Part shown: in pieces, positions 1 to 64,000 of the stretch
How positions within the stretch are numbered: the first letter of the stretch is position 1
Layout: every line of letters begins with the position of its first letter
DNA from: Callorhinchus milii
Lineage: Eukaryota
NCBI RefSeq assembly: GCF_018977255.1
Contig: NW_024704743.1
Location: 20,710,001 to 20,774,000, forward strand
Direction: 5' to 3'
DNA: 64,000 bases
Made by a program: the position numbers and the translations under genes
The notes under the pieces: generated by a model
What the model saw: the letters and a program-made list of their open reading frames with translations, nothing else
What the model was told of the DNA's origin: nothing
The model's database searches: none

Positions 1-120
1 GTGATACTGACAGTGATCCTAATGACTCAACAGTTGGCAATTTTAAACTGAAAATGTGTCATGTGTGCATTCAAACTTCATCGAATAGAGCTTTAGTTTT
101 ATGCTTCAGCTCTGCATATT

Positions 121-352
121 AATAATAATAATAATAATAATCCTTGCATTTGATATAGCGCTTTTCACGTCGGGAGGACGTCCCAAAGCGCTTCACAGAA
201 CACACTGTAAAGTGAATTGACTGTATATTTGTGGGCGAACGCGGCAGCCAATTGCGCACAGCAATGTCCCACAAACAGTCGTAGATTGAAAATGACCAAT
301 TTAATTATTGTTTTTTTTTTTGGAGGGATTATTATTAGGCGTGTGGAGTAAG
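121..352 (-). mobile_element. 5'-truncated copy of the young SINE
   Basis: Nearly identical to 6875-7105. Confidence 0.9.
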
Positions 353-455
353 CTCAGCCAATATTGATAAGCACCTTGGGACACCCTCTGGGACGTCCTC
401 CGGACGTGAAAGGCACTAGACAAATGTAATTTATTGTTGTTGTTGTCCTGATATT

Positions 456-812
456 GAATCCTGTAGCTTAGTGGTCATAGCACTCTCCTCGCAAGCGTGA
501 AGAGCTGGGTTCACTTTCCGGCAGGTTGAAACTTTGGGCAAGTTTCCTCACTCCACACGCCTCTGTTTACCTAGCAGTAAGTAGGAACCTGGTTCTTAGT
601 CGATTGGCAGATTGCTTTTCCAGGGGTAATAATTCCTTCAAAAATATAATAATAATAAATTGGTCACTTCAATCCACGATTAATTCACTGCCACATTTCG
701 CCCACAAAAATATACAATCAATTCACTTTACGATATATTCTGTGAAGCTCTTTGAGATGTCTCAAAGTCGGAATAAGGCGCTATATCAAATGCAAGATTA
801 TTATTATTATTA
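456..812 (+). mobile_element. Older tRNA-derived SINE copy (longer subfamily)
   Basis: gaatcctgtagcttagtgg head, ctgtttacctagcagtaagtaggaacc insert, (TTA)n tail. Confidence 0.85.
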
Positions 813-1246
813 ATCAATGGCAAACATGAGTTCATCTGACGTCATCTAACCTAAAATGAGCCGAAGACTGCATTTAAGCATGTGACTCGGAAAAAATAAG
901 GCCTTTACAGAACTTAAAAGAGAGTTAATATTAGTGATCATGGTTTGGTGAAACCAAGAAATAACCTACAGATTTACAACGTCATCTGTAAGACTTTTGG
1001 CAAAAAATCCTATCCTTACTGTACGTTTTAATGCAAGTGATTGTTTGGTTCAAGAAAGATTTCCCCATGGAGAAGAAAGTACATTAACAACAATCAGGTT
1101 GAACTGAAGAAAGTAAAATGTAACTCATAAGAACAATTGGTGCATGTGGCTTTCAGATGTAATTTGTTTACTCTGCCAACTATTTCTAGATATCCCCAGG
1201 GGCCATGTAAAATATTGAATATGAGGCAACTGTTGGATGGAGCCAA

Positions 1247-1521
1247 ATAATAATAATAATAATAATAATAATAATCCTTGCATTTGATATAGCGCTTTTC
1301 ACGTCAGGAGGACGTCCCAAAGCGCTTCACAGAACACACTGTAAAGTGAATTGACTGTATATTTGTGGGCGAACGCGGCAGCCAATTGCGCACAGCAATG
1401 TCCCACAAACAGTCGTAGATTGAAAATGACCAATTTAATTATTGTTTTTTTTTTGGAGGGATTATTATTAGGCGTGTGGAGTAAGGAAACTTGCCCAAGG
1501 TTTCGCCCTGCCTGGAATTGA
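1247..1521 (-). mobile_element. Young SINE cut by the gap
   Basis: Nearly identical to 6875-7142. Confidence 0.9.
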
Positions 1522-1546
1522 NNNNNNNNNNNNNNNNNNNNNNNNN
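1522..1546. other. Assembly gap (25 N)
   Basis: Run of N directly abutting the outer end of the left arm. Confidence 1.
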
Positions 1547-4500
1547 CTTCAAAGCCCTCCACGGTCTTGCTCCCCCCTACCTCTGCAACCTCCTAACTCC
1601 CTACTATCCTGTTCACTCCCTCCGCTCAGTGGGCTCCGGCCTGCTTCACATCCCCTGCCTCGCTTGCCCCACTCTGCCCCCCACCCTCTGGAGCTCCATC
1701 TCGCAGCTTCTCCAACTCACCCCTCCTTTGCCACCTTCAAGACCCATCTCAAGACCTTCCTCTTCGACCGTGCTTTTGATCTCCCTGCTTCCCCCCTGCC
1801 CTCCACCCTCCCCACCCCGACCTCCAGCTCGGATCCGTAACTTTGTCTGTCCAGCACCTTGGGACGTCCTCCCGACTTGAAAGGCACTTTACAAATGTAA
1901 TTTTGTTGTTGTTGTTAGCCTCAAGACCACTGTCTTAACATTTAAGATGATACCAAATTTTGGAAAACTCTTAAATTTAGTCTTAATTAGAAAACCCGTT
2001 GAAGGACTGAATTTAAGAATTTTCCAAAATTCTGCACAATCACAGTGACCAATTATTCCCATAAGACTCATCATTGCGTGTTATGTTTTTCCATTAAGAT
2101 ATCAACCTTGCTGAGTTGGTAACACTTTCGGCTCGGAGTCAGAACGTTGTGGGTTCAACCCCCATATTAAGAATTCGAACTCGCATAGCCAGTGTCAGCC
2201 AATTCAGTGTCGGAGGAACAACAATACAACTTATATAGTGCTCTCCAGGCAGGGTAGCATCTCAGATCGCTTAACAGTGGCAGTGCCTGATTCCAAGCCA
2301 GGGGAGAGGGGACGTGGCCATAAGCATGGTCAAAGAGGAAAGTTTTCAGGCGGGACTCAAAAGAGGGGAGAGAGGGGGCAAGGCGGACGGATTGAGCGAG
2401 AGTGTTCCAGAATTTTGGGGCATAGTGGCTGAAAGCACGATCTTCGATGGTGGGGCAGAGGGTGCGAGGGACGAGCAGGAGGCTGGTTCCAGTTGAGCGG
2501 AGGCGCCTGGTGGTGGATTGGGGAGCGAGGAGGTCGGAGAGGTAGGGAAGTGCCAGGGAGCAATGCATTGGCAGATGAGACATTAAACTTGGGTGCTTTC
2601 AACCTAATAAAGTGGATGTTAAAGATACCATGACACTACTTGGACTATGCAATGCTTCTCTAGTGTTAATTGCTTTTGAAATAGGGAGCACCCCAGTTTT
2701 TGCTCTTCTGTACATGTTTGTGGTACACTAATTTCATTTGCCGCTAGCTTAAGTATCCTTGATCATCAATATCACTTCCTAAACCATCTCCTCAGCCCCC
2801 AGTAAATCATCAATTTAAATATGTCACCCAACACAATATTAAAGCCACCAAAGTTCTTCAATTTCCACAGAACAGGATCCTAATCACTAGTTTTGAACGA
2901 ATTCCCACCTGAGTTCTTGCATCTGCATCACAAGCTAATGCAGCCACGACTTGTGCAGCCTTACTCTGCACCACTGTGTTGGTGGACTTCAATGGTTCCA
3001 CAATGGCAGTCATAGCTCCATAATATTGGATACTACTGCGTGAAGATTCTTGAAGGGCCATATTAGTGAGAACGGTAGCAGCATTGGCAACAGCTCCATC
3101 TCCTGATTCAGTCAGAAGTTTGACCAATGGCTCCACACCGTCAGCTTCAAAAACTGCACTAGTTCAAACAAGAAATATTAAGAATAAATTGTTTCCTCTA
3201 AACTGCATTGATAATTTGATAAGGCAAATTAAAGGATGAATATTAGATGTGTCCCATGTAGCTAATTTTTTAGTAACAACTGGTTTGAAAATAATTACAT
3301 TTAAAGGACGTATTTGTTCAGCTCCAGTTTGCCATTCTTACAATCTACCATTATTATAGTCTGCCACTTGTTCAGTCAAACATCTGTTTCCTACGGTTCC
3401 TGTCAATGTGTCTACTCTGTTTTTAAACTGATTGTGAATCATTCCTATTTTTTACTACATTTTATGGAAGGAAACAGAGAGTGAATTTCCATATGGTGAA
3501 GTCCACATTCAGGGTAGGTTTTACACATTTGAAGGAATAGGCTTAATAGCTTTTTTCAATCCAGCTTCATTACATTTTTCCTGACATGTTTCTCATCACT
3601 TCTAGGCTTGATTATTTCAATAACCTTCTTATTATAACCCAACTCTATTTTTTCCACCTCTCTTTGCAACCCCCAGTCCCCTGATGTTCTGTCAGCCTGC
3701 CTGTCAGATTTCAGGGGCTGGATGAGCGCAAATTTCCTTCAACTGAACGCCGACAAGACGGAAGCCATACTCTTTGGCTCTCGTCAACGTCTCAAATCCC
3801 ACAGCTCTCACCTCCTCCACCTACCCGATCTCCCCCTAAAACTTTCCAAACCCGTATGCAACCTTGGCGTCAGGTTCGACCCCCAATTATCCTTCCTCCC
3901 CCACATCCGGTCCCTCACCAGCACTGCTTTCTTCCACCTCCGACGCATCATCCGTTTCCGCAAATACCGCTCTCCGAGCTCTCCGCTCTCCGATTACCAT
4001 CCCAAAAATGTGAAGGGCTTTGGCACAGAGACATAGTCCCATGAAGCAGACTTCACAACCCATGTGCTGACTCCTAGGTCAGTGTCAGCCAACCATGGCC
4101 AGCAATGGTAGCGTTAAGGGGTTGGAGGAACATGCCTTTGCCAGCTGAGCGAGGGATGGGCATAAAAATGGAAATCCACCACTGCATGCCCAGGAGTTTG
4201 ATACAGGCCGCAGAACTGTTTTGGACGAAGATCATGGACGTAAAGAATTTTGGCAAAATGTTTAAATTTAATCATAGTGGAACTAGAATCTTTTGAAGTA
4301 AAGAAGTGATGGGACTCAAATGTAAAAGGCAGTTAATCTGAAGGACCAGGTTTTTATGAGAAACAGATGGGTTCAGTACTAAACACATGACAGTACAGAA
4401 TCCAATCCTGGCACAGTAGCTGAATCCCAGATGACACTTCAGCTGCTACCCTTCAGCTGTTCTTGCTCAGGGTGAGCAAGTAAAAGAGATACACGCCTAG

Positions 4501-7500
4501 GCCATTGAAGAATTTTCCAGAATTCCAGAATCTCACACTTTAAGACAATAATCTTAGACCATGGGAAATTGCAGGCTAAAGGCTTCAGCTGCAAGAACAC
4601 ATGACAAGGCAAACTAATTCAAAGGAAACCTGACAAGTAGTTTATTAAACAAAAAGCACTTACGTAGCATTGGTGGGATTAGCGGTTGTTAGATTTGCTA
4701 GAGCTAGAGCTGCAGCTTCTTTAACGTCCTCATTGTCACTGACCAGCAACCGAACCAGTTGAGGAATGCCAACTGCAAATAGTTTAAAGATATGTTTTCA
4801 GCTCTACATACATACAATCTTCTATTAGCGAAATGACTGTTTCTACAAACACAATTTAACGTTTGAAAGGTTTTACAATTTATTCATACTTACGTTCTTT
4901 TTTGAAAGCCTCTTTGCTACTACTAAGTTCACACATAACAGACACAGCTTGGCAAGCAGCTATTTTGATTCCATCATTGTTGACTCCCAAAAGATTTACC
5001 AGTGCTTTTTCTACACCTTGCTCATGGAAAAATTTTCTGTTCTCACCTTATTGTATTAAAAAGAAATAGAGTTGATTATTTTTTAAAACAAACACTATTA
5101 TGAATTATTATAAGAACATAAGCAATAGGAGCAGGAATAGGCCATTTGGCCCCTCAAGCCTGCCCCGCCATTTAATAACATCATGGCTGATCTTCTAACC
5201 TAATTATTTGCTACAAGTAATTATTGAACCTAAGAATATAACTATAATAGAGAATCAGACCAGGTTTTGAGGAGAATCAATATTTGGGGGGAAAAGCAAG
5301 GAATTGAAATTAGATTAGCGAGCTCCAGTCAAAGAGCCAATGCAAGTATAGACGTGTGGGTTCAAAGCTCACATTGAGCTGACAGTTTAATGTCCCAGTG
5401 TAATATTGGGGAAATGCTTAATTGTCTGTAATGTCATCTCTTGGTGGGACTTTAAACTGAGCCCCTGTGTCTCTTTAGATGGATGTTAAAGATCCCATGG
5501 GTAGTCAAAAACTAAGGGAATTTCTGCTGGTGTCTTCACCAACAATCCTCGAGATAAATTGGTCATTCAGCTCACAACTATTTGTGGACCTTTCTGTAGG
5601 CAAGTGACTGCCATATTTGCCTACAAATACACAATCACTGCCTTAGCAGCAATTAATTATGCATTACATTGAGTCATTTTGGCATTTTGCCATATCAAAT
5701 GTAAGGATATTATTATCTTACTATTGATTATCAAGTCCAGATGGATGCTCCAATGCAGTGTTGAGGATTGAGTTACATTGTTGGAGGTGCTGTATTTTGA
5801 ATGAGATGTTAAATCGAGGTATTGTCTGCCTGTTAAGGTGGACATTAAAGATCCCATAGCACTAGAAAAGAGTTTCTTCCAGTCTCCTGGACAACAATTC
5901 CCCAAACACAACAACACCAACAACAAACTACAAGTGGTTACTCACTTCATGGCTGTTTGTGGGATATTGGTGTGTGCAAATGAGGTGAGTAAACAACTTA
6001 CTCAAGAGTATTACTGGCCAGGACGCAGAGAGTGAATTTGCTGTCACAACCTGTTGCTGCTGCATTTGTCTAGAAAAACAGCTCCTATATTTGGTATAGC
6101 TGTAAAATATTTTGTGTCATTTTGATGTTATAGGTGCAATATTAAATGCTATTATTATTAGAAAATGACAAGCTGTAGAAAGTGTTAATTGTTCCAATTT
6201 TCAAAGCAATGCATCTTAAAAGTAACAAGAAATAAAAATTTGACCTACAGTTACGTGCAGATGCTGTAATGGCTTTGGCCGCCCGCTTCTGTGCCTCTGG
6301 CAGAGTGGATGTAGTTACGAATGTCAGAAACTTTTCTAGGCCTCCTGTTTCGCGGATAACCTGCATAGTTTCTACATCTTCCAGACAGTTTGCTAGTACA
6401 GTCAGTGCTTCTACATGAAGGTCAGTAAAATCCTGAGGAGAGAATAATAATCTGAGGAAGAATCGCTTTAGACATAAGAGACAGACATTAAATGAGTACT
6501 AAGTACTCAGAAAAAAAATTACAAATCTGTTCTAAGTGTGTTTCAAAACAAAAACCTAAATAGTGTATATCACCAAACAGCATCATCATACAAATGATAT
6601 GGGGGAACCATAAATATTTTCAAGTATTAATCCACAATCCCAATAGTATTTTTACAGTAGTTTTGTCAGTAATCTTATTTTTGGAATATTTACTGTTTAA
6701 CCCGCATTTTCTGCATAGAATTTAAGATAACAGATTGCAGCAGGTTGATTAAAATAAATTTAAGTCAATTAGAATTTAGATTTCACTTAAACATTAGTGA
6801 GATCAGGAGGTGCGAATAAAAGAGATTGGTAGTGTTCAAAATATCTGGATGAATGTTGTCCTCTAAGGAAGAGTAATAATAATAATAATAATAATCCTTG
6901 CATTTGATATAGCGCTTTTCACGTCGGGAGGACGTCCCAAAGCGCTTCACAGAACACACTGTAAAGTGAATTGACTGTATATTTGTGGGCGAACGCGGCA
7001 GCCAATTGCGCACAGCAATGTCCCACAAACAGTCGTAGATTGAAAATGACCAATTTAATTATTTTTTTTTTTTTTGGAGGGATTATTATTAGGCGTGTGG
7101 AGTAAGGAAACTTGCCCAAGGTTTCGCCCTGCCTGGAATTGAACTCAGGTCTCTCACTTGCAAAGCGAGTGCTCTAACCACTGAGCTACAGGACTCCACG
7201 TAGCGAGTAGATGTATTTTAATGTGAATAAATGTAAGGTTATGCTCACTGAAACAGGATACATAAAAATTGCACAGGGTGAATGAATGTCCATTAGAAAA
7301 AGAAAGTGATTGGTGTTCATGCCAGTTCTACTAATCAATAGAAAGCAGTTATAATCACATATTGAAGTGTACGTATCAATCGTATTTGACTGCAAGTTTA
7401 AACATTATTTAACCTTTTGCAGATCATTGGTGAGGTCATGTTTGAAATTGAAAGGATTACTTTTCCACACCGTAATGCACATGTGGAATAGATTCTCAGC

Positions 7501-10500
7501 TAACTCAGTCTACTCTTTACTGATTTGTACCTTTAAGAAAGATCTAAATAAACATCTAGTAACGAATGAGATTGAGGGTTCTAAGGATAAAATCTTATTA
7601 AAATAATTGAATGATCTCAACATGATTGCTCTAAAATCTGGCCTTGAAAAATACAACAGATCCCATATGTTCAAAAGATTGATTTTGTTAAAGAGAACTG
7701 AGTTCTGTTGTTTTCCAGTGCAATCTTCATTCTCACAAAAATCAAGTCATTTATTGTTGCATAAACATATCATTTACAGTAATTGCCTGCATTTATTTAT
7801 TACCGGTGTTTCAAGAACTTGCAAGATGCTTTCAAGACCTTTATTCTGACGCAACTGAATTCTGCAATCTGGATCAATGACAATGGGTGTTAGGGTTTGC
7901 AGGGCTAACTGCTGTATAACAGGATATTCAGATTTCAGTAATTCCAGAATTGGAGGAACGCCATTCAATTCGCAAATAGCAGCTCGATTCTGAAAGTCCT
8001 AGAAAACACAGGGAAAATAGTCAAAACAATCTCTGTGATTTGTTTCAGTGTTGAGTGTACTTCTTTTTAAAAAAACTCAACACTGAAACATTTTTTTTTA
8101 AAAAAGGTACTGAATTCCAGATACAGACAGTAAACCTAAGTTAAGTAATTATACACCATATACTGTATGTGTGTGTATATATATAACATACATATGCATT
8201 ACTATTAAAGTTATTTTAAAGTCAATTACAAGAAGTATTTTTCAAGGCTTCTCAAATCTTAATGGATAACTTTACTGCCCAATGTTAGCAACAACAACCA
8301 CAACAATTTGTATTTATATAGCGCCCTTCATGCAGAGTAGCTTTTCTAGCAGTAAACCTACAAACCAGATGGCCACAAAGTTGATTGTCTTGACTGTGTT
8401 CAGTCAACTAGGGAGCAGTTAAGATGCTACAATTGGTCTTGGCATCCCTGAGCCAGGGAGGGAGTGGATGGTACAAAGTGAATTTGTGTGGACATCCTGG
8501 ATCAGTGGTGATAATAATTGTTGCGCATTATCACATCTTCTAGACGTCCCAAAGCGCTTCTCAGAATATACTGTAAAGTGAATTGACTGTATATTTGTGG
8601 GCGAAACACGGCAGCCAATTGCGAACAGCAGTGTCCCACAAACATTGGTGATAGCAGTAAAGGAAGATTGCTCTCCATTGAAAATGTTGCATCCTGGTGA
8701 TGAAGGGGTGGGTGTACTAAATATTACAAATATTCTCTTTCCAGTATTGACTTAGAATCCTAGATCCACTGTGGTATTTCTGAGTACAAGGTCCTTGCAC
8801 ATTGGGTTGAAAATGCATTCTTCAGAAGAACAATAGTACTTCAAACCTTGCGACAAAGAACATCTTCCAGAACCCCACATACGTCCTGCTGACCTTTATA
8901 CTGCTATTTACCTGATGAACTCTTTTACAACCATTGCCATCTCCCCCCACCCCCAGCAAATGTAAAGGTTATATTTACGGAATTGGTTGGAAGTATGAGA
9001 AATATACTGATGATTATACTTCATTATTGTGTAGTGCACAATTTTATGTTCATTCTGCATTAAGCTTCATTAAGTAATGTACAACAATACCAATTTGAAC
9101 CTGCTTGTTTTTAAATGCTGCTTTTTCAAATATCTATTTAATTTCCTAGTTAATAAATGCACTCTATCTCATCAACACAATCCAACCACCTATCTCTATG
9201 TTCAGATTTTATTTCCCAAATTGCCTTAATTTTTAATTGATTTTCTTAAATGTGTGCCCTCTCATTATCAATGGAAATGATCTATTAATATTTACCCTAC
9301 TGTAATCATTCCAAACTCCACGCAATATTATTATTATTAGCCCTCTTTGTAATCTCATGACAAATGGTTTGGTCAAAATTTAGTTTAGTTGATCACCTCT
9401 TATTTTGCAATCAGCAACTTGAAACTTTTTTTTAAGGTTCTCTTATCCCTTATAAACCATGAAATGTAACTTTTTTTATTATTGTTGGAAAATAAGAGTG
9501 ATTCTCTAGCTGAAGGTATTTTACTAAATTTGGGCATATTATTCTCTGTTGTTTGTTTGGTAAGTTTACTAACCTTAGAGTTTGTTTATCATAGAGATAT
9601 ACTATAAGCTCATAGCACCACTCTAAAATCAGATCCTTCACTTATGAAGGCTAACAAACTTATCAAAAATCAGAGACTTGTCACTACAGATCTCGATTAT
9701 AAACAGAGAAAAGGAAATACCACCTTAACTAAATTTGAAATAGATTCAACAGAATTCTTTAAGACATCAGGATCAGAGCTTGACAGAAGGCGGATGAGTG
9801 GTTCGAGTCCACCATGCTCAAAAATTTCCACTTTGCTGGTGTAGTCAACAGAAATGGAAGCTAGGCAGAGAGTAGCAAGTTCATGGACAATCACATCCTC
9901 TGCAAGCAAAACGAAACAGACAATAAAATATTTCTTATTAATTATTCTGAAAGTTGTCATCTTTCAATAATTTTGATTCATGTTTGTGTGTCTTTTCAAA
10001 AAGAAGGATATCTGTCTAGGCATGAGATTGATTACACTTAGCCTACGCTGAGAAAATTAAATACTGTACTTCAAGGACACATTGAAATATGTAGGGTTTT
10101 CTGTCAAGAATAGCCAAATGGGAACAAATTGAGACAACACAAAAATGGATAAATATTCTGGATTTTTCTTGATTACTTTTGGGGATTAGGGTTAGTTATA
10201 CAACTGCTTTCTCAAGAGATTGGATGAGTAGAATGAGTCAATGAAATTAATAATTAGAGATTGTTTCTGGATTTGATGGGACAAATGATTACTCCACAGT
10301 TTTCTATGTTCATAACGGAGATCAACCCTGAAACTCATCTCAACTATTCAGTTACAGTTGGGAAATTCTGCCAAGGACAGAGGCAAGGAAATCCTCTTGG
10401 CTGATGACACCCTAGAATGTCTATTTCAGTCTATTCTGCATAAAGCTAAGGGATGTAAGGCTTCATAGACAAGCTCTGCAAATTAAAATTAAAAATATTT

Positions 10501-10738
10501 GCCCTCAACTACAGTAACTACATTTTACAGTAATTACTGGAGGGCTTTAATAAGTTTGGATGACTTGATAAGGTGCTATATAAAATGCAACGAGTATTAT
10601 TAATGATCCAGAATTACCTTCTGGTCCTAGACATGCAATAATTGATGTTAGAAATCCACTTTCTTCAAAACTTTTCGTACTTCAACTGAAAAGAAAAACA
10701 GAGAAAAATAGCTGAGCTCACTAATTGGAAAAATGTCT
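1547..10738. repeat. Left arm (~9.19 kb) of giant inverted duplication
   Basis: Reverse complement of 12457-21652. Mirrored ORFs have a constant coordinate sum of ~23195-23199 (e.g. 2858..3136- vs 20061..20339+; 9697..9960- vs 13236..13499+). Confidence 0.98.
2909..10685 (-). pseudogene. ARMC3: Partial inverted copy of ARMC3 (7 exons: 10685-10618, 9899-9724, 7998-7804, 6432-6249, 5046-4894, 4772-4664, 3158-2909); pseudogene or assembly duplicate
   Basis: Mirror of the + strand exons with the same AG/GT sites. The first exon is 68 nt vs 69 nt (1-nt loss in a T run: GGATTTCT vs GGATTTTCT), giving a frameshift. Truncated by the gap. Confidence 0.85.
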
Positions 10739-11190
10739 ATTTGGGGGATATTTGTTGGGCAGGACACTGGGAGAGAGAAACACCCTTCTCTTTTTGAATC
10801 GTGCCAAGGTTCGATTCCCGGGAGGGTCGGGGCAAAACCTAAGGCAAGTTTCCTTACTCCACACACACACAACATTGTTTATCGAGCAGTGCGTAGGAAC
10901 CCAGTTGTTAGTCAATTGGTGGATGGTTTTTCTGATGGTAATAATCCCTTCAAAAAATAATAAAAATTAAAAAAAAGTAGTAATGTGGTCACTGAATCCA
11001 TGAATGTTTGTGGGACTTTGCCGTGCGCAATTGGCTGCCACGTTTCACCCACAAAATACACAGTCAATCCACTTTACAGTACATCCTGCGAAGCGCTTTG
11101 AGACGTCTCAAAGACGTGATACGGCGCTGTATCGAACGCAAGAATTGTTATTATGGGAATCTTTAATGTCCACCTGAACAGGCAGACAGG
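10739..11190. mobile_element. DeuSINE-like fragment (-) interrupted by a 5'-truncated tRNA SINE (+, ~10808-11153)
   Basis: caggacactggg...gaatcgtgcca | SINE | tgggaatctttaatgtccacctgaacaggcagac rejoins as the rc of the Deu-domain AAAGATCCCATGGCAC...GTGTCCTG. Confidence 0.75.
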
Positions 11191-11274
11191 GGTGGGAGGG
11201 GGAAGAAAGAGGTTGGAAAGTGGAATAATTTTGTTAATTTTAAATACAGTACATTATTTTTATTATTATTATTA

Positions 11275-11450
11275 CTCCCACCCACCCCTTCCATCCCACC
11301 TCTCCCCTTCCCCATCCACCCAACCCTCTCCATCCACCCAACCCTCTCCCCATCCATCCACCCAACCCTCTCCCCATCCCCTCCCCACCCACCATCCCCA
11401 ACCACATAACCCCACCACCCCTCCACTTAACCCCTCCCCCTCCCCACCTC
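11275..11450. repeat. C-rich low-complexity tract (CCATCCACCCAACCCTCTC-like units)
   Basis: Direct reading. Confidence 0.9.
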
Positions 11451-11577
11451 CGTGAGTCACGTGGCAGATGCCGTCGCTGCTTCCTGGAGTGATGACGTGT
11501 GTACGCGGTGGGTTGTTGTGGCGTTGCCTGGTAACGGGCGGCCGGGGCCTGGGAGCCGCTGACTGACTCGGGTAAGT
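11450..11577 (+). promoter_or_regulatory. Putative ARMC3 promoter / non-coding first exon with splice donor
   Basis: Locally CpG-rich. TGAGTCA overlapping GTCACGTGG (11453-11464), TGACGT (11493), RFX X-box GTTGCCTGGTAAC (11523-11535), consensus donor CGG|GTAAGT at 11571/11572. Confidence 0.6.
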
Positions 11578-11669
11578 TTCAGTCAAACACATTCCCGGTT
11601 TACCTTCAACTTAACTTGCAATTTGGTTCTCTTTTTTGGTTTGTATTTAGTTCTTCCCTCGGCCTGGAC

Positions 11670-12456
11670 ACCCAGCCCAGCCCCCCCACCCCCCCAGCCC
11701 AGCCCCCCCCTCCATCCCCAGCCTCCCCCCCATCCCCCCCAGCCTCCCCCCATCCCCAGCCCAGCCCCCCCACCCCCCAGCCCCCCCCCATCCCCAGCCC
11801 AGCCCCCCCCCATCCCCAGCCCCCCCACCCCACATCCCCAGCCCAGCCCCCCCCCATCCCCAGCCCCCCCCCATCCCCAGCCCCCCCCACCCCCCCCATC
11901 CCCAGCCCCCCCATCCCCAGCCCAGCCCCCCACCCCCAGCCCCCCCCATCCCCAGCCCCCCCATCCCAGCCCCCATCCCCAGCCCCCCCCCCATCCCAGC
12001 CCAGCCCCCCATCCCCAGCCCCCCACCCCCCCATCCCCAGCCCCCCCACCCCCCCACCCCACCCCATCCCCAGCCCAGCCCCCCCACCATCCCCAGCCCA
12101 GCCCCCCCCCATCCCAGCCCAGCCCCCCCCCATCCCCAGCCCCCCCCATCCCAGCCCCCCCCACGCCCAGCCCCCCCACCCCCCCCCATCCCCAGCCCAG
12201 CCCCCCCCCCAGCCCCCCCATCCCCAGCCCCCCCCATCCCCAGCCCCCACCCCCCCCCACCCCAGCCCAGCCCCCCCATCCCCCCCACCCAGCCAGCCCC
12301 CCCCCATCCCAGCCCAGCCCCCCAACCCCAGCCCCCCCCAGCCCAGCCCCCACCATCCCCAGCCCAGCCCCCCGACCCCCCACTCCAACCCATGCCCCCA
12401 CCCCAGCCCCCCACCTCAACCCCAGCCCAGCCCCCCACCCTACATCCCCAGCCCCC
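11670..12456. repeat. ~790-bp C-rich degenerate tandem repeat (CCCCAG / CCCCAT / CCCAGCCCAG units)
   Basis: Direct reading. Explains the Pro-rich and Gly-rich ORFs in all six frames. Confidence 0.95.
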
Positions 12457-12509
12457 AGACATTTTTCCAATTAGTGAGCTCAGCTATTTTTCTCTGTTTT
12501 TCTTTTCAG

Positions 12510-12578
12510 TTGAAGTACGAAAAGTTTTGAAGAAAGTGGATTTTCTAACATCAATTATTGCATGTCTAGGACCAGAAG
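12510..12578 (+). CDS. ARMC3: ARMC3 coding exon (~human exon 5), [23 protein letters not shown]
   Basis: ttttcag| ... |gtaatt; 69 nt; resembles NDVKKLLRELDVMNSVIAQLAPE of mammalian ARMC3. Confidence 0.88.
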
Positions 12579-13296
12579 GTAATTCTGGATCATTAATAAT
12601 ACTCGTTGCATTTTATATAGCACCTTATCAAGTCATCCAAACTTATTAAAGCCCTCCAGTAATTACTGTAAAATGTAGTTACTGTAGTTGAGGGCAAATA
12701 TTTTTAATTTTAATTTGCAGAGCTTGTCTATGAAGCCTTACATCCCTTAGCTTTATGCAGAATAGACTGAAATAGACATTCTAGGGTGTCATCAGCCAAG
12801 AGGATTTCCTTGCCTCTGTCCTTGGCAGAATTTCCCAACTGTAACTGAATAGTTGAGATGAGTTTCAGGGTTGATCTCCGTTATGAACATAGAAAACTGT
12901 GGAGTAATCATTTGTCCCATCAAATCCAGAAACAATCTCTAATTATTAATTTCATTGACTCATTCTACTCATCCAATCTCTTGAGAAAGCAGTTGTATAA
13001 CTAACCCTAATCCCCAAAAGTAATCAAGAAAAATCCAGAATATTTATCCATTTTTGTGTTGTCTCAATTTGTTCCCATTTGGCTATTCTTGACAGAAAAC
13101 CCTACATATTTCAATGTGTCCTTGAAGTACAGTATTTAATTTTCTCAGCGTAGGCTAAGTGTAATCAATCTCATGCCTAGACAGATATCCTTCTTTTTGA
13201 AAAGACACACAAACATGAATCAAAATTATTGAAAGATGACAACTTTCAGAATAATTAATAAGAAATATTTTATTGTCTGTTTCGTTTTGCTTGCAG

Positions 13297-13472
13297 AGGA
13301 TGTGATTGTCCATGAACTTGCTACTCTCTGCCTAGCTTCCATTTCTGTTGACTACACCAGCAAAGTGGAAATTTTTGAGCATGGTGGACTCGAACCACTC
13401 ATCCGCCTTCTGTCAAGCTCTGATCCTGATGTCTTAAAGAATTCTGTTGAATCTATTTCAAATTTAGTTAAG
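13297..13472 (+). CDS. ARMC3: ARMC3 exon, EDVIVHELATLCLAS...GGLEPLIRLLSSSDPDVLKNSVESISNLVK
   Basis: ttgcag| ... |gtggta; 176 nt; armadillo repeat. Confidence 0.95.
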
Positions 13473-15197
13473 GTGGTATTTCCTTTTCTCTGTTTATAAT
13501 CGAGATCTGTAGTGACAAGTCTCTGATTTTTGATAAGTTTGTTAGCCTTCATAAGTGAAGGATCTGATTTTAGAGTGGTGCTATGAGCTTATAGTATATC
13601 TCTATGATAAACAAACTCTAAGGTTAGTAAACTTACCAAACAAACAACAGAGAATAATATGCCCAAATTTAGTAAAATACCTTCAGCTAGAGAATCACTC
13701 TTATTTTCCAACAATAATAAAAAAAAGTTACATTTCATGGTTTATAAGGGATAAGAGAACCTTAAAAAAAAGTTTCAAGTTGCTGATTGCAAAATAAGAG
13801 GTGATCAACTAAACTAAATTTTGACCAAACCATTTGTCATGAGATTACAAAGAGGGCTAATAATAATAATATTGCGTGGAGTTTGGAATGATTACAGTAG
13901 GGTAAATATTAATAGATCATTTCCATTGATAATGAGAGGGCACACATTTAAGAAAATCAATTAAAAATTAAGGCAATTTGGGAAATAAAATCTGAACATA
14001 GAGATAGGTGGTTGGATTGTGTTGATGAGATAGAGTGCATTTATTAACTAGGAAATTAAATAGATATTTGAAAAAGCAGCATTTAAAAACAAGCAGGTTC
14101 AAATTGTATTGTTGTACATTACTTAATGAAGCTTAATGCAGAATGAACATAAAATTGTGCACTACACAATAATGAAGTATAATCATCAGTATATTTCTCA
14201 TACTTCCAACCAATTCCGTAAATATAACCTTTACATTTGCTGGGGGTGGGGGGAGATGGCAATGGTTGTAAAAGAGTTCATCAGGTAAATAGCAGTATAA
14301 AGGTCAGCAGGACGTATGTGGGGTTCTGGAAGATGTTCTTTGTCGCAAGGTTTGAAGTACTATTGTTCTTCTGAAGAATGCATTTTCAACCCAATGTGCA
14401 AGGACCTTGTACTCAGAAATACCACAGTGGATCTAGGATTCTAAGTCAATACTGGAAAGAGAATATTTGTAATATTTAGTACACCCACCCCTTCATCACC
14501 AGGATGCAACATTTTCAATGGAGAGCAATCTTCCTTTACTGCTATCACCAATGTTTGTGGGACACTGCTGTTCGCAATTGGCTGCCGTGTTTCGCCCACA
14601 AATATACAGTCAATTCACTTTACAGTATATTCTGAGAAGCGCTTTGGGACGTCTAGAAGATGTGATAATGCGCAACAATTATTATCACCACTGATCCAGG
14701 ATGTCCACACAAATTCACTTTGTACCATCCACTCCCTCCCTGGCTCAGGGATGCCAAGACCAATTGTAGCATCTTAACTGCTCCCTAGTTGACTGAACAC
14801 AGTCAAGACAATCAACTTTGTGGCCATCTGGTTTGTAGGTTTACTGCTAGAAAAGCTACTCTGCATGAAGGGCGCTATATAAATACAAATTGTTGTGGTT
14901 GTTGTTGCTAACATTGGGCAGTAAAGTTATCCATTAAGATTTGAGAAGCCTTGAAAAATACTTCTTGTAATTGACTTTAAAATAACTTTAATAGTAATGC
15001 ATATGTATGTTATATATATACACACACATACAGTATATGGTGTATAATTACTTAACTTAGGTTTACTGTCTGTATCTGGAATTCAGTACCTTTTTTAAAA
15101 AAAAATGTTTCAGTGTTGAGTTTTTTTAAAAAGAAGTACACTCAACACTGAAACAAATCACAGAGATTGTTTTGACTATTTTCCCTGTGTTTTCTAG

Positions 15198-15392
15198 GAC
15201 TTTCAGAATCGAGCTGCTATTTGCGAATTGAATGGCGTTCCTCCAATTCTGGAATTACTGAAATCTGAATATCCTGTTATACAGCAGTTAGCCCTGCAAA
15301 CCCTAACACCCATTGTCATTGATCCAGATTGCAGAATTCAGTTGCGTCAGAATAAAGGTCTTGAAAGCATCTTGCAAGTTCTTGAAACACCG
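15198..15392 (+). CDS. ARMC3: ARMC3 exon, DFQNRAAICELNGVPPILELLKSEYPVIQQLAL...
   Basis: ttctag| ... |gtaata; 195 nt. Confidence 0.95.
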
Positions 15393-15998
15393 GTAATAAA
15401 TAAATGCAGGCAATTACTGTAAATGATATGTTTATGCAACAATAAATGACTTGATTTTTGTGAGAATGAAGATTGCACTGGAAAACAACAGAACTCAGTT
15501 CTCTTTAACAAAATCAATCTTTTGAACATATGGGATCTGTTGTATTTTTCAAGGCCAGATTTTAGAGCAATCATGTTGAGATCATTCAATTATTTTAATA
15601 AGATTTTATCCTTAGAACCCTCAATCTCATTCGTTACTAGATGTTTATTTAGATCTTTCTTAAAGGTACAAATCAGTAAAGAGTAGACTGAGTTAGCTGA
15701 GAATCTATTCCACATGTGCATTACGGTGTGGAAAAGTAATCCTTTCAATTTCAAACATGACCTCACCAATGATCTGCAAAAGGTTAAATAATGTTTAAAC
15801 TTGCAGTCAAATACGATTGATACGTACACTTCAATATGTGATTATAACTGCTTTCTATTGATTAGTAGAACTGGCATGAACACCAATCACTTTCTTTTTC
15901 TAATGGACATTCATTCACCCTGTGCAATTTTTATGTATCCTGTTTCAGTGAGCATAACCTTACATTTATTCACATTAAAATACATCTACTCGCTACGT

Positions 15999-16322
15999 GG
16001 AGTCCTGTAGCTCAGTGGTTAGAGCACTCGCTTTGCAAGTGAGAGACCTGAGTTCAATTCCAGGCAGGGCGAAACCTTGGGCAAGTTTCCTTACTCCACA
16101 CGCCTAATAATAATCCCTCCNAAAAAAAAAACAATAATTAAATTGGTCATTTTCAATCTACGACTGTTTGTGGGACATTGCTGTGCGCAATTGGCTGCCG
16201 CGTTCGCCCACAAATATACAGTCAATTCACTTTACAGTGTGTTCTGTGAAGCGCTTTGGGACGTCCTCCCGACGTGAAAAGCGCTATATCAAATGCAAGG
16301 ATTATTATTATTATTATTATTA
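15999..16322 (+). mobile_element. Full-length young tRNA(Ala)-derived SINE (mirror copy 6875-7198, -)
   Basis: A box TAGCTCAGTGG, TTTGCAA anticodon-like loop, B box GAGTTCAATTCC, L2-like 3' tail, (TTA)n end. Confidence 0.93.
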
Positions 16323-16763
16323 CTCTTCCTTAGAGGACAACATTCATCCAGATATTTTGAACACTACCAATCTCTTTTATTCGCACCTCCTGATCTCACT
16401 AATGTTTAAGTGAAATCTAAATTCTAATTGACTTAAATTTATTTTAATCAACCTGCTGCAATCTGTTATCTTAAATTCTATGCAGAAAATGCGGGTTAAA
16501 CAGTAAATATTCCAAAAATAAGATTACTGACAAAACTACTGTAAAAATACTATTGGGATTGTGGATTAATACTTGAAAATATTTATGGTTCCCCCATATC
16601 ATTTGTATGATGATGCTGTTTGGTGATATACACTATTTAGGTTTTTGTTTTGAAACACACTTAGAACAGATTTGTAATTTTTTTTCTGAGTACTTAGTAC
16701 TCATTTAATGTCTGTCTCTTATGTCTAAAGCGATTCTTCCTCAGATTATTATTCTCTCCTCAG

Positions 16764-16947
16764 GATTTTACTGACCTTCATGTAGAAGCACTGACTGTAC
16801 TAGCAAACTGTCTGGAAGATGTAGAAACTATGCAGGTTATCCGCGAAACAGGAGGCCTAGAAAAGTTTCTGACATTCGTAACTACATCCACTCTGCCAGA
16901 GGCACAGAAGCGGGCGGCCAAAGCCATTACAGCATCTGCACGTAACT
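16764..16947 (+). CDS. ARMC3: ARMC3 exon, DFTDLHVEALTVLANCLEDVETMQVIRETGGLEK...
   Basis: cctcag| ... |gtaggt; 184 nt. Confidence 0.95.
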
Positions 16948-17049
16948 GTAGGTCAAATTTTTATTTCTTGTTACTTTTAAGATGCATTGCTTTGAAAATT
17001 GGAACAATTAACACTTTCTACAGCTTGTCATTTTCTAATAATAATAGCA

Positions 17050-17850
17050 TTTAATATTGCACCTATAACATCAAAATGACACAAAATATTTTACAGCTAT
17101 ACCAAATATAGGAGCTGTTTTTCTAGACAAATGCAGCAGCAACAGGTTGTGACAGCAAATTCACTCTCTGCGTCCTGGCCAGTAATACTCTTGAGTAAGT
17201 TGTTTACTCACCTCATTTGCACACACCAATATCCCACAAACAGCCATGAAGTGAGTAACCACTTGTAGTTTGTTGTTGGTGTTGTTGTGTTTGGGGAATT
17301 GTTGTCCAGGAGACTGGAAGAAACTCTTTTCTAGTGCTATGGGATCTTTAATGTCCACCTTAACAGGCAGACAATACCTCGATTTAACATCTCATTCAAA
17401 ATACAGCACCTCCAACAATGTAACTCAATCCTCAACATTGCATTGGAGCATCCATCTGGACTTGATAATCAATAGTAAGATAATAATATCCTTACATTTG
17501 ATATGGCAAAATGCCAAAATGACTCAATGTAATGCATAATTAATTGCTGCTAAGGGCAGTGATTGTGTATTTGTAGGCAAATATGGCAGTCACTTGCCTA
17601 CAGAAAGGTCCCACAAATAGTTGTGAGCTGAATGACCAATTTATCTCGAGGATTGTTGGTGAAGACACCAGCAGAAATTCCCTTAGTTTTTGACTACCCA
17701 TGGGATCTTTAACATCCATCTAAAGAGACACAGGGGCTCAGTTTAAAGTCCCACCAAGAGATGACATTACAGACAATTAAGCATTTCCCCAATATTACAC
17801 TGGGACATTAAACTGTCAGCTCAATGTGAGCTTTGAACCCACACGTCTAT
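17050..17850 (-). mobile_element. Two tandem degenerate DeuSINE-like elements (mirror ~5350-6150, +)
   Basis: Deu-domain signature GATGTTAAAGATCCCATGG / GACATTAAAGATCCCATAGCAC. Confidence 0.7.
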
Positions 17851-18151
17851 ACTTGCATTGGCTCTTTGACTGGAGCTCGCTAATCTAATTTCAATTCCTT
17901 GCTTTTCCCCCCAAATATTGATTCTCCTCAAAACCTGGTCTGATTCTCTATTATAGTTATATTCTTAGGTTCAATAATTACTTGTAGCAAATAATTAGGT
18001 TAGAAGATCAGCCATGATGTTATTAAATGGCGGGGCAGGCTTGAGGGGCCAAATGGCCTATTCCTGCTCCTATTGCTTATGTTCTTATAATAATTCATAA
18101 TAGTGTTTGTTTTAAAAAATAATCAACTCTATTTCTTTTTAATACAATAAG

Positions 18152-18304
18152 GTGAGAACAGAAAATTTTTCCATGAGCAAGGTGTAGAAAAAGCACTGGT
18201 AAATCTTTTGGGAGTCAACAATGATGGAATCAAAATAGCTGCTTGCCAAGCTGTGTCTGTTATGTGTGAACTTAGTAGTAGCAAAGAGGCTTTCAAAAAA
18301 GAAC
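18152..18304 (+). CDS. ARMC3: ARMC3 exon, ENRKFFHEQGVEKALVNLLGVNNDGIKIAACQAVS...
   Basis: ataag| ... |gtaagt; 153 nt; phase-compatible. Confidence 0.93.
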
Positions 18305-18425
18305 GTAAGTATGAATAAATTGTAAAACCTTTCAAACGTTAAATTGTGTTTGTAGAAACAGTCATTTCGCTAATAGAAGATTGTATGTATGTAGAGCTGA
18401 AAACATATCTTTAAACTATTTGCAG

Positions 18426-18534
18426 TTGGCATTCCTCAACTGGTTCGGTTGCTGGTCAGTGACAATGAGGACGTTAAAGAAGCTGCAGCTCTAGCTCTAG
18501 CAAATCTAACAACCGCTAATCCCACCAATGCTAC
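18426..18534 (+). CDS. ARMC3: ARMC3 exon, GIPQLVRLLVSDNEDVKEAAALALANLTTANPTNA
   Basis: ttgcag| ... |gtaagt; 109 nt. Confidence 0.93.
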
Positions 18535-19199
18535 GTAAGTGCTTTTTGTTTAATAAACTACTTGTCAGGTTTCCTTTGAATTAGTTTGCCTTGTCATGTG
18601 TTCTTGCAGCTGAAGCCTTTAGCCTGCAATTTCCCATGGTCTAAGATTATTGTCTTAAAGTGTGAGATTCTGGAATTCTGGAAAATTCTTCAATGGCCTA
18701 GGCGTGTATCTCTTTTACTTGCTCACCCTGAGCAAGAACAGCTGAAGGGTAGCAGCTGAAGTGTCATCTGGGATTCAGCTACTGTGCCAGGATTGGATTC
18801 TGTACTGTCATGTGTTTAGTACTGAACCCATCTGTTTCTCATAAAAACCTGGTCCTTCAGATTAACTGCCTTTTACATTTGAGTCCCATCACTTCTTTAC
18901 TTCAAAAGATTCTAGTTCCACTATGATTAAATTTAAACATTTTGCCAAAATTCTTTACGGCCATGATCTTCGTCCAAAACAGTTCTGCGGCCTGTATCAA
19001 ACTCCTGGGCATGCAGTGGTGGATTTCCATTTTTATGCCCATCCCTCGCTCAGCTGGCAAAGGCATGTTCCCCAACCCCTTAACGCTACCATTGCTGGCC
19101 ATGGTTGGCTGACACTGACCTAGGAGTCAGCACATGGGTTGTGAAGTCTGCTTCATGGGACTATGTCTCTGTGCCAAAGCCCTTCACATTTTTGGGATG

Positions 19200-19560
19200 G
19201 TAATCGGAGAGCGGAGAGCTCGGAGAGCGGTATTTGCGGAAACGGATGATGCGTCGGAGGTGGAAGAAAGCAGTGCTGGTGAGGGACCGGATGTGGGGGA
19301 GGAAGGATAATTGGGGGTCGAACCTGACGCCAAGGTTGCATACGGGTTTGGAAAGTTTTAGGGGGAGATCGGGTAGGTGGAGGAGGTGAGAGCTGTGGGA
19401 TTTGAGACGTTGACGAGAGCCAAAGAGTATGGCTTCCGTCTTGTCGGCGTTCAGTTGAAGGAAATTTGCGCTCATCCAGCCCCTGAAATCTGACAGGCAG
19501 GCTGACAGAACATCAGGGGACTGGGGGTTGCAAAGAGAGGTGGAAAAAATAGAGTTGGGT
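19200..19560 (-). mobile_element. L2-clade LINE ORF2 fragment (mirror ~3640-4000, +)
   Basis: WMSANFLQLNADKTEAILFG...NLGVRFDPQLSF RT-thumb region. Confidence 0.9.
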
Positions 19561-20038
19561 TATAATAAGAAGGTTATTGAAATAATCAAGCCTAGAAGTG
19601 ATGAGAAACATGTCAGGAAAAATGTAATGAAGCTGGATTGAAAAAAGCTATTAAGCCTATTCCTTCAAATGTGTAAAACCTACCCTGAATGTGGACTTCA
19701 CCATATGGAAATTCACTCTCTGTTTCCTTCCATAAAATGTAGTAAAAAATAGGAATGATTCACAATCAGTTTAAAAACAGAGTAGACACATTGACAGGAA
19801 CCGTAGGAAACAGATGTTTGACTGAACAAGTGGCAGACTATAATAATGGTAGATTGTAAGAATGGCAAACTGGAGCTGAACAAATACGTCCTTTAAATGT
19901 AATTATTTTCAAACCAGTTGTTACTAAAAAATTAGCTACATGGGACACATCTAATATTCATCCTTTAATTTGCCTTATCAAATTATCAATGCAGTTTAGA
20001 GGAAACAATTTATTCTTAATATTTCTTGTTTGAACTAG

Positions 20039-20288
20039 TGCAGTTTTTGAAGCTGACGGTGTGGAGCCATTGGTCAAACTTCTGACTGAATCAGGAGATG
20101 GAGCTGTTGCCAATGCTGCTACCGTTCTCACTAATATGGCCCTTCAAGAATCTTCACGCAGTAGTATCCAATATTATGGAGCTATGACTGCCATTGTGGA
20201 ACCATTGAAGTCCACCAACACAGTGGTGCAGAGTAAGGCTGCACAAGTCGTGGCTGCATTAGCTTGTGATGCAGATGCAAGAACTCAG
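20039..20288 (+). CDS. ARMC3: ARMC3 exon, AVFEADGVEPLVKLL...GAVANAATVLTNMA...ACDADARTQ
   Basis: aactag| ... |gtggga; 250 nt. Confidence 0.95.
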
Positions 20289-20636
20289 GTGGGAATTCGT
20301 TCAAAACTAGTGATTAGGATCCTGTTCTGTGGAAATTGAAGAACTTTGGTGGCTTTAATATTGTGTTGGGTGACATATTTAAATTGATGATTTACTGGGG
20401 GCTGAGGAGATGGTTTAGGAAGTGATATTGATGATCAAGGATACTTAAGCTAGCGGCAAATGAAATTAGTGTACCACAAACATGTACAGAAGAGCAAAAA
20501 CTGGGGTGCTCCCTATTTGAAAAGCAATTAACACTAGAGAAGCATTGCATAGTCCAAGTAGTGTCATGGAATCTTTAACATCCACTTTATTAGGTTGAAA
20601 GCACCCAAGTTTAATGTCTCATCTGCCAATGCATTG

Positions 20637-20980
20637 CTCCCTGGCACTTCCCTACCTCTCCGACCTCCTCGCTCCCCAATCCACCACCAGGCGCCTCCGC
20701 TCAACTGGAACCAGCCTCCTGCTCGTCCCTCGCACCCTCTGCCCCACCATCGAAGATCGTGCTTTCAGCCACTATGCCCCAAAATTCTGGAACACTCTCG
20801 CTCAATCCGTCCGCCTTGCCCCCTCTCTCCCCTCTTTTGAGTCCCGCCTGAAAACTTTCCTCTTTGACCATGCTTATGGCCACGTCCCCTCTCCCCCTGG
20901 CTTGGAATCAGGCACTGCCACTGTTAAGCGATCTGAGATGCTACCCTGCCTGGAGAGCACTATATAAGTTGTATTGTTGT
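20637..20980 (+). mobile_element. L2 LINE 3' end (mirror 2217-2560, -) inserted in a DeuSINE-like element
   Basis: YLSDLL...RAFSHYAPKFWN...FESRLKTFLF; (TTG)n tail. Confidence 0.88.
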
Positions 20981-21279
20981 TCCTCCGACACTGAATTGGC
21001 TGACACTGGCTATGCGAGTTCGAATCTTAATATGGGGGTTGAACCCACAACGTTCTGACTCCGAGCCGAAAGTGTTACCAACTCAGCAAGGTTGATATCT
21101 TAATGGAAAAACATAACACGCAATGATGAGTCTTATGGGAATAATTGGTCACTGTGATTGTGCAGAATTTTGGAAAATTCTTAAATTCAGTCCTTCAACG
21201 GGTTTTCTAATTAAGACTAAATTTAAGAGTTTTCCAAAATTTGGTATCATCTTAAATGTTAAGACAGTGGTCTTGAGGC

Positions 21280-21990
21280 TAACAACAACAACAAAATTAC
21301 ATTTGTAAAGTGCCTTTCAAGTCGGGAGGACGTCCCAAGGTGCTGGACAGACAAAGTTACGGATCCGAGCTGGAGGTCGGGGTGGGGGAGGGTGGAGGGC
21401 AGGGGGGGAAGCAGGGAGATCAAAAGCACGGTCGAAGAGGAAGGTCTTGAGATGGGTCTTGAAGGTGGCAAAGGAGGGGTGAGTTGGAGAAGCTGCGAGA
21501 TGGAGCTCCAGAGGGTGGGGGGCAGAGTGGGGCAAGCGAGGCAGGGGATGTGAAGCAGGCCGGAGCCCACTGAGCGGAGGGAGTGAACAGGATAGTAGGG
21601 AGTTAGGAGGTTGCAGAGGTAGGGGGGAGCAAGACCGTGGAGGGCTTTGAAGGTGAGGACCAGGATCTTGTACTGGATTCTCTGTGTGATAGGAAGCCAG
21701 TAGAGTTGGGCAAGGATGGGGGTGATAGGGTCATGGAGCCTAGTGCGGGAGAGGACACGGGCTGCCGAGTTCTGGATGATCTGCAGCTTGTGCAGGAAGG
21801 AATTGGGGAGGCCGACGAGCAATGAGTTTGCATAGTCGAGGCTTGATGTAATGAAAGCATATTTGAGGGTTTCAGTGGCCTGCGGTATGAAATGGTGGCG
21901 GAGCTGGGCGATGTTGCGGAAGTGGGGGAAGGCAGAGCGGGTCATGGCGCAGATATGGGGTAGAAAGGGGATTTGGGGCTTGAGGTGCAC
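21280..21990 (-). mobile_element. L2 LINE 3' fragment (part mirrored at 1547-1916)
   Basis: AFITSSLDYANSLL...LQIIQNSAARVL...WLPITQRIQYK; (TTG)n tail. Confidence 0.92.
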
Positions 21991-22063
21991 TCTTGTTCTG
22001 TAATCCTAGTGGCAATTAGATATACGAAACTGAGGACATCTCTAACTGAGTTTTTTTTCACAG

Positions 22064-22200
22064 TTGCGAACTTCTGGTGGATTGGAGCCACTTGTAAAAT
22101 TGCTACATTCTAATCATGATGAAGTGAGGCGCAATGCTTGCTGGGCTGTGCTTGTCTGTGGAAAGGATGAGCCCACAGCAATTGAGCTTTGCAAATTGGG
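22064..22200 (+). CDS. ARMC3: ARMC3 exon, LRTSGGLEPLVKLLHSNHDEVRRNACWAVLVC...ELCKLG
   Basis: tcacag| ... |gtacgt; 137 nt. Confidence 0.95.
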
Positions 22201-23179
22201 GTACGTATAGGGAACATTAACGCATCATTGCTTTTCAGCTCCTTTCATGTATTGAAGTAAATTGTCCTAACAATCCTATTAACATGGATAGGAACATTGT
22301 TTAAAAATGTTTTAGATTACAATACAAAGTACTTTCCAAGCAGTCTGTATCACTTTTTCAACTTCTTAATTGCAGATGGCTATTTAGACAGAAAACTAGT
22401 ATATAGAAGTTTACTTTCTTTCAGGTGACTTTTTATTGTGTAGGTGATTTTTACCTAACGCATGTAGGAATTTAATTTTAATATGAATGCTAAACATTAA
22501 TAATAATGACTTTAGACAGATAGAATACTTTTTTCTTATGTTTATACAAAGCCAGTTTTCTGTTACTGAAAAGTGACTCATTTGTATTAGATTGATTGCA
22601 ATGTGTTTCAATTGGGAAAAGTAACATGATCATCTGGACAGAAAACCATTGTTTCCAAGTACCACTAACACAACGTGGATTGTAATGTCACAGAAAAGGA
22701 ATTACATTGTTGACTGCTGGACTCACCAAGCAGTCAACTACTCAAACTGTAGAGTTTGCAGTAGTGTGCAGCTCGTTTCCTTTCCTGTACCAGGCTCCAT
22801 GAGCCCATCCCACTACCGCAATCCTCACTTGGCTCCTTTGGCTCTCCATCCCTCAGCAGATTGAGTTCAAGATCCTTGTACTCACCTTTAATCCCTCCAA
22901 GGTCCCTACTACCTCTTCAAACCCTACTCACCCAGCCACTCCCTTTGCTCAGCGAGCACAGGCCTGCTTCATGTACCCCATACCTTTGACAAGCAGGCAT
23001 TCAACCATTCTGTGCCCAGTCCCTGGAACTCCATCCCCAAGTCCTTCCAAATCTCTCCTTCCTCCCCCATCTCATTCAAGGTCCGTTTCCAGATCTATTG
23101 ATTTGACCGCGGTTTTAGTCATTTTTCCCCCCTCTCACCTCTCTTGGATCGCATCCTCAGCTCCAGTGCCCAACCAGTA

Positions 23180-24612
23180 CTGTAAAGCAAAATACTGCAG
23201 ATGCTGGAAGTCTGAGACAAAAACAGAAGTCATTGGGAACACTCAGCAGGTCAGGCAGCATCTATGGAGAAAGGAAAGTGAGTCAACGTTTTGGGTCCAT
23301 GACCCTTCGTCAGAACTGGGGCATGGTGGGAGGGAGAGGATTTTAAGGACTAACTGAGATGGGGGAGGCAGTGCAAGGAAGACAAAGGCTTCCAGTTTCT
23401 TGCCACTTCAACTTGCCCTCCCACTCTGACATCTCCATCCATGGTCTTCTACCCTGTTCCAATAAGCCACAGTTCAAGTTCGAGGAACAGCACCTCATTT
23501 AAAACAACAACAACTTAGATTTATATAGCGCTCTCCACGCCGGATGTCGTCTCAGAGCTCTTCACAGTAATGGATCCCGGGGCCGAGCCAGGGGGAGGGG
23601 GAGGAAAGTGACCAAAGGCGCGGTCGAAAAGAAAGGTCTTCAGCAGAGACCTGAAAGTAGGAAGAGAAGGGAGTGAGGAAGGGAGTTCCAGAGCCTTGGG
23701 GCATAGTGGCTGAAGGCATGGGCACCGAGGGTGGAGCGGAGGACTCAGGGGACCAGGAGGAGGTCAGACCCGGAGGAACGAAGGCAACAGGCACTGTTTT
23801 GAGGAGAGAGGAGGTCAGAGAGGTAGGGGCTGCAGAGGAGTAGAGGAATTTGAAGACATTTGAAATCAATCCTCTCTGGGACAAGGAGCCAGTGCAATCT
23901 GGCGAGGACTGGGGAATCGGGGAGTGGAGTTAGGTGCGGGTGAGAATGCGGGTGGCAGAGTTTTGAAAAATCTGGATTTTATGGATGGTAGTGGAGGGGA
24001 GGCCAGCAAGGAGGGCGTTTGAATAGTCCAGCCGAGAGGTGACAAAGGCATGGACCAGGGTTTCAGCGGCTTTCAGAGAGAGGTATTGGTGGAGACGGGC
24101 AATGCTTCAGACGTGGAAGAAGGCGGTGCTGGTGAGGGACCGGATGTGGGGGAGGAAGGATAATTGGGGGTCGAACCTGATGCCAAGGTTGCGTAAGGGT
24201 TCGGAGAGTTTTAGGGGGAGGTCGGGTAGGTTATCTGCTGGGGACCTTACAACCCTCTGGCCTCAATATTGATTTCAACAATTTCAGACCATAATAGCTC
24301 ACCTACCCCTTCCCCCTCTTCTGTGACCATTGCCACATCATCTGGGTCCCAGACACACCTTTTCTCTCTCTGGTCTGCCTGTTTTGTTGCAATTCCACCT
24401 TTTTGTTTTGCATCATTAACACCTCTTTGACCCATCATCCCTTGTCCTCTAATCCATTTTCTCCCTTGCCTTCCCTCCCCCCTGTTAGCCCTTAAAAGCC
24501 TCTCCCTTCCAACATGCCCCAGTTCTGACGAAGGGTCGTGGAAACCTTGACTCACTTTCCTTTCTCCATAGATGCTGCCTGACCTGCTGAGTGACTTCTG
24601 TTTTTGTTTCAG
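23180..24612 (+). mobile_element. Penelope-like non-autonomous relic with inverted termini, interrupted by an L2 (-, ~23500-24232)
   Basis: GIY-YIG C-terminal remnant CHFNLPSH...EEQHLI/LGTLQPSGLNIDFNNF; ~23220-23360 is the rc of ~24470-24612. Confidence 0.8.
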
Positions 24613-25578
24613 TACTGTAAAGTGTCTTACGACCTTTCTTTCTGACCTTGCCTTTGGTCACCTTCCTCCCCCTCCCCCTGGCTCAGCCCCGGAATCCATT
24701 ACTGTGAAGTATTCTGAGATGCCGTCCGGCGTAAATCCAAGTTGTTGTTGTTATTTCTGCCATGAAAGACACAATATAAATTTGTATTGTGTTCATGTGT
24801 TGGGTCAGGCACTCATATAAGTGCTCTGAAAAACTTACCGCATCATTTGTAAATTTACTTTGCGTAAATCTGAATCTTATGGACTCAGTGTGACTGACAA
24901 AGTGAATGATACAACTCAATTTTCTTCATTTGTACTTTATTTTCTCTCTTTAGACTATCTGACAGAAAAAAATAGTGCTTGACATCATCCAGCTCATTTC
25001 ATCTTAATATTTGCAGTTGCTTCAAATATCCTTTTAAAAATATTTGCACTCATTATAGTGAAATATGACAATGGTGAGGATAGTACATTTCTCCTTTGTG
25101 CTCTGTGACAATTCCAGATCAAATGGAACACAAAATGTCCATTGTTCTCAAAACATACCTGAATTTTATCCACCTTATTGCATGTTTGTAATGTCTATTT
25201 GGTTCAGAGTAAGATCCATGAAGTAGTATTGAGCCAGAAAAAAAAATTGTTCAATCATTAACTTAGTTCATCCTTCCTAAATTTATTAAATTTGCCCACG
25301 CATCACACAGTCACTGCATTTTACGGTATATCCTGTGAAGAGTTTTGGGATGTCCTCCTGACATGAAAGGAGTGATATCAAATGCAAGGATTAGTATTGT
25401 TATCATTTTACTGAGAAGTCTTAACATCTGTCTTAAGAAATAATTCCGATGTTTTAAATGTTAACATTTTTTAAAAATATAATTTTTTATAGGCTGGGAT
25501 CAAGATACTGCAGAGATACTCGCAGTTCTCCATTTTGCTTTATGAATATGTAATCTCTTATTCCCTTTTATTCTATAG

Positions 25579-25747
25579 TGCTTTGGAAATCCTGCAAGAA
25601 ATAAACCTGTCCACAAGTCGCCAAAACAGCTTTAGCGAGGCAGCTGTGAACAAGCTGCTCGACAGTAATCCAACTCTCAAATACGCTCTGACTGGCTATT
25701 TGTCATCCAATAATATTATCACAGATGGATTCTATGATCTTGGTCAG
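25579..25747 (+). CDS. ARMC3: ARMC3 exon, ALEILQEINLSTSRQNSFSEAAVNKLL...DGFYDLGQ
   Basis: ctatag| ... |gtagag; 169 nt. Confidence 0.95.
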
Positions 25748-26439
25748 GTAGAGGACACTTTAATTTAAAATATGTCTCACTCAATAACCAACCATTGATG
25801 ATGATAATAATGACCACAGTGAGCAACTTTACAGATTTACAAAGGAATGCAACAAATGATATGGCACAGAAACAAGCCATTCGGTCCAACTAGTTTGGGA
25901 TAGGTGACCAGGACATCGGGAGAAACTTCCTTCTCTTTCCCCCCTCCATGACAGATTTTCAATCCCAGCTATATTTCAGTTCATATGTAGACTGGCTGTT
26001 CAACCTCATGGGTGTAGTTGAAAAGGTTTCTGGAATACTTCAATCACATTATTTTTAGTCTGTAGATGTGACGTGGTCTGAATGTGTTTTATAATACTAG
26101 TAGAATAACCCAGACCTAATTATTTCAGAATTTGCGAAGTTACCAAATTCCCACCTCTTCCAACCGGTATCCTAGCAATTGAGAAAATTGATGGTTTTGA
26201 TCGTCAACATAAAATGTACTCTGTGGCAAACAGAGACGGGAAATTCCGAATTGGTTTAATAAAACCATCTGTATATCTAAATGCAGTTCATTCCTTAGGC
26301 TTTCATCTTGCATATAATTAGAGCTCCGAGACACTACCCCAGCATGAAGGGCCCTATAGACATGCAAGTTATTGATAATTCTTTGGTAAAACATTACTGC
26401 TATTCGTAATTCTGATCCTTTTATCATTTATCTGTATAA

Positions 26440-27749
26440 CCAACCAGCTCCTCTGCTCACCCTATCATGCCATGCCCATCTTCTCCTCCAATGCCAACTG
26501 CGAGGAGTTTCTTCAAAACCAAAGTTGTGGGGATCCGCTCAGCTGCCTCTGCCCTTCCGACCACTACCCATTCCCCATCTCCCCCTCGCACCTCGCCCCT
26601 ACCTAGCCCTCCCTCGACACCTTCGAATCTGTCTCTCCCTTCACTCTCATCACACCATAACCCACATGAAAGCGACCACCTGCTCCCTCGACCCTATACC
26701 TACCCCTCTCCTTACCTCCCAATTCCACCTCCTTGCCTTCCTACTCACAAACATCATAATCCTCTCCCTTGTCCACTGGTACCATTCCCACCCCTCCAAA
26801 AACGACCTATCCTTAAAAAACCCTCCCTGGTCCCATCCCTGCTCTCAAACTACTGCCCCATCTCCAACCTCCCTTTCTTTTCCAAGGTCCTGGAACGAGT
26901 CATTGCTTCCCAGCTTCGCTCCTACCTCTCGCTCCATTCTCGTCATGAACCCCTCCAATCGGGTTTCCATGCCGCTCACAGCATAGAAATAGCTTTAATC
27001 AAAGTGACAAATTACATTTTGTCCACCTGCGACCAGGGCTCCCTCTACCTCCTCGTCCTCCTTGACCTCTGCTGCCTTCAATACTGTTGACCACTCTATC
27101 CTCCTCCACCACCTCTCCTCTCACCTCAAACTTCATGGTTCTGTCCTTGAATGGTTCAGATCCTACCTCTCACACCTTCTCCACTTCATCTCCACAAGTG
27201 GCTTCTCCTTCAGCCCCCATACTGTCTCATGAGGAGTTTTTCAGGGCTCTGTCCTTGGTCCCCTCCTTTACAATATCTTTATGCTCACTCTTGTTGACAT
27301 CATCCGGAGAAATGGGGTTAATTTCCACATATATGCAGATGACACCCAACTCTATCTCTATGCTTCCACCTTCAAATCCCTCAACCACTGCTGTCCTGAC
27401 AGAACGTCTGTCAGACATCAAGTCCTGGATGAGATTTGAATGCCAACAAGACTGAGGCCCTCCTGATTGGCTCCTGTCAGTGCGTCCGCACCTCAGCCAC
27501 TGACAGCATCACCATCCACGGATGCACATTCCACCTTACTAAGCCAGTCCGGAACCTGGGCATCTTGTTTGACCCGCAACTATCCTTTCCTACCCCACAT
27601 CTGTGTCATGTCCTGCTCTGCCTTCCCCCATCTTTGCAACATCGCCTGGCTCTGACACTGTCTCACGCCACTCACACTGATTGTCCAGCACCATGGGACA
27701 TTCTCCTGACATGAAAGGCGCTATACAAATATAATTTTGTTGTTGTTGT
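26440..27749 (+). mobile_element. L2 LINE ORF2 RT fragment, frameshifted and internally deleted
   Basis: PILKKPSL...NYCPISNLPFFSKVLER...[12 protein letters not shown] near 27332; (TTG)n tail. Confidence 0.92.
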
Positions 27750-27857
27750 ATGAAAAGTAATAATGTGGAAAAATTTACAATTCTCCAAAAAATGCAGTTA
27801 CATTTTCTACAATGGATCTGCTATTTGAGGTGACATTGGGATCTCTGTTGTCTCTAG

Positions 27858-27958
27858 GTAAAGGCAAACATAAAGATTTTGAATCTTGATGAATTGAGCA
27901 AGCAGGAATTGAACCAGCAGAGGCCAATACTGCTAATTAATGCCAAAAAAGTAGAGTT
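27858..27958 (+). CDS. ARMC3: ARMC3 exon, VKANIKILNLDELSKQELNQQRPILLINAKKVE
   Basis: ctctag| ... |gtaagt; 101 nt; LLIN motif. Confidence 0.88.
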
Positions 27959-29041
27959 GTAAGTTAACAATTTTTTATTCACATGTATTTAGTTATTTAC
28001 CACTCAGTACCTTCCTAAAGGGTTTATAGCTGGATGGTGCCCTTTGTCTTATGTAGTTTACTCATTAGTCACATGCATTAATATGTCATGTTTCCAGTGT
28101 TGTTAAGATCCTGATCTCAAGAAGTAAATCTGGCGATAACATGTCGGGCTCTTACCAAAGCACTATTGTTTCCTTTCCATTTAGCATGAACTAACCAAAA
28201 TGACGTTACACGAAAATTCTATTTAAATATTCTATAATCTGGAAAAAATAGTCACAACTGTAATCTTACCGGTAGTACCTGTATTCTCAGCCTACACAAA
28301 ATACATTACCTCACTTTACAATATATACTGTGAAGCAATCTGGGACATCCTTTTAACTTTTGTAAATATTATTATTATTACATTTTTACCTGTAATCTTT
28401 CTTTGTCACCCAGTTATCCTTGCTTTAGAATTGCTGATAAGAGGCAACATTCTGTGTTGGAAACATTTGTGTAAAACTTTGTCCTCATTAATGTTGTTCA
28501 GCTCTGCTTCAGCGAACTTGTTAAAGGAGGTTCGGTCTTTGAACTAGGCACCATTCAATTTGCCATTGGAATATAATTTCAACCTTGAAGTTTCTAAATT
28601 AGTCTCTGTTATACACCTAAATGACAATTTCTGGAACAGTTACACAACATACCCCAAACTTACAGCAATAGAACAGGGAGGTAGGGGAATAGACCTGAAA
28701 TTGGCGGTATCCACGGAATTCAAAATGAATAAGAAAAGAAATGCAGTATTTAAATTATGACATTTGAAAGATGATTGGAGTGCTTTATATTGCCCCACTG
28801 CATAACCTCATTTTAATTTTTGCCCAAATAAAAGAAATCTCAAACTATCAAAGTGTTGCTTTTTCCCCATTTTATGCTTATACTGTTACAAATTCTTCAA
28901 TTCTGAGATTGAAAATCATTTTTAATAATAATCCTTAATTTTGGTATCATGCATTTCATCTCAGGAGGACTTCTCCTTTATTTCAAGTAAATTAAAAAGA
29001 CTGCCTTAAAAATTAAGCTGATTTATTGTCTTATTTTGCAG

Positions 29042-29128
29042 CCTTCAGCATACGTTGCCCACTGATGAAAAGCAGCTGGAGATTTCCCCGTTACGGGCAG
29101 CTTCTAGTAAAAGCAGTGCCAAAACTGG
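29042..29128 (+). CDS. ARMC3: ARMC3 linker exon, LQHTLPTDEKQLEISPLRAASSKSSAKTG
   Basis: ttgcag| ... |gtcagt; 87 nt, phase 2-2; low-conservation Ser/Lys-rich linker. Confidence 0.75.
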
Positions 29129-30174
29129 GTCAGTGTGGGTTCTTTTTATCTTTACTTTTTCCATAACGTGGGTGGAGATTAACAGTTTCCATATCAGGGG
29201 CATAGCCATGGGTGGGTCAAGGCACCAATTAGCACCCAGGCCAACCGTCACTCTCCGTGCTGTCACATATCTCTCGTTCCCATCTTTTCTCTCTTCCCAT
29301 AGCACATCAGCTTGCTGGTCTTCGTGAGCAGCTGGTGTGGCTAGGAATGGAAACCTTTGGTCATTTCCTGTCCACCACACGTTGATGCCCACCCAAATTT
29401 CCATTCCTAGTTTTTTCATACAAACTGTTTTGAAACCAAACTGTATTCAATAACTTACTGGAGAGTTCAGTCAGTTGAGCATTGAATTTGTGACAAAAAT
29501 GTTGGGTTTGAATCCTAGATGGAGTAAACCTATTTAAATTTGTGTCTGATTTGACAATGATTGATGGATACCAAATGTAAAAAGTTCATTCTTCTGTATA
29601 TTCTTCGAATCATCAGAATAGAATACATAACATCACACAACATTTTCTTACCAGGGATTGAGGTTGTGGGTGATGGTTCGCTTTGGAAGGTAACAGAATT
29701 TGATAACTTTGCTGATTGGATCTGGAATGAATGAATGCTGTGATATTTGAGAATAACAAGGAACATTGCATGGCAACAAAGTATTTTCCAGCAGCTTGTG
29801 AAAAATAATATATACACATTGTTTACACATTATCTATAATTTGTAGTTTTTTTATTACAATGAAATAGCTATTTTTAAATCACACAGTTCAAACTTGTAA
29901 TTGAGATATCGATATGGAAAATTAGGCCATTTTTCATATCCTTATTTTTGCAAAATCATTGATACTGAGTTAAAACAGTGAAGATTTACTGTATTTTTAA
30001 TGAATACATTAGAAACACTTGTCCACGGGTTAATAAGTATTGTTGTGGTGAATCTTGTAGTTTTAGCTGAATGCAATAGTTCTGCAGTTATTAAGCACTC
30101 CGGGACGATACCCCACGTGAAGGGTGCTATATAAATGCAAGTTGTTGTTATTAAAGTCTCTACTTTATATGCAG

Positions 30175-30372
30175 TAAAGGAAGAAGTCGAGGAAGACGAG
30201 AAGAGGAAAAAATGAAAGAGGAAGAACAAGCGGAAATGAAACCTGATGTGGAAGACAAAGACAAACCATGGGAACCACCTTATGATCCAATGTTTGATGC
30301 TTATGTCAGTGAGGTTGCAAAAAGCATTCTGCCAATGCATAACAGCCGAGAACAAGTTATATCCCTTGCAAT
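30175..30372 (+). CDS. ARMC3: ARMC3 exon, KGRSRGRREEEKMKEEE...WEPPYDPMFDAYVSEVAKSILPM...
   Basis: atgcag| ... |gtaggt; 198 nt. Confidence 0.92.
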
Positions 30373-30869
30373 GTAGGTATTCTTTTGCTCTCCGAATTTC
30401 TTTCAGAATTTTAAAATATTTCACAAGCCAGAAAAGTGTATTTTAAAGGTATAGATTCTGAAAATTACAGTAATTCTGTACTTCTAAGATGCAGTCATCA
30501 CATGTAAATACCCAACGATGTGATAAAACCCTATATCAAATGCAAAGATTATTATTATTATCTGCCAACAAATGATTGACTTTTTTTAATCAGAAAAATA
30601 CATCTGGTTGCTAAACAGTTGCCCATTTGTAGACCAATGGCATTCTTTCTCTCATCCACATAGTTATTGGTCCTTGAGGAATCATACAGAATTTATATTT
30701 CTCTCACACTATCCTAAATACACACCGATCTTCAGTTTGATTTTTCTTCTGAAGTAATTATTTTTCTTCTTGTCAAGTGAAGAAGTGAGAAACGTTCTAA
30801 AAAAAAATTCTCTGATCTTGAATTGGTCAATTTCAATTTGTGAAGCTTTAACATTGTCAGCGGGCTCAA

Positions 30870-32045
30870 CACCCCCATTCTCTTTCAGCTTCACTGACTT
30901 CCCATCCCCCAGCGGATTAAATTTAAGATTCTCGTTCTTATTTTCAAATGCCTCCACAGCCTTACATTACCCTACCCCTGTGATCTCTTGCAATTCTAAT
31001 GCTGCAGCTGCTCTCTCCTCTCAGCAACCACCAACCTGCTTCTTGTGCCTCACCCAATAAGCCCCACCACTGGTGGATAAGCCTTCAGCCATTCTGTCCC
31101 ATGCTCTCTGGAAAATCCATCCTACAGACCCTCTACTTTACCCACTCCCTCCCTGCCTTTAAAGACCTATCTTTTGGAATGCCCCTCCTTAACTTCCCCC
31201 TAGCTGGGGCTCCCAATCAGCTGTTCAAAACGTTTTGAGTTATCCTCCCGATGTGAAAGGTGCTATATAAATGCAAATTCTTGTAAATTCCTTGTCTCGG
31301 GAAATATCCTTGGAAATGTTTGATGACATATATGCATATATGAATATATATAATACACTTTGTTATATATAATAAATAATCTTTGCAATTGATATAGCAC
31401 CTTATTATGTTGATTTTTTTACATATAGTTCTAGGAAATTAATTACAAATTAGACTAAAAGTAACATTCTCCACCCAGTGGCAGTTTTTGAGTATTGCAA
31501 GAAAGACACTAGCATACTGTACCTTAAATCTGGATCAAAAACATTTCTATAGAACGTTTTAAGACCATTAGAAATGAAGAAAAATCATTTGACCAAAAGC
31601 CTTTCCCTTCCGCAGATTATTATAACCCACTCTGCTTCACCATCACACAGAGGATACAATTCAAGATCCAGGTTCTCACCTTCAAAGCCCTCTGTGGTCT
31701 TGCTCCCCGCTCGCTCTGCAACCTCCCAAACCCCTACCAATCTGCCTGCTCCCTCTGCTCAGCCAGCTCTGGCCTGCTTCACGTCCCCCGCCTCGCCCAC
31801 CCTACCATTGGCGGGCGGGCTTTCTACCACTCTGCCCCCACCCTCTGGAACTCCATCTCACAGTCCCTCCGCCCGTCTCAAGAGCCTCCCCTTCGATCGT
31901 GCCTTTGGTCACTCTCCTTCCCCCCATGCCCTCCACCCTTCCTGGTCCCGATCCCTAGCTTAGGTGCAAAGCACTGACTGTCCAGTGCTTTGGGACATTC
32001 TCCTGACTTGAAAGGTGCTATACAAATGTAACTTTGTTGTTGCTT
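30870..32045 (+). mobile_element. Two degenerate L2 3' ends (~30870-31285 and ~31620-32045)
   Basis: IQFKI..LTFKAL motifs and gggacattctcctgacttgaaaggtgctatacaaatg tails. Confidence 0.75.
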
Positions 32046-33059
32046 TGTTTCCTGAGGTTATCATATAAAGGAAAACATCTTATTGGGCTTTGTATAGATT
32101 TTACAATATTGTAATGGCATGTATGGCTAACAATTTTTCTTTACCTTTCCCAAAGGGGTCAGTCCACACAGGGGATTAGCCTCATTGTAAATTGGTACTG
32201 GTGACTGCTCCCTGGCATTCCACCCAAATGGCAACTTACCACTTCCACACACCCATGATCAGAATTAAGTAGTAGGGGCATAATTTATACACACTTCATT
32301 ACAACAGCAACAAACAACAAAATTGCATTGGTATATAGATATATATATATATTGTTTCACTCAGGAATCCTTACACGAGAGTCTTTTAACCAATCAGCCT
32401 ATATCAATATATATATCTAGCACCTTTCATGTCGGAAGGACGTCCCAAGGCGCTGAAATTATTTATTATATAATTATTATAAAATGATGAATTATTTATT
32501 ATAATTATTTATTATTCTCAGCAATATGAGAGGTATTCAAGAGATCACTTTAACACCGGCTGAAGTATAAACCAGATAAGTGGTGTAGCAAAGTTTTATT
32601 TTCCCCACCAAATTATGCATAGGTCTCTTCAGTATGCCACACATGTTTTGATTGGCAAATTTGTTTCACTCAGGAATCTTTACACCAGAGTCTTTTAACT
32701 TATCAGTCTGGAATAGATTGAACACAAGACCTAGATGTAAAAGGAATGTTGAGCCATTCAACCCTGCATTTCCTTATTTTAACATTGGTATCTGTACAAC
32801 TGGTCTAAACAATTATGAGCTACATTTTCTCTCTCTCTCATTGGCCCTAAAGTATCAAAAAATCTTGTGATCGATTTGGATTGAAGAATGCCCTTCGGCT
32901 CATTTGATCTCATCTCTCCAGAATACTAACCCTACTGGCCTCCCATCAGAGCATCAAACTGTTGTTTTAAATGAGTCCAATGTCCTGGCCTCAACTACCA
33001 TTCCTGAGAACCTCTTCCAGTTGTTAATTACCATCTGAATAAAGAAAAACTTCCTGGGA

Positions 33060-33475
33060 TCAGTATGAGGCAGCAAAAAACAAGGCAAACTGGATGCTGG
33101 GTTATAGTGCTAAATCAGTTGTGTTTAGACCCCTGTGTCATATGACGTATAGTTGTTTTGTGCTCTGGTCAGACCACTAGAGTCTTATATACATTTCTGG
33201 TCACTGCAACCCAAGCTTCTGAGACGGTGCAAAGGATGATATCCCCAGCATTAAGGAATGAGCAATGAGCTCACACATTGGGCTCTTCAGTCTTAATAGA
33301 CGATGTCTCAGAGGGGACCTCATAGAGGTCTATAACATTTTAAAGTCGGATTGATAAAGCAAACCCAGATCATTGCATGTGGGTGCATCAAGACAATAGA
33401 ACAAGAAGATAAACGTTTAGAGTTGTAAAAGGCAATTTCAGGACAGATACCAGGAAGGTTTTCTTTACTCAGTGT
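33060..33475 (+). mobile_element. Degenerate CR1 ORF2 C-terminal fragment
   Basis: ANWMLGY..., LVRPL..., LFSL..RR.LRGDLIEVY-like remnants. Confidence 0.65.
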
Positions 33476-33915
33476 GTCAGCCTGGCTCAATTAATAGTTT
33501 TCTTGCCTCTGGGTAGAGGTTGTCGGTTTAAGCCCTACGTACTTAGAACCCATCTATTCTATGCTGTTACTCCAGTGCAATGCTGGGGATTTACTGCATT
33601 GCTAGTGGTTCCCTCCTTTGAATGATTCATTAAACTGAGGTCCTAACTGTCTGTCTAGGTGGATGTTAAAGAGAATTCCAAAAGAGATTCCAAAAGAGAA
33701 AGGAGTTTCTCCTAGCGTCCTGACCAACAAACCCCAAATAAAATTGATCATTCACTCCATGGCTGTTCGTGGGACATTGCCATGAGCAAATTGGCTACTG
33801 GCTTTACCCCAAAAATAGATATAGTCACATCACTTTACTATACTTCTTGTGAAGCCTTTGAGATGTCTTGATGACGCAATAAGGTGCTATATCAAATATA
33901 AGGATTATTATATTA
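33475..33915 (+). mobile_element. Degenerate near-full DeuSINE-like element
   Basis: tRNA-like head, taaactgaggtcc...ggatgttaaag...gtcctgaccaac, tail ending gattattat. Confidence 0.7.
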
Positions 33916-34152
33916 TTAATTAATGACTAGTATAAAATTGCCAAATTGAGCTGAGGATGATGGACTCTTTTAAAAAGCAGTTTGAAGCTGTGATTGGGTT
34001 TGTGGAAGGATGAGGTCAAATTGGCCAAGGGCCTTCTTCATCTAAACCAATCTTGTGATCTTGATTTAACTTAAAGTTTGGTTCTCTTTCTCTCACAGTC
34101 TGCATGATTTTGTAATTCTATAATGTTTATTCTGTTTAATATTAAATCCTAG

Positions 34153-34315
34153 GTTTGTTGCAGAAAAGATGGGTGGATCTATAGACAAGGACAACCTCTA
34201 TGACTTTCCCTGGGAACTTCACATTGGTGAACTTAAATTTGAATTAAAATCTAACGTCATTCCTATTGGAAATATTCAGAAAGGAATCTTCTACCACAGA
34301 GCTCTTCTATTCAAG
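34153..34315 (+). CDS. ARMC3: ARMC3 exon, FVAEKMGG...WELHIGELKFELKSNVIPIGNIQKGIFYHRALLFK
   Basis: tcctag| ... |gttgtt; 163 nt; EDR1/CTR1/ARMC3-type domain motif HRALLFK. Confidence 0.96.
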
Positions 34316-34498
34316 GTTGTTTTTTAAAGCAACCAATTACATTAAATTGTTCATTTATATACATTTAATTGAACATTAGTAATTTATGTGCATTTAACGA
34401 ACATTGGTAATTTGTGATATAACCTTTTTTTACTATTAGTAATTTATATACATTTAATGAACATTAGTGATTTGTGATATAACCTTTTTTTTCTTTAG

Positions 34499-34777
34499 GC
34501 TTTAGGAGATAGAATTGGGATCAGTAGCAGTTTGGTTCGTGGAGCGTACAATAGAGCTTGGAACCATGTCCTATTAATTGATGATCCTCCGCAAGATGTA
34601 CATGGGCCCCTCACTCCACCAAAGGAATATGTAGTGGACCTCATGCACAAAGTAGGGAATCTAATGAAGTCTGACAGTGCAGAAGCAGTACACTATCAAC
34701 TCTTTTGTGGTTGTAAACAGTTCTGTGGCAAGAATCAAGTTGATCAGAAGCAAGTGTCAATGTCTGTGTCATTTTGA
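34499..34777 (+). CDS. ARMC3: ARMC3 last coding exon, ALGDRIGISSSLVRGAYNRAWN...YVVDLMH...stop
   Basis: ctttag|; TGA at 34775-34777; AATAAA overlapping the stop and again near 35117. The summed exons (2270 nt) keep frame. Confidence 0.93.
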   Translation, partial: ALGDRIGISSSLVRGAYNRAWNHVLLIDDPPQDVHGPLTPPKEYVVDLMHKVGNLMKSDSAEAVHYQLFCGCKQFCGKNQVDQKQVSMSVSF

Positions 34778-37700
34778 ATAAAATAAATAGCAAAATGTCC
34801 AGTTTCCAGAACTTCAAAAACATAACTACATCTTAAGATTGTTACCAAAAAACTGCAGGTATCAACTTATAATGTAAGCCACTGTTAAAGTTTATCTAAT
34901 TTATGTATTTTATCACCTAAAACATTATTTTTACTGTCATTGGGTTAATTGATTTGTTTCTGAAATGGGATGTTTTAGCTCATTGACTATTGCAAAATTA
35001 TGTTGCTTAGTTTTATTTAGACAAAGATTTAGCAGATATCTTGTTAACATTCTCAGCAGATTGTATATGTGTATTGTAAGAATTTAATTTCCTTTACATT
35101 ACATTTTAGTTGAAATAATAAAACAACATTGTGAACATACAGAATCATAACTGATTGAAAAACTTTTATTAAACTCCTGTTGCTGAGTTTTTTTTAAAAA
35201 CTACAATTGTTTCATCTGATATTATATACTGTTTTGGGCTTAATTGTACCTCAATTCCAAATTTCTTCATTTAGTTTCAAATATGGGAAAATTCTAGACT
35301 TGTTAAATTCTCACTTGATTTCTGCTGAGGAGGAAAATTATATTTAAAGAAAAAATGTGGTCAAATTTCTAACTATTATATTATATACTACCTTTCATAT
35401 TGGGAGCACATCTCAAAGCGCTTCACAGAAACATCTGGGTACCCAAGCTAAGATGGAAGAGCTGAGGAAAGAGTTGGGAGAATTCACCAAAAACACAGTC
35501 AAAAAGTAAGGTCTTAGGGCAGGCTACTCCAAAACATATAGGGTGACAGTACTTTAGAGAAAGCAATACAGGCAGGATTTGAATTTATCTCCAAAAATTT
35601 ACCAACTTACCTTACAGAGAAATATATCAGCAATCTAGCCATATCTTGATATGTCTAATATGTCACTCAACACATTCCTATGCACAGAAGTCTCGCTCAA
35701 TCAGTAGCATTCAGGTGGTGTCAGAGATGCCTCTTGAGGATCAGAAGCACCAGGTGCAATGGCAATGAGGCATCTATCTCCAATGTCATGGAAATTGGTG
35801 TTGATTTGACTCAAGGCAAACTTCGACTTATGCCCCAACACTGGGACTAAACTGCATAACTCAAGCAAAGTTGGCAGCAAATGTATACTGCTTGCAGGTG
35901 TACCAAATAAAAACAATCTAAATTTCCAACTTTGTCTGGCTCTGCTGAAGAAGCACAAGGTAGGACCCCTGATATTAGACCAAGGGGTATTGGCTGGTTT
36001 GGGATTAGGAAGGAAAACACATGCCATTGATAGTAGGAATACTCTGTAAATTAGCACTTTTATTTCACACATCATCATAATAATAATACCGTGTGCCTTT
36101 GGGATAGTAGTTTATCAGTTTATCTAAACGTCCTAAAGTTTCACAGAATTCTATTGTGAAGTATATAATCTATATTTTGCTCACAAAACACACAGTCACT
36201 ACACTTTAGAGTTAGCTCTTGTGTTCCCCTACAAAATACATAATTACTACACTTTACAGTTAATCCTGTGAAGTGCTTTGAGGCATCCCCCTGACATGAA
36301 AACTGCTAGTCTGTGAAAAGCTAAATGAAATGCAATCATAATTGTCTGATTTGTTACTGAGCATTTTCTGGCTTGTGATGGTCACCCACCTCACCACCAT
36401 TGCGGTTCTATAAGAGCAATTACATGGTAGTGTCTCTGCTGTTTTGCAACATACAGACAATGAAGACAAAATAAAGGAATCTTTCATGGCTGATCACATT
36501 GCTGCTATAAGAATTTTGATCCTATCCCTCTGACCTGCATGTATCCCACTCCAGTTGCTTTATTCAGCAGACACAAGCATGTTGCATGTACCCTGATCCA
36601 TCTGTATCATATCGATGGCTGTGCCTTCAATCACTACACTCCCTGCCTTAATTTCTCCTCCTCACCCTCGTTATCTATCTTTTAATCCCTCTTTAAGACT
36701 TACCTCTTCAACTGCAACTAAAGTCAATACTCCCCCTTCCCCCTCGGTCTCCAACCTCACTATTGTACAGCGCTCAAAGACATGAAGTGCACCATATAAA
36801 TGCAAGTTGTTGTTGGAGAAAACATACAGCAACCATGATACAGGTATCTTGAAGAGGCCTCCATTAATGTCATACGTAGATTAACACGGGGACAGCCAAT
36901 TGAAACTTATCTCAGCAACTGGTGAGTGCCATCATATAGCACCTGCTGCCTGGGGTAGTTCTTACTGTGACTATGAACTTTTGAAACTCTTTAATGAGTA
37001 CTTTGAGTGCAATAGTTGAAAATAAGTACCTGCATTCAGTGGCATTTTTGATCTTTGCTGCTTGTGCATAATGAAAGTTATTTGCATCAGTCAAGCTTCT
37101 CACATCCAGAATTTAAGATTATTACCGCTTATGACTTCTGCCTGATTCTCTTTCTTGCCAGTGTTGTGCTGGAGATTACTGTAGAGACTGATGCATGGAT
37201 TTGTTTTCTGAAAATTTGTCAAGAGGTCACTCACACTGCTTCACCATCTGCAGCTTGAGCAATCGGACCATTAAGATCCAACAGAAACGGCTGTTAGCAC
37301 GTCACATTTGTTAGACATAACTTTTCCTTTCTAAATGCACAATGGCTGTTTCTTATTAATTTATTAAAGTTTTCCTCCAGTATACGGTAATCTGAGGCAG
37401 CCAGGGTGGATTTAGAGAAAGCGAAGATCTTGCCTGGCAAATCTCCTTAATTTTTTTCAGGATGTCACAGATCAAGTAATTAATTGCAGTCCCTCTGATA
37501 CCATTTATTTAGACATTCAGACAACTTTTGACATAGTTCTACATGAAAGAATTTTAATTAAACTATAAAGCCACAGGAATCTGTGGGATATAATTAGTTT
37601 TAAAAAAAAGTAGATCAAAAAATAAAGTACTTGAAAAGGAGGTAATATCACATTATAGGGAAGGTTTCAGCAGGTCAAAGTTCAGAGCTTGAACCTTTAT

Positions 37701-40309
37701 TGTTTCTCATAAATACATAAATGATCTGGATGCCCAAACCAACTGTAAAATGGCCAAATTGGCTGAAGGCAAAAATAGATGACACAATAGACACAGTAGA
37801 TGCAACAAAAGGTTTGTAAAATGCTTTGGATTGGTTATTGAATTCAACACATAGATAACAAGAGCTCGCAATCCGTTAGCATCCTTCATGTAGCACAGTG
37901 TCTGAGAGTGGTGGCCGAGGAAGGAAGAAAATAGATGGGGGAGATTGCCAGACATGGTTAAAGAGGTAGGATTTAAAGTAGGATCTAAATATAGATAGAG
38001 AAGAGCAGAAGTGGAAATAGATAGCAAATTAAACACACATAAATGTAAAGTTTTTCAGCAATATTTAGAAAATTGTGAAGCATAAAATAAAATAATATAA
38101 ATTCAATGTCAATAAAATAAATTTGGGGTGATGAGATTGGAAATAAAGTGATAACAGCACACAGATCACTTTCAATGTCCAGATATTGGGATATAATAAT
38201 AATCTTTGCATTTGATGAAACACCTATAAAATCAAACATCTCAATGTGCTACACCGGAAATTGCTATCAAGTGTAGCGTCTGTGTATTTGTAGACAAACA
38301 TGGCAGGTGATTTGCATGTAGCAGATCATACAAACAGCCATAAAGTGAACAACTAATTCATCTGGAGGATTGTTGGCATTTCATCTAGAGAACAGCACCT
38401 CTGACAATGCAGCACTCCCCCAGCACTGAACTATGAGCTCTAATTCCCAATGCAGGGCACCCACAATTTTCTCAACCAAAAGAGGCAATAATGCAATTAA
38501 CTGGGCCAATCTCACACATAATGTGTGTTTGGCCCTTTCACTATCCCTATAGAGCTTTATGTTCTGCATTTGGAATGGGACTTTGTATTAAAAACACAGA
38601 TGACAAAAAACATTGGAGGGATTACAAGCACAAAAGTCCAGTTGGAGGGTGTGATGTTATAAGTAATTGTAGATACCAAATTACAGCCAGGCCAAGATTA
38701 AGTGCTAAATTTATCATAAAGAAAGATTTGGAGGATGAATGCCCTTTGGCCATTTGATCTCATCTTCCAGAATAGTTGCCCTAACTGCAGTATAGAGAAA
38801 TACAGTAGAGAGAGGCAATTAGCTGTGTTAATTGGGACCAACCCTTGCAGATATAAAACCTTGGACTAGGAGAAGGCAGGATGTGTGAAGGAGCTCCAAA
38901 TTTGGTGCAGAATCACTTTGGAAACCTGCAGTTACCTCCTTAATGCTGTGTGGGTTTAATTTTAATTACAATTGATGTCTTGGTGTATCTTCTCCATCCT
39001 AGGGATTGATAGTGCCTCAATGATTGGCATGCAAAACTGCAGGAGGTTTTCATTTTCCTGGATATTTATCAGATAAAGACCTGTAGGCATGATAAGTGGA
39101 ACCAACCTGCTCAATGTTGTAAGAAAGGGAGTAGCAAAGGAGGAACATTTGCCTCTACCAGTTTGTGTGCAGTTTTTCTGAGACTGGGAGTGCAGGTGTA
39201 TTGTGTGTTAATATTCCACCAGAATGTAATATCCACCTTGGCAAAGACGCTGTTTCTTGGTGCCATTTAGCAGTTAGTAAACACAATCTTGTTTGGATTA
39301 CTTCCAATCAGGACACTCCTTATCTCACGTCGGTCAAACATATTGACATAAGGCTCCAATTGGATTTTTAATATCCAGGGAAAAAGCTATTTCCTCTTTT
39401 TTTGACTGGGAATTATTTAAAGAATTCTCCTTTAAACAAGGACAAAGTATATATTTTTAATAAAATATCACTAAATAAATTACAAATGATGATACAGACA
39501 GAATTCGGCAACAGATTGGGTGACAAATGTGCTTTCCCACAGAATAGCAGTACATATGCCAAGGCTCAAAACTCCCACAGCTTTTGTTTGTAAAGAGGAT
39601 AACTTTAGCTACTCTTCTTCCAGCAATGTGAACAGCTTTATCATTACGGTGTTTGTGCCAACATTCTGAATAATATGTCTAGTTCTACCAAGTTTCATAC
39701 TGTATTATGTGTTGTCTTATTCATTGGTTAATATATGTGCTAAACACAATATAACATGTCTATTTATACTAACAAGACTTTAATGTATGTCTAAATAAAA
39801 GAGGCAAATTAAAACATATTTGTGTTACAAGGATTGTATTGTTTTGTTTTTCATATAATAAATATTTCCAACTGCTATTTTACAGTCAAAATGCATTAAC
39901 TTGCATTTGACCTCATTGAATTGCATCTGCCATCCTTCTGCGAACTTACCTTCCCCTTCAAGAAAGATAATCACACATTAGTCATTCAGTTCACACTGAA
40001 CATTAACCTGACTTTTCTTTTCAGGTGCTGATTGATTTATGATATGTTTCTAGTGTTTTCTGCTTCTGATTCATTTAACATCCGTGCTTTGAGTTAACTA
40101 TCCAACGAGACATTATTTTTAGCAGAGGGATCTTTCTTTTGCTCTCTTCTGAAGTAATACCTTAGCAGTATGGCCTACTATTTGTGAATGGAAATAAATG
40201 AAAAATATTACATTATTCACGAGAGACGAAGTTGCATCCATTCTTCAAATTAACTTTCTCTTACATAGCAACATCTCCCACTTTCTGTCTGCTAGAACTT
40301 TATATGATC

Positions 40310-41090
40310 AACAACAATTTGCATTTACGTAGGACACCTCACGCAGGGTAGCATCCCAGTGTGCTTGAGAGTAGCGGGGACATGACACTGAGCCGGGGGG
40401 AGGGGGGAAGATGACCGTAAGCACGGTCAAAGAGGAAGATGTTCAGGAGCGTCCTGAAGAAGGGGAAGGAAGGGGCAAGGCGGAGGGATAGAGGAAGAGT
40501 GTTCCAGAGTTTCGGGCACAGTGGCTGAAGCACGCAGACACCAGGTAAACTTCCACATGCATGCAGATGACACACAAATCTATTTCTCCTTCTCCCTCCA
40601 GCTGCGACTCCAGGTCCGCCAATGTTCCCTTAGCTTGTCTGGCAGACATCAGGGCCTGGATGAGTGAAAACTTCCTACAATTGAATGTTGACAAGACGGA
40701 AGCCATACTCTTCGGCTCTATCAACGTATTCTATCCTGCGACTCTGACCTCCTCAACCTCCCCGGCCTATCCCTCAGACTTTCCAAACCTAGGTGCCAGG
40801 TTTGACCCACAGCTGTCTTTCCTTCCCCACATACAGTCCTTGACCAGGTCCGCCTTCCTCCACCTCATTGCACACCTCCGATCGTACTTTAACCCAGACC
40901 CAGCCAAAACATTCGTCCATGAACTCGTCACCTCCCGACTGGACTTCTCAAATACCCTGTTTGCCGGTCTCCCCGGCTCCACCATTCACAGGATCCAACT
41001 GATTCAAAACTCTGCCGCCCGCAAACTCACCCGCACTAAACCCCGTATCCCCAATCACACCAGTTCTAGCCAGGCTCCACTGGCTCCCTG
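40310..41090 (-). mobile_element. L2 insertion with inverted 5' part (3' end 40310-40535 on -, upstream RT part ~40545-41090 on +)
   Basis: Minus: FSHCARNSG + tail. Plus: HMHADDTQI...WMSENFLQLNVDKTE...SRLDFSN...LHWLP. Confidence 0.85.
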
Positions 41091-41520
41091 AAGCACTTTA
41101 TAACGTCTCGAAGACCTGTTAAGATGCTAAATAAAATGCAAGGATTTATTATTATTATTATTATTATTATTATCATTGAGACATCTCAAAGAGCTTCACC
41201 ACATGTATTGCAAAACGATTTTGTGTTTTGAGGGCGAAACCGTGCTTTTTGGGAGGACAGTGCTACAGCAGAGAGCAAGGGCTGGGGGTGGGGGGGGGGG
41301 GGTAATACGAGGCTTTAGCATTTACTCTGCAGCATGTTATTGTCATTAATAATAACAATAAAGCCCAGAGCATTTGCCGCAAAGCAACACAATGCTGCAT
41401 GTTTTATTACAATGAAAATAGACACGGCAGGCAGGCTAATCTGCTGCCTTGCAGGCAGTGGGGAACCTCTCTACCCTTTCACACACTGACAAATATAGTA
41501 ACACATGCTAATGACTGCAG

Positions 41521-41547
41521 TTGACGTCAGGCAGCGAGTGGGAAGTG
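41521..41547 (+). promoter_or_regulatory. MSRB2 proximal promoter: palindromic CRE (TGACGTCA, 41522-41529) and GGAAGT ETS-like site
   Basis: Motifs 50-80 nt upstream of the ATG in a locally CpG-enriched stretch. Confidence 0.5.
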
Positions 41548-41598
41548 CTGAGGAGCACGGGCTGATCGGACCCAAACATCGGCTGCTCACCCTGAACC

Positions 41599-41710
41599 AT
41601 GGCTCGCTTTGTCCTTCGTTTTTCCGGGCTTCTCTTCAGGGAAAACCTTCCCAGGACCGTCAGTGGGTGGAAGAGGGTTCAGTGGACACGACCTTTTCAT
41701 ACCAGGGCAG
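41599..41710 (+). CDS. MSRB2: MSRB2 exon 1, putative mitochondrial targeting peptide MARFVLRFSGLLFRENLPRTVSGWKRVQWTRPFHTRA
   Basis: Kozak AACCATGG; Arg-rich, acid-poor N-terminus; donor CAG|GTAGGT; phase 1 matches exon 2. Confidence 0.8.
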
Positions 41711-43449
41711 GTAGGTTAGAGCTGGGGCTCTGCCCAGTGCGGTCTGACCATGAATGAATCCACTCAGATTCATGTGCTGACTTGCACGCTGCAGCTGTTG
41801 TTTGGGCTGTAAGTTTCAGTGGAAATTTCCACTGCTCAGTGCACACATCTGGCGCTCCCGGAGACTTGCTTTCGAGGGGGGGGGTGGCAAAAATCAAAAC
41901 AAATAAAAAGCTATTGGCAAGTCAAGTCGATGTGAAAATGCTTCATGTCTTTAGAAGTGTCGCTGATTTGGACAAAATGTGAAGGGATATTGAGCCAGTG
42001 GCGTTTGAAATGTAATGAACCGTGGTTAATCCTATTCACCCCACACAAAATACACAGTCAATACACTGACACAGTATATTCTGTGAAATGTCCAGAAGAT
42101 GTGAGAAGGTGTTACATTGCCAGCGTCTTGGGTTGGTCTCCTGATGTGAACGGCGCTGTACGCATGTAATTTGTTGTTGTTGACTATCAAACACAAGGTC
42201 TATTGTTATAATAAATCCAATACTCATTGTGGACATAGGTTTCTCTCATGTTTGCGATTCATGGGTTTGTAAAGCTGTATAACTGTAATGAGAATTTTTT
42301 AAAAAAAACAGCGAATTGCATTCACGATCTCTCATTTCACATAAAATGGTAAACCGAGAATCTGTGTGCAGTTGCTCTGGCTCCTCTGGAGAGAGCAATC
42401 AGAGATTGTTTGAAAGCAAATAATGAGCGTTTGGCATAATAATAAAAATAATAATAATAATCAATAATAATCCTTGCATTTGTCATATCACCTATCACAT
42501 CATTGTGACATCTCCAAGCGCATCACAGAATATACAATAAAGTGACTTGACTGTGTAACGAAAATATTTCATGCAGATTTTGTAATGATTAAATCCTTGT
42601 TCTTCTCTGGAACGTTTTATCTCAGTTGAGCAAACAAAGCGCAGCTGTGTCCACTTCAGGCTCAGACACAAGTGAGTCCTGGCTGAAAGGTCAATGTGGC
42701 AAGTTGGTTTAAATGTTTGAAATGCAAAAGCAATGACCCCTTTGAACCTCCTCTGAGAGGTGATACTTGATCTTTATGTTGTTGCGTGGAAACTGTTGCT
42801 AGGTTTAGAGAAAGGGTAACGCGGGGGTGGGTGGGGGGAGATATGTTTAGTTAGCATTGCTGTAGTCACTTGCGTATCAGATAATTAAAAATCTTCGACA
42901 ACGTTATACAGCTTTCAGTCCCTTCTGTCTCTACACCCTCCCCCACCTTCCGAAGGCAGTGGCTTGTGCTTGGTACTGCTCATGTGCTGGCATAGATAGT
43001 GAGTGTCTTCAAGCTTCTTATCTCGGGGGAGGACGGATGGACGAACGACATATTGTGGGTGTGTTTCGTCCGCAAATTGCACAGTCAGTCCACTTTACAG
43101 TATATATCATGTGAAGCGTTTTGAGACGTCTCAACAGGGTGATAAGCTGGGCCAATAGAAAATTGGGAAATATTTGGTACACATTGCGGGGAAATTTTCA
43201 ATTTTTCTGGAAATTGCAGGGAAATTTTTGGCACATTTTACAGGAAATTGCAAGGAGTTGATTGGTGCTATTGAGGTACGTTTTACTGCCAACCTACATT
43301 TTTTCACTTTATTGATTAAAACTAAACATGAGGAAATAAAACGTATTAGATTGTTGCAAAAAAATGTATAATTATTAATTCTTTAACAAAAACTGGGTGG
43401 CCCATTTTTTTTGGGGGGGTGCGTGGGGGCGGGGAGTAAACACCAGTGA

Positions 43450-44100
43450 GGCATTCTCACAGAGAGAGACACAAACTCATAGACAAAAAGGAGACACTCA
43501 TAAACACACACACGTATAGAAGAGACACACACAACAACTATATGGCGCCCTCCACGCAGGGCAGCATCTCAGAGCGCTCGAGACACTCCACTCACACAGA
43601 CACACTTACAAACACATACATAAACATACACTCATAGACACAAAGAGACATACACACACATACACAAACAGAGACACACATGCACACTCATAAACCAATA
43701 CACATACAGAGGAGAGAGACACACTAACACAGACGCTCACAAACACACACATACAGAAAAGAGAGACACACACTCACAAACCCACATACAGAGGGGGGAG
43801 ACACACTCACATAGAGGCACTCACAAACACACACACATACGAAGGATAGAGAGACACACTCACATAGAGACACTCACAAACACATACAGGGGAGAGAGAG
43901 ACCTCACAGGGACACTCACACACACAGAGACTCACACAGACTCTCACAAACATATAGAGAGACAAACACATAAAGACACTCACAAACACATAGTGAGAGA
44001 GACACACACAAATACATGTGTGACACTTGCAAACAGAAAGAGAGACTCACAAACACAGAGAGAAACACAGTCACATAGAGACACTCACAAGCACATAGAG
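43450..44100. repeat. Degenerate (CA)/(GA) microsatellite region
   Basis: Direct reading (acacactcacaaacacacacatacaga...). Confidence 0.92.
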
Positions 44101-44739
44101 GCCCGGGGGGCAGAAACTACATTTATAGTGGGTTTGGAGCGGAGAATGGCCTTTGTGGTGGATTCCAACGAAAAGTGCGGCCGTAATTTTCTATTGACCC
44201 AGGTGATAAGGTACAATATCAAATGCAAGGATTATTATATAAATTAGTGCAAGCCTGTCCTCACCTGACATCCACAAATCCAACCCCCAAAATCTCCTAA
44301 TAGCTTCATACAAGGGGGAAAGGCCAGGACAGTGAGATTGAAACTACAACTTGCTCTGAGAGCCTACACAGACTCCATGGCCCATTTATATATATATATA
44401 TCATGCTCCAAATATTCTAACCCTTTTCTAATAGTGAAGCTATTCCCTTTTTTATCATTTATCTTTGTTCTGCTCCCTTCTCTGCTAACTTTCCATTTTA
44501 AATGTGGGAGTACATTTAAAAATATATATATTATGTGTGAAACATCAGTGATGGATGTTTTCACAGCTAATAGGAAAGGACAAGACTGTTTTAGTTGGGT
44601 CCTGAATGAAACCGGGGAAAACTTTTATGCAAGAGTGACAAACCAGAAAGTGGTAGTAAACTCATTTGGGGCTCCTGTGGTGAGATCGTTCTTGGACAAA
44701 TAAGCAGCCCCACAGTATCTAAGTGATAACCCTTATGCC

Positions 44740-45562
44740 ATAGGCAATCCTCATGCCATCCGCAGGCATGAGGTTAACTTCCACCTGTATGCAGATGATG
44801 CCCACCTCTATCTCTGCTTCCACCCTCGACCTCAGGACAACTGCTGTCCTGATAAAAATTGTCTGTCCGACATCAAGTCCTGGATGAGAGCCAATTCTCT
44901 TCAGTTGATTGTTGACAAACCGAGGCCCTCCTGCTTGGCTTCCGTCAGTGCCTCCTCATCTCAGGCACTGACAGCATCACTATTCATTGATGCACTCTCC
45001 ACCTCTTTAAACCCCACATCCATGCCATGACCCATTCTACCTTCCACCACCTCCGCAACATTGCCCGCCTCCAACATTATCTCTCCCCTCAGGCTGCCAA
45101 TTCATCCAGGATTGACGATGCTAACTCCTTGCTTGCCAGACTTCCTAACTACAGATTAGTCAGTACTCTGCAGCACTTATCCTCTCCTACACCTGTGAGC
45201 CAATCATACCCATCCTCCCTCTGGCTCTCCACTTCAGTTAGAATAGAGTTGGGCTCCGGACTGCTACACGTCCCTCACCTCGCTTGCCCCACTATTGGCA
45301 GGCGGGCCTTCTGCCACTCTGCCCCTACCCTCTGGAATTACATCCCAGGAGACCCTTTGCCTCACCCACTTTCTTGTCTCCTTCAAGGGCTGTCTCAAGA
45401 CCTTCCTATTTGACCATATCTTTGGTCAACCCTCCCCCATCCCCACCGCTCTTGCCCTTCACCGCTCTTGATTTCAGCTCTCAGCTCGGGCGAAAACCCT
45501 TGACTGTCCAGTACCTTGTGAGATGAAAGGTGCTATATAAATGCAATTTGTTATTGTTGTTG
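44740..45562 (+). mobile_element. Degenerate L2 RT/3' fragment
   Basis: tatgcagatgat (YADD) at ~44788; (TTG)n-like tail. Confidence 0.85.
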
Positions 45563-46024
45563 GTTCAACATGCTGCCTGGAAACTGCAGATATTGCATCA
45601 GATCTCAATCAATGCTGCCCAAGTGTGTAACTGGGTGCATGTATACAGCTCTGCTAACCCTGCTGTTTAAATTATGTTTTAAGTTATTCAAGAGCTGGAG
45701 GCACAGCCAACTCTCTGATCATGATAAGATTCCTAAGGGACAACTCAGGAACTTTTAAACTTAATTTTGTTAAGGTTAAAAATGTGGCTTTGCAATGACT
45801 GCCGTCAAACTGGAATTACATTACACACATTCATCATTCCTTGGATGTGGCCTTGTTTTCTCCCACAAATATACAGTCAATTCACTTTACAGTCTATTCT
45901 GTTAAGCGCTTTGAGATGTCTAGAAGACGTGAAAAGCACTATATCAAATGCAAGGATTATTATTATTTGTTGTACTCCAAATTAATATCAGTTGGCCTAT
46001 TTCACATCATAGTTACACTATTAC

Positions 46025-46101
46025 ATATTTTGCATAATTTTGATGCATAAAACTACACTGAACCCCAGTGTAGTTTTATGCATCAAAATTATGCAAAATA
46101 T
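46025..46101. repeat. Perfect 36-bp inverted repeat with 5-nt loop
   Basis: atattttgcataattttgatgcataaaactacactg-aaccc-cagtgtagttttatgcatcaaaattatgcaaaatat. Confidence 0.97.
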
Positions 46102-46169
46102 CAGTGTATTGTATCACTGCAGCATGGACAGTTGGTATTTAATAAGCAGCTTTCCTGGACTGTTTGGCT

Positions 46170-47400
46170 TCATAGAATCATAGAATCTTACAGCACAGAA
46201 GGAGGCCATTCAGCCCATCGTCCCTATGCCACTCTTTGAAAGAGCTACAACAACAACAAGATTGCATTTATAGAGCGCCTTTCACGTCGGGAGGACATCC
46301 CAAGGCGCTGTACAGTTGGGTCGGGACCCGAACAGGGGGGAAATGGTCAGGGTGAGGGGAGGGAAGGGAGGGAGCGAGGAGGGCTAGAGAGTCGAGAGGG
46401 GAGCTGAAGGCACGGTCAAAGAGAAAGGTCTTGAGATCGGCCTTGAAGGAGGAAAGGGAGGAGGCGGCGAAGGCACTGGGGGATGGAGTTCCAGAGCCTA
46501 GGGGCTGAGAGGCTGAAGGCCCGGCCACCGATGGTAGGATGTGGAGCAGATCGGAGCCAGAGGAACGGAGGGTACGGGCAGGTATGTGGGGGGATAGTAG
46601 GTCGGAGAGGTAGGAGGGAGCAAGGCCGTGAATGGCCTTGTAGGTGAGGATGAGGATCTTGAATTCAATCCTCTGGGGGATGGGGAGCCAGTGGAGGCGA
46701 GCGAGGGTGGGAGTGATGTGGTCGCGAAGCCTGGTGCGGGACAGTACACGAGCTGCAGAGTTCTGAATGACCTGAGGCTTGTGGAGGGAGGTGCCGGGAA
46801 GGCCGGCGAGGAGAGAGTTCCCGTTGTCCAGCCTTGATGTGATAAAGGCGTGGACCAGAGTTTCAGCAGCGTGAGGGGTGAGGTAGTGCCATAGTCTGGC
46901 GATGTTTCGGAGGTGGTGGAAGGCAGTGCCAGCTGTGGCGCGGATGTGGGGAAGAAAGGACAGCTCAGGGTCGAACAGAACACCGAGGTTCCTGACCGGC
47001 TTTGAGAGGTGGAGAGTGCAGCTTGGATGCTGATGCTGTCAGCGCCTGATATCTAACTAATCCCACTTGCCTGCTCTTACAGCATACACTGCTGTGCGCA
47101 ATTGGCTGTTGTGTTTCGCCCAAAAATATAGTCAATTCACTTTACAGTATATTCTGTGAAGTGCTTAGGGACGTCTAGAAGACGTGAAAAGCGTTATATC
47201 AAATGCAAGGATTATTATTATTATTAATATAGACCTACAAATGTTTCCTTTTCAAGTACCTATCCAATTCCCTTTTGAAAGCTATTATCGAATCTGCTTC
47301 CACCAACCTTTCAGGCATTGCATTCCAGACTGTAACAGATCTCTGAGTAAAACAAATTATCCTCGTCTCCCCTCTGGTAAGGATTTCTTATGTTTACAGC
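46170..47400 (-). mobile_element. CR1 3' end (-) with nested L2 (-, ~46247-47050) and SINE 3' part (+, ~47085-47226)
   Basis: catagaatcatagaatc...ggaggccattcagccc CR1 tail; L2 ORF2 remnants; CR1 resumes after each insert. Confidence 0.75.
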
Positions 47401-47938
47401 TGCTGTGCTGTGATGCTGAAACAAAAAAGAATATAACAGTAACAAAGTTACTTAAATATCTGGAATAAATAACCTAATTATGTAATAGTAACCCTACAAC
47501 TATAAAACCAAGCACTTCAAGCACATTAAAAATGTTCCCTTTAATTTACCCCTTGTTCCCTGTTCTGACTTCTTTCGCGTTCTCTGCCCTTATTTTATAT
47601 CCCTACATTTTATTTAAATTTAACCCAATTTATGTTTTTAATCCTCTCAGATCTAAAATTATGCCCTTCTTTCTCTCCTTCAACCTGTGTCTTGGAGGTG
47701 GGACAACTTTCAAAAGCTGGACTTTGATTTGCTGAAAATCTAACTTAAAGGGCAACTATTCAACTAATTAGAAACTCAGATCTGATGACTGACATGGTCG
47801 ACTCCTGGACGTGACCAAATCCACTCAAGACAAGTGCTGCTGATGCTCATTGGTGACTCTCAGGTGGTCCATTTGTAGATCGTCTCTTTGTGTATTTCAC
47901 TATTTAAACATATAACAATCTTCTTGATAGACAGATAT

Positions 47939-48975
47939 GGAGTCCTTAGCTCAGTGGTTGGAGCACTTGCCTCGCAAGCAAGAGACTTGGGTTCGATTCC
48001 TGGCAGGGTGAAACATTGGGCAAGTTTCCTTACTCCACACACCTGTTTACCAAGCAGTAAGTAGGAACCCGATTGTTAGTTGATTGGTGGATTGCTCTTC
48101 CGCGGGTAATAATTCCTTCTAAAAAAAAATCCTTCACTCAATCCACGGATGCACACTCCACCTTACTAAGCCAGTCTGGAACCTTGGCGTCTTGTTTGAC
48201 CCTCAACTATCCTTTCTACCCCTCATCCATGCCGTGATCTGCTCTGCCTTCCCCCACCTTTGCAACATCATCCGGCTCCACCACTGTCTCACACCGCAGG
48301 CTGCTGAAACCCTCATACACGCATTTGTTACATCAAGGCTGGACGACGTAAACTCCCTGCTTGTTGGCCTCCCGAACTCTCCATCCACGGGCTGCAGATC
48401 GTCCAGAACCCTGCTGTGCGTGCCATCTCCCGCACAAGGCTACGCGACCCTATCACCCCCATCCTCGCCCGACTCCACTGGCTTCCCATCAAACAGAGGA
48501 TACAGTTCAAGATCCTGGTCCTCACCTGCAAAGCCCTCCACGGTCTTGCTCCCCCATACCTCTGCCACCTCCTAACCCCTACCATCCTGCTCGCTCCATC
48601 CGCTCAGCGGGCTCTGGCCTACTTCATGTCCCGCACCTTTGCCCACCCCACCATTGGCGAGAGGGTCTTCTGCCACTCTGCCCCCACCTTCTGGAACTCC
48701 ATCCCGTAGTCCCTCCGCCTCACCCCCTCCCTTGCCTTCTTCAAGACCAATCTCAAGACCTCCTCTTCGACCATGCTTTCGATCACCCTGCTTCCCCCCC
48801 CATGCCCTCCACCCTCCCCAATCCTGACCTGCAGCTTGGGTCCAACACTCTGACTGTCCAGCGCCTTGAGATGTCCTCCTGATGTGAAAGACGCTATGCA
48901 AATGTAATTTTGTTGTTGTTGTCTCGAAGACGTGATAAGGCGCTATATCAAATGCAAGGATTATTGTTATTATTG
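47939..48975 (+). mobile_element. SINE head + L2 3' fragment (48146-48921) + SINE tail composite
   Basis: A/B boxes at 47947-48000; L2 ORF2 (HAFVTSRLD, LHWLPIKQRIQFK); SINE tail gtctcgaagacgtgataaggcgc. Confidence 0.88.
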
Positions 48976-48982
48976 TATCCAA

Positions 48983-49097
48983 AAGGCAAAATACTGACAA
49001 ACGGTCATCGACCTGAAACGTTAAGTCATTTACCTCTCCACAGATGCTGCCTTGACCCGCTGAGTTTTCCCAGCGACTTGTGTTTTTATTTCAGATA
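48983..49097 (+). mobile_element. Short internally deleted Penelope-derived terminal relic
   Basis: caaaatactg...acctgaaacgtt...ctctccacagatgctgcc...gctgag matches the termini of 23180-24612. Confidence 0.7.
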
Positions 49098-49145
49098 TCC
49101 AAAAAGAGTTCCTAAGTAAGAGTTTGCTACTTTTCATTTCTATAG

Positions 49146-49252
49146 GTTTAAGATCACTGACGCGATATGATGAATCAACCATAAATGTTGATTGGCAAAA
49201 GAAGCTGACGCCAGAGCAATACTTTGTGACTCGAGAAAAAGGAACTGAACTG
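49146..49252 (+). CDS. MSRB2: MSRB2 exon 2, [35 protein letters not shown]
   Basis: ctatag| ... |gtgagt; Msr[10 protein letters not shown]...TREKGTE motif. Confidence 0.95.
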
Positions 49253-49531
49253 GTGAGTAGTTTACTGTTATAACATGGTGACATGGAGTAAACTGCAAAT
49301 GATGGACATCATTTACGAAGCATTTCAGATGACATCAGTTGTTGAACTATTTTTGCAAGTGGAGAGTCAATGTCACTATACATACATTCAGCTGGGAAAT
49401 CTGAGGCAGGTGAAGGGTGGCTGAAGATTTGGAGGAAAGAATAGGCATTGGACATCAAGCAGCACTTTTCCACATGACTCAATTGACTGATTTAACAGTA
49501 GCATTGCTGGTTCAATATAACCATAATATGT

Positions 49532-49850
49532 GGAGTCCTGTAGCTCAGTGGTTAGAGCACTTGCTTTGCAAGCGAGAGACCTGAGTTCAATTCCAGGCAG
49601 GTCAGGGCGAAACCTTGGGCAAGTTTCCTTACTCCACACGCCTAATAATAATCCCTCCAAAAACAAAACAATAATAAAATTGGTCATTTTCAATCCATGA
49701 CTGTTTGTGGGACATTGCTGTGCGCATTTGGTTGCCGTGTTCGCCCACAAATATACAGTCAATTCACTTTACAGTATATACTGTGAAGCGCTTTGGGACG
49801 TCCTCCCGACGTGAAAAGCGCTATATCAAATGCAAGGAATATTATTATTA
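49532..49850 (+). mobile_element. Full-length tRNA(Ala)-derived SINE
   Basis: Same head, body and tail as 15999-16322 with a few differences. Confidence 0.93.
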
Positions 49851-50114
49851 TCCTGTGTAGGCAGGATCATCTGAAACTCGTATCGTAAAGTAGTTTGAAG
49901 AAAGGCATGATCCAGGTCTTTAAAGGGTGAAAACTACCTTTGGGAATCAAGGAGTATTTACACAGAAATTTCTCTCCAGAGTTGAATGGATGGGGTGGTA
50001 TCTTTGAAAGGGAGACTGTAATGGAAAAGGGAGCCTTGAAGGGCTGATTGGCCTTTTCTCCTTTAATGCTTTTTTGTGTTACCATGATACCACGTTTACA
50101 GAGAAATATTTGTA

Positions 50115-52690
50115 AAACAAACAACAACAACAACTTGGATTTATATAGCGCCCTCCATTCCGGACGGCATCTCAGAGCGCTTTACAGTAACGGATCCTGG
50201 GGCTAAGCCAAGGGGAGGGGGGGAGGAAGGTGACCAAAGGCATGGTCGAAAAGAAAGGTCTTCAGCAGAGACCTGAAAATGGGGAAGGAGCGAGACGAAG
50301 GGAGTGAGGAAGGCAGTTCCAGATCCTCGGGGCATAGAGGCTGAAGGAACCGCCGCCGAGGGTGGAGCGGAGGACTCGGGAGACGAGGAGGAGGCCAGAC
50401 CCGGAGGAATGGAGGCAACGGGTACTGTTTTGAGGAGAGAGGAGGTCAGAGAAGTAAGGGGGTGCAGAGGAGAGCAGGGACTTGAATACAAGGAGTGAGG
50501 ATCTTGACATCGATCCTCTCTGGAATAGGCAGCCAGTGCAGTCTGGCAAGGGCTGGGGTGATCGGGGAGTAGAGTTTCGTGTGGGTGAGAATGCGGGCGG
50601 CAAAGTTTTGAATGATCTGGATTTTATGGATGGTAGTGGATGGGAGACCAGTGAGGAGGGAGTTAGAGTAGTCCAGATGAGAGGTGACAAAGGCATGGAC
50701 CAGGGTTTCAGTGACTTTTGGGGAGAGGTATTGGCGGAGACGGGCGATGCGTCGGAGGCGGAAGAAAGTGGTGCTGGTGAGGGACCAGATGTGGGGGAGG
50801 AAGGTTAATTGGGGGTTGAACCTGACACCGAGGTTGCATACAGGTTCAGAGAGTTTTAGGGGGAAGCTGGTTAGGTGGAGGAGGTGAGAGCCATGAAATT
50901 TTAGACATTGACGAGAGCCAAAGAATATGCCTTCCGTCTTGTCAACGTTCAGCTGAAGGAAGTTTGCGCTCATCCAGCCCCTGAGGTCTGACAGGTAGGC
51001 TGACAGAACATCAGGGGACTGGGGATCGCAAAGAGAGGTGGAAAAATGAGTTAGGTGAAATAGGGCGGTAATGGCTGGGGTTTGAGGGATCTAGGGAGGG
51101 TTTTTTCAGGAGGGGGGTGATGACAGCAGTTTTGAAGGAGGCAGGGACTGATATCTGGAGGAGAGGTTAATGATGGTTGGTGGGTTTCATGGAGGTGATG
51201 GTGGGTGAGAGGAAGGAGAGATGGGGAGAAAGGAATGTAGAATGGGGGTGGTGGTAGGAGCAGATGATGAGGAAGGTGAGGGGGACAGAGAGGGGCAGGT
51301 GGATGATGCTGCCTGGTGGATGTTAAGTATTTTAGATGAAAAGAAGTCCATGACCTCCTCGCACTTGGCATTTGATACGAAAATTGAGGAGACCTGAGGG
51401 GGGGCACGGAGGAGGTAGTGGGTGGTGGAAAAAAGGATTTTAGGGTTGTGTTTAGCCTCCAAGATGATGTTGGAGTAGAAGACCGTTTTTGCCTGTGTCA
51501 AAGAACGATGGTAGCTATGGAGATGCTCAAGCCACAGTTGGCGGTGGACTGTCAGGCCAGTTTTCTACCATCTGCGCTCGAGCAGACGGGTTTGAGTTTT
51601 TTGGCGGCGGAGATGGTTGTTGTACCAGGGAGATGGTCCTGGATTTTAGGGGGACGAGGGAGTTGAAGGTGGAGGAGAGGCGACCATGGAGCAGCTGGAC
51701 GGCTGCTTCTGGATCTCCGCGGGTGGAAGGCTAGAGGGATAGGATGTTTGATGATGAGTGGGCCTTTGTGAGGGTCTCAGGGGGTAGCCTTTTCCAAGGA
51801 TGGTAGAGGATGGTTGAGGGCTGGTGGAGGAGAGAGGGATGTGAGAGGAAAAGGAGATGAAAAAGTGGTCTGAGATGGCCTTGTCCACTATGCTGAGATT
51901 GGAAATGTCAAGGTCATGGGTGATAATGAGGTCAAAGGCATGACCACAGTTGTGGGTCGGTGAATTTATATGAAGGGTGAGGTTTAGGGAGGAGAGGAGG
52001 GCAGTGAAGTCGGCAGAAGTGGTGCAAGGGGAGTTTAGGTGGAGGTTGAAATTGCCCATTAAGAGTAGGCGCTCGGAGCAGAGGGACAGAGAATAGAGGA
52101 GAGTAGAGATGTCTGTGTGGAAGGAGCCCGGGGGCTTAGGGGGGGGCGGTAGACAAGGAGGATTTTCAAAGGGAGAGAAGGGTGGAAGAGGGTGAGGTGC
52201 TCAAAGGAGGGGAAACAGCCAGAGGAGTAGGAGGTAAGACGAAGGGAGGCTTTGGAAATGAAGGCCACCCCGCTGCCACATTGGTTTGGACGGGGGTGTG
52301 GTGTAAGGTGTAGCCTGGAGGGGAGGCTTCCACTAGGGGGAGGTCATTCGGGGAGAGCCAGGTTTCGGTCAGCCCAAGAATGTCAAGGTGCTCGTCCAGG
52401 ATGAGGTTGTGGATAGTGAGGGCTTTATTTGAGAGGGAATGGACACTTTGGAGGGAAATGCGGGTGGGTTTGCTGGGGTTGGGGGAGGGGGAGGGAGGAG
52501 AGAGTGGTGCGGAGAGGATTTTGGGTTGTATAGGAGAGATGGTTGTGGAGAGTGGTGTGAGTGGAGAGTTGGGGAGGGTACGTATGAAGGAAGGCGGAGT
52601 TGGGTTTGCCTTAAGGAGGCGGTTTGAGTGGAGGGGTGATGGGACACGTGGGATTGCTGCTCGGGTCGGGGCGGCAGCCAAAATGCGCAC
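50115..52690 (-). mobile_element. Longest L2 copy: APE endonuclease region plus RT C-terminus, RT core deleted
   Basis: SLSNKAL...LDILGLTETWL, VYRPP, GNFNLHL, SDHF; PLLKK region (~51100) jumps to QLIF/WMSANFLQLN (~51050); frameshifts. Confidence 0.93.
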
Positions 52691-53054
52691 GCAGAGACCG
52701 GGAGCATAAAACAAAGCACCACTATAATAAGCTTGGATGAGTAAGTAAGTAATACCAGTTGTCAGTTTAATAAAATGAATAAACAGCAAGTTTAGACCCA
52801 ATGTCGGATATAGATTGGGGACAAGTGATAAATGGAGAATAAACCACAAACTGGTTGCTTAACTCACAAGTTGGACAGACACACAGTGTTTTGTTGATCA
52901 CAGCATGAGGGGTTTACTTTCTGTAAATTACTGGTCCTCAATGTGTACACTTTCATACAATACTGTACTTGCTCACAATTTAAAATATTTTTAAAACAAT
53001 TCCCTGATTTATTGCTGTTTTGTTACACATATACAATTTAGATGTGTCTTACAT

Positions 53055-53702
53055 GTGTGACCAGGACCGCATTCTTCCACCTCTGCCCCATTGCCCGCCT
53101 CCGACCGTACAGTACACCAAATACTGCCGAAACGCTCTTGCATGCGTTTGTCACCTCCTGCTTGGATTACTCCAATACACTCCTCGCCAGTCTCCCCAGC
53201 TGTATCATTCAAAAGATCCAGCTTATTCAGGACTCTGCCACCCAGATACTGACCCGGACCAAACTCCATGTTCACCAGTTCTGGCCAGACTCCACTGGCT
53301 CAAGGTCCTCACACTTGTAACTTCAAGAACCTCACACTTGTGTTCAAATCCATTCACTCCCTGGCACCTCCCAACCTCTTTGACTTCCTCTTCCCCAATC
53401 CACCACCCGGCGCCTCCACTCGACTGGCACCATCATCCTGCTCGTTCCCTGCACCCTCTGCCCCACCATTGGAGGTCATGCTTTCAGCCGCTATGCCCCA
53501 AAACTCTGGAACACTCTCCTTCAATCCCTCCGCCTTGCCCCCTCTCTCCCCTCTTTCAAGTCCCGACTGAAAAGTTTCTTCTTCGACCATGCTTACGGCC
53601 ACTTCCCCCCTCCCCCTGGCTCAGAGTCAGGCTCTGTCACGGTTAAGTGCACTGAGACACTACCCTGCGTGGAGGGCGCTATATGAGTGTAAGTTGTTGT
53701 TG
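53055..53702 (+). mobile_element. L2 3' fragment
   Basis: LLHAFVTSCLDYSN...; tail gagggcgctatatgagtgtaagttgttg. Confidence 0.9.
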
Positions 53703-54021
53703 TGTGCTAAACATTTGTGGCAATGTTTTGTTTGCGTGTTTAGCAGCCTTGTCATGTACATTATTGCTTGATGCTAATGGATGACAAAATGAAATTGCTG
53801 TAGTTGCAATGGTTGGTGAAGAAAAAAAACTCAGACCATCAGAACATTTAGAACTTACTTTAAATTGTTGGTTCATGTGCTGTATTACTACCATTGAAAG
53901 TGTAATTTACTGACCTAATCTATCGGGTGTGCTGCATTTTCTTTATATTCAGATTGTGAGAATAAGATAAAAGTTACGTAATAAGTTTGGAAGTAAGAAA
54001 TTATTATCATATTTTGTCCCC

Positions 54022-54297
54022 TTCAACAACAACAACAAATTGCATTTATATAGAGCCTTTCACGTCAGGAGGACGTCCCAAGGCGCTGGACAGTCAAGGG
54101 TTTGCACCCGAGCTGGGGGTTGGAATCAAGAGGGGTGGAAGGCAAAGGGGATGGGTGTGGGAGGATCACCGAAGGCCTGGTCAAAGAGGAATATCTTGAG
54201 ACGGGCCTTGGAGGAGACAAGGGAGGGGCGAAGTGAAGGGATACCGGGATGGAGTTCCCAAAGGTGAGGCCAGAGAGGCTGAAGGCCCGACTGCCCA
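54022..54297 (-). mobile_element. L2 3' end
   Basis: rc tail cagcgccttgggacgtcctcctgacgtgaaaggctctatataaatgcaatttgttgttg. Confidence 0.88.
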
Positions 54298-55939
54298 TTT
54301 CAATCATTGTTTTACTTCGATTCCTGGTAGATGGTTCATTTACTTCTGCCTTCCATTCATTTACTTTTCCTGTGCCATTTGCAATAGGCCGATCAAGAGA
54401 ATATTTAAGACACTCATTTTAAGGGGTCTGCTAATGGATTGTGTAATCATTTTCTAAAAGCAAGTGGCCTGAAAGATTGTATCCACCAGTTTACCCTTCC
54501 CACCGACTAAAAATAATTATATTATTGAAACTGGGTCTGAGCAAAGTGGAACACTTGATACACTTCCCCTCCTTCCCCCCACCCCTCACCGAACACACAA
54601 ACATTTGTGTTCCCTTGGATGTTAGACTGAGTATTTTCGGAGCAGCTCACACATGGGGAAGTATTCATCTAACTGCTCAATGCATATACTAAATGGTATC
54701 TCGAGTTACACTTGGCCTGAGCTGCATCAAGCTGTTTATGTCTCTGGCAATCTGTACCAAGCTCAGGACAACAGGTAAGAGTTTTTATTCTGATGTACAA
54801 TTAGAATAAACATCTCTACAGAATTAATTCTGAGTGCTGTTGTAACTCCCAACAATCTCTGACAGCGATGAGTTTGAAGGGTACGGCTTGTTCCTTAGAT
54901 ATGCGCAAGAGTCTTCTTCGGTACTCAAGAAAGTGAGATACATTTTGCATTTGGCTGTTGTAGATTGTTCTGCTTTTTGACTCTGCCACTTCAGTTTTAG
55001 ATTAAACTAAAGAAAAAAAGCTTAAGGTCAGCCTTAAAGTAAATAAATCCCAGTGATGAACAGTACAAGGAAACTACATTTTAAACCAATATATATACGT
55101 TGTGATTTATGATCAATCTCCTTACTTTATCCACATTATTTCTGTCCTTATAGTTTCCTAGTTATTCATTTTACAATTTATAATCGTTGCCATCCCTTAA
55201 ACACAAGCCTTCATCGAATCTTTTGCTAACTTTTGCTCAGTGAATTTGAATTTTGTAAACGAGAAGGATGTAAAATATTTTTGCTTTATTTAATGCGTGA
55301 ATTAAAGCACATTCCTTTTGATTTTTTTTTAAAACTCCACAGCCAGATATATTTTGTTGCTGAACTAAATAATAATCCCTTCAAAAAATATTAAAAATAA
55401 ATGAATAATAATAATTTGTTCACCCAATCCATGACTGTTTGTGGGACACTGCTGTGCGCAATTGGCTACCACGTTTCACCTACAAAATATACAGTTAATT
55501 CACTTTACAGTATAATCTGTGAAGAGCTTTGAGCGGTCTCGAAGACGTGATAAGGCAGTACATTGAATGCAAGGATTATTATTATTATGCCTGCTTGGGG
55601 GAATTGCTGTGTGCAAATTGGCTGCTGTGTTCGCCTACAAAATACATAGTCATTATATTTTGTAATAAAATCCTCTGAGACATTTTGACAACATCAAATG
55701 CAAGGATTTTTAAAATTACGCTTAAGCTTAGCTTTTCACAAATGTAAATTTAATTACTGTGTTGCAAAGTGCCCATGTGTTCCTGAACAGTTAGCATTTT
55801 GACCTCCTGTCACAGGCTGGTAAATTATATGAAGCTCTTTACTTTAATGAGATCCTCTCATTCACCTTCATTTCTAACAGGATTCCTTAAAAGACAGACA
55901 AGGGCTTAAAACTCTATCTCGTCTGTTTAATTGTTATGT

Positions 55940-56080
55940 AATTTAAGATTGCACAGAATTGTGGAAAATACTTGAATTCACTCTTAATTTGGAAGCTGAC
56001 TGTTTAGAAACTGTAGAAAATCAACTTCCAAATTAAGACTAAATTTAAGAATTGTCCACACTTCTGAGCTATCTTAAATT
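55940..56080. mobile_element. Palindromic MITE-like dispersed repeat (relative at ~21165-21245, mirror ~1950-2030)
   Basis: Imperfect ~60-bp arms; shared core aattaagactaaatttaaga. Confidence 0.6.
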
Positions 56081-59005
56081 TTAAACAACAAGCTCACTAC
56101 AGACTAAGACTAGGGGGGAATTATAAACCTCAGGTGAGGCTTCCTCTGTAACCAGAAGTGGATCACTGTGGGAACGGTTCTCTGAAATGTTTTACTTTCG
56201 GAGCAGTTGACGTGAAGCATTTAGTTTCCTTAACAACAAATCCCGTTAGAAATCACTGCTTGTTCTGCATTGTTTTGGAGCATTCTGCATTGTTTCAGCG
56301 CCTTGGGATATCCTCCCGATGTGAAAAGCGCTACACAAATGTAATCTTGTTGTTGTTGTTGTTGTTGTTTCCAATTCAAATCAAGGACCACCTGAGCTTC
56401 TTTGCTTTATTTTGGGAAGTTGCTGTCTGAGTGGCTCCAAGTAATAATAGTCCATGTTTTTAGACTAATCATAAACTTTACTTCCACTCAAGATTGCTGC
56501 TTCCTGATGGGGTGCCATCATCAGCATATTCTTGTAACTTGCTAATGGTGGAACCCTGAGCTCAAAGCTAGCAGGAAAAGAAAAACATTGTTTTTTTGTT
56601 CTTTACAGTATTTTTAACTAGAACAGTCCAATGAGCTAAAGGTTCATTTGCCTGCATTGTTTTGGCCTTATTTTATTAAAATAAAATGCTAAATTCCAAA
56701 TGCCAGCTGGCTGGTTTAAATTGCAAGCCTAGAATCCATCCCAGTTCACATTAGACTGTGTGAAATCTCCCATTAGCACTAGCTTCCCCATGTCACTCAT
56801 TCTGTGCTTCTCACTTTAGTCTATTGGTTTGCAGCAAACTCCATACATTGGCTTGGTCATAGACATTACGCACTTCACACACCTTTCCTGAGTCGCCACC
56901 AGGTATCCTTGCATTAATTCCGGATTGTCTAGCGCCTCCCGATGTGAAAGGGGCTATACAAATGTAATTTTATATTTTTGTATTTTATAATGTATAAGCC
57001 AACCCATCACCTTTCCTGTCCCTCCTATCTTTCCTAAATGCCCAAATTCTTGTAACTTATGTTCACTTCCATTGCACTGATTTAGTTATATTTCTTGTGA
57101 GTCCTATATAATTGCCAGTTGCTATCAGTGCCATTATTTGTTTTGAATACAAAAAAAAGTCTGCCTTTATTCACATACAGTATACCTAATTATTGCCTAA
57201 TTATGTGTTTTCCTGAACGTTCTGCACTCAGCTTCCTTCTAGCGAATTCCATAAATTCGACAGATTCCAGTGTTAATGTCCATTCAATGCTTCCTTTGTG
57301 TGACAATTTCTGGGCAACCTTTTGTGTTTGATATCAATTGAAGACAAAGTTATAGAGAACAAAAGCTTTGCAAGTTTCAAATAGCAACACTATTTATTTT
57401 TGGAACTGAGCGCAATGATAAAATGTATGTATGTGCACCATCTAAAATAATGTGTATTCCTAGCCAATTTAGCCAGATTTTTCTGACTGATGACAATAGC
57501 CACTACATCCATTGATTAACTATTACACATACTCCAATCGCTATGTGATCAAAGTTTTTGGCAATGCCTTTACAATTTGTACATATTCCATTCTAACCTA
57601 TTGCTAATTATTCATTACTTTATCCACTTCTTACCATTGTAGTTACACTTCACAAGATCACAAAATTGGTTTGAATGAAGAAAGCCTTTTGGTCCACCCA
57701 ATCTCATTGTCTCCTCCCATCACAACAACAAGCTGCTTTTTAAACGATTCCAGTGTTCTGGTCTCTCCATCTTTCCTGGCAACGTTTTCCAATCATTGAT
57801 AACCTTCTGCGTAAAGAAAATCTTCCTTCTATCTGCCCTGAAATTTTCCTTTGCAATTCTAAACCTATGTCCTCTTGTTTACTGTCATGTTGCATCCTAA
57901 AGTAGCATCATCTTTCCGCAGCACCGGGAGTAGTAAAGTAGGTACAGCAGATTTGGTATCAATGGCTGTAGCTGTATCACTAACAACATCTAAAGAGAAT
58001 TATAGGTTTTCCATCCTCAATGTGTGTTGAGTTATTTGAAATCAGTTTGGACAGCCATAAGGAGCTTCATTGACGACAGGGCTCTTTGCCTGGGTGACGG
58101 AAATCAGTTCCCAATTCTGTTCACAAGCCCATTACCTCTGTGCCCAAGTGAGACATATGGGCAAAATTGTGTGGTGGGGACAGAACTACTCTTCAGGTCA
58201 CATAACCCATCAACATTCAATGTCTTGGCTCATAAATGATGAATGGCTGCTTGGTCAAGACACCAAAGGGTCATACCCATTAAACATTATTTCTAAATGA
58301 TTTATTGCCTTCAGGGAGACGGAGACATAACACTGAATCCTAATAAAGCATTGGTCTCAATGATATGGGAAATAGAAACAGTTTTACTCTGATAATTATA
58401 AAGTTTACTCTTCTGAGGTAGGATTTATGGCAAGTCATTGAGGCAACCATTCAGCTTTGCACTACATCTATCCAAGTAATATAACTGACCCTGGAGCGAG
58501 TGATGTTGATACTGGATGTTAAAAGAGATATTTGTTTCCACATCCTTCATTTTGATGATCACAAAAATCAACTAATAATATAAACTTCAGGTGAATGAAA
58601 ATGCAAGAGAGGTTGCGCATTCCAAATACAGTATTCTATTTCAATATTTTTGTGTACGTGGCTGTGGCCTGACTTGATTTCCTCAGTGCTGCACGATACT
58701 TTAACCAATAGATAGGTTAATGAACTGCAGCTGTCACTTTACTGCACTGATCTCTGAAGATCAACGATGGAGCATGTGCTTCTTCAAAAGAATTTTATTA
58801 CTTTTTTTAAAAAAACCTGATCATTAAGATAGGGGAAATGTAGGTAAAATGCAAGTAAATGTATGCTTTATTTGAAAATACTAAGCAGTCCTCCTTGAAA
58901 TTTTCTGTCACTAGTTATCCACTGTCGACAGTTTAAATGTTTGCTTTTGGATTCAACTTGTGGCTGCTTAAGCTAATGTTTTACTAATGTTTTGCTCTCT
59001 GGTAG

Positions 59006-59082
59006 CCTTTCAGTGGAATCTATCTGAACAATTCTGAGCCAGGCATGTATCATTGTGTGTGCTGCAATGCTGCACTCTTCAG
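59006..59082 (+). CDS. MSRB2: MSRB2 exon 3, [26 protein letters not shown]
   Basis: ggtag| ... |gtaaga; 77 nt; first Zn-binding CxxC. Confidence 0.96.
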
Positions 59083-60824
59083 GTAAGATGTATAAGATGG
59101 ATCAACAGGCATCGTCGTATATAGAAACCTTCCAAGTCTTCTGGGAATGGCATAACTCCTGATTTTTTTGGGTAGAACATCTGACTGCCATGATCTGTTC
59201 AATGGCATGGCAATGTCTTGAGTACAATCAATAAGAGTGTCTGTCAGACCCCTTCCCTGATAAAGCAGGAGTCATGTTTGTATTTGGGGATGGCTTAGAG
59301 TATATAATATAGCTCTTAACTCTTGTTATTCAACCAAATCTTCATCTTTCTGAATGTCAACATTGAGTATTCACTGTGTGATTTTTCAAAGAACTAAAAT
59401 GGAAATCAATCTGCTATATCTGTTGCAGCATAAATGGTCAATTGTAAACACTGTGCAAGGTAATAAGAAATTAATGCAAATGCGTGTGACATAGACTAAT
59501 GTAAAACTTGACCCTGTACCACCATGTGCACCAGATTATCTCTCAAATCCTCCAAATATGAGTGAGACCCAATGACTATTTATTTATGAAAAAGGGATTT
59601 TCTCATTAGGATCCAATTGCAATCCAAATTCATTCAGCAAAACGTGTCTTACTGTGCTTACAAAGTGTAACACTAACTTGCAATTTAAGGGTTTTGAGTA
59701 CATTTTAATCAAACTAACCAAATGCTTGTGAACATTGGCAAACCAGCCTTTTTATAAGGTGTTCAGTATTCCATTAAAAGTTGTCTTGTTTGTTATCTCT
59801 GTTTTCATTGTTTATCTCTGTTTTCACTGTTTGCTTGTACGCTAGCAGTTTAGCTTCAGACATATAATGAAATTTAAGGTAGATTATTATAACATATTAC
59901 TCTTTCACTGTAACAATACTGTATACTTTTCAACTAAATTATCTCTCTTGAACATCAGTAGACACCATATTTCCTGTCTGTACTATCTTGTTCACCAAAT
60001 GTTACAGAGTGTGGTATTTTAGGAATGTAACAAATTTATCAGCTCCATTAACCATGGAGTTCAGTGAAGTTGCAAAATGATTGTCAATACTATATTAACA
60101 ATTTTCTACAAATTTGACCTCATCAGATTATTTACATGATATTATAAAACATTAGTATTTCTGTTGCTTGATGCTGAATGTATGCTAGGTTTTACTCATA
60201 AGGTGCCTCTAATGGCATTGCTTTAAAGACTAGGGCATACTGCCCTTTGAGTAGTATGTCTCAGAGTACTTCACAGTGGCGGTTGGATGTTGAGTAAGCA
60301 GATTGGATGTTGAACAAAGGAGAAAGGAAGGTGACCATTGGTGCAGTTAAAGAGGTACAACGATTTACAAAGATTACAAAGAATGTTCAGCAAAGAAACA
60401 GGCCACTCGACCTACCTAGTCGATGCCAGGGTTGATACAACACATGAGTCTTCATCCATTCCTTACTTTCTCCTTTATCGTTCTATTCCCCTCTCCTTCT
60501 TGTGAAGGTCTAGTTTCCTCTTGAATGCATCTATATTATCTGATTAAATCATCGCTTCAGCCATTGAGTTTCAGGAAGATTTTAAGGTGGAATTTAAAGA
60601 TAAAGAGGCGAATGGATAGAGGCAGAGATTCAGGGGGTAATGACTCAAGGGTTTGCCACTTATAATAAGTGGCAGGGGGTGGGCGAAAGAAAGACAGCAA
60701 TGCCTAATGATGAAAGCTATTCTAATGCATTGTATCTCACAGAGAACTGCAAAATAAATTTGTTTAATTGCTGCATATATGACTACAGACTAACCTCCAT
60801 TTTATTTTATTTTGTTAACAAAAG

Positions 60825-60972
60825 CTCAGAAACAAAGTATGATTCTGGGTCCGGATGGCCAACTTTCTCGCAAGTTGAAGGTGCAGAGGGCAATGATGAA
60901 AGCAATTCTAATACATTGCGACGCACAGACAATTCCATGGGGTCCACTGGAACAGAAGTCATCTGCAAAAAG
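60825..60972 (+). CDS. MSRB2: MSRB2 exon 4, SETKYDSGSGWPTF...LRRTDNSMGSTGTEVICKK (last exon outside window)
   Basis: aaaag| ... |gtaggc; 148 nt; GWP motif; first Cys of the second CxxC. Confidence 0.95.
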
Positions 60973-61158
60973 GTAGGCAAAGAAACAGGCAGGAATCCAT
61001 TTGAGTGAGAAAATAAAATGGAGGAAATTAAAATAAACTGAAACCAATTTGGAAAAAATATTGAAAGAGAAAAATGAATCAAGGCTCCTTTCACTTCTTC
61101 AGCATAATTATAAAATATATAACATTTATATTAAATTAATATAAAATATTTCTGGGAA

Positions 61159-63250
61159 TATGGCAGGGCAACTGAGACTGGTTGCATGCATAATGTGTGC
61201 CATGTGGGAACTCCAGGTTGCTTTGTGTGCCCTGGACAAACACATGTGTAGGAAGTGCCTCCAGCTGCTCGAGCTTGAGCTGAGGGTTTCTGAGCTCAAG
61301 GAGAGACTGGTGTCACTACATAGCATATGGGAGGCTGAAGAGTTCATGGATCGAACGTTTCAGGTGGTGGTCACCCCACAGCTACAGAGAGTTCAGAAGG
61401 AGTGTGAGTGGGTGACCACCCGGCATGGTAGGAAGAGGGGATGGGCAGTGCAGAAATCCCCTGAGAGTGTGGCACTCACAAACCAGTTCTCTGTCCTGAA
61501 TACCGGTCAGGGTGATGACACCTCTGGGGAGGGGAGTCAAAAGCAAATAGATGTACAGGGGGGGACAGGGAAGAATGTCAATGCAATTGGAGTAGTCCAG
61601 AAAAAGGTGGGATTAGATGGGGGAGAAATGCAGAGCAGACTCAGTCGGCCTTGGAGTCCATGTGCGTAATTGCACAGAATGTGACAAATAAAATTGGTGA
61701 GCTGCAGGCTCAGGTTGCCACATGGGGTTATGATGTAGTGACAATAGCGAAGACCTGGTTCAAACAAGGGCAGGAATTGGAGCTGAATATTGCTAGCTAC
61801 AATGGATTCAGGACGGATAGGGAAGGAAAGAAGGAGGGATAGTGGTGGCAATATTGATTAAAGACACAGTTATGGCCCTGGAAACAACAACAAAATTTCA
61901 TTTTTATAGCGCCTTTCACACCGGGAAGACGTCCCAAGGCTCTGGACAGAGCTTCGGACCCGAGCTGGGGGTCAGGTCGGGGAGGGTGGAGGGCAGAGGG
62001 GAAGCAGGGCGATCAAAAGCATGGTCGAAGAGGAGGGTCTTGAGATGGGTCTTGAAGGAGGCAAGGGATGGAGGGTCTGCGGGATGGAGTTACAGAGTTA
62101 CAGAAGGTCAATAGTGGGGCAAGCGAGGCGGGGGACATGAAGCAGGCTGCTGAGTGGATGGAGAGAGCAGGATGGTAGGGGTTTAGGAGGTCGCAGAGGT
62201 ATGGGGGAGCAAACCATGCAGGGCTTTGAAGGTGAGGACCAGGATCTTGAACTGTATCCTCTGTGTAATGGGAAACCAGTGGAATCAGGCGGGGAGATAG
62301 GGTCACGGAGCCTGGTGCAGGAGAGGACACAGGCTGCAGAGTTCTGAATGATCTGCAGCCAATAGAGGGAGGAGTTGGGGAGGCCGACAAGCAGGGAGTT
62401 TGCATAGTCAAGCCTTGTTGTAATGAAAGCGTGTTTTAGGGTTTTGGCAACCTGCGGTGTGAGACAGTGGCGGAGCGAGCAATGTTGCGGAGGTGGGGGA
62501 AGGCAGAGCGGGTCATGGCACAGATGTGGGGCAGAAAGGATAGTTGAAGTTCAAACAAGACTCCAAGGTTCCGGATTGGCTTAGTAAGGTGGAGTGTGCA
62601 AACATGGACGGTAATGCTGTCAGTACCTGAGGTGTGGAGGCGCTGATGGGAGTCAATCAGGAAGGCCTCAGTCTTGTTGATGTTCAACTGAAGAAAGTTA
62701 CCTCTCATCCAGGATTTGATGTCTGATAGATGTTCTGTCAGGACAGCAGTGGTCCTGGAGTCAAGGGTGGAGGCAGAGAGGTACAGTTGTGTGTCATCCG
62801 CATACATGTGCAAGTTGATCTTATGTCTGCGGATGATGTCACCAAGAGGGAGCCTGTAGATATTGAAGGGGAGGGGACCAAGGACAGAGCCCTGAGGAAC
62901 GCCTCTTGAGATGGTGCAGGGGTTAGAGGAGAAACTGCTTGTGGGCATGAAGTGGGGGTGGTATAAGAGGTACACTTTGAACCAGTCAAGGACAGAGCCG
63001 TGAAAGGAAGGATGTCAAGGCATTGGAGAAAGTGCAAAGGAGATTTACCAGGATGGTACCAGGAATGAGGGACTTCAGTTATCAGGAGAGGCTAGAGAAG
63101 CTAGGATTATTCTCCTTGGAGCAGAGAAGGTTAAGAGGAGACTTAATAAAAGTCTTCAAAATTATGAGGGGATTCGTTAGGCTGAAAAAGGAGAAACTAT
63201 TCCACTGGTGGGTGGGTTGGTAATCCGAGGATACCGATTTAATATAGTTG
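61159..63250 (+). mobile_element. CR1 LINE relic: ORF1 Cys/leucine-zipper N-terminus, start of ORF2 APE and ORF2 C-terminus; interrupted by L2 (-, ~61882-63015)
   Basis: VACIMCAMWE...CRKCLQLLELELRVSEL; NKIGEL...YDVVTIAKTWF...FRTDR; LEKVQRRFTRMVPG...RRLRGDLIKVFK; nested L2 has GVPQGSVLGP and YADD. Confidence 0.88.
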
Positions 63251-63254
63251 TTAA

Positions 63255-64000
63255 AAAAAAATTACATTTATAGAGCGCCTTTCACGTCGGGAGGAATTCC
63301 CAAAGCGCTGAACGGTCAGATGTCGGGGCCCGAGCATGGGGAGGGGTGGTGTAAGGGTGACGGAAGGCAAAGAGGTGGGAGGGAGACCGAAGGTATGGTC
63401 AAAGAGAAGGGTCTTGAGACCAGCCTTGAAGAATGGAAGGGAGGAAGCGAGGTGAAGGAACTATGAGATGGAGTTGCAGAGTGTGGGGGCAGAGAAGCTG
63501 AAATCCCGGCCACCGATGGTAGGGCGGGTCGGGCAGGAGACATGGAGCAGGCCGGAGCCTGATGAACGGTGGGAGCGGGCAGGTTGGTAGGGAGTCAGCA
63601 GGTCAGAGAGGTAGGAGGGGGCAAGACCATGGATGGCCTTAAAGGTGAGGACGAGGATCTTGAACTCGATCCTCTGGGGGATGGGGAGCCAGTGGAGTCG
63701 GGTGAGGGTGGGAGTGATGGGGTCGTGGAGTCTGGTGCGTGAGAGTACACGAGCTGCAGAGTTTTGGATGATCTGCAGCTTGTGAAGAGAAGAATTGGGA
63801 AGGCCGATGAGGAAGGAGTTCCCGTAATCAAGCCTCGAGGTGATAAATGCATTGGTGAGGGTTTCGGCAGCCTGAGGGGTGAGGCAGTGGCAGAGTCTGG
63901 CAATGTTGCAGAGGTGGTGGTAGGTAGTGCCGGTCATGGCGCGGATGTGGGGGAGAAAGGACAGTTCAGGGTCAAACAAGAACCCAGGTTCCTGACTGGC
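63255..64000 (-). mobile_element. L2 3' fragment running off the window edge
   Basis: FDPELSF...AFITSRLDYGN...LHWLPIPQRIEFKIL. Confidence 0.92.

What the first reader, a model, noticed from the sequence alone, without database searches (positions are those of the whole stretch)
1547..21652. 20-kb palindrome: ~9.2-kb near-identical arms duplicating seven ARMC3 exons head-to-head
Seen: 1547-10738 is the reverse complement of 12457-21652 around a 1718-bp spacer. By eye I found at least 4 substitutions (2627/20570, 2678/20519, 4238/18960, 5758/17438) and several 1-nt indels, many in homopolymers. Knowledge: large high-identity palindromes carrying testis genes occur on sex chromosomes and are kept alike by arm-to-arm gene conversion, and ARMC3 is a sperm/motile-cilia gene. 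Inference: this is either a real recent fold-back duplication or a mis-assembly (second haplotype or fold-back long read). The abutting 25-N gap and homopolymer indels favour an artefact; the substitutions fit either haplotypes or true divergence.
Basis: partly seen in the sequence, partly recalled or inferred. Interest (0 to 1): 0.8.

Follow-up and report, generated by a model that had tools for sequence, protein, structure and literature searches.

The report
False ARMC3 palindrome in elephant shark
A 9-kb piece of the elephant shark's sperm-tail gene ARMC3 appears twice in mirror image in this genome sequence, but other elephant sharks seem to carry it once and with different neighbouring DNA, so it is likely an assembly error that also dropped the start of the gene, not a real palindrome.

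Summary
The palindrome is in the sequence: arms of 9.2 kb, 99.83% identical, seven ARMC3 exons each, beside a 25-N gap; the species is Callorhinchus milii. It is likely not in the animal. In 3 of 4 public runs one unbranched contig crosses the arm's inner end into 179 letters that fit neither the left nor the right junction; the fourth run has no cover there. Contig depth in arms is 1.03-1.13 times the flank. Two arm differences are SNPs segregating among the four samples; all 6 resolved indels are one-base losses in the window. New: both arms start at one base (10737/12458), and the exons for ARMC3 residues 1-98, present in another elephant shark model, are missing from the whole window, so the right junction is a mis-join too. 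Best reading: false inverted duplication plus deletion at a hard-to-sequence promoter (0.88). A real rearrangement private to the sequenced animal is not excluded (0.10), as its raw reads were not available. The scan noted a similar kilobase mirror duplication elsewhere in this genome (e1-9202929, unchecked).

The parts
1522..1546 (.). 25-N assembly gap abutting the outer end of the left arm
1547..10737 (-). Left arm: inverted copy of 12458-21652; starts inside a LINE-like repeat at the gap; no promoter, start codon or 3' exons of its own; likely false duplicate
2909..3158 (-). Left copy of the ARMC3 exon for about residues 394-476 of P0123
   Evidence: mirror of 20039-20288
4664..4772 (-). 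Left copy of the ARMC3 exon for about residues 357-393
4894..5046 (-). Left copy of the ARMC3 exon for about residues 307-356
6249..6432 (-). Left copy of the ARMC3 exon for about residues 245-306
   Evidence: mirror of 16764-16947
7804..7998 (-). Left copy of the ARMC3 exon for residues 180-244
9724..9899 (-). Left copy of the ARMC3 exon for residues 121-179
10618..10685 (-). Left copy of the 69-nt ARMC3 exon (residues 99-120), one base short (68 nt), hence frameshifted; contigs of 3 of 3 covering runs have the full-length form
10737..10738 (.). Left junction: arm joined bluntly to the middle of an old SINE; not bridged by any listed contig
10738..12457 (+). Spacer, 1720 bp: cut SINE, second SINE, C-rich tract, putative ARMC3 promoter and first non-coding exon, C-rich array
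11440..11573 (+). Putative promoter and non-coding first exon: CpG-rich (o/e 0.86 over 11440-11670 against 0.38 in the arm), X-box-like motif at 11523-11535 (consensus recalled; one site in 64 kb, read on both strands, 0.63 matches expected in shuffles, so weak alone), GG|GTAAGT donor at 11572
   Evidence: assignment to ARMC3 is inference
11671..12456 (+). 786-bp C-rich degenerate tandem array (CCCAG-based); one continuous G-quadruplex motif on the minus strand
12457..12458 (.). Right junction: array joined directly to the intron 52 bp before the 69-nt exon; the exons for ARMC3 residues 1-98 are missing here; not bridged by any listed contig
12458..21652 (+). Right arm: the true single-copy ARMC3 segment, exons at 12510-12578, 13297-13472, 15198-15392, 16764-16947, 18152-18304, 18426-18534, 20039-20288
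22058..34774 (+). Remaining ARMC3 coding exons (residues 477-853 of P0123), single copy, continuing from the right arm

Best explanation
The mirror-image copy is likely an assembly error: one single-copy stretch of the elephant shark ARMC3 gene was written twice, once backwards, on either side of a short promoter piece, and the exons for residues 1-98 were likely lost in the same event. Shown: the two copies begin at the same base; contigs of three other samples leave the window's sequence at that base on both sides; residues 1-98 are not encoded in the window. Inferred: that base was a free end (end of a long read or contig) in a poorly covered region made of SINEs and a 786-bp G-quadruplex-type array; the free end was used twice, as in a fold-back read or a second copy of a contig end, and was joined bluntly to both ends of the promoter piece. 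Inferred: later polishing shared the reads of the one real locus between the two copies, which would leave opposite alleles of heterozygous SNPs in the two arms and a few uncorrected one-base losses in both. Which program made the joins was not determined.
For: (1), table 8: in X2, X3 and X4 a single contig (1800, 2312, 2304 letters) covers the inner end of the arm, stops matching at 10737 on the left and at 12458 on the right, and has 179 further letters that were laid on neither side (3 of 4 runs; X1 has no contig there). (2): no 7-residue word of P0123 residues 1-98 occurs in any frame of the window, residues 99-476 occur twice, 477-853 once; 115 of 120 homologues carry this N-terminal part; C. 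milii models P0123 and P0002 carry it. (3): length-weighted contig depth arm/flank 1.08, 1.03, 1.13, 1.13, not 2. (4): of 5 arm substitutions 3 were resolved; 4238/18960 (three runs right-arm letter, one run left-arm letter) and 2627/20570 (two and two, partly deduced from difference counts) segregate as SNPs. (5) Of 10 indels 6 were resolved and all 6 are one-base losses in the window copy (left 5585, 9470, 10651; right 21026, 19072, 14107). (6) 25-N gap at the outer end and an N inside the right arm; the left junction cuts a SINE in mid-body with no microhomology beyond one base. (7) Gaps beside the copies and haploid-level depth are the published marks of false duplications (PMC9516828, passages).
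Against: No raw reads, and nothing known to be from the assembled animal, could be laid: all evidence is from contigs of four samples of one study. The tool warns that contig depth is no copy number and that contigs show presence, not absence; only 3 flank contigs per run were listed against 7-8 arm contigs, and table 8 was cut. The 179 letters were not printed, so their nature is unknown, and a noisy version of the C-rich array is not strictly excluded. The arms are closer to each other (0.054% substitutions) than to the four samples (0.10-0.26%) and share two letters (3238, 7382) that none of the four shows, which also fits a recent real duplication. A plain fold-back read would not by itself explain the promoter piece in the middle or the deletion; a foldback survey found almost none in three PacBio HiFi or isoform samples (PMC12338684, passages; older noisy PacBio reads not among them). 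7 of 16 arm differences stayed unresolved.
Confidence: 0.88

Rival explanations
1. A real complex rearrangement private to the sequenced animal (or rare in the population): replication stalled at the G-rich array and switched template, giving an inverted duplication plus loss of the first coding exons on one chromosome, an ARMC3 null allele carried beside an intact one.
For: Both junctions share one break base, as one event would; a G-quadruplex motif abuts the right junction; arms are closer to each other than to other samples. Unchecked notes of this scan report other private-looking inversions in this genome (e1-9905939, e1-9202929). Absence from four other samples does not test a private allele.
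Against: A one-event duplication should give identical arms, yet they carry opposite alleles of two population SNPs, and one-base losses on both sides (polishing with reads of the other homologue could blur this). No microhomology at either junction beyond one base. The outer end is an assembly gap in mid-repeat, not a breakpoint.
Confidence: 0.1
2. A real, maintained palindrome of the sex-chromosome type, fixed in the species or limited to one sex, kept alike by arm-to-arm gene conversion.
For: Arm length over 8 kb and identity over 99% meet the filter used for primate X palindromes (PMC8327919, passage); ARMC3 is tied to sperm tails and motile cilia (PMC4770540 and PMC12859697, titles and abstract starts in listing). 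The sex of the four samples is unknown.
Against: Three of three informative runs show another sequence at the arm's inner end and about single-copy depth. Neither arm holds a whole gene and, as written, no copy can encode full ARMC3. The candidate chimaera X is a 500-kb scaffold related to human chromosome 1 and chicken 25, the shark X to human 12 and chicken 34 (PMC12952989, section 20), while P0001 lies on a 125.6-Mb sequence; ARMC3 on human 10p is recalled.
Confidence: 0.02

Closest known systems
False duplications in genome assemblies, heterotype and homotype (PMC9516828; passages read)
   Same: Near-identical copy next to the original, gap beside it, partial exon set duplicated, arms split alleles of heterozygous sites, residual read errors.
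   Different: Their test uses reads of the assembled animal, which were not available here; the word 'inverted' does not occur in that paper's main text; here the copy is inverted and comes with a deletion at the same base.
Foldback artefact reads in long-read data (PMC12338684, passages; palindromic reads after amplification, 10.1101/173872, search listing only)
   Same: A segment followed by its reverse complement turning at one position, sometimes with about 2 kb of other sequence between; arm length of read scale.
   Different: The sequence between is here a real neighbouring promoter piece; no read was seen; that survey found foldbacks mainly in Nanopore data.
Gap-flank extension with long reads (PBJelly; PMC3504050, passages)
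   Same: A run of 25 N is that tool's minimum gap; it extends contig ends into gaps and reports 'overfilled' gaps tied to inversions and assembly mistakes.
   Different: That leftover gaps are written as exactly 25 N is recalled, not read; nothing shows that this tool was used on this sequence.
Mammalian X and Y palindromes with testis genes (PMC8327919, passages)
   Same: Arm over 8 kb, identity over 99%, short spacer, sperm-related gene.
   Different: Those carry whole genes, are present in the population and are conserved; this has partial exons, a frameshift, single-copy depth and no support in other samples.

Membership tests
Sex-chromosome-type palindrome | Arms over 8 kb and over 99% identical, inverted | tested here: met
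   9.2 kb, 99.83% in the assembled sequence; threshold from PMC8327919
Sex-chromosome-type palindrome | Present in individuals: two copies per chromosome, both junctions in reads | tested here: not met
   Depth ratio 1.03-1.13; 3 of 3 informative runs leave the window's sequence at both junctions; contigs only
Sex-chromosome-type palindrome | Whole, expressible gene copies in the arms | tested here: not met
   Residues 99-476 of 853 only; left copy frameshifted at 10651
Sex-chromosome-type palindrome | Located on a sex chromosome | tested here: inconclusive
   No sexed data; literature places chondrichthyan X sequences on small units of other homology; P0001 on a 125.6-Mb sequence
Sex-chromosome-type palindrome | Arm-to-arm gene conversion | not testable with these tools
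   Needs phased arms from several animals or species
False duplication (assembly error) | Gap beside or between the copies | tested here: met
   25 N at 1522-1546
False duplication (assembly error) | Half read depth per copy in the assembled animal | not testable with these tools
   No raw reads offered; proxy from four other runs gives single-copy depth
False duplication (assembly error) | Differences between copies are alleles or read errors | tested here: met
   2 of 3 resolved substitutions segregate as SNPs, the third is seen only in the right arm; 6 of 6 resolved indels are one-base losses; 7 of 16 differences unresolved
False duplication (assembly error) | Junctions not supported by independent sequence | tested here: met
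   Contigs in X2, X3, X4 run on 179 letters into other sequence at 10737/12458
Replication-based complex rearrangement (FoSTeS/MMBIR; features recalled) | Microhomology or templated insertion at the junctions | tested here: not met
   At most one shared base at each inner junction; the 179 natural upstream letters were not seen, so homology there is untested
Replication-based complex rearrangement (FoSTeS/MMBIR; features recalled) | Junctions present in raw reads of the carrier | not testable with these tools
   Only contigs of other samples could be laid

The most novel reading that the evidence does not exclude
The sequenced animal really carries a fold-back allele of ARMC3: a fork stalled at a 786-bp G-quadruplex array, the chromosome end at 12458 was copied back for at least 9 kb, the gene's own promoter was captured as the spacer and the first coding exons were lost, a cancer-like fold-back inversion with templated insertion in the germ line of a cartilaginous fish, possibly one of several such mirror duplications in this animal.
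Probability: 0.1. Interest if true: 0.4.

Novelty: not a real feature. Interest (0 to 1): 0.1.

Why it matters
Mostly as a warning. The elephant shark genome is a standard reference for early vertebrate evolution; here it likely shows a false partial gene duplication and hides the first 98 codons of ARMC3. The public model P0001 lacks these residues and begins with 15 residues read from intron sequence at 12858-12902, so the defect seems to have reached annotation, while P0123 is full length. Kilobase mirror duplications beside short N gaps in this genome should be checked against reads before being read as biology. If the junctions were real in the animal, it would be a rare germ-line fold-back allele of a sperm-tail gene, of moderate interest.

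Tried and rejected
No whole genome is held for this window, so the missing exons could not be sought elsewhere in the assembly and other mirror duplications could not be counted. X1 has no contig over 10633-10737, so it says nothing on the junctions. The outer ends (1547, 21652) lie in a high-copy LINE-like repeat and could not be tested; the left arm may extend into the gap. Binned depths are swamped by repeats and were not used; loose-end and joint tables were cut and did not show the junction rows. The spacer's natural left neighbour was not seen. Uncorrected one-base losses are 6 in about 15 kb of covered arm and none shared by all runs in about 5 kb of covered flank; with about 2 expected this is too few to count. 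No second C. milii ARMC3-like protein was among the 120 of 229 hits listed or the 4 cluster members; weak, as a partial copy may be unannotated. A search for 'ARMC3' with 'Callorhinchus' gave one paper, on Armc8 (listing only); searches for a written statement on 25-N gaps and on missed-adapter palindromes in PacBio assemblies gave no direct passage. Supplements were not consulted. Considered and rejected: a transposon with long inverted repeats (the arms are host introns and exons, no element ends); chance similarity.

Full report
Observation. Self-BLAST of the window finds one long inverted repeat, 1547-10738 against 21652-12457, 99.826% over 9199 columns, with a 25-N gap at 1522-1546 and a single N at 16121. 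A global alignment lists 16 differences: 5 substitutions, the N, and 10 one-base indels. An 83-residue exon from the right arm is 99% identical to Callorhinchus milii ARMC3 and 77% or less to the other listed hits, which names gene and species. Seven coding exons lie in each arm.

Gene anatomy. The full-length C. milii model P0123 (853 aa) maps as follows: residues 1-98 nowhere in the window in six frames (no shared 7-residue word), 99-476 twice, 477-853 once. Exon-sized pieces of the N-terminus from P0002 and P0004 gave only background scores, while control pieces were found. 115 of 120 homologues have this N-terminal part. The spacer holds what looks like the gene's 5' end: a CpG-rich stretch with an X-box-like motif (consensus recalled; weak alone) and a GG|GTAAGT donor, then a 786-bp C-rich array that is one continuous G-quadruplex motif on the minus strand. 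So the window reads promoter, array, and then directly the exon for residue 99: the first coding exons are missing at or near 12457/12458. The left copy has no promoter, no start, no 3' exons and a one-base loss in its first exon. As written, neither copy can encode full ARMC3. The public model P0001 lacks the same N-terminus and starts with 15 residues read from intron sequence at 12858-12902.

Junctions. Four genome-sized public runs of one study, four samples, hold 0.74-0.78 of the sampled words; only their contigs could be laid. On the left arm, X2, X3 and X4 each have one contig that matches up to 10737 and has 179 more letters that do not fit 10738 onward. On the right arm with 57 bases of the array included, the same contigs match from 12458 and the same 179 letters do not fit the array side either. 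X1 has no contig there. So 3 of 3 informative runs show a third, unbranched neighbour at this base. Both window copies begin at exactly this base; the one extra shared letter fits the spacer on both sides. The left junction cuts an old SINE in mid-body: the copy at 33686-33918 has about 190 more bases before the same motif. Caveats: contigs drop rare branches, the tables were cut, and the 179 letters were not printed.

Copy number. Using the contigs listed in table 8 (7-8 per run in the arm, 3 per run in the flank 21939-30138), length-weighted depth is 8.56/7.95, 7.91/7.67, 8.28/7.32 and 9.85/8.69, ratios 1.03-1.13; ranges overlap (5.1-13.9 against 5.1-11.1). A fixed palindrome would give about 2. 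The tool warns that contig depth is no copy number, so this is supporting, not decisive.

Arm differences. Nine of 16 could be resolved. 4238/18960: X1, X2, X4 have the right-arm letter, X3 the left. 2627/20570: X3, X4 right; X1, X2 left (deduced from the contigs' difference counts). 2678/20519: all four left. Indels: at 5585, 9470 and 10651 the samples have the longer, right-arm length (4 of 4, 4 of 4, 3 of 3 covering); at 21026, 19072 and 14107 they have the longer, left-arm length (2 of 2, 4 of 4, 3 of 3); at 19072 the right arm matches neither of two alleles. All 6 resolved indels are thus losses in the window, spread over both arms, the pattern expected (own knowledge) of long-read consensus that short reads could not polish. 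Against my reading: arm-to-arm substitutions (0.054%) are fewer than window-to-sample differences (0.10-0.26%), and both arms share letters at 3238 and 7382 that none of the four has; shared polishing explains this, but so would a recent real duplication.

Mechanism. Most likely (0.88) the assembly had a free end at 12458, in a region of SINEs and a G-rich array that is hard to sequence; this end was used twice, forward and reversed, and was joined bluntly to both ends of a 1.7-kb promoter piece, dropping the DNA between array and 12458. The two copies were then polished with reads of the one real locus. Shown: shared break base, other neighbour in three runs, missing exons, allele and error pattern, gap. 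Inferred: the free end, the fold-back or doubled contig end, the polishing. Not determined: the step or program responsible; a simple fold-back read does not explain the promoter piece in the middle. Rival (0.10): the same anatomy made in vivo by template switching and private to the sequenced animal; samples of other animals cannot exclude it. Rival (0.02): a maintained or sex-limited palindrome.

Comparison with what is known. It works like the false duplications described by PMC9516828 (passages read: gaps between copies, haploid-level depth, alleles or read errors as differences, false exon gains) and resembles foldback reads, which may hold about 2 kb between the segments (PMC12338684, passages; almost absent from the three PacBio samples there, none of the older noisy kind). 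PBJelly counts 25 or more N as a gap and links overfilled gaps to inversions and assembly mistakes (PMC3504050, passages); its use here is not shown. It meets the size and identity filter for primate X palindromes (PMC8327919, passages) but fails presence in individuals and whole-gene content. Candidate chondrichthyan X sequences have other homology (PMC12952989, section 20 read). ARMC3's link to sperm tails and motile cilia rests on titles and abstract starts (PMC4770540, PMC12859697). One search for ARMC3 with Callorhinchus found no paper on this locus. An unchecked note of this scan describes another mirror duplication with arms of 7.7 kb or more in this genome, also unsupported in other samples (e1-9202929); it is a lead, not evidence.

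Verdict. Real in the file, likely not in the fish. Interest 0.1; useful as an annotation warning, since the likely error also removes the first 98 codons of ARMC3.

Noticed in passing
window 6874-7202 (mirror 15994-16322): Young SINE insertion that is polymorphic: X3's 1883-letter contig joins 6862 to 7205 with 8 letters between, while contigs of X1, X2 and X4 include the element's end. Copies at 120-352 and 1254-1521 are about 99% identical to it and summed depth exceeds a million, suggesting a recently active family.
   Followed up: partly
P0001; window 12858-12902: The public C. milii ARMC3 model of 749 aa lacks the N-terminus and starts with 15 residues translated from intron sequence; P0123 (853 aa) is complete.
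   Followed up: yes
P0002; window 13297-13472: The UniRef model P0002 has part of the N-terminal exons missing from the window but lacks the exon for residues 121-179 and starts with a proline-rich stretch not matched here.
   Followed up: no
window 3238/19959 and 7382/15814: Both arms carry letters that none of the four runs shows: private alleles of the assembled animal or shared consensus errors.
   Followed up: no
window 49150-49260 (+): Exon whose translation resembles methionine sulfoxide reductase B2 (name recalled, not searched), the usual downstream neighbour of ARMC3 as recalled.
   Followed up: no
window 34375-34498: 60-bp tandem duplication (2.1 copies, 89%) in the short intron before the last ARMC3 coding exon.
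   Followed up: no
window 43580-44100: Degenerate CA/GA-rich tandem array of about 520 bp.
   Followed up: no
window 46025-46101 and 55940-56080: Short self-complementary stretches, 77 bp at 93.5% and 141 bp at 79%.
   Followed up: no
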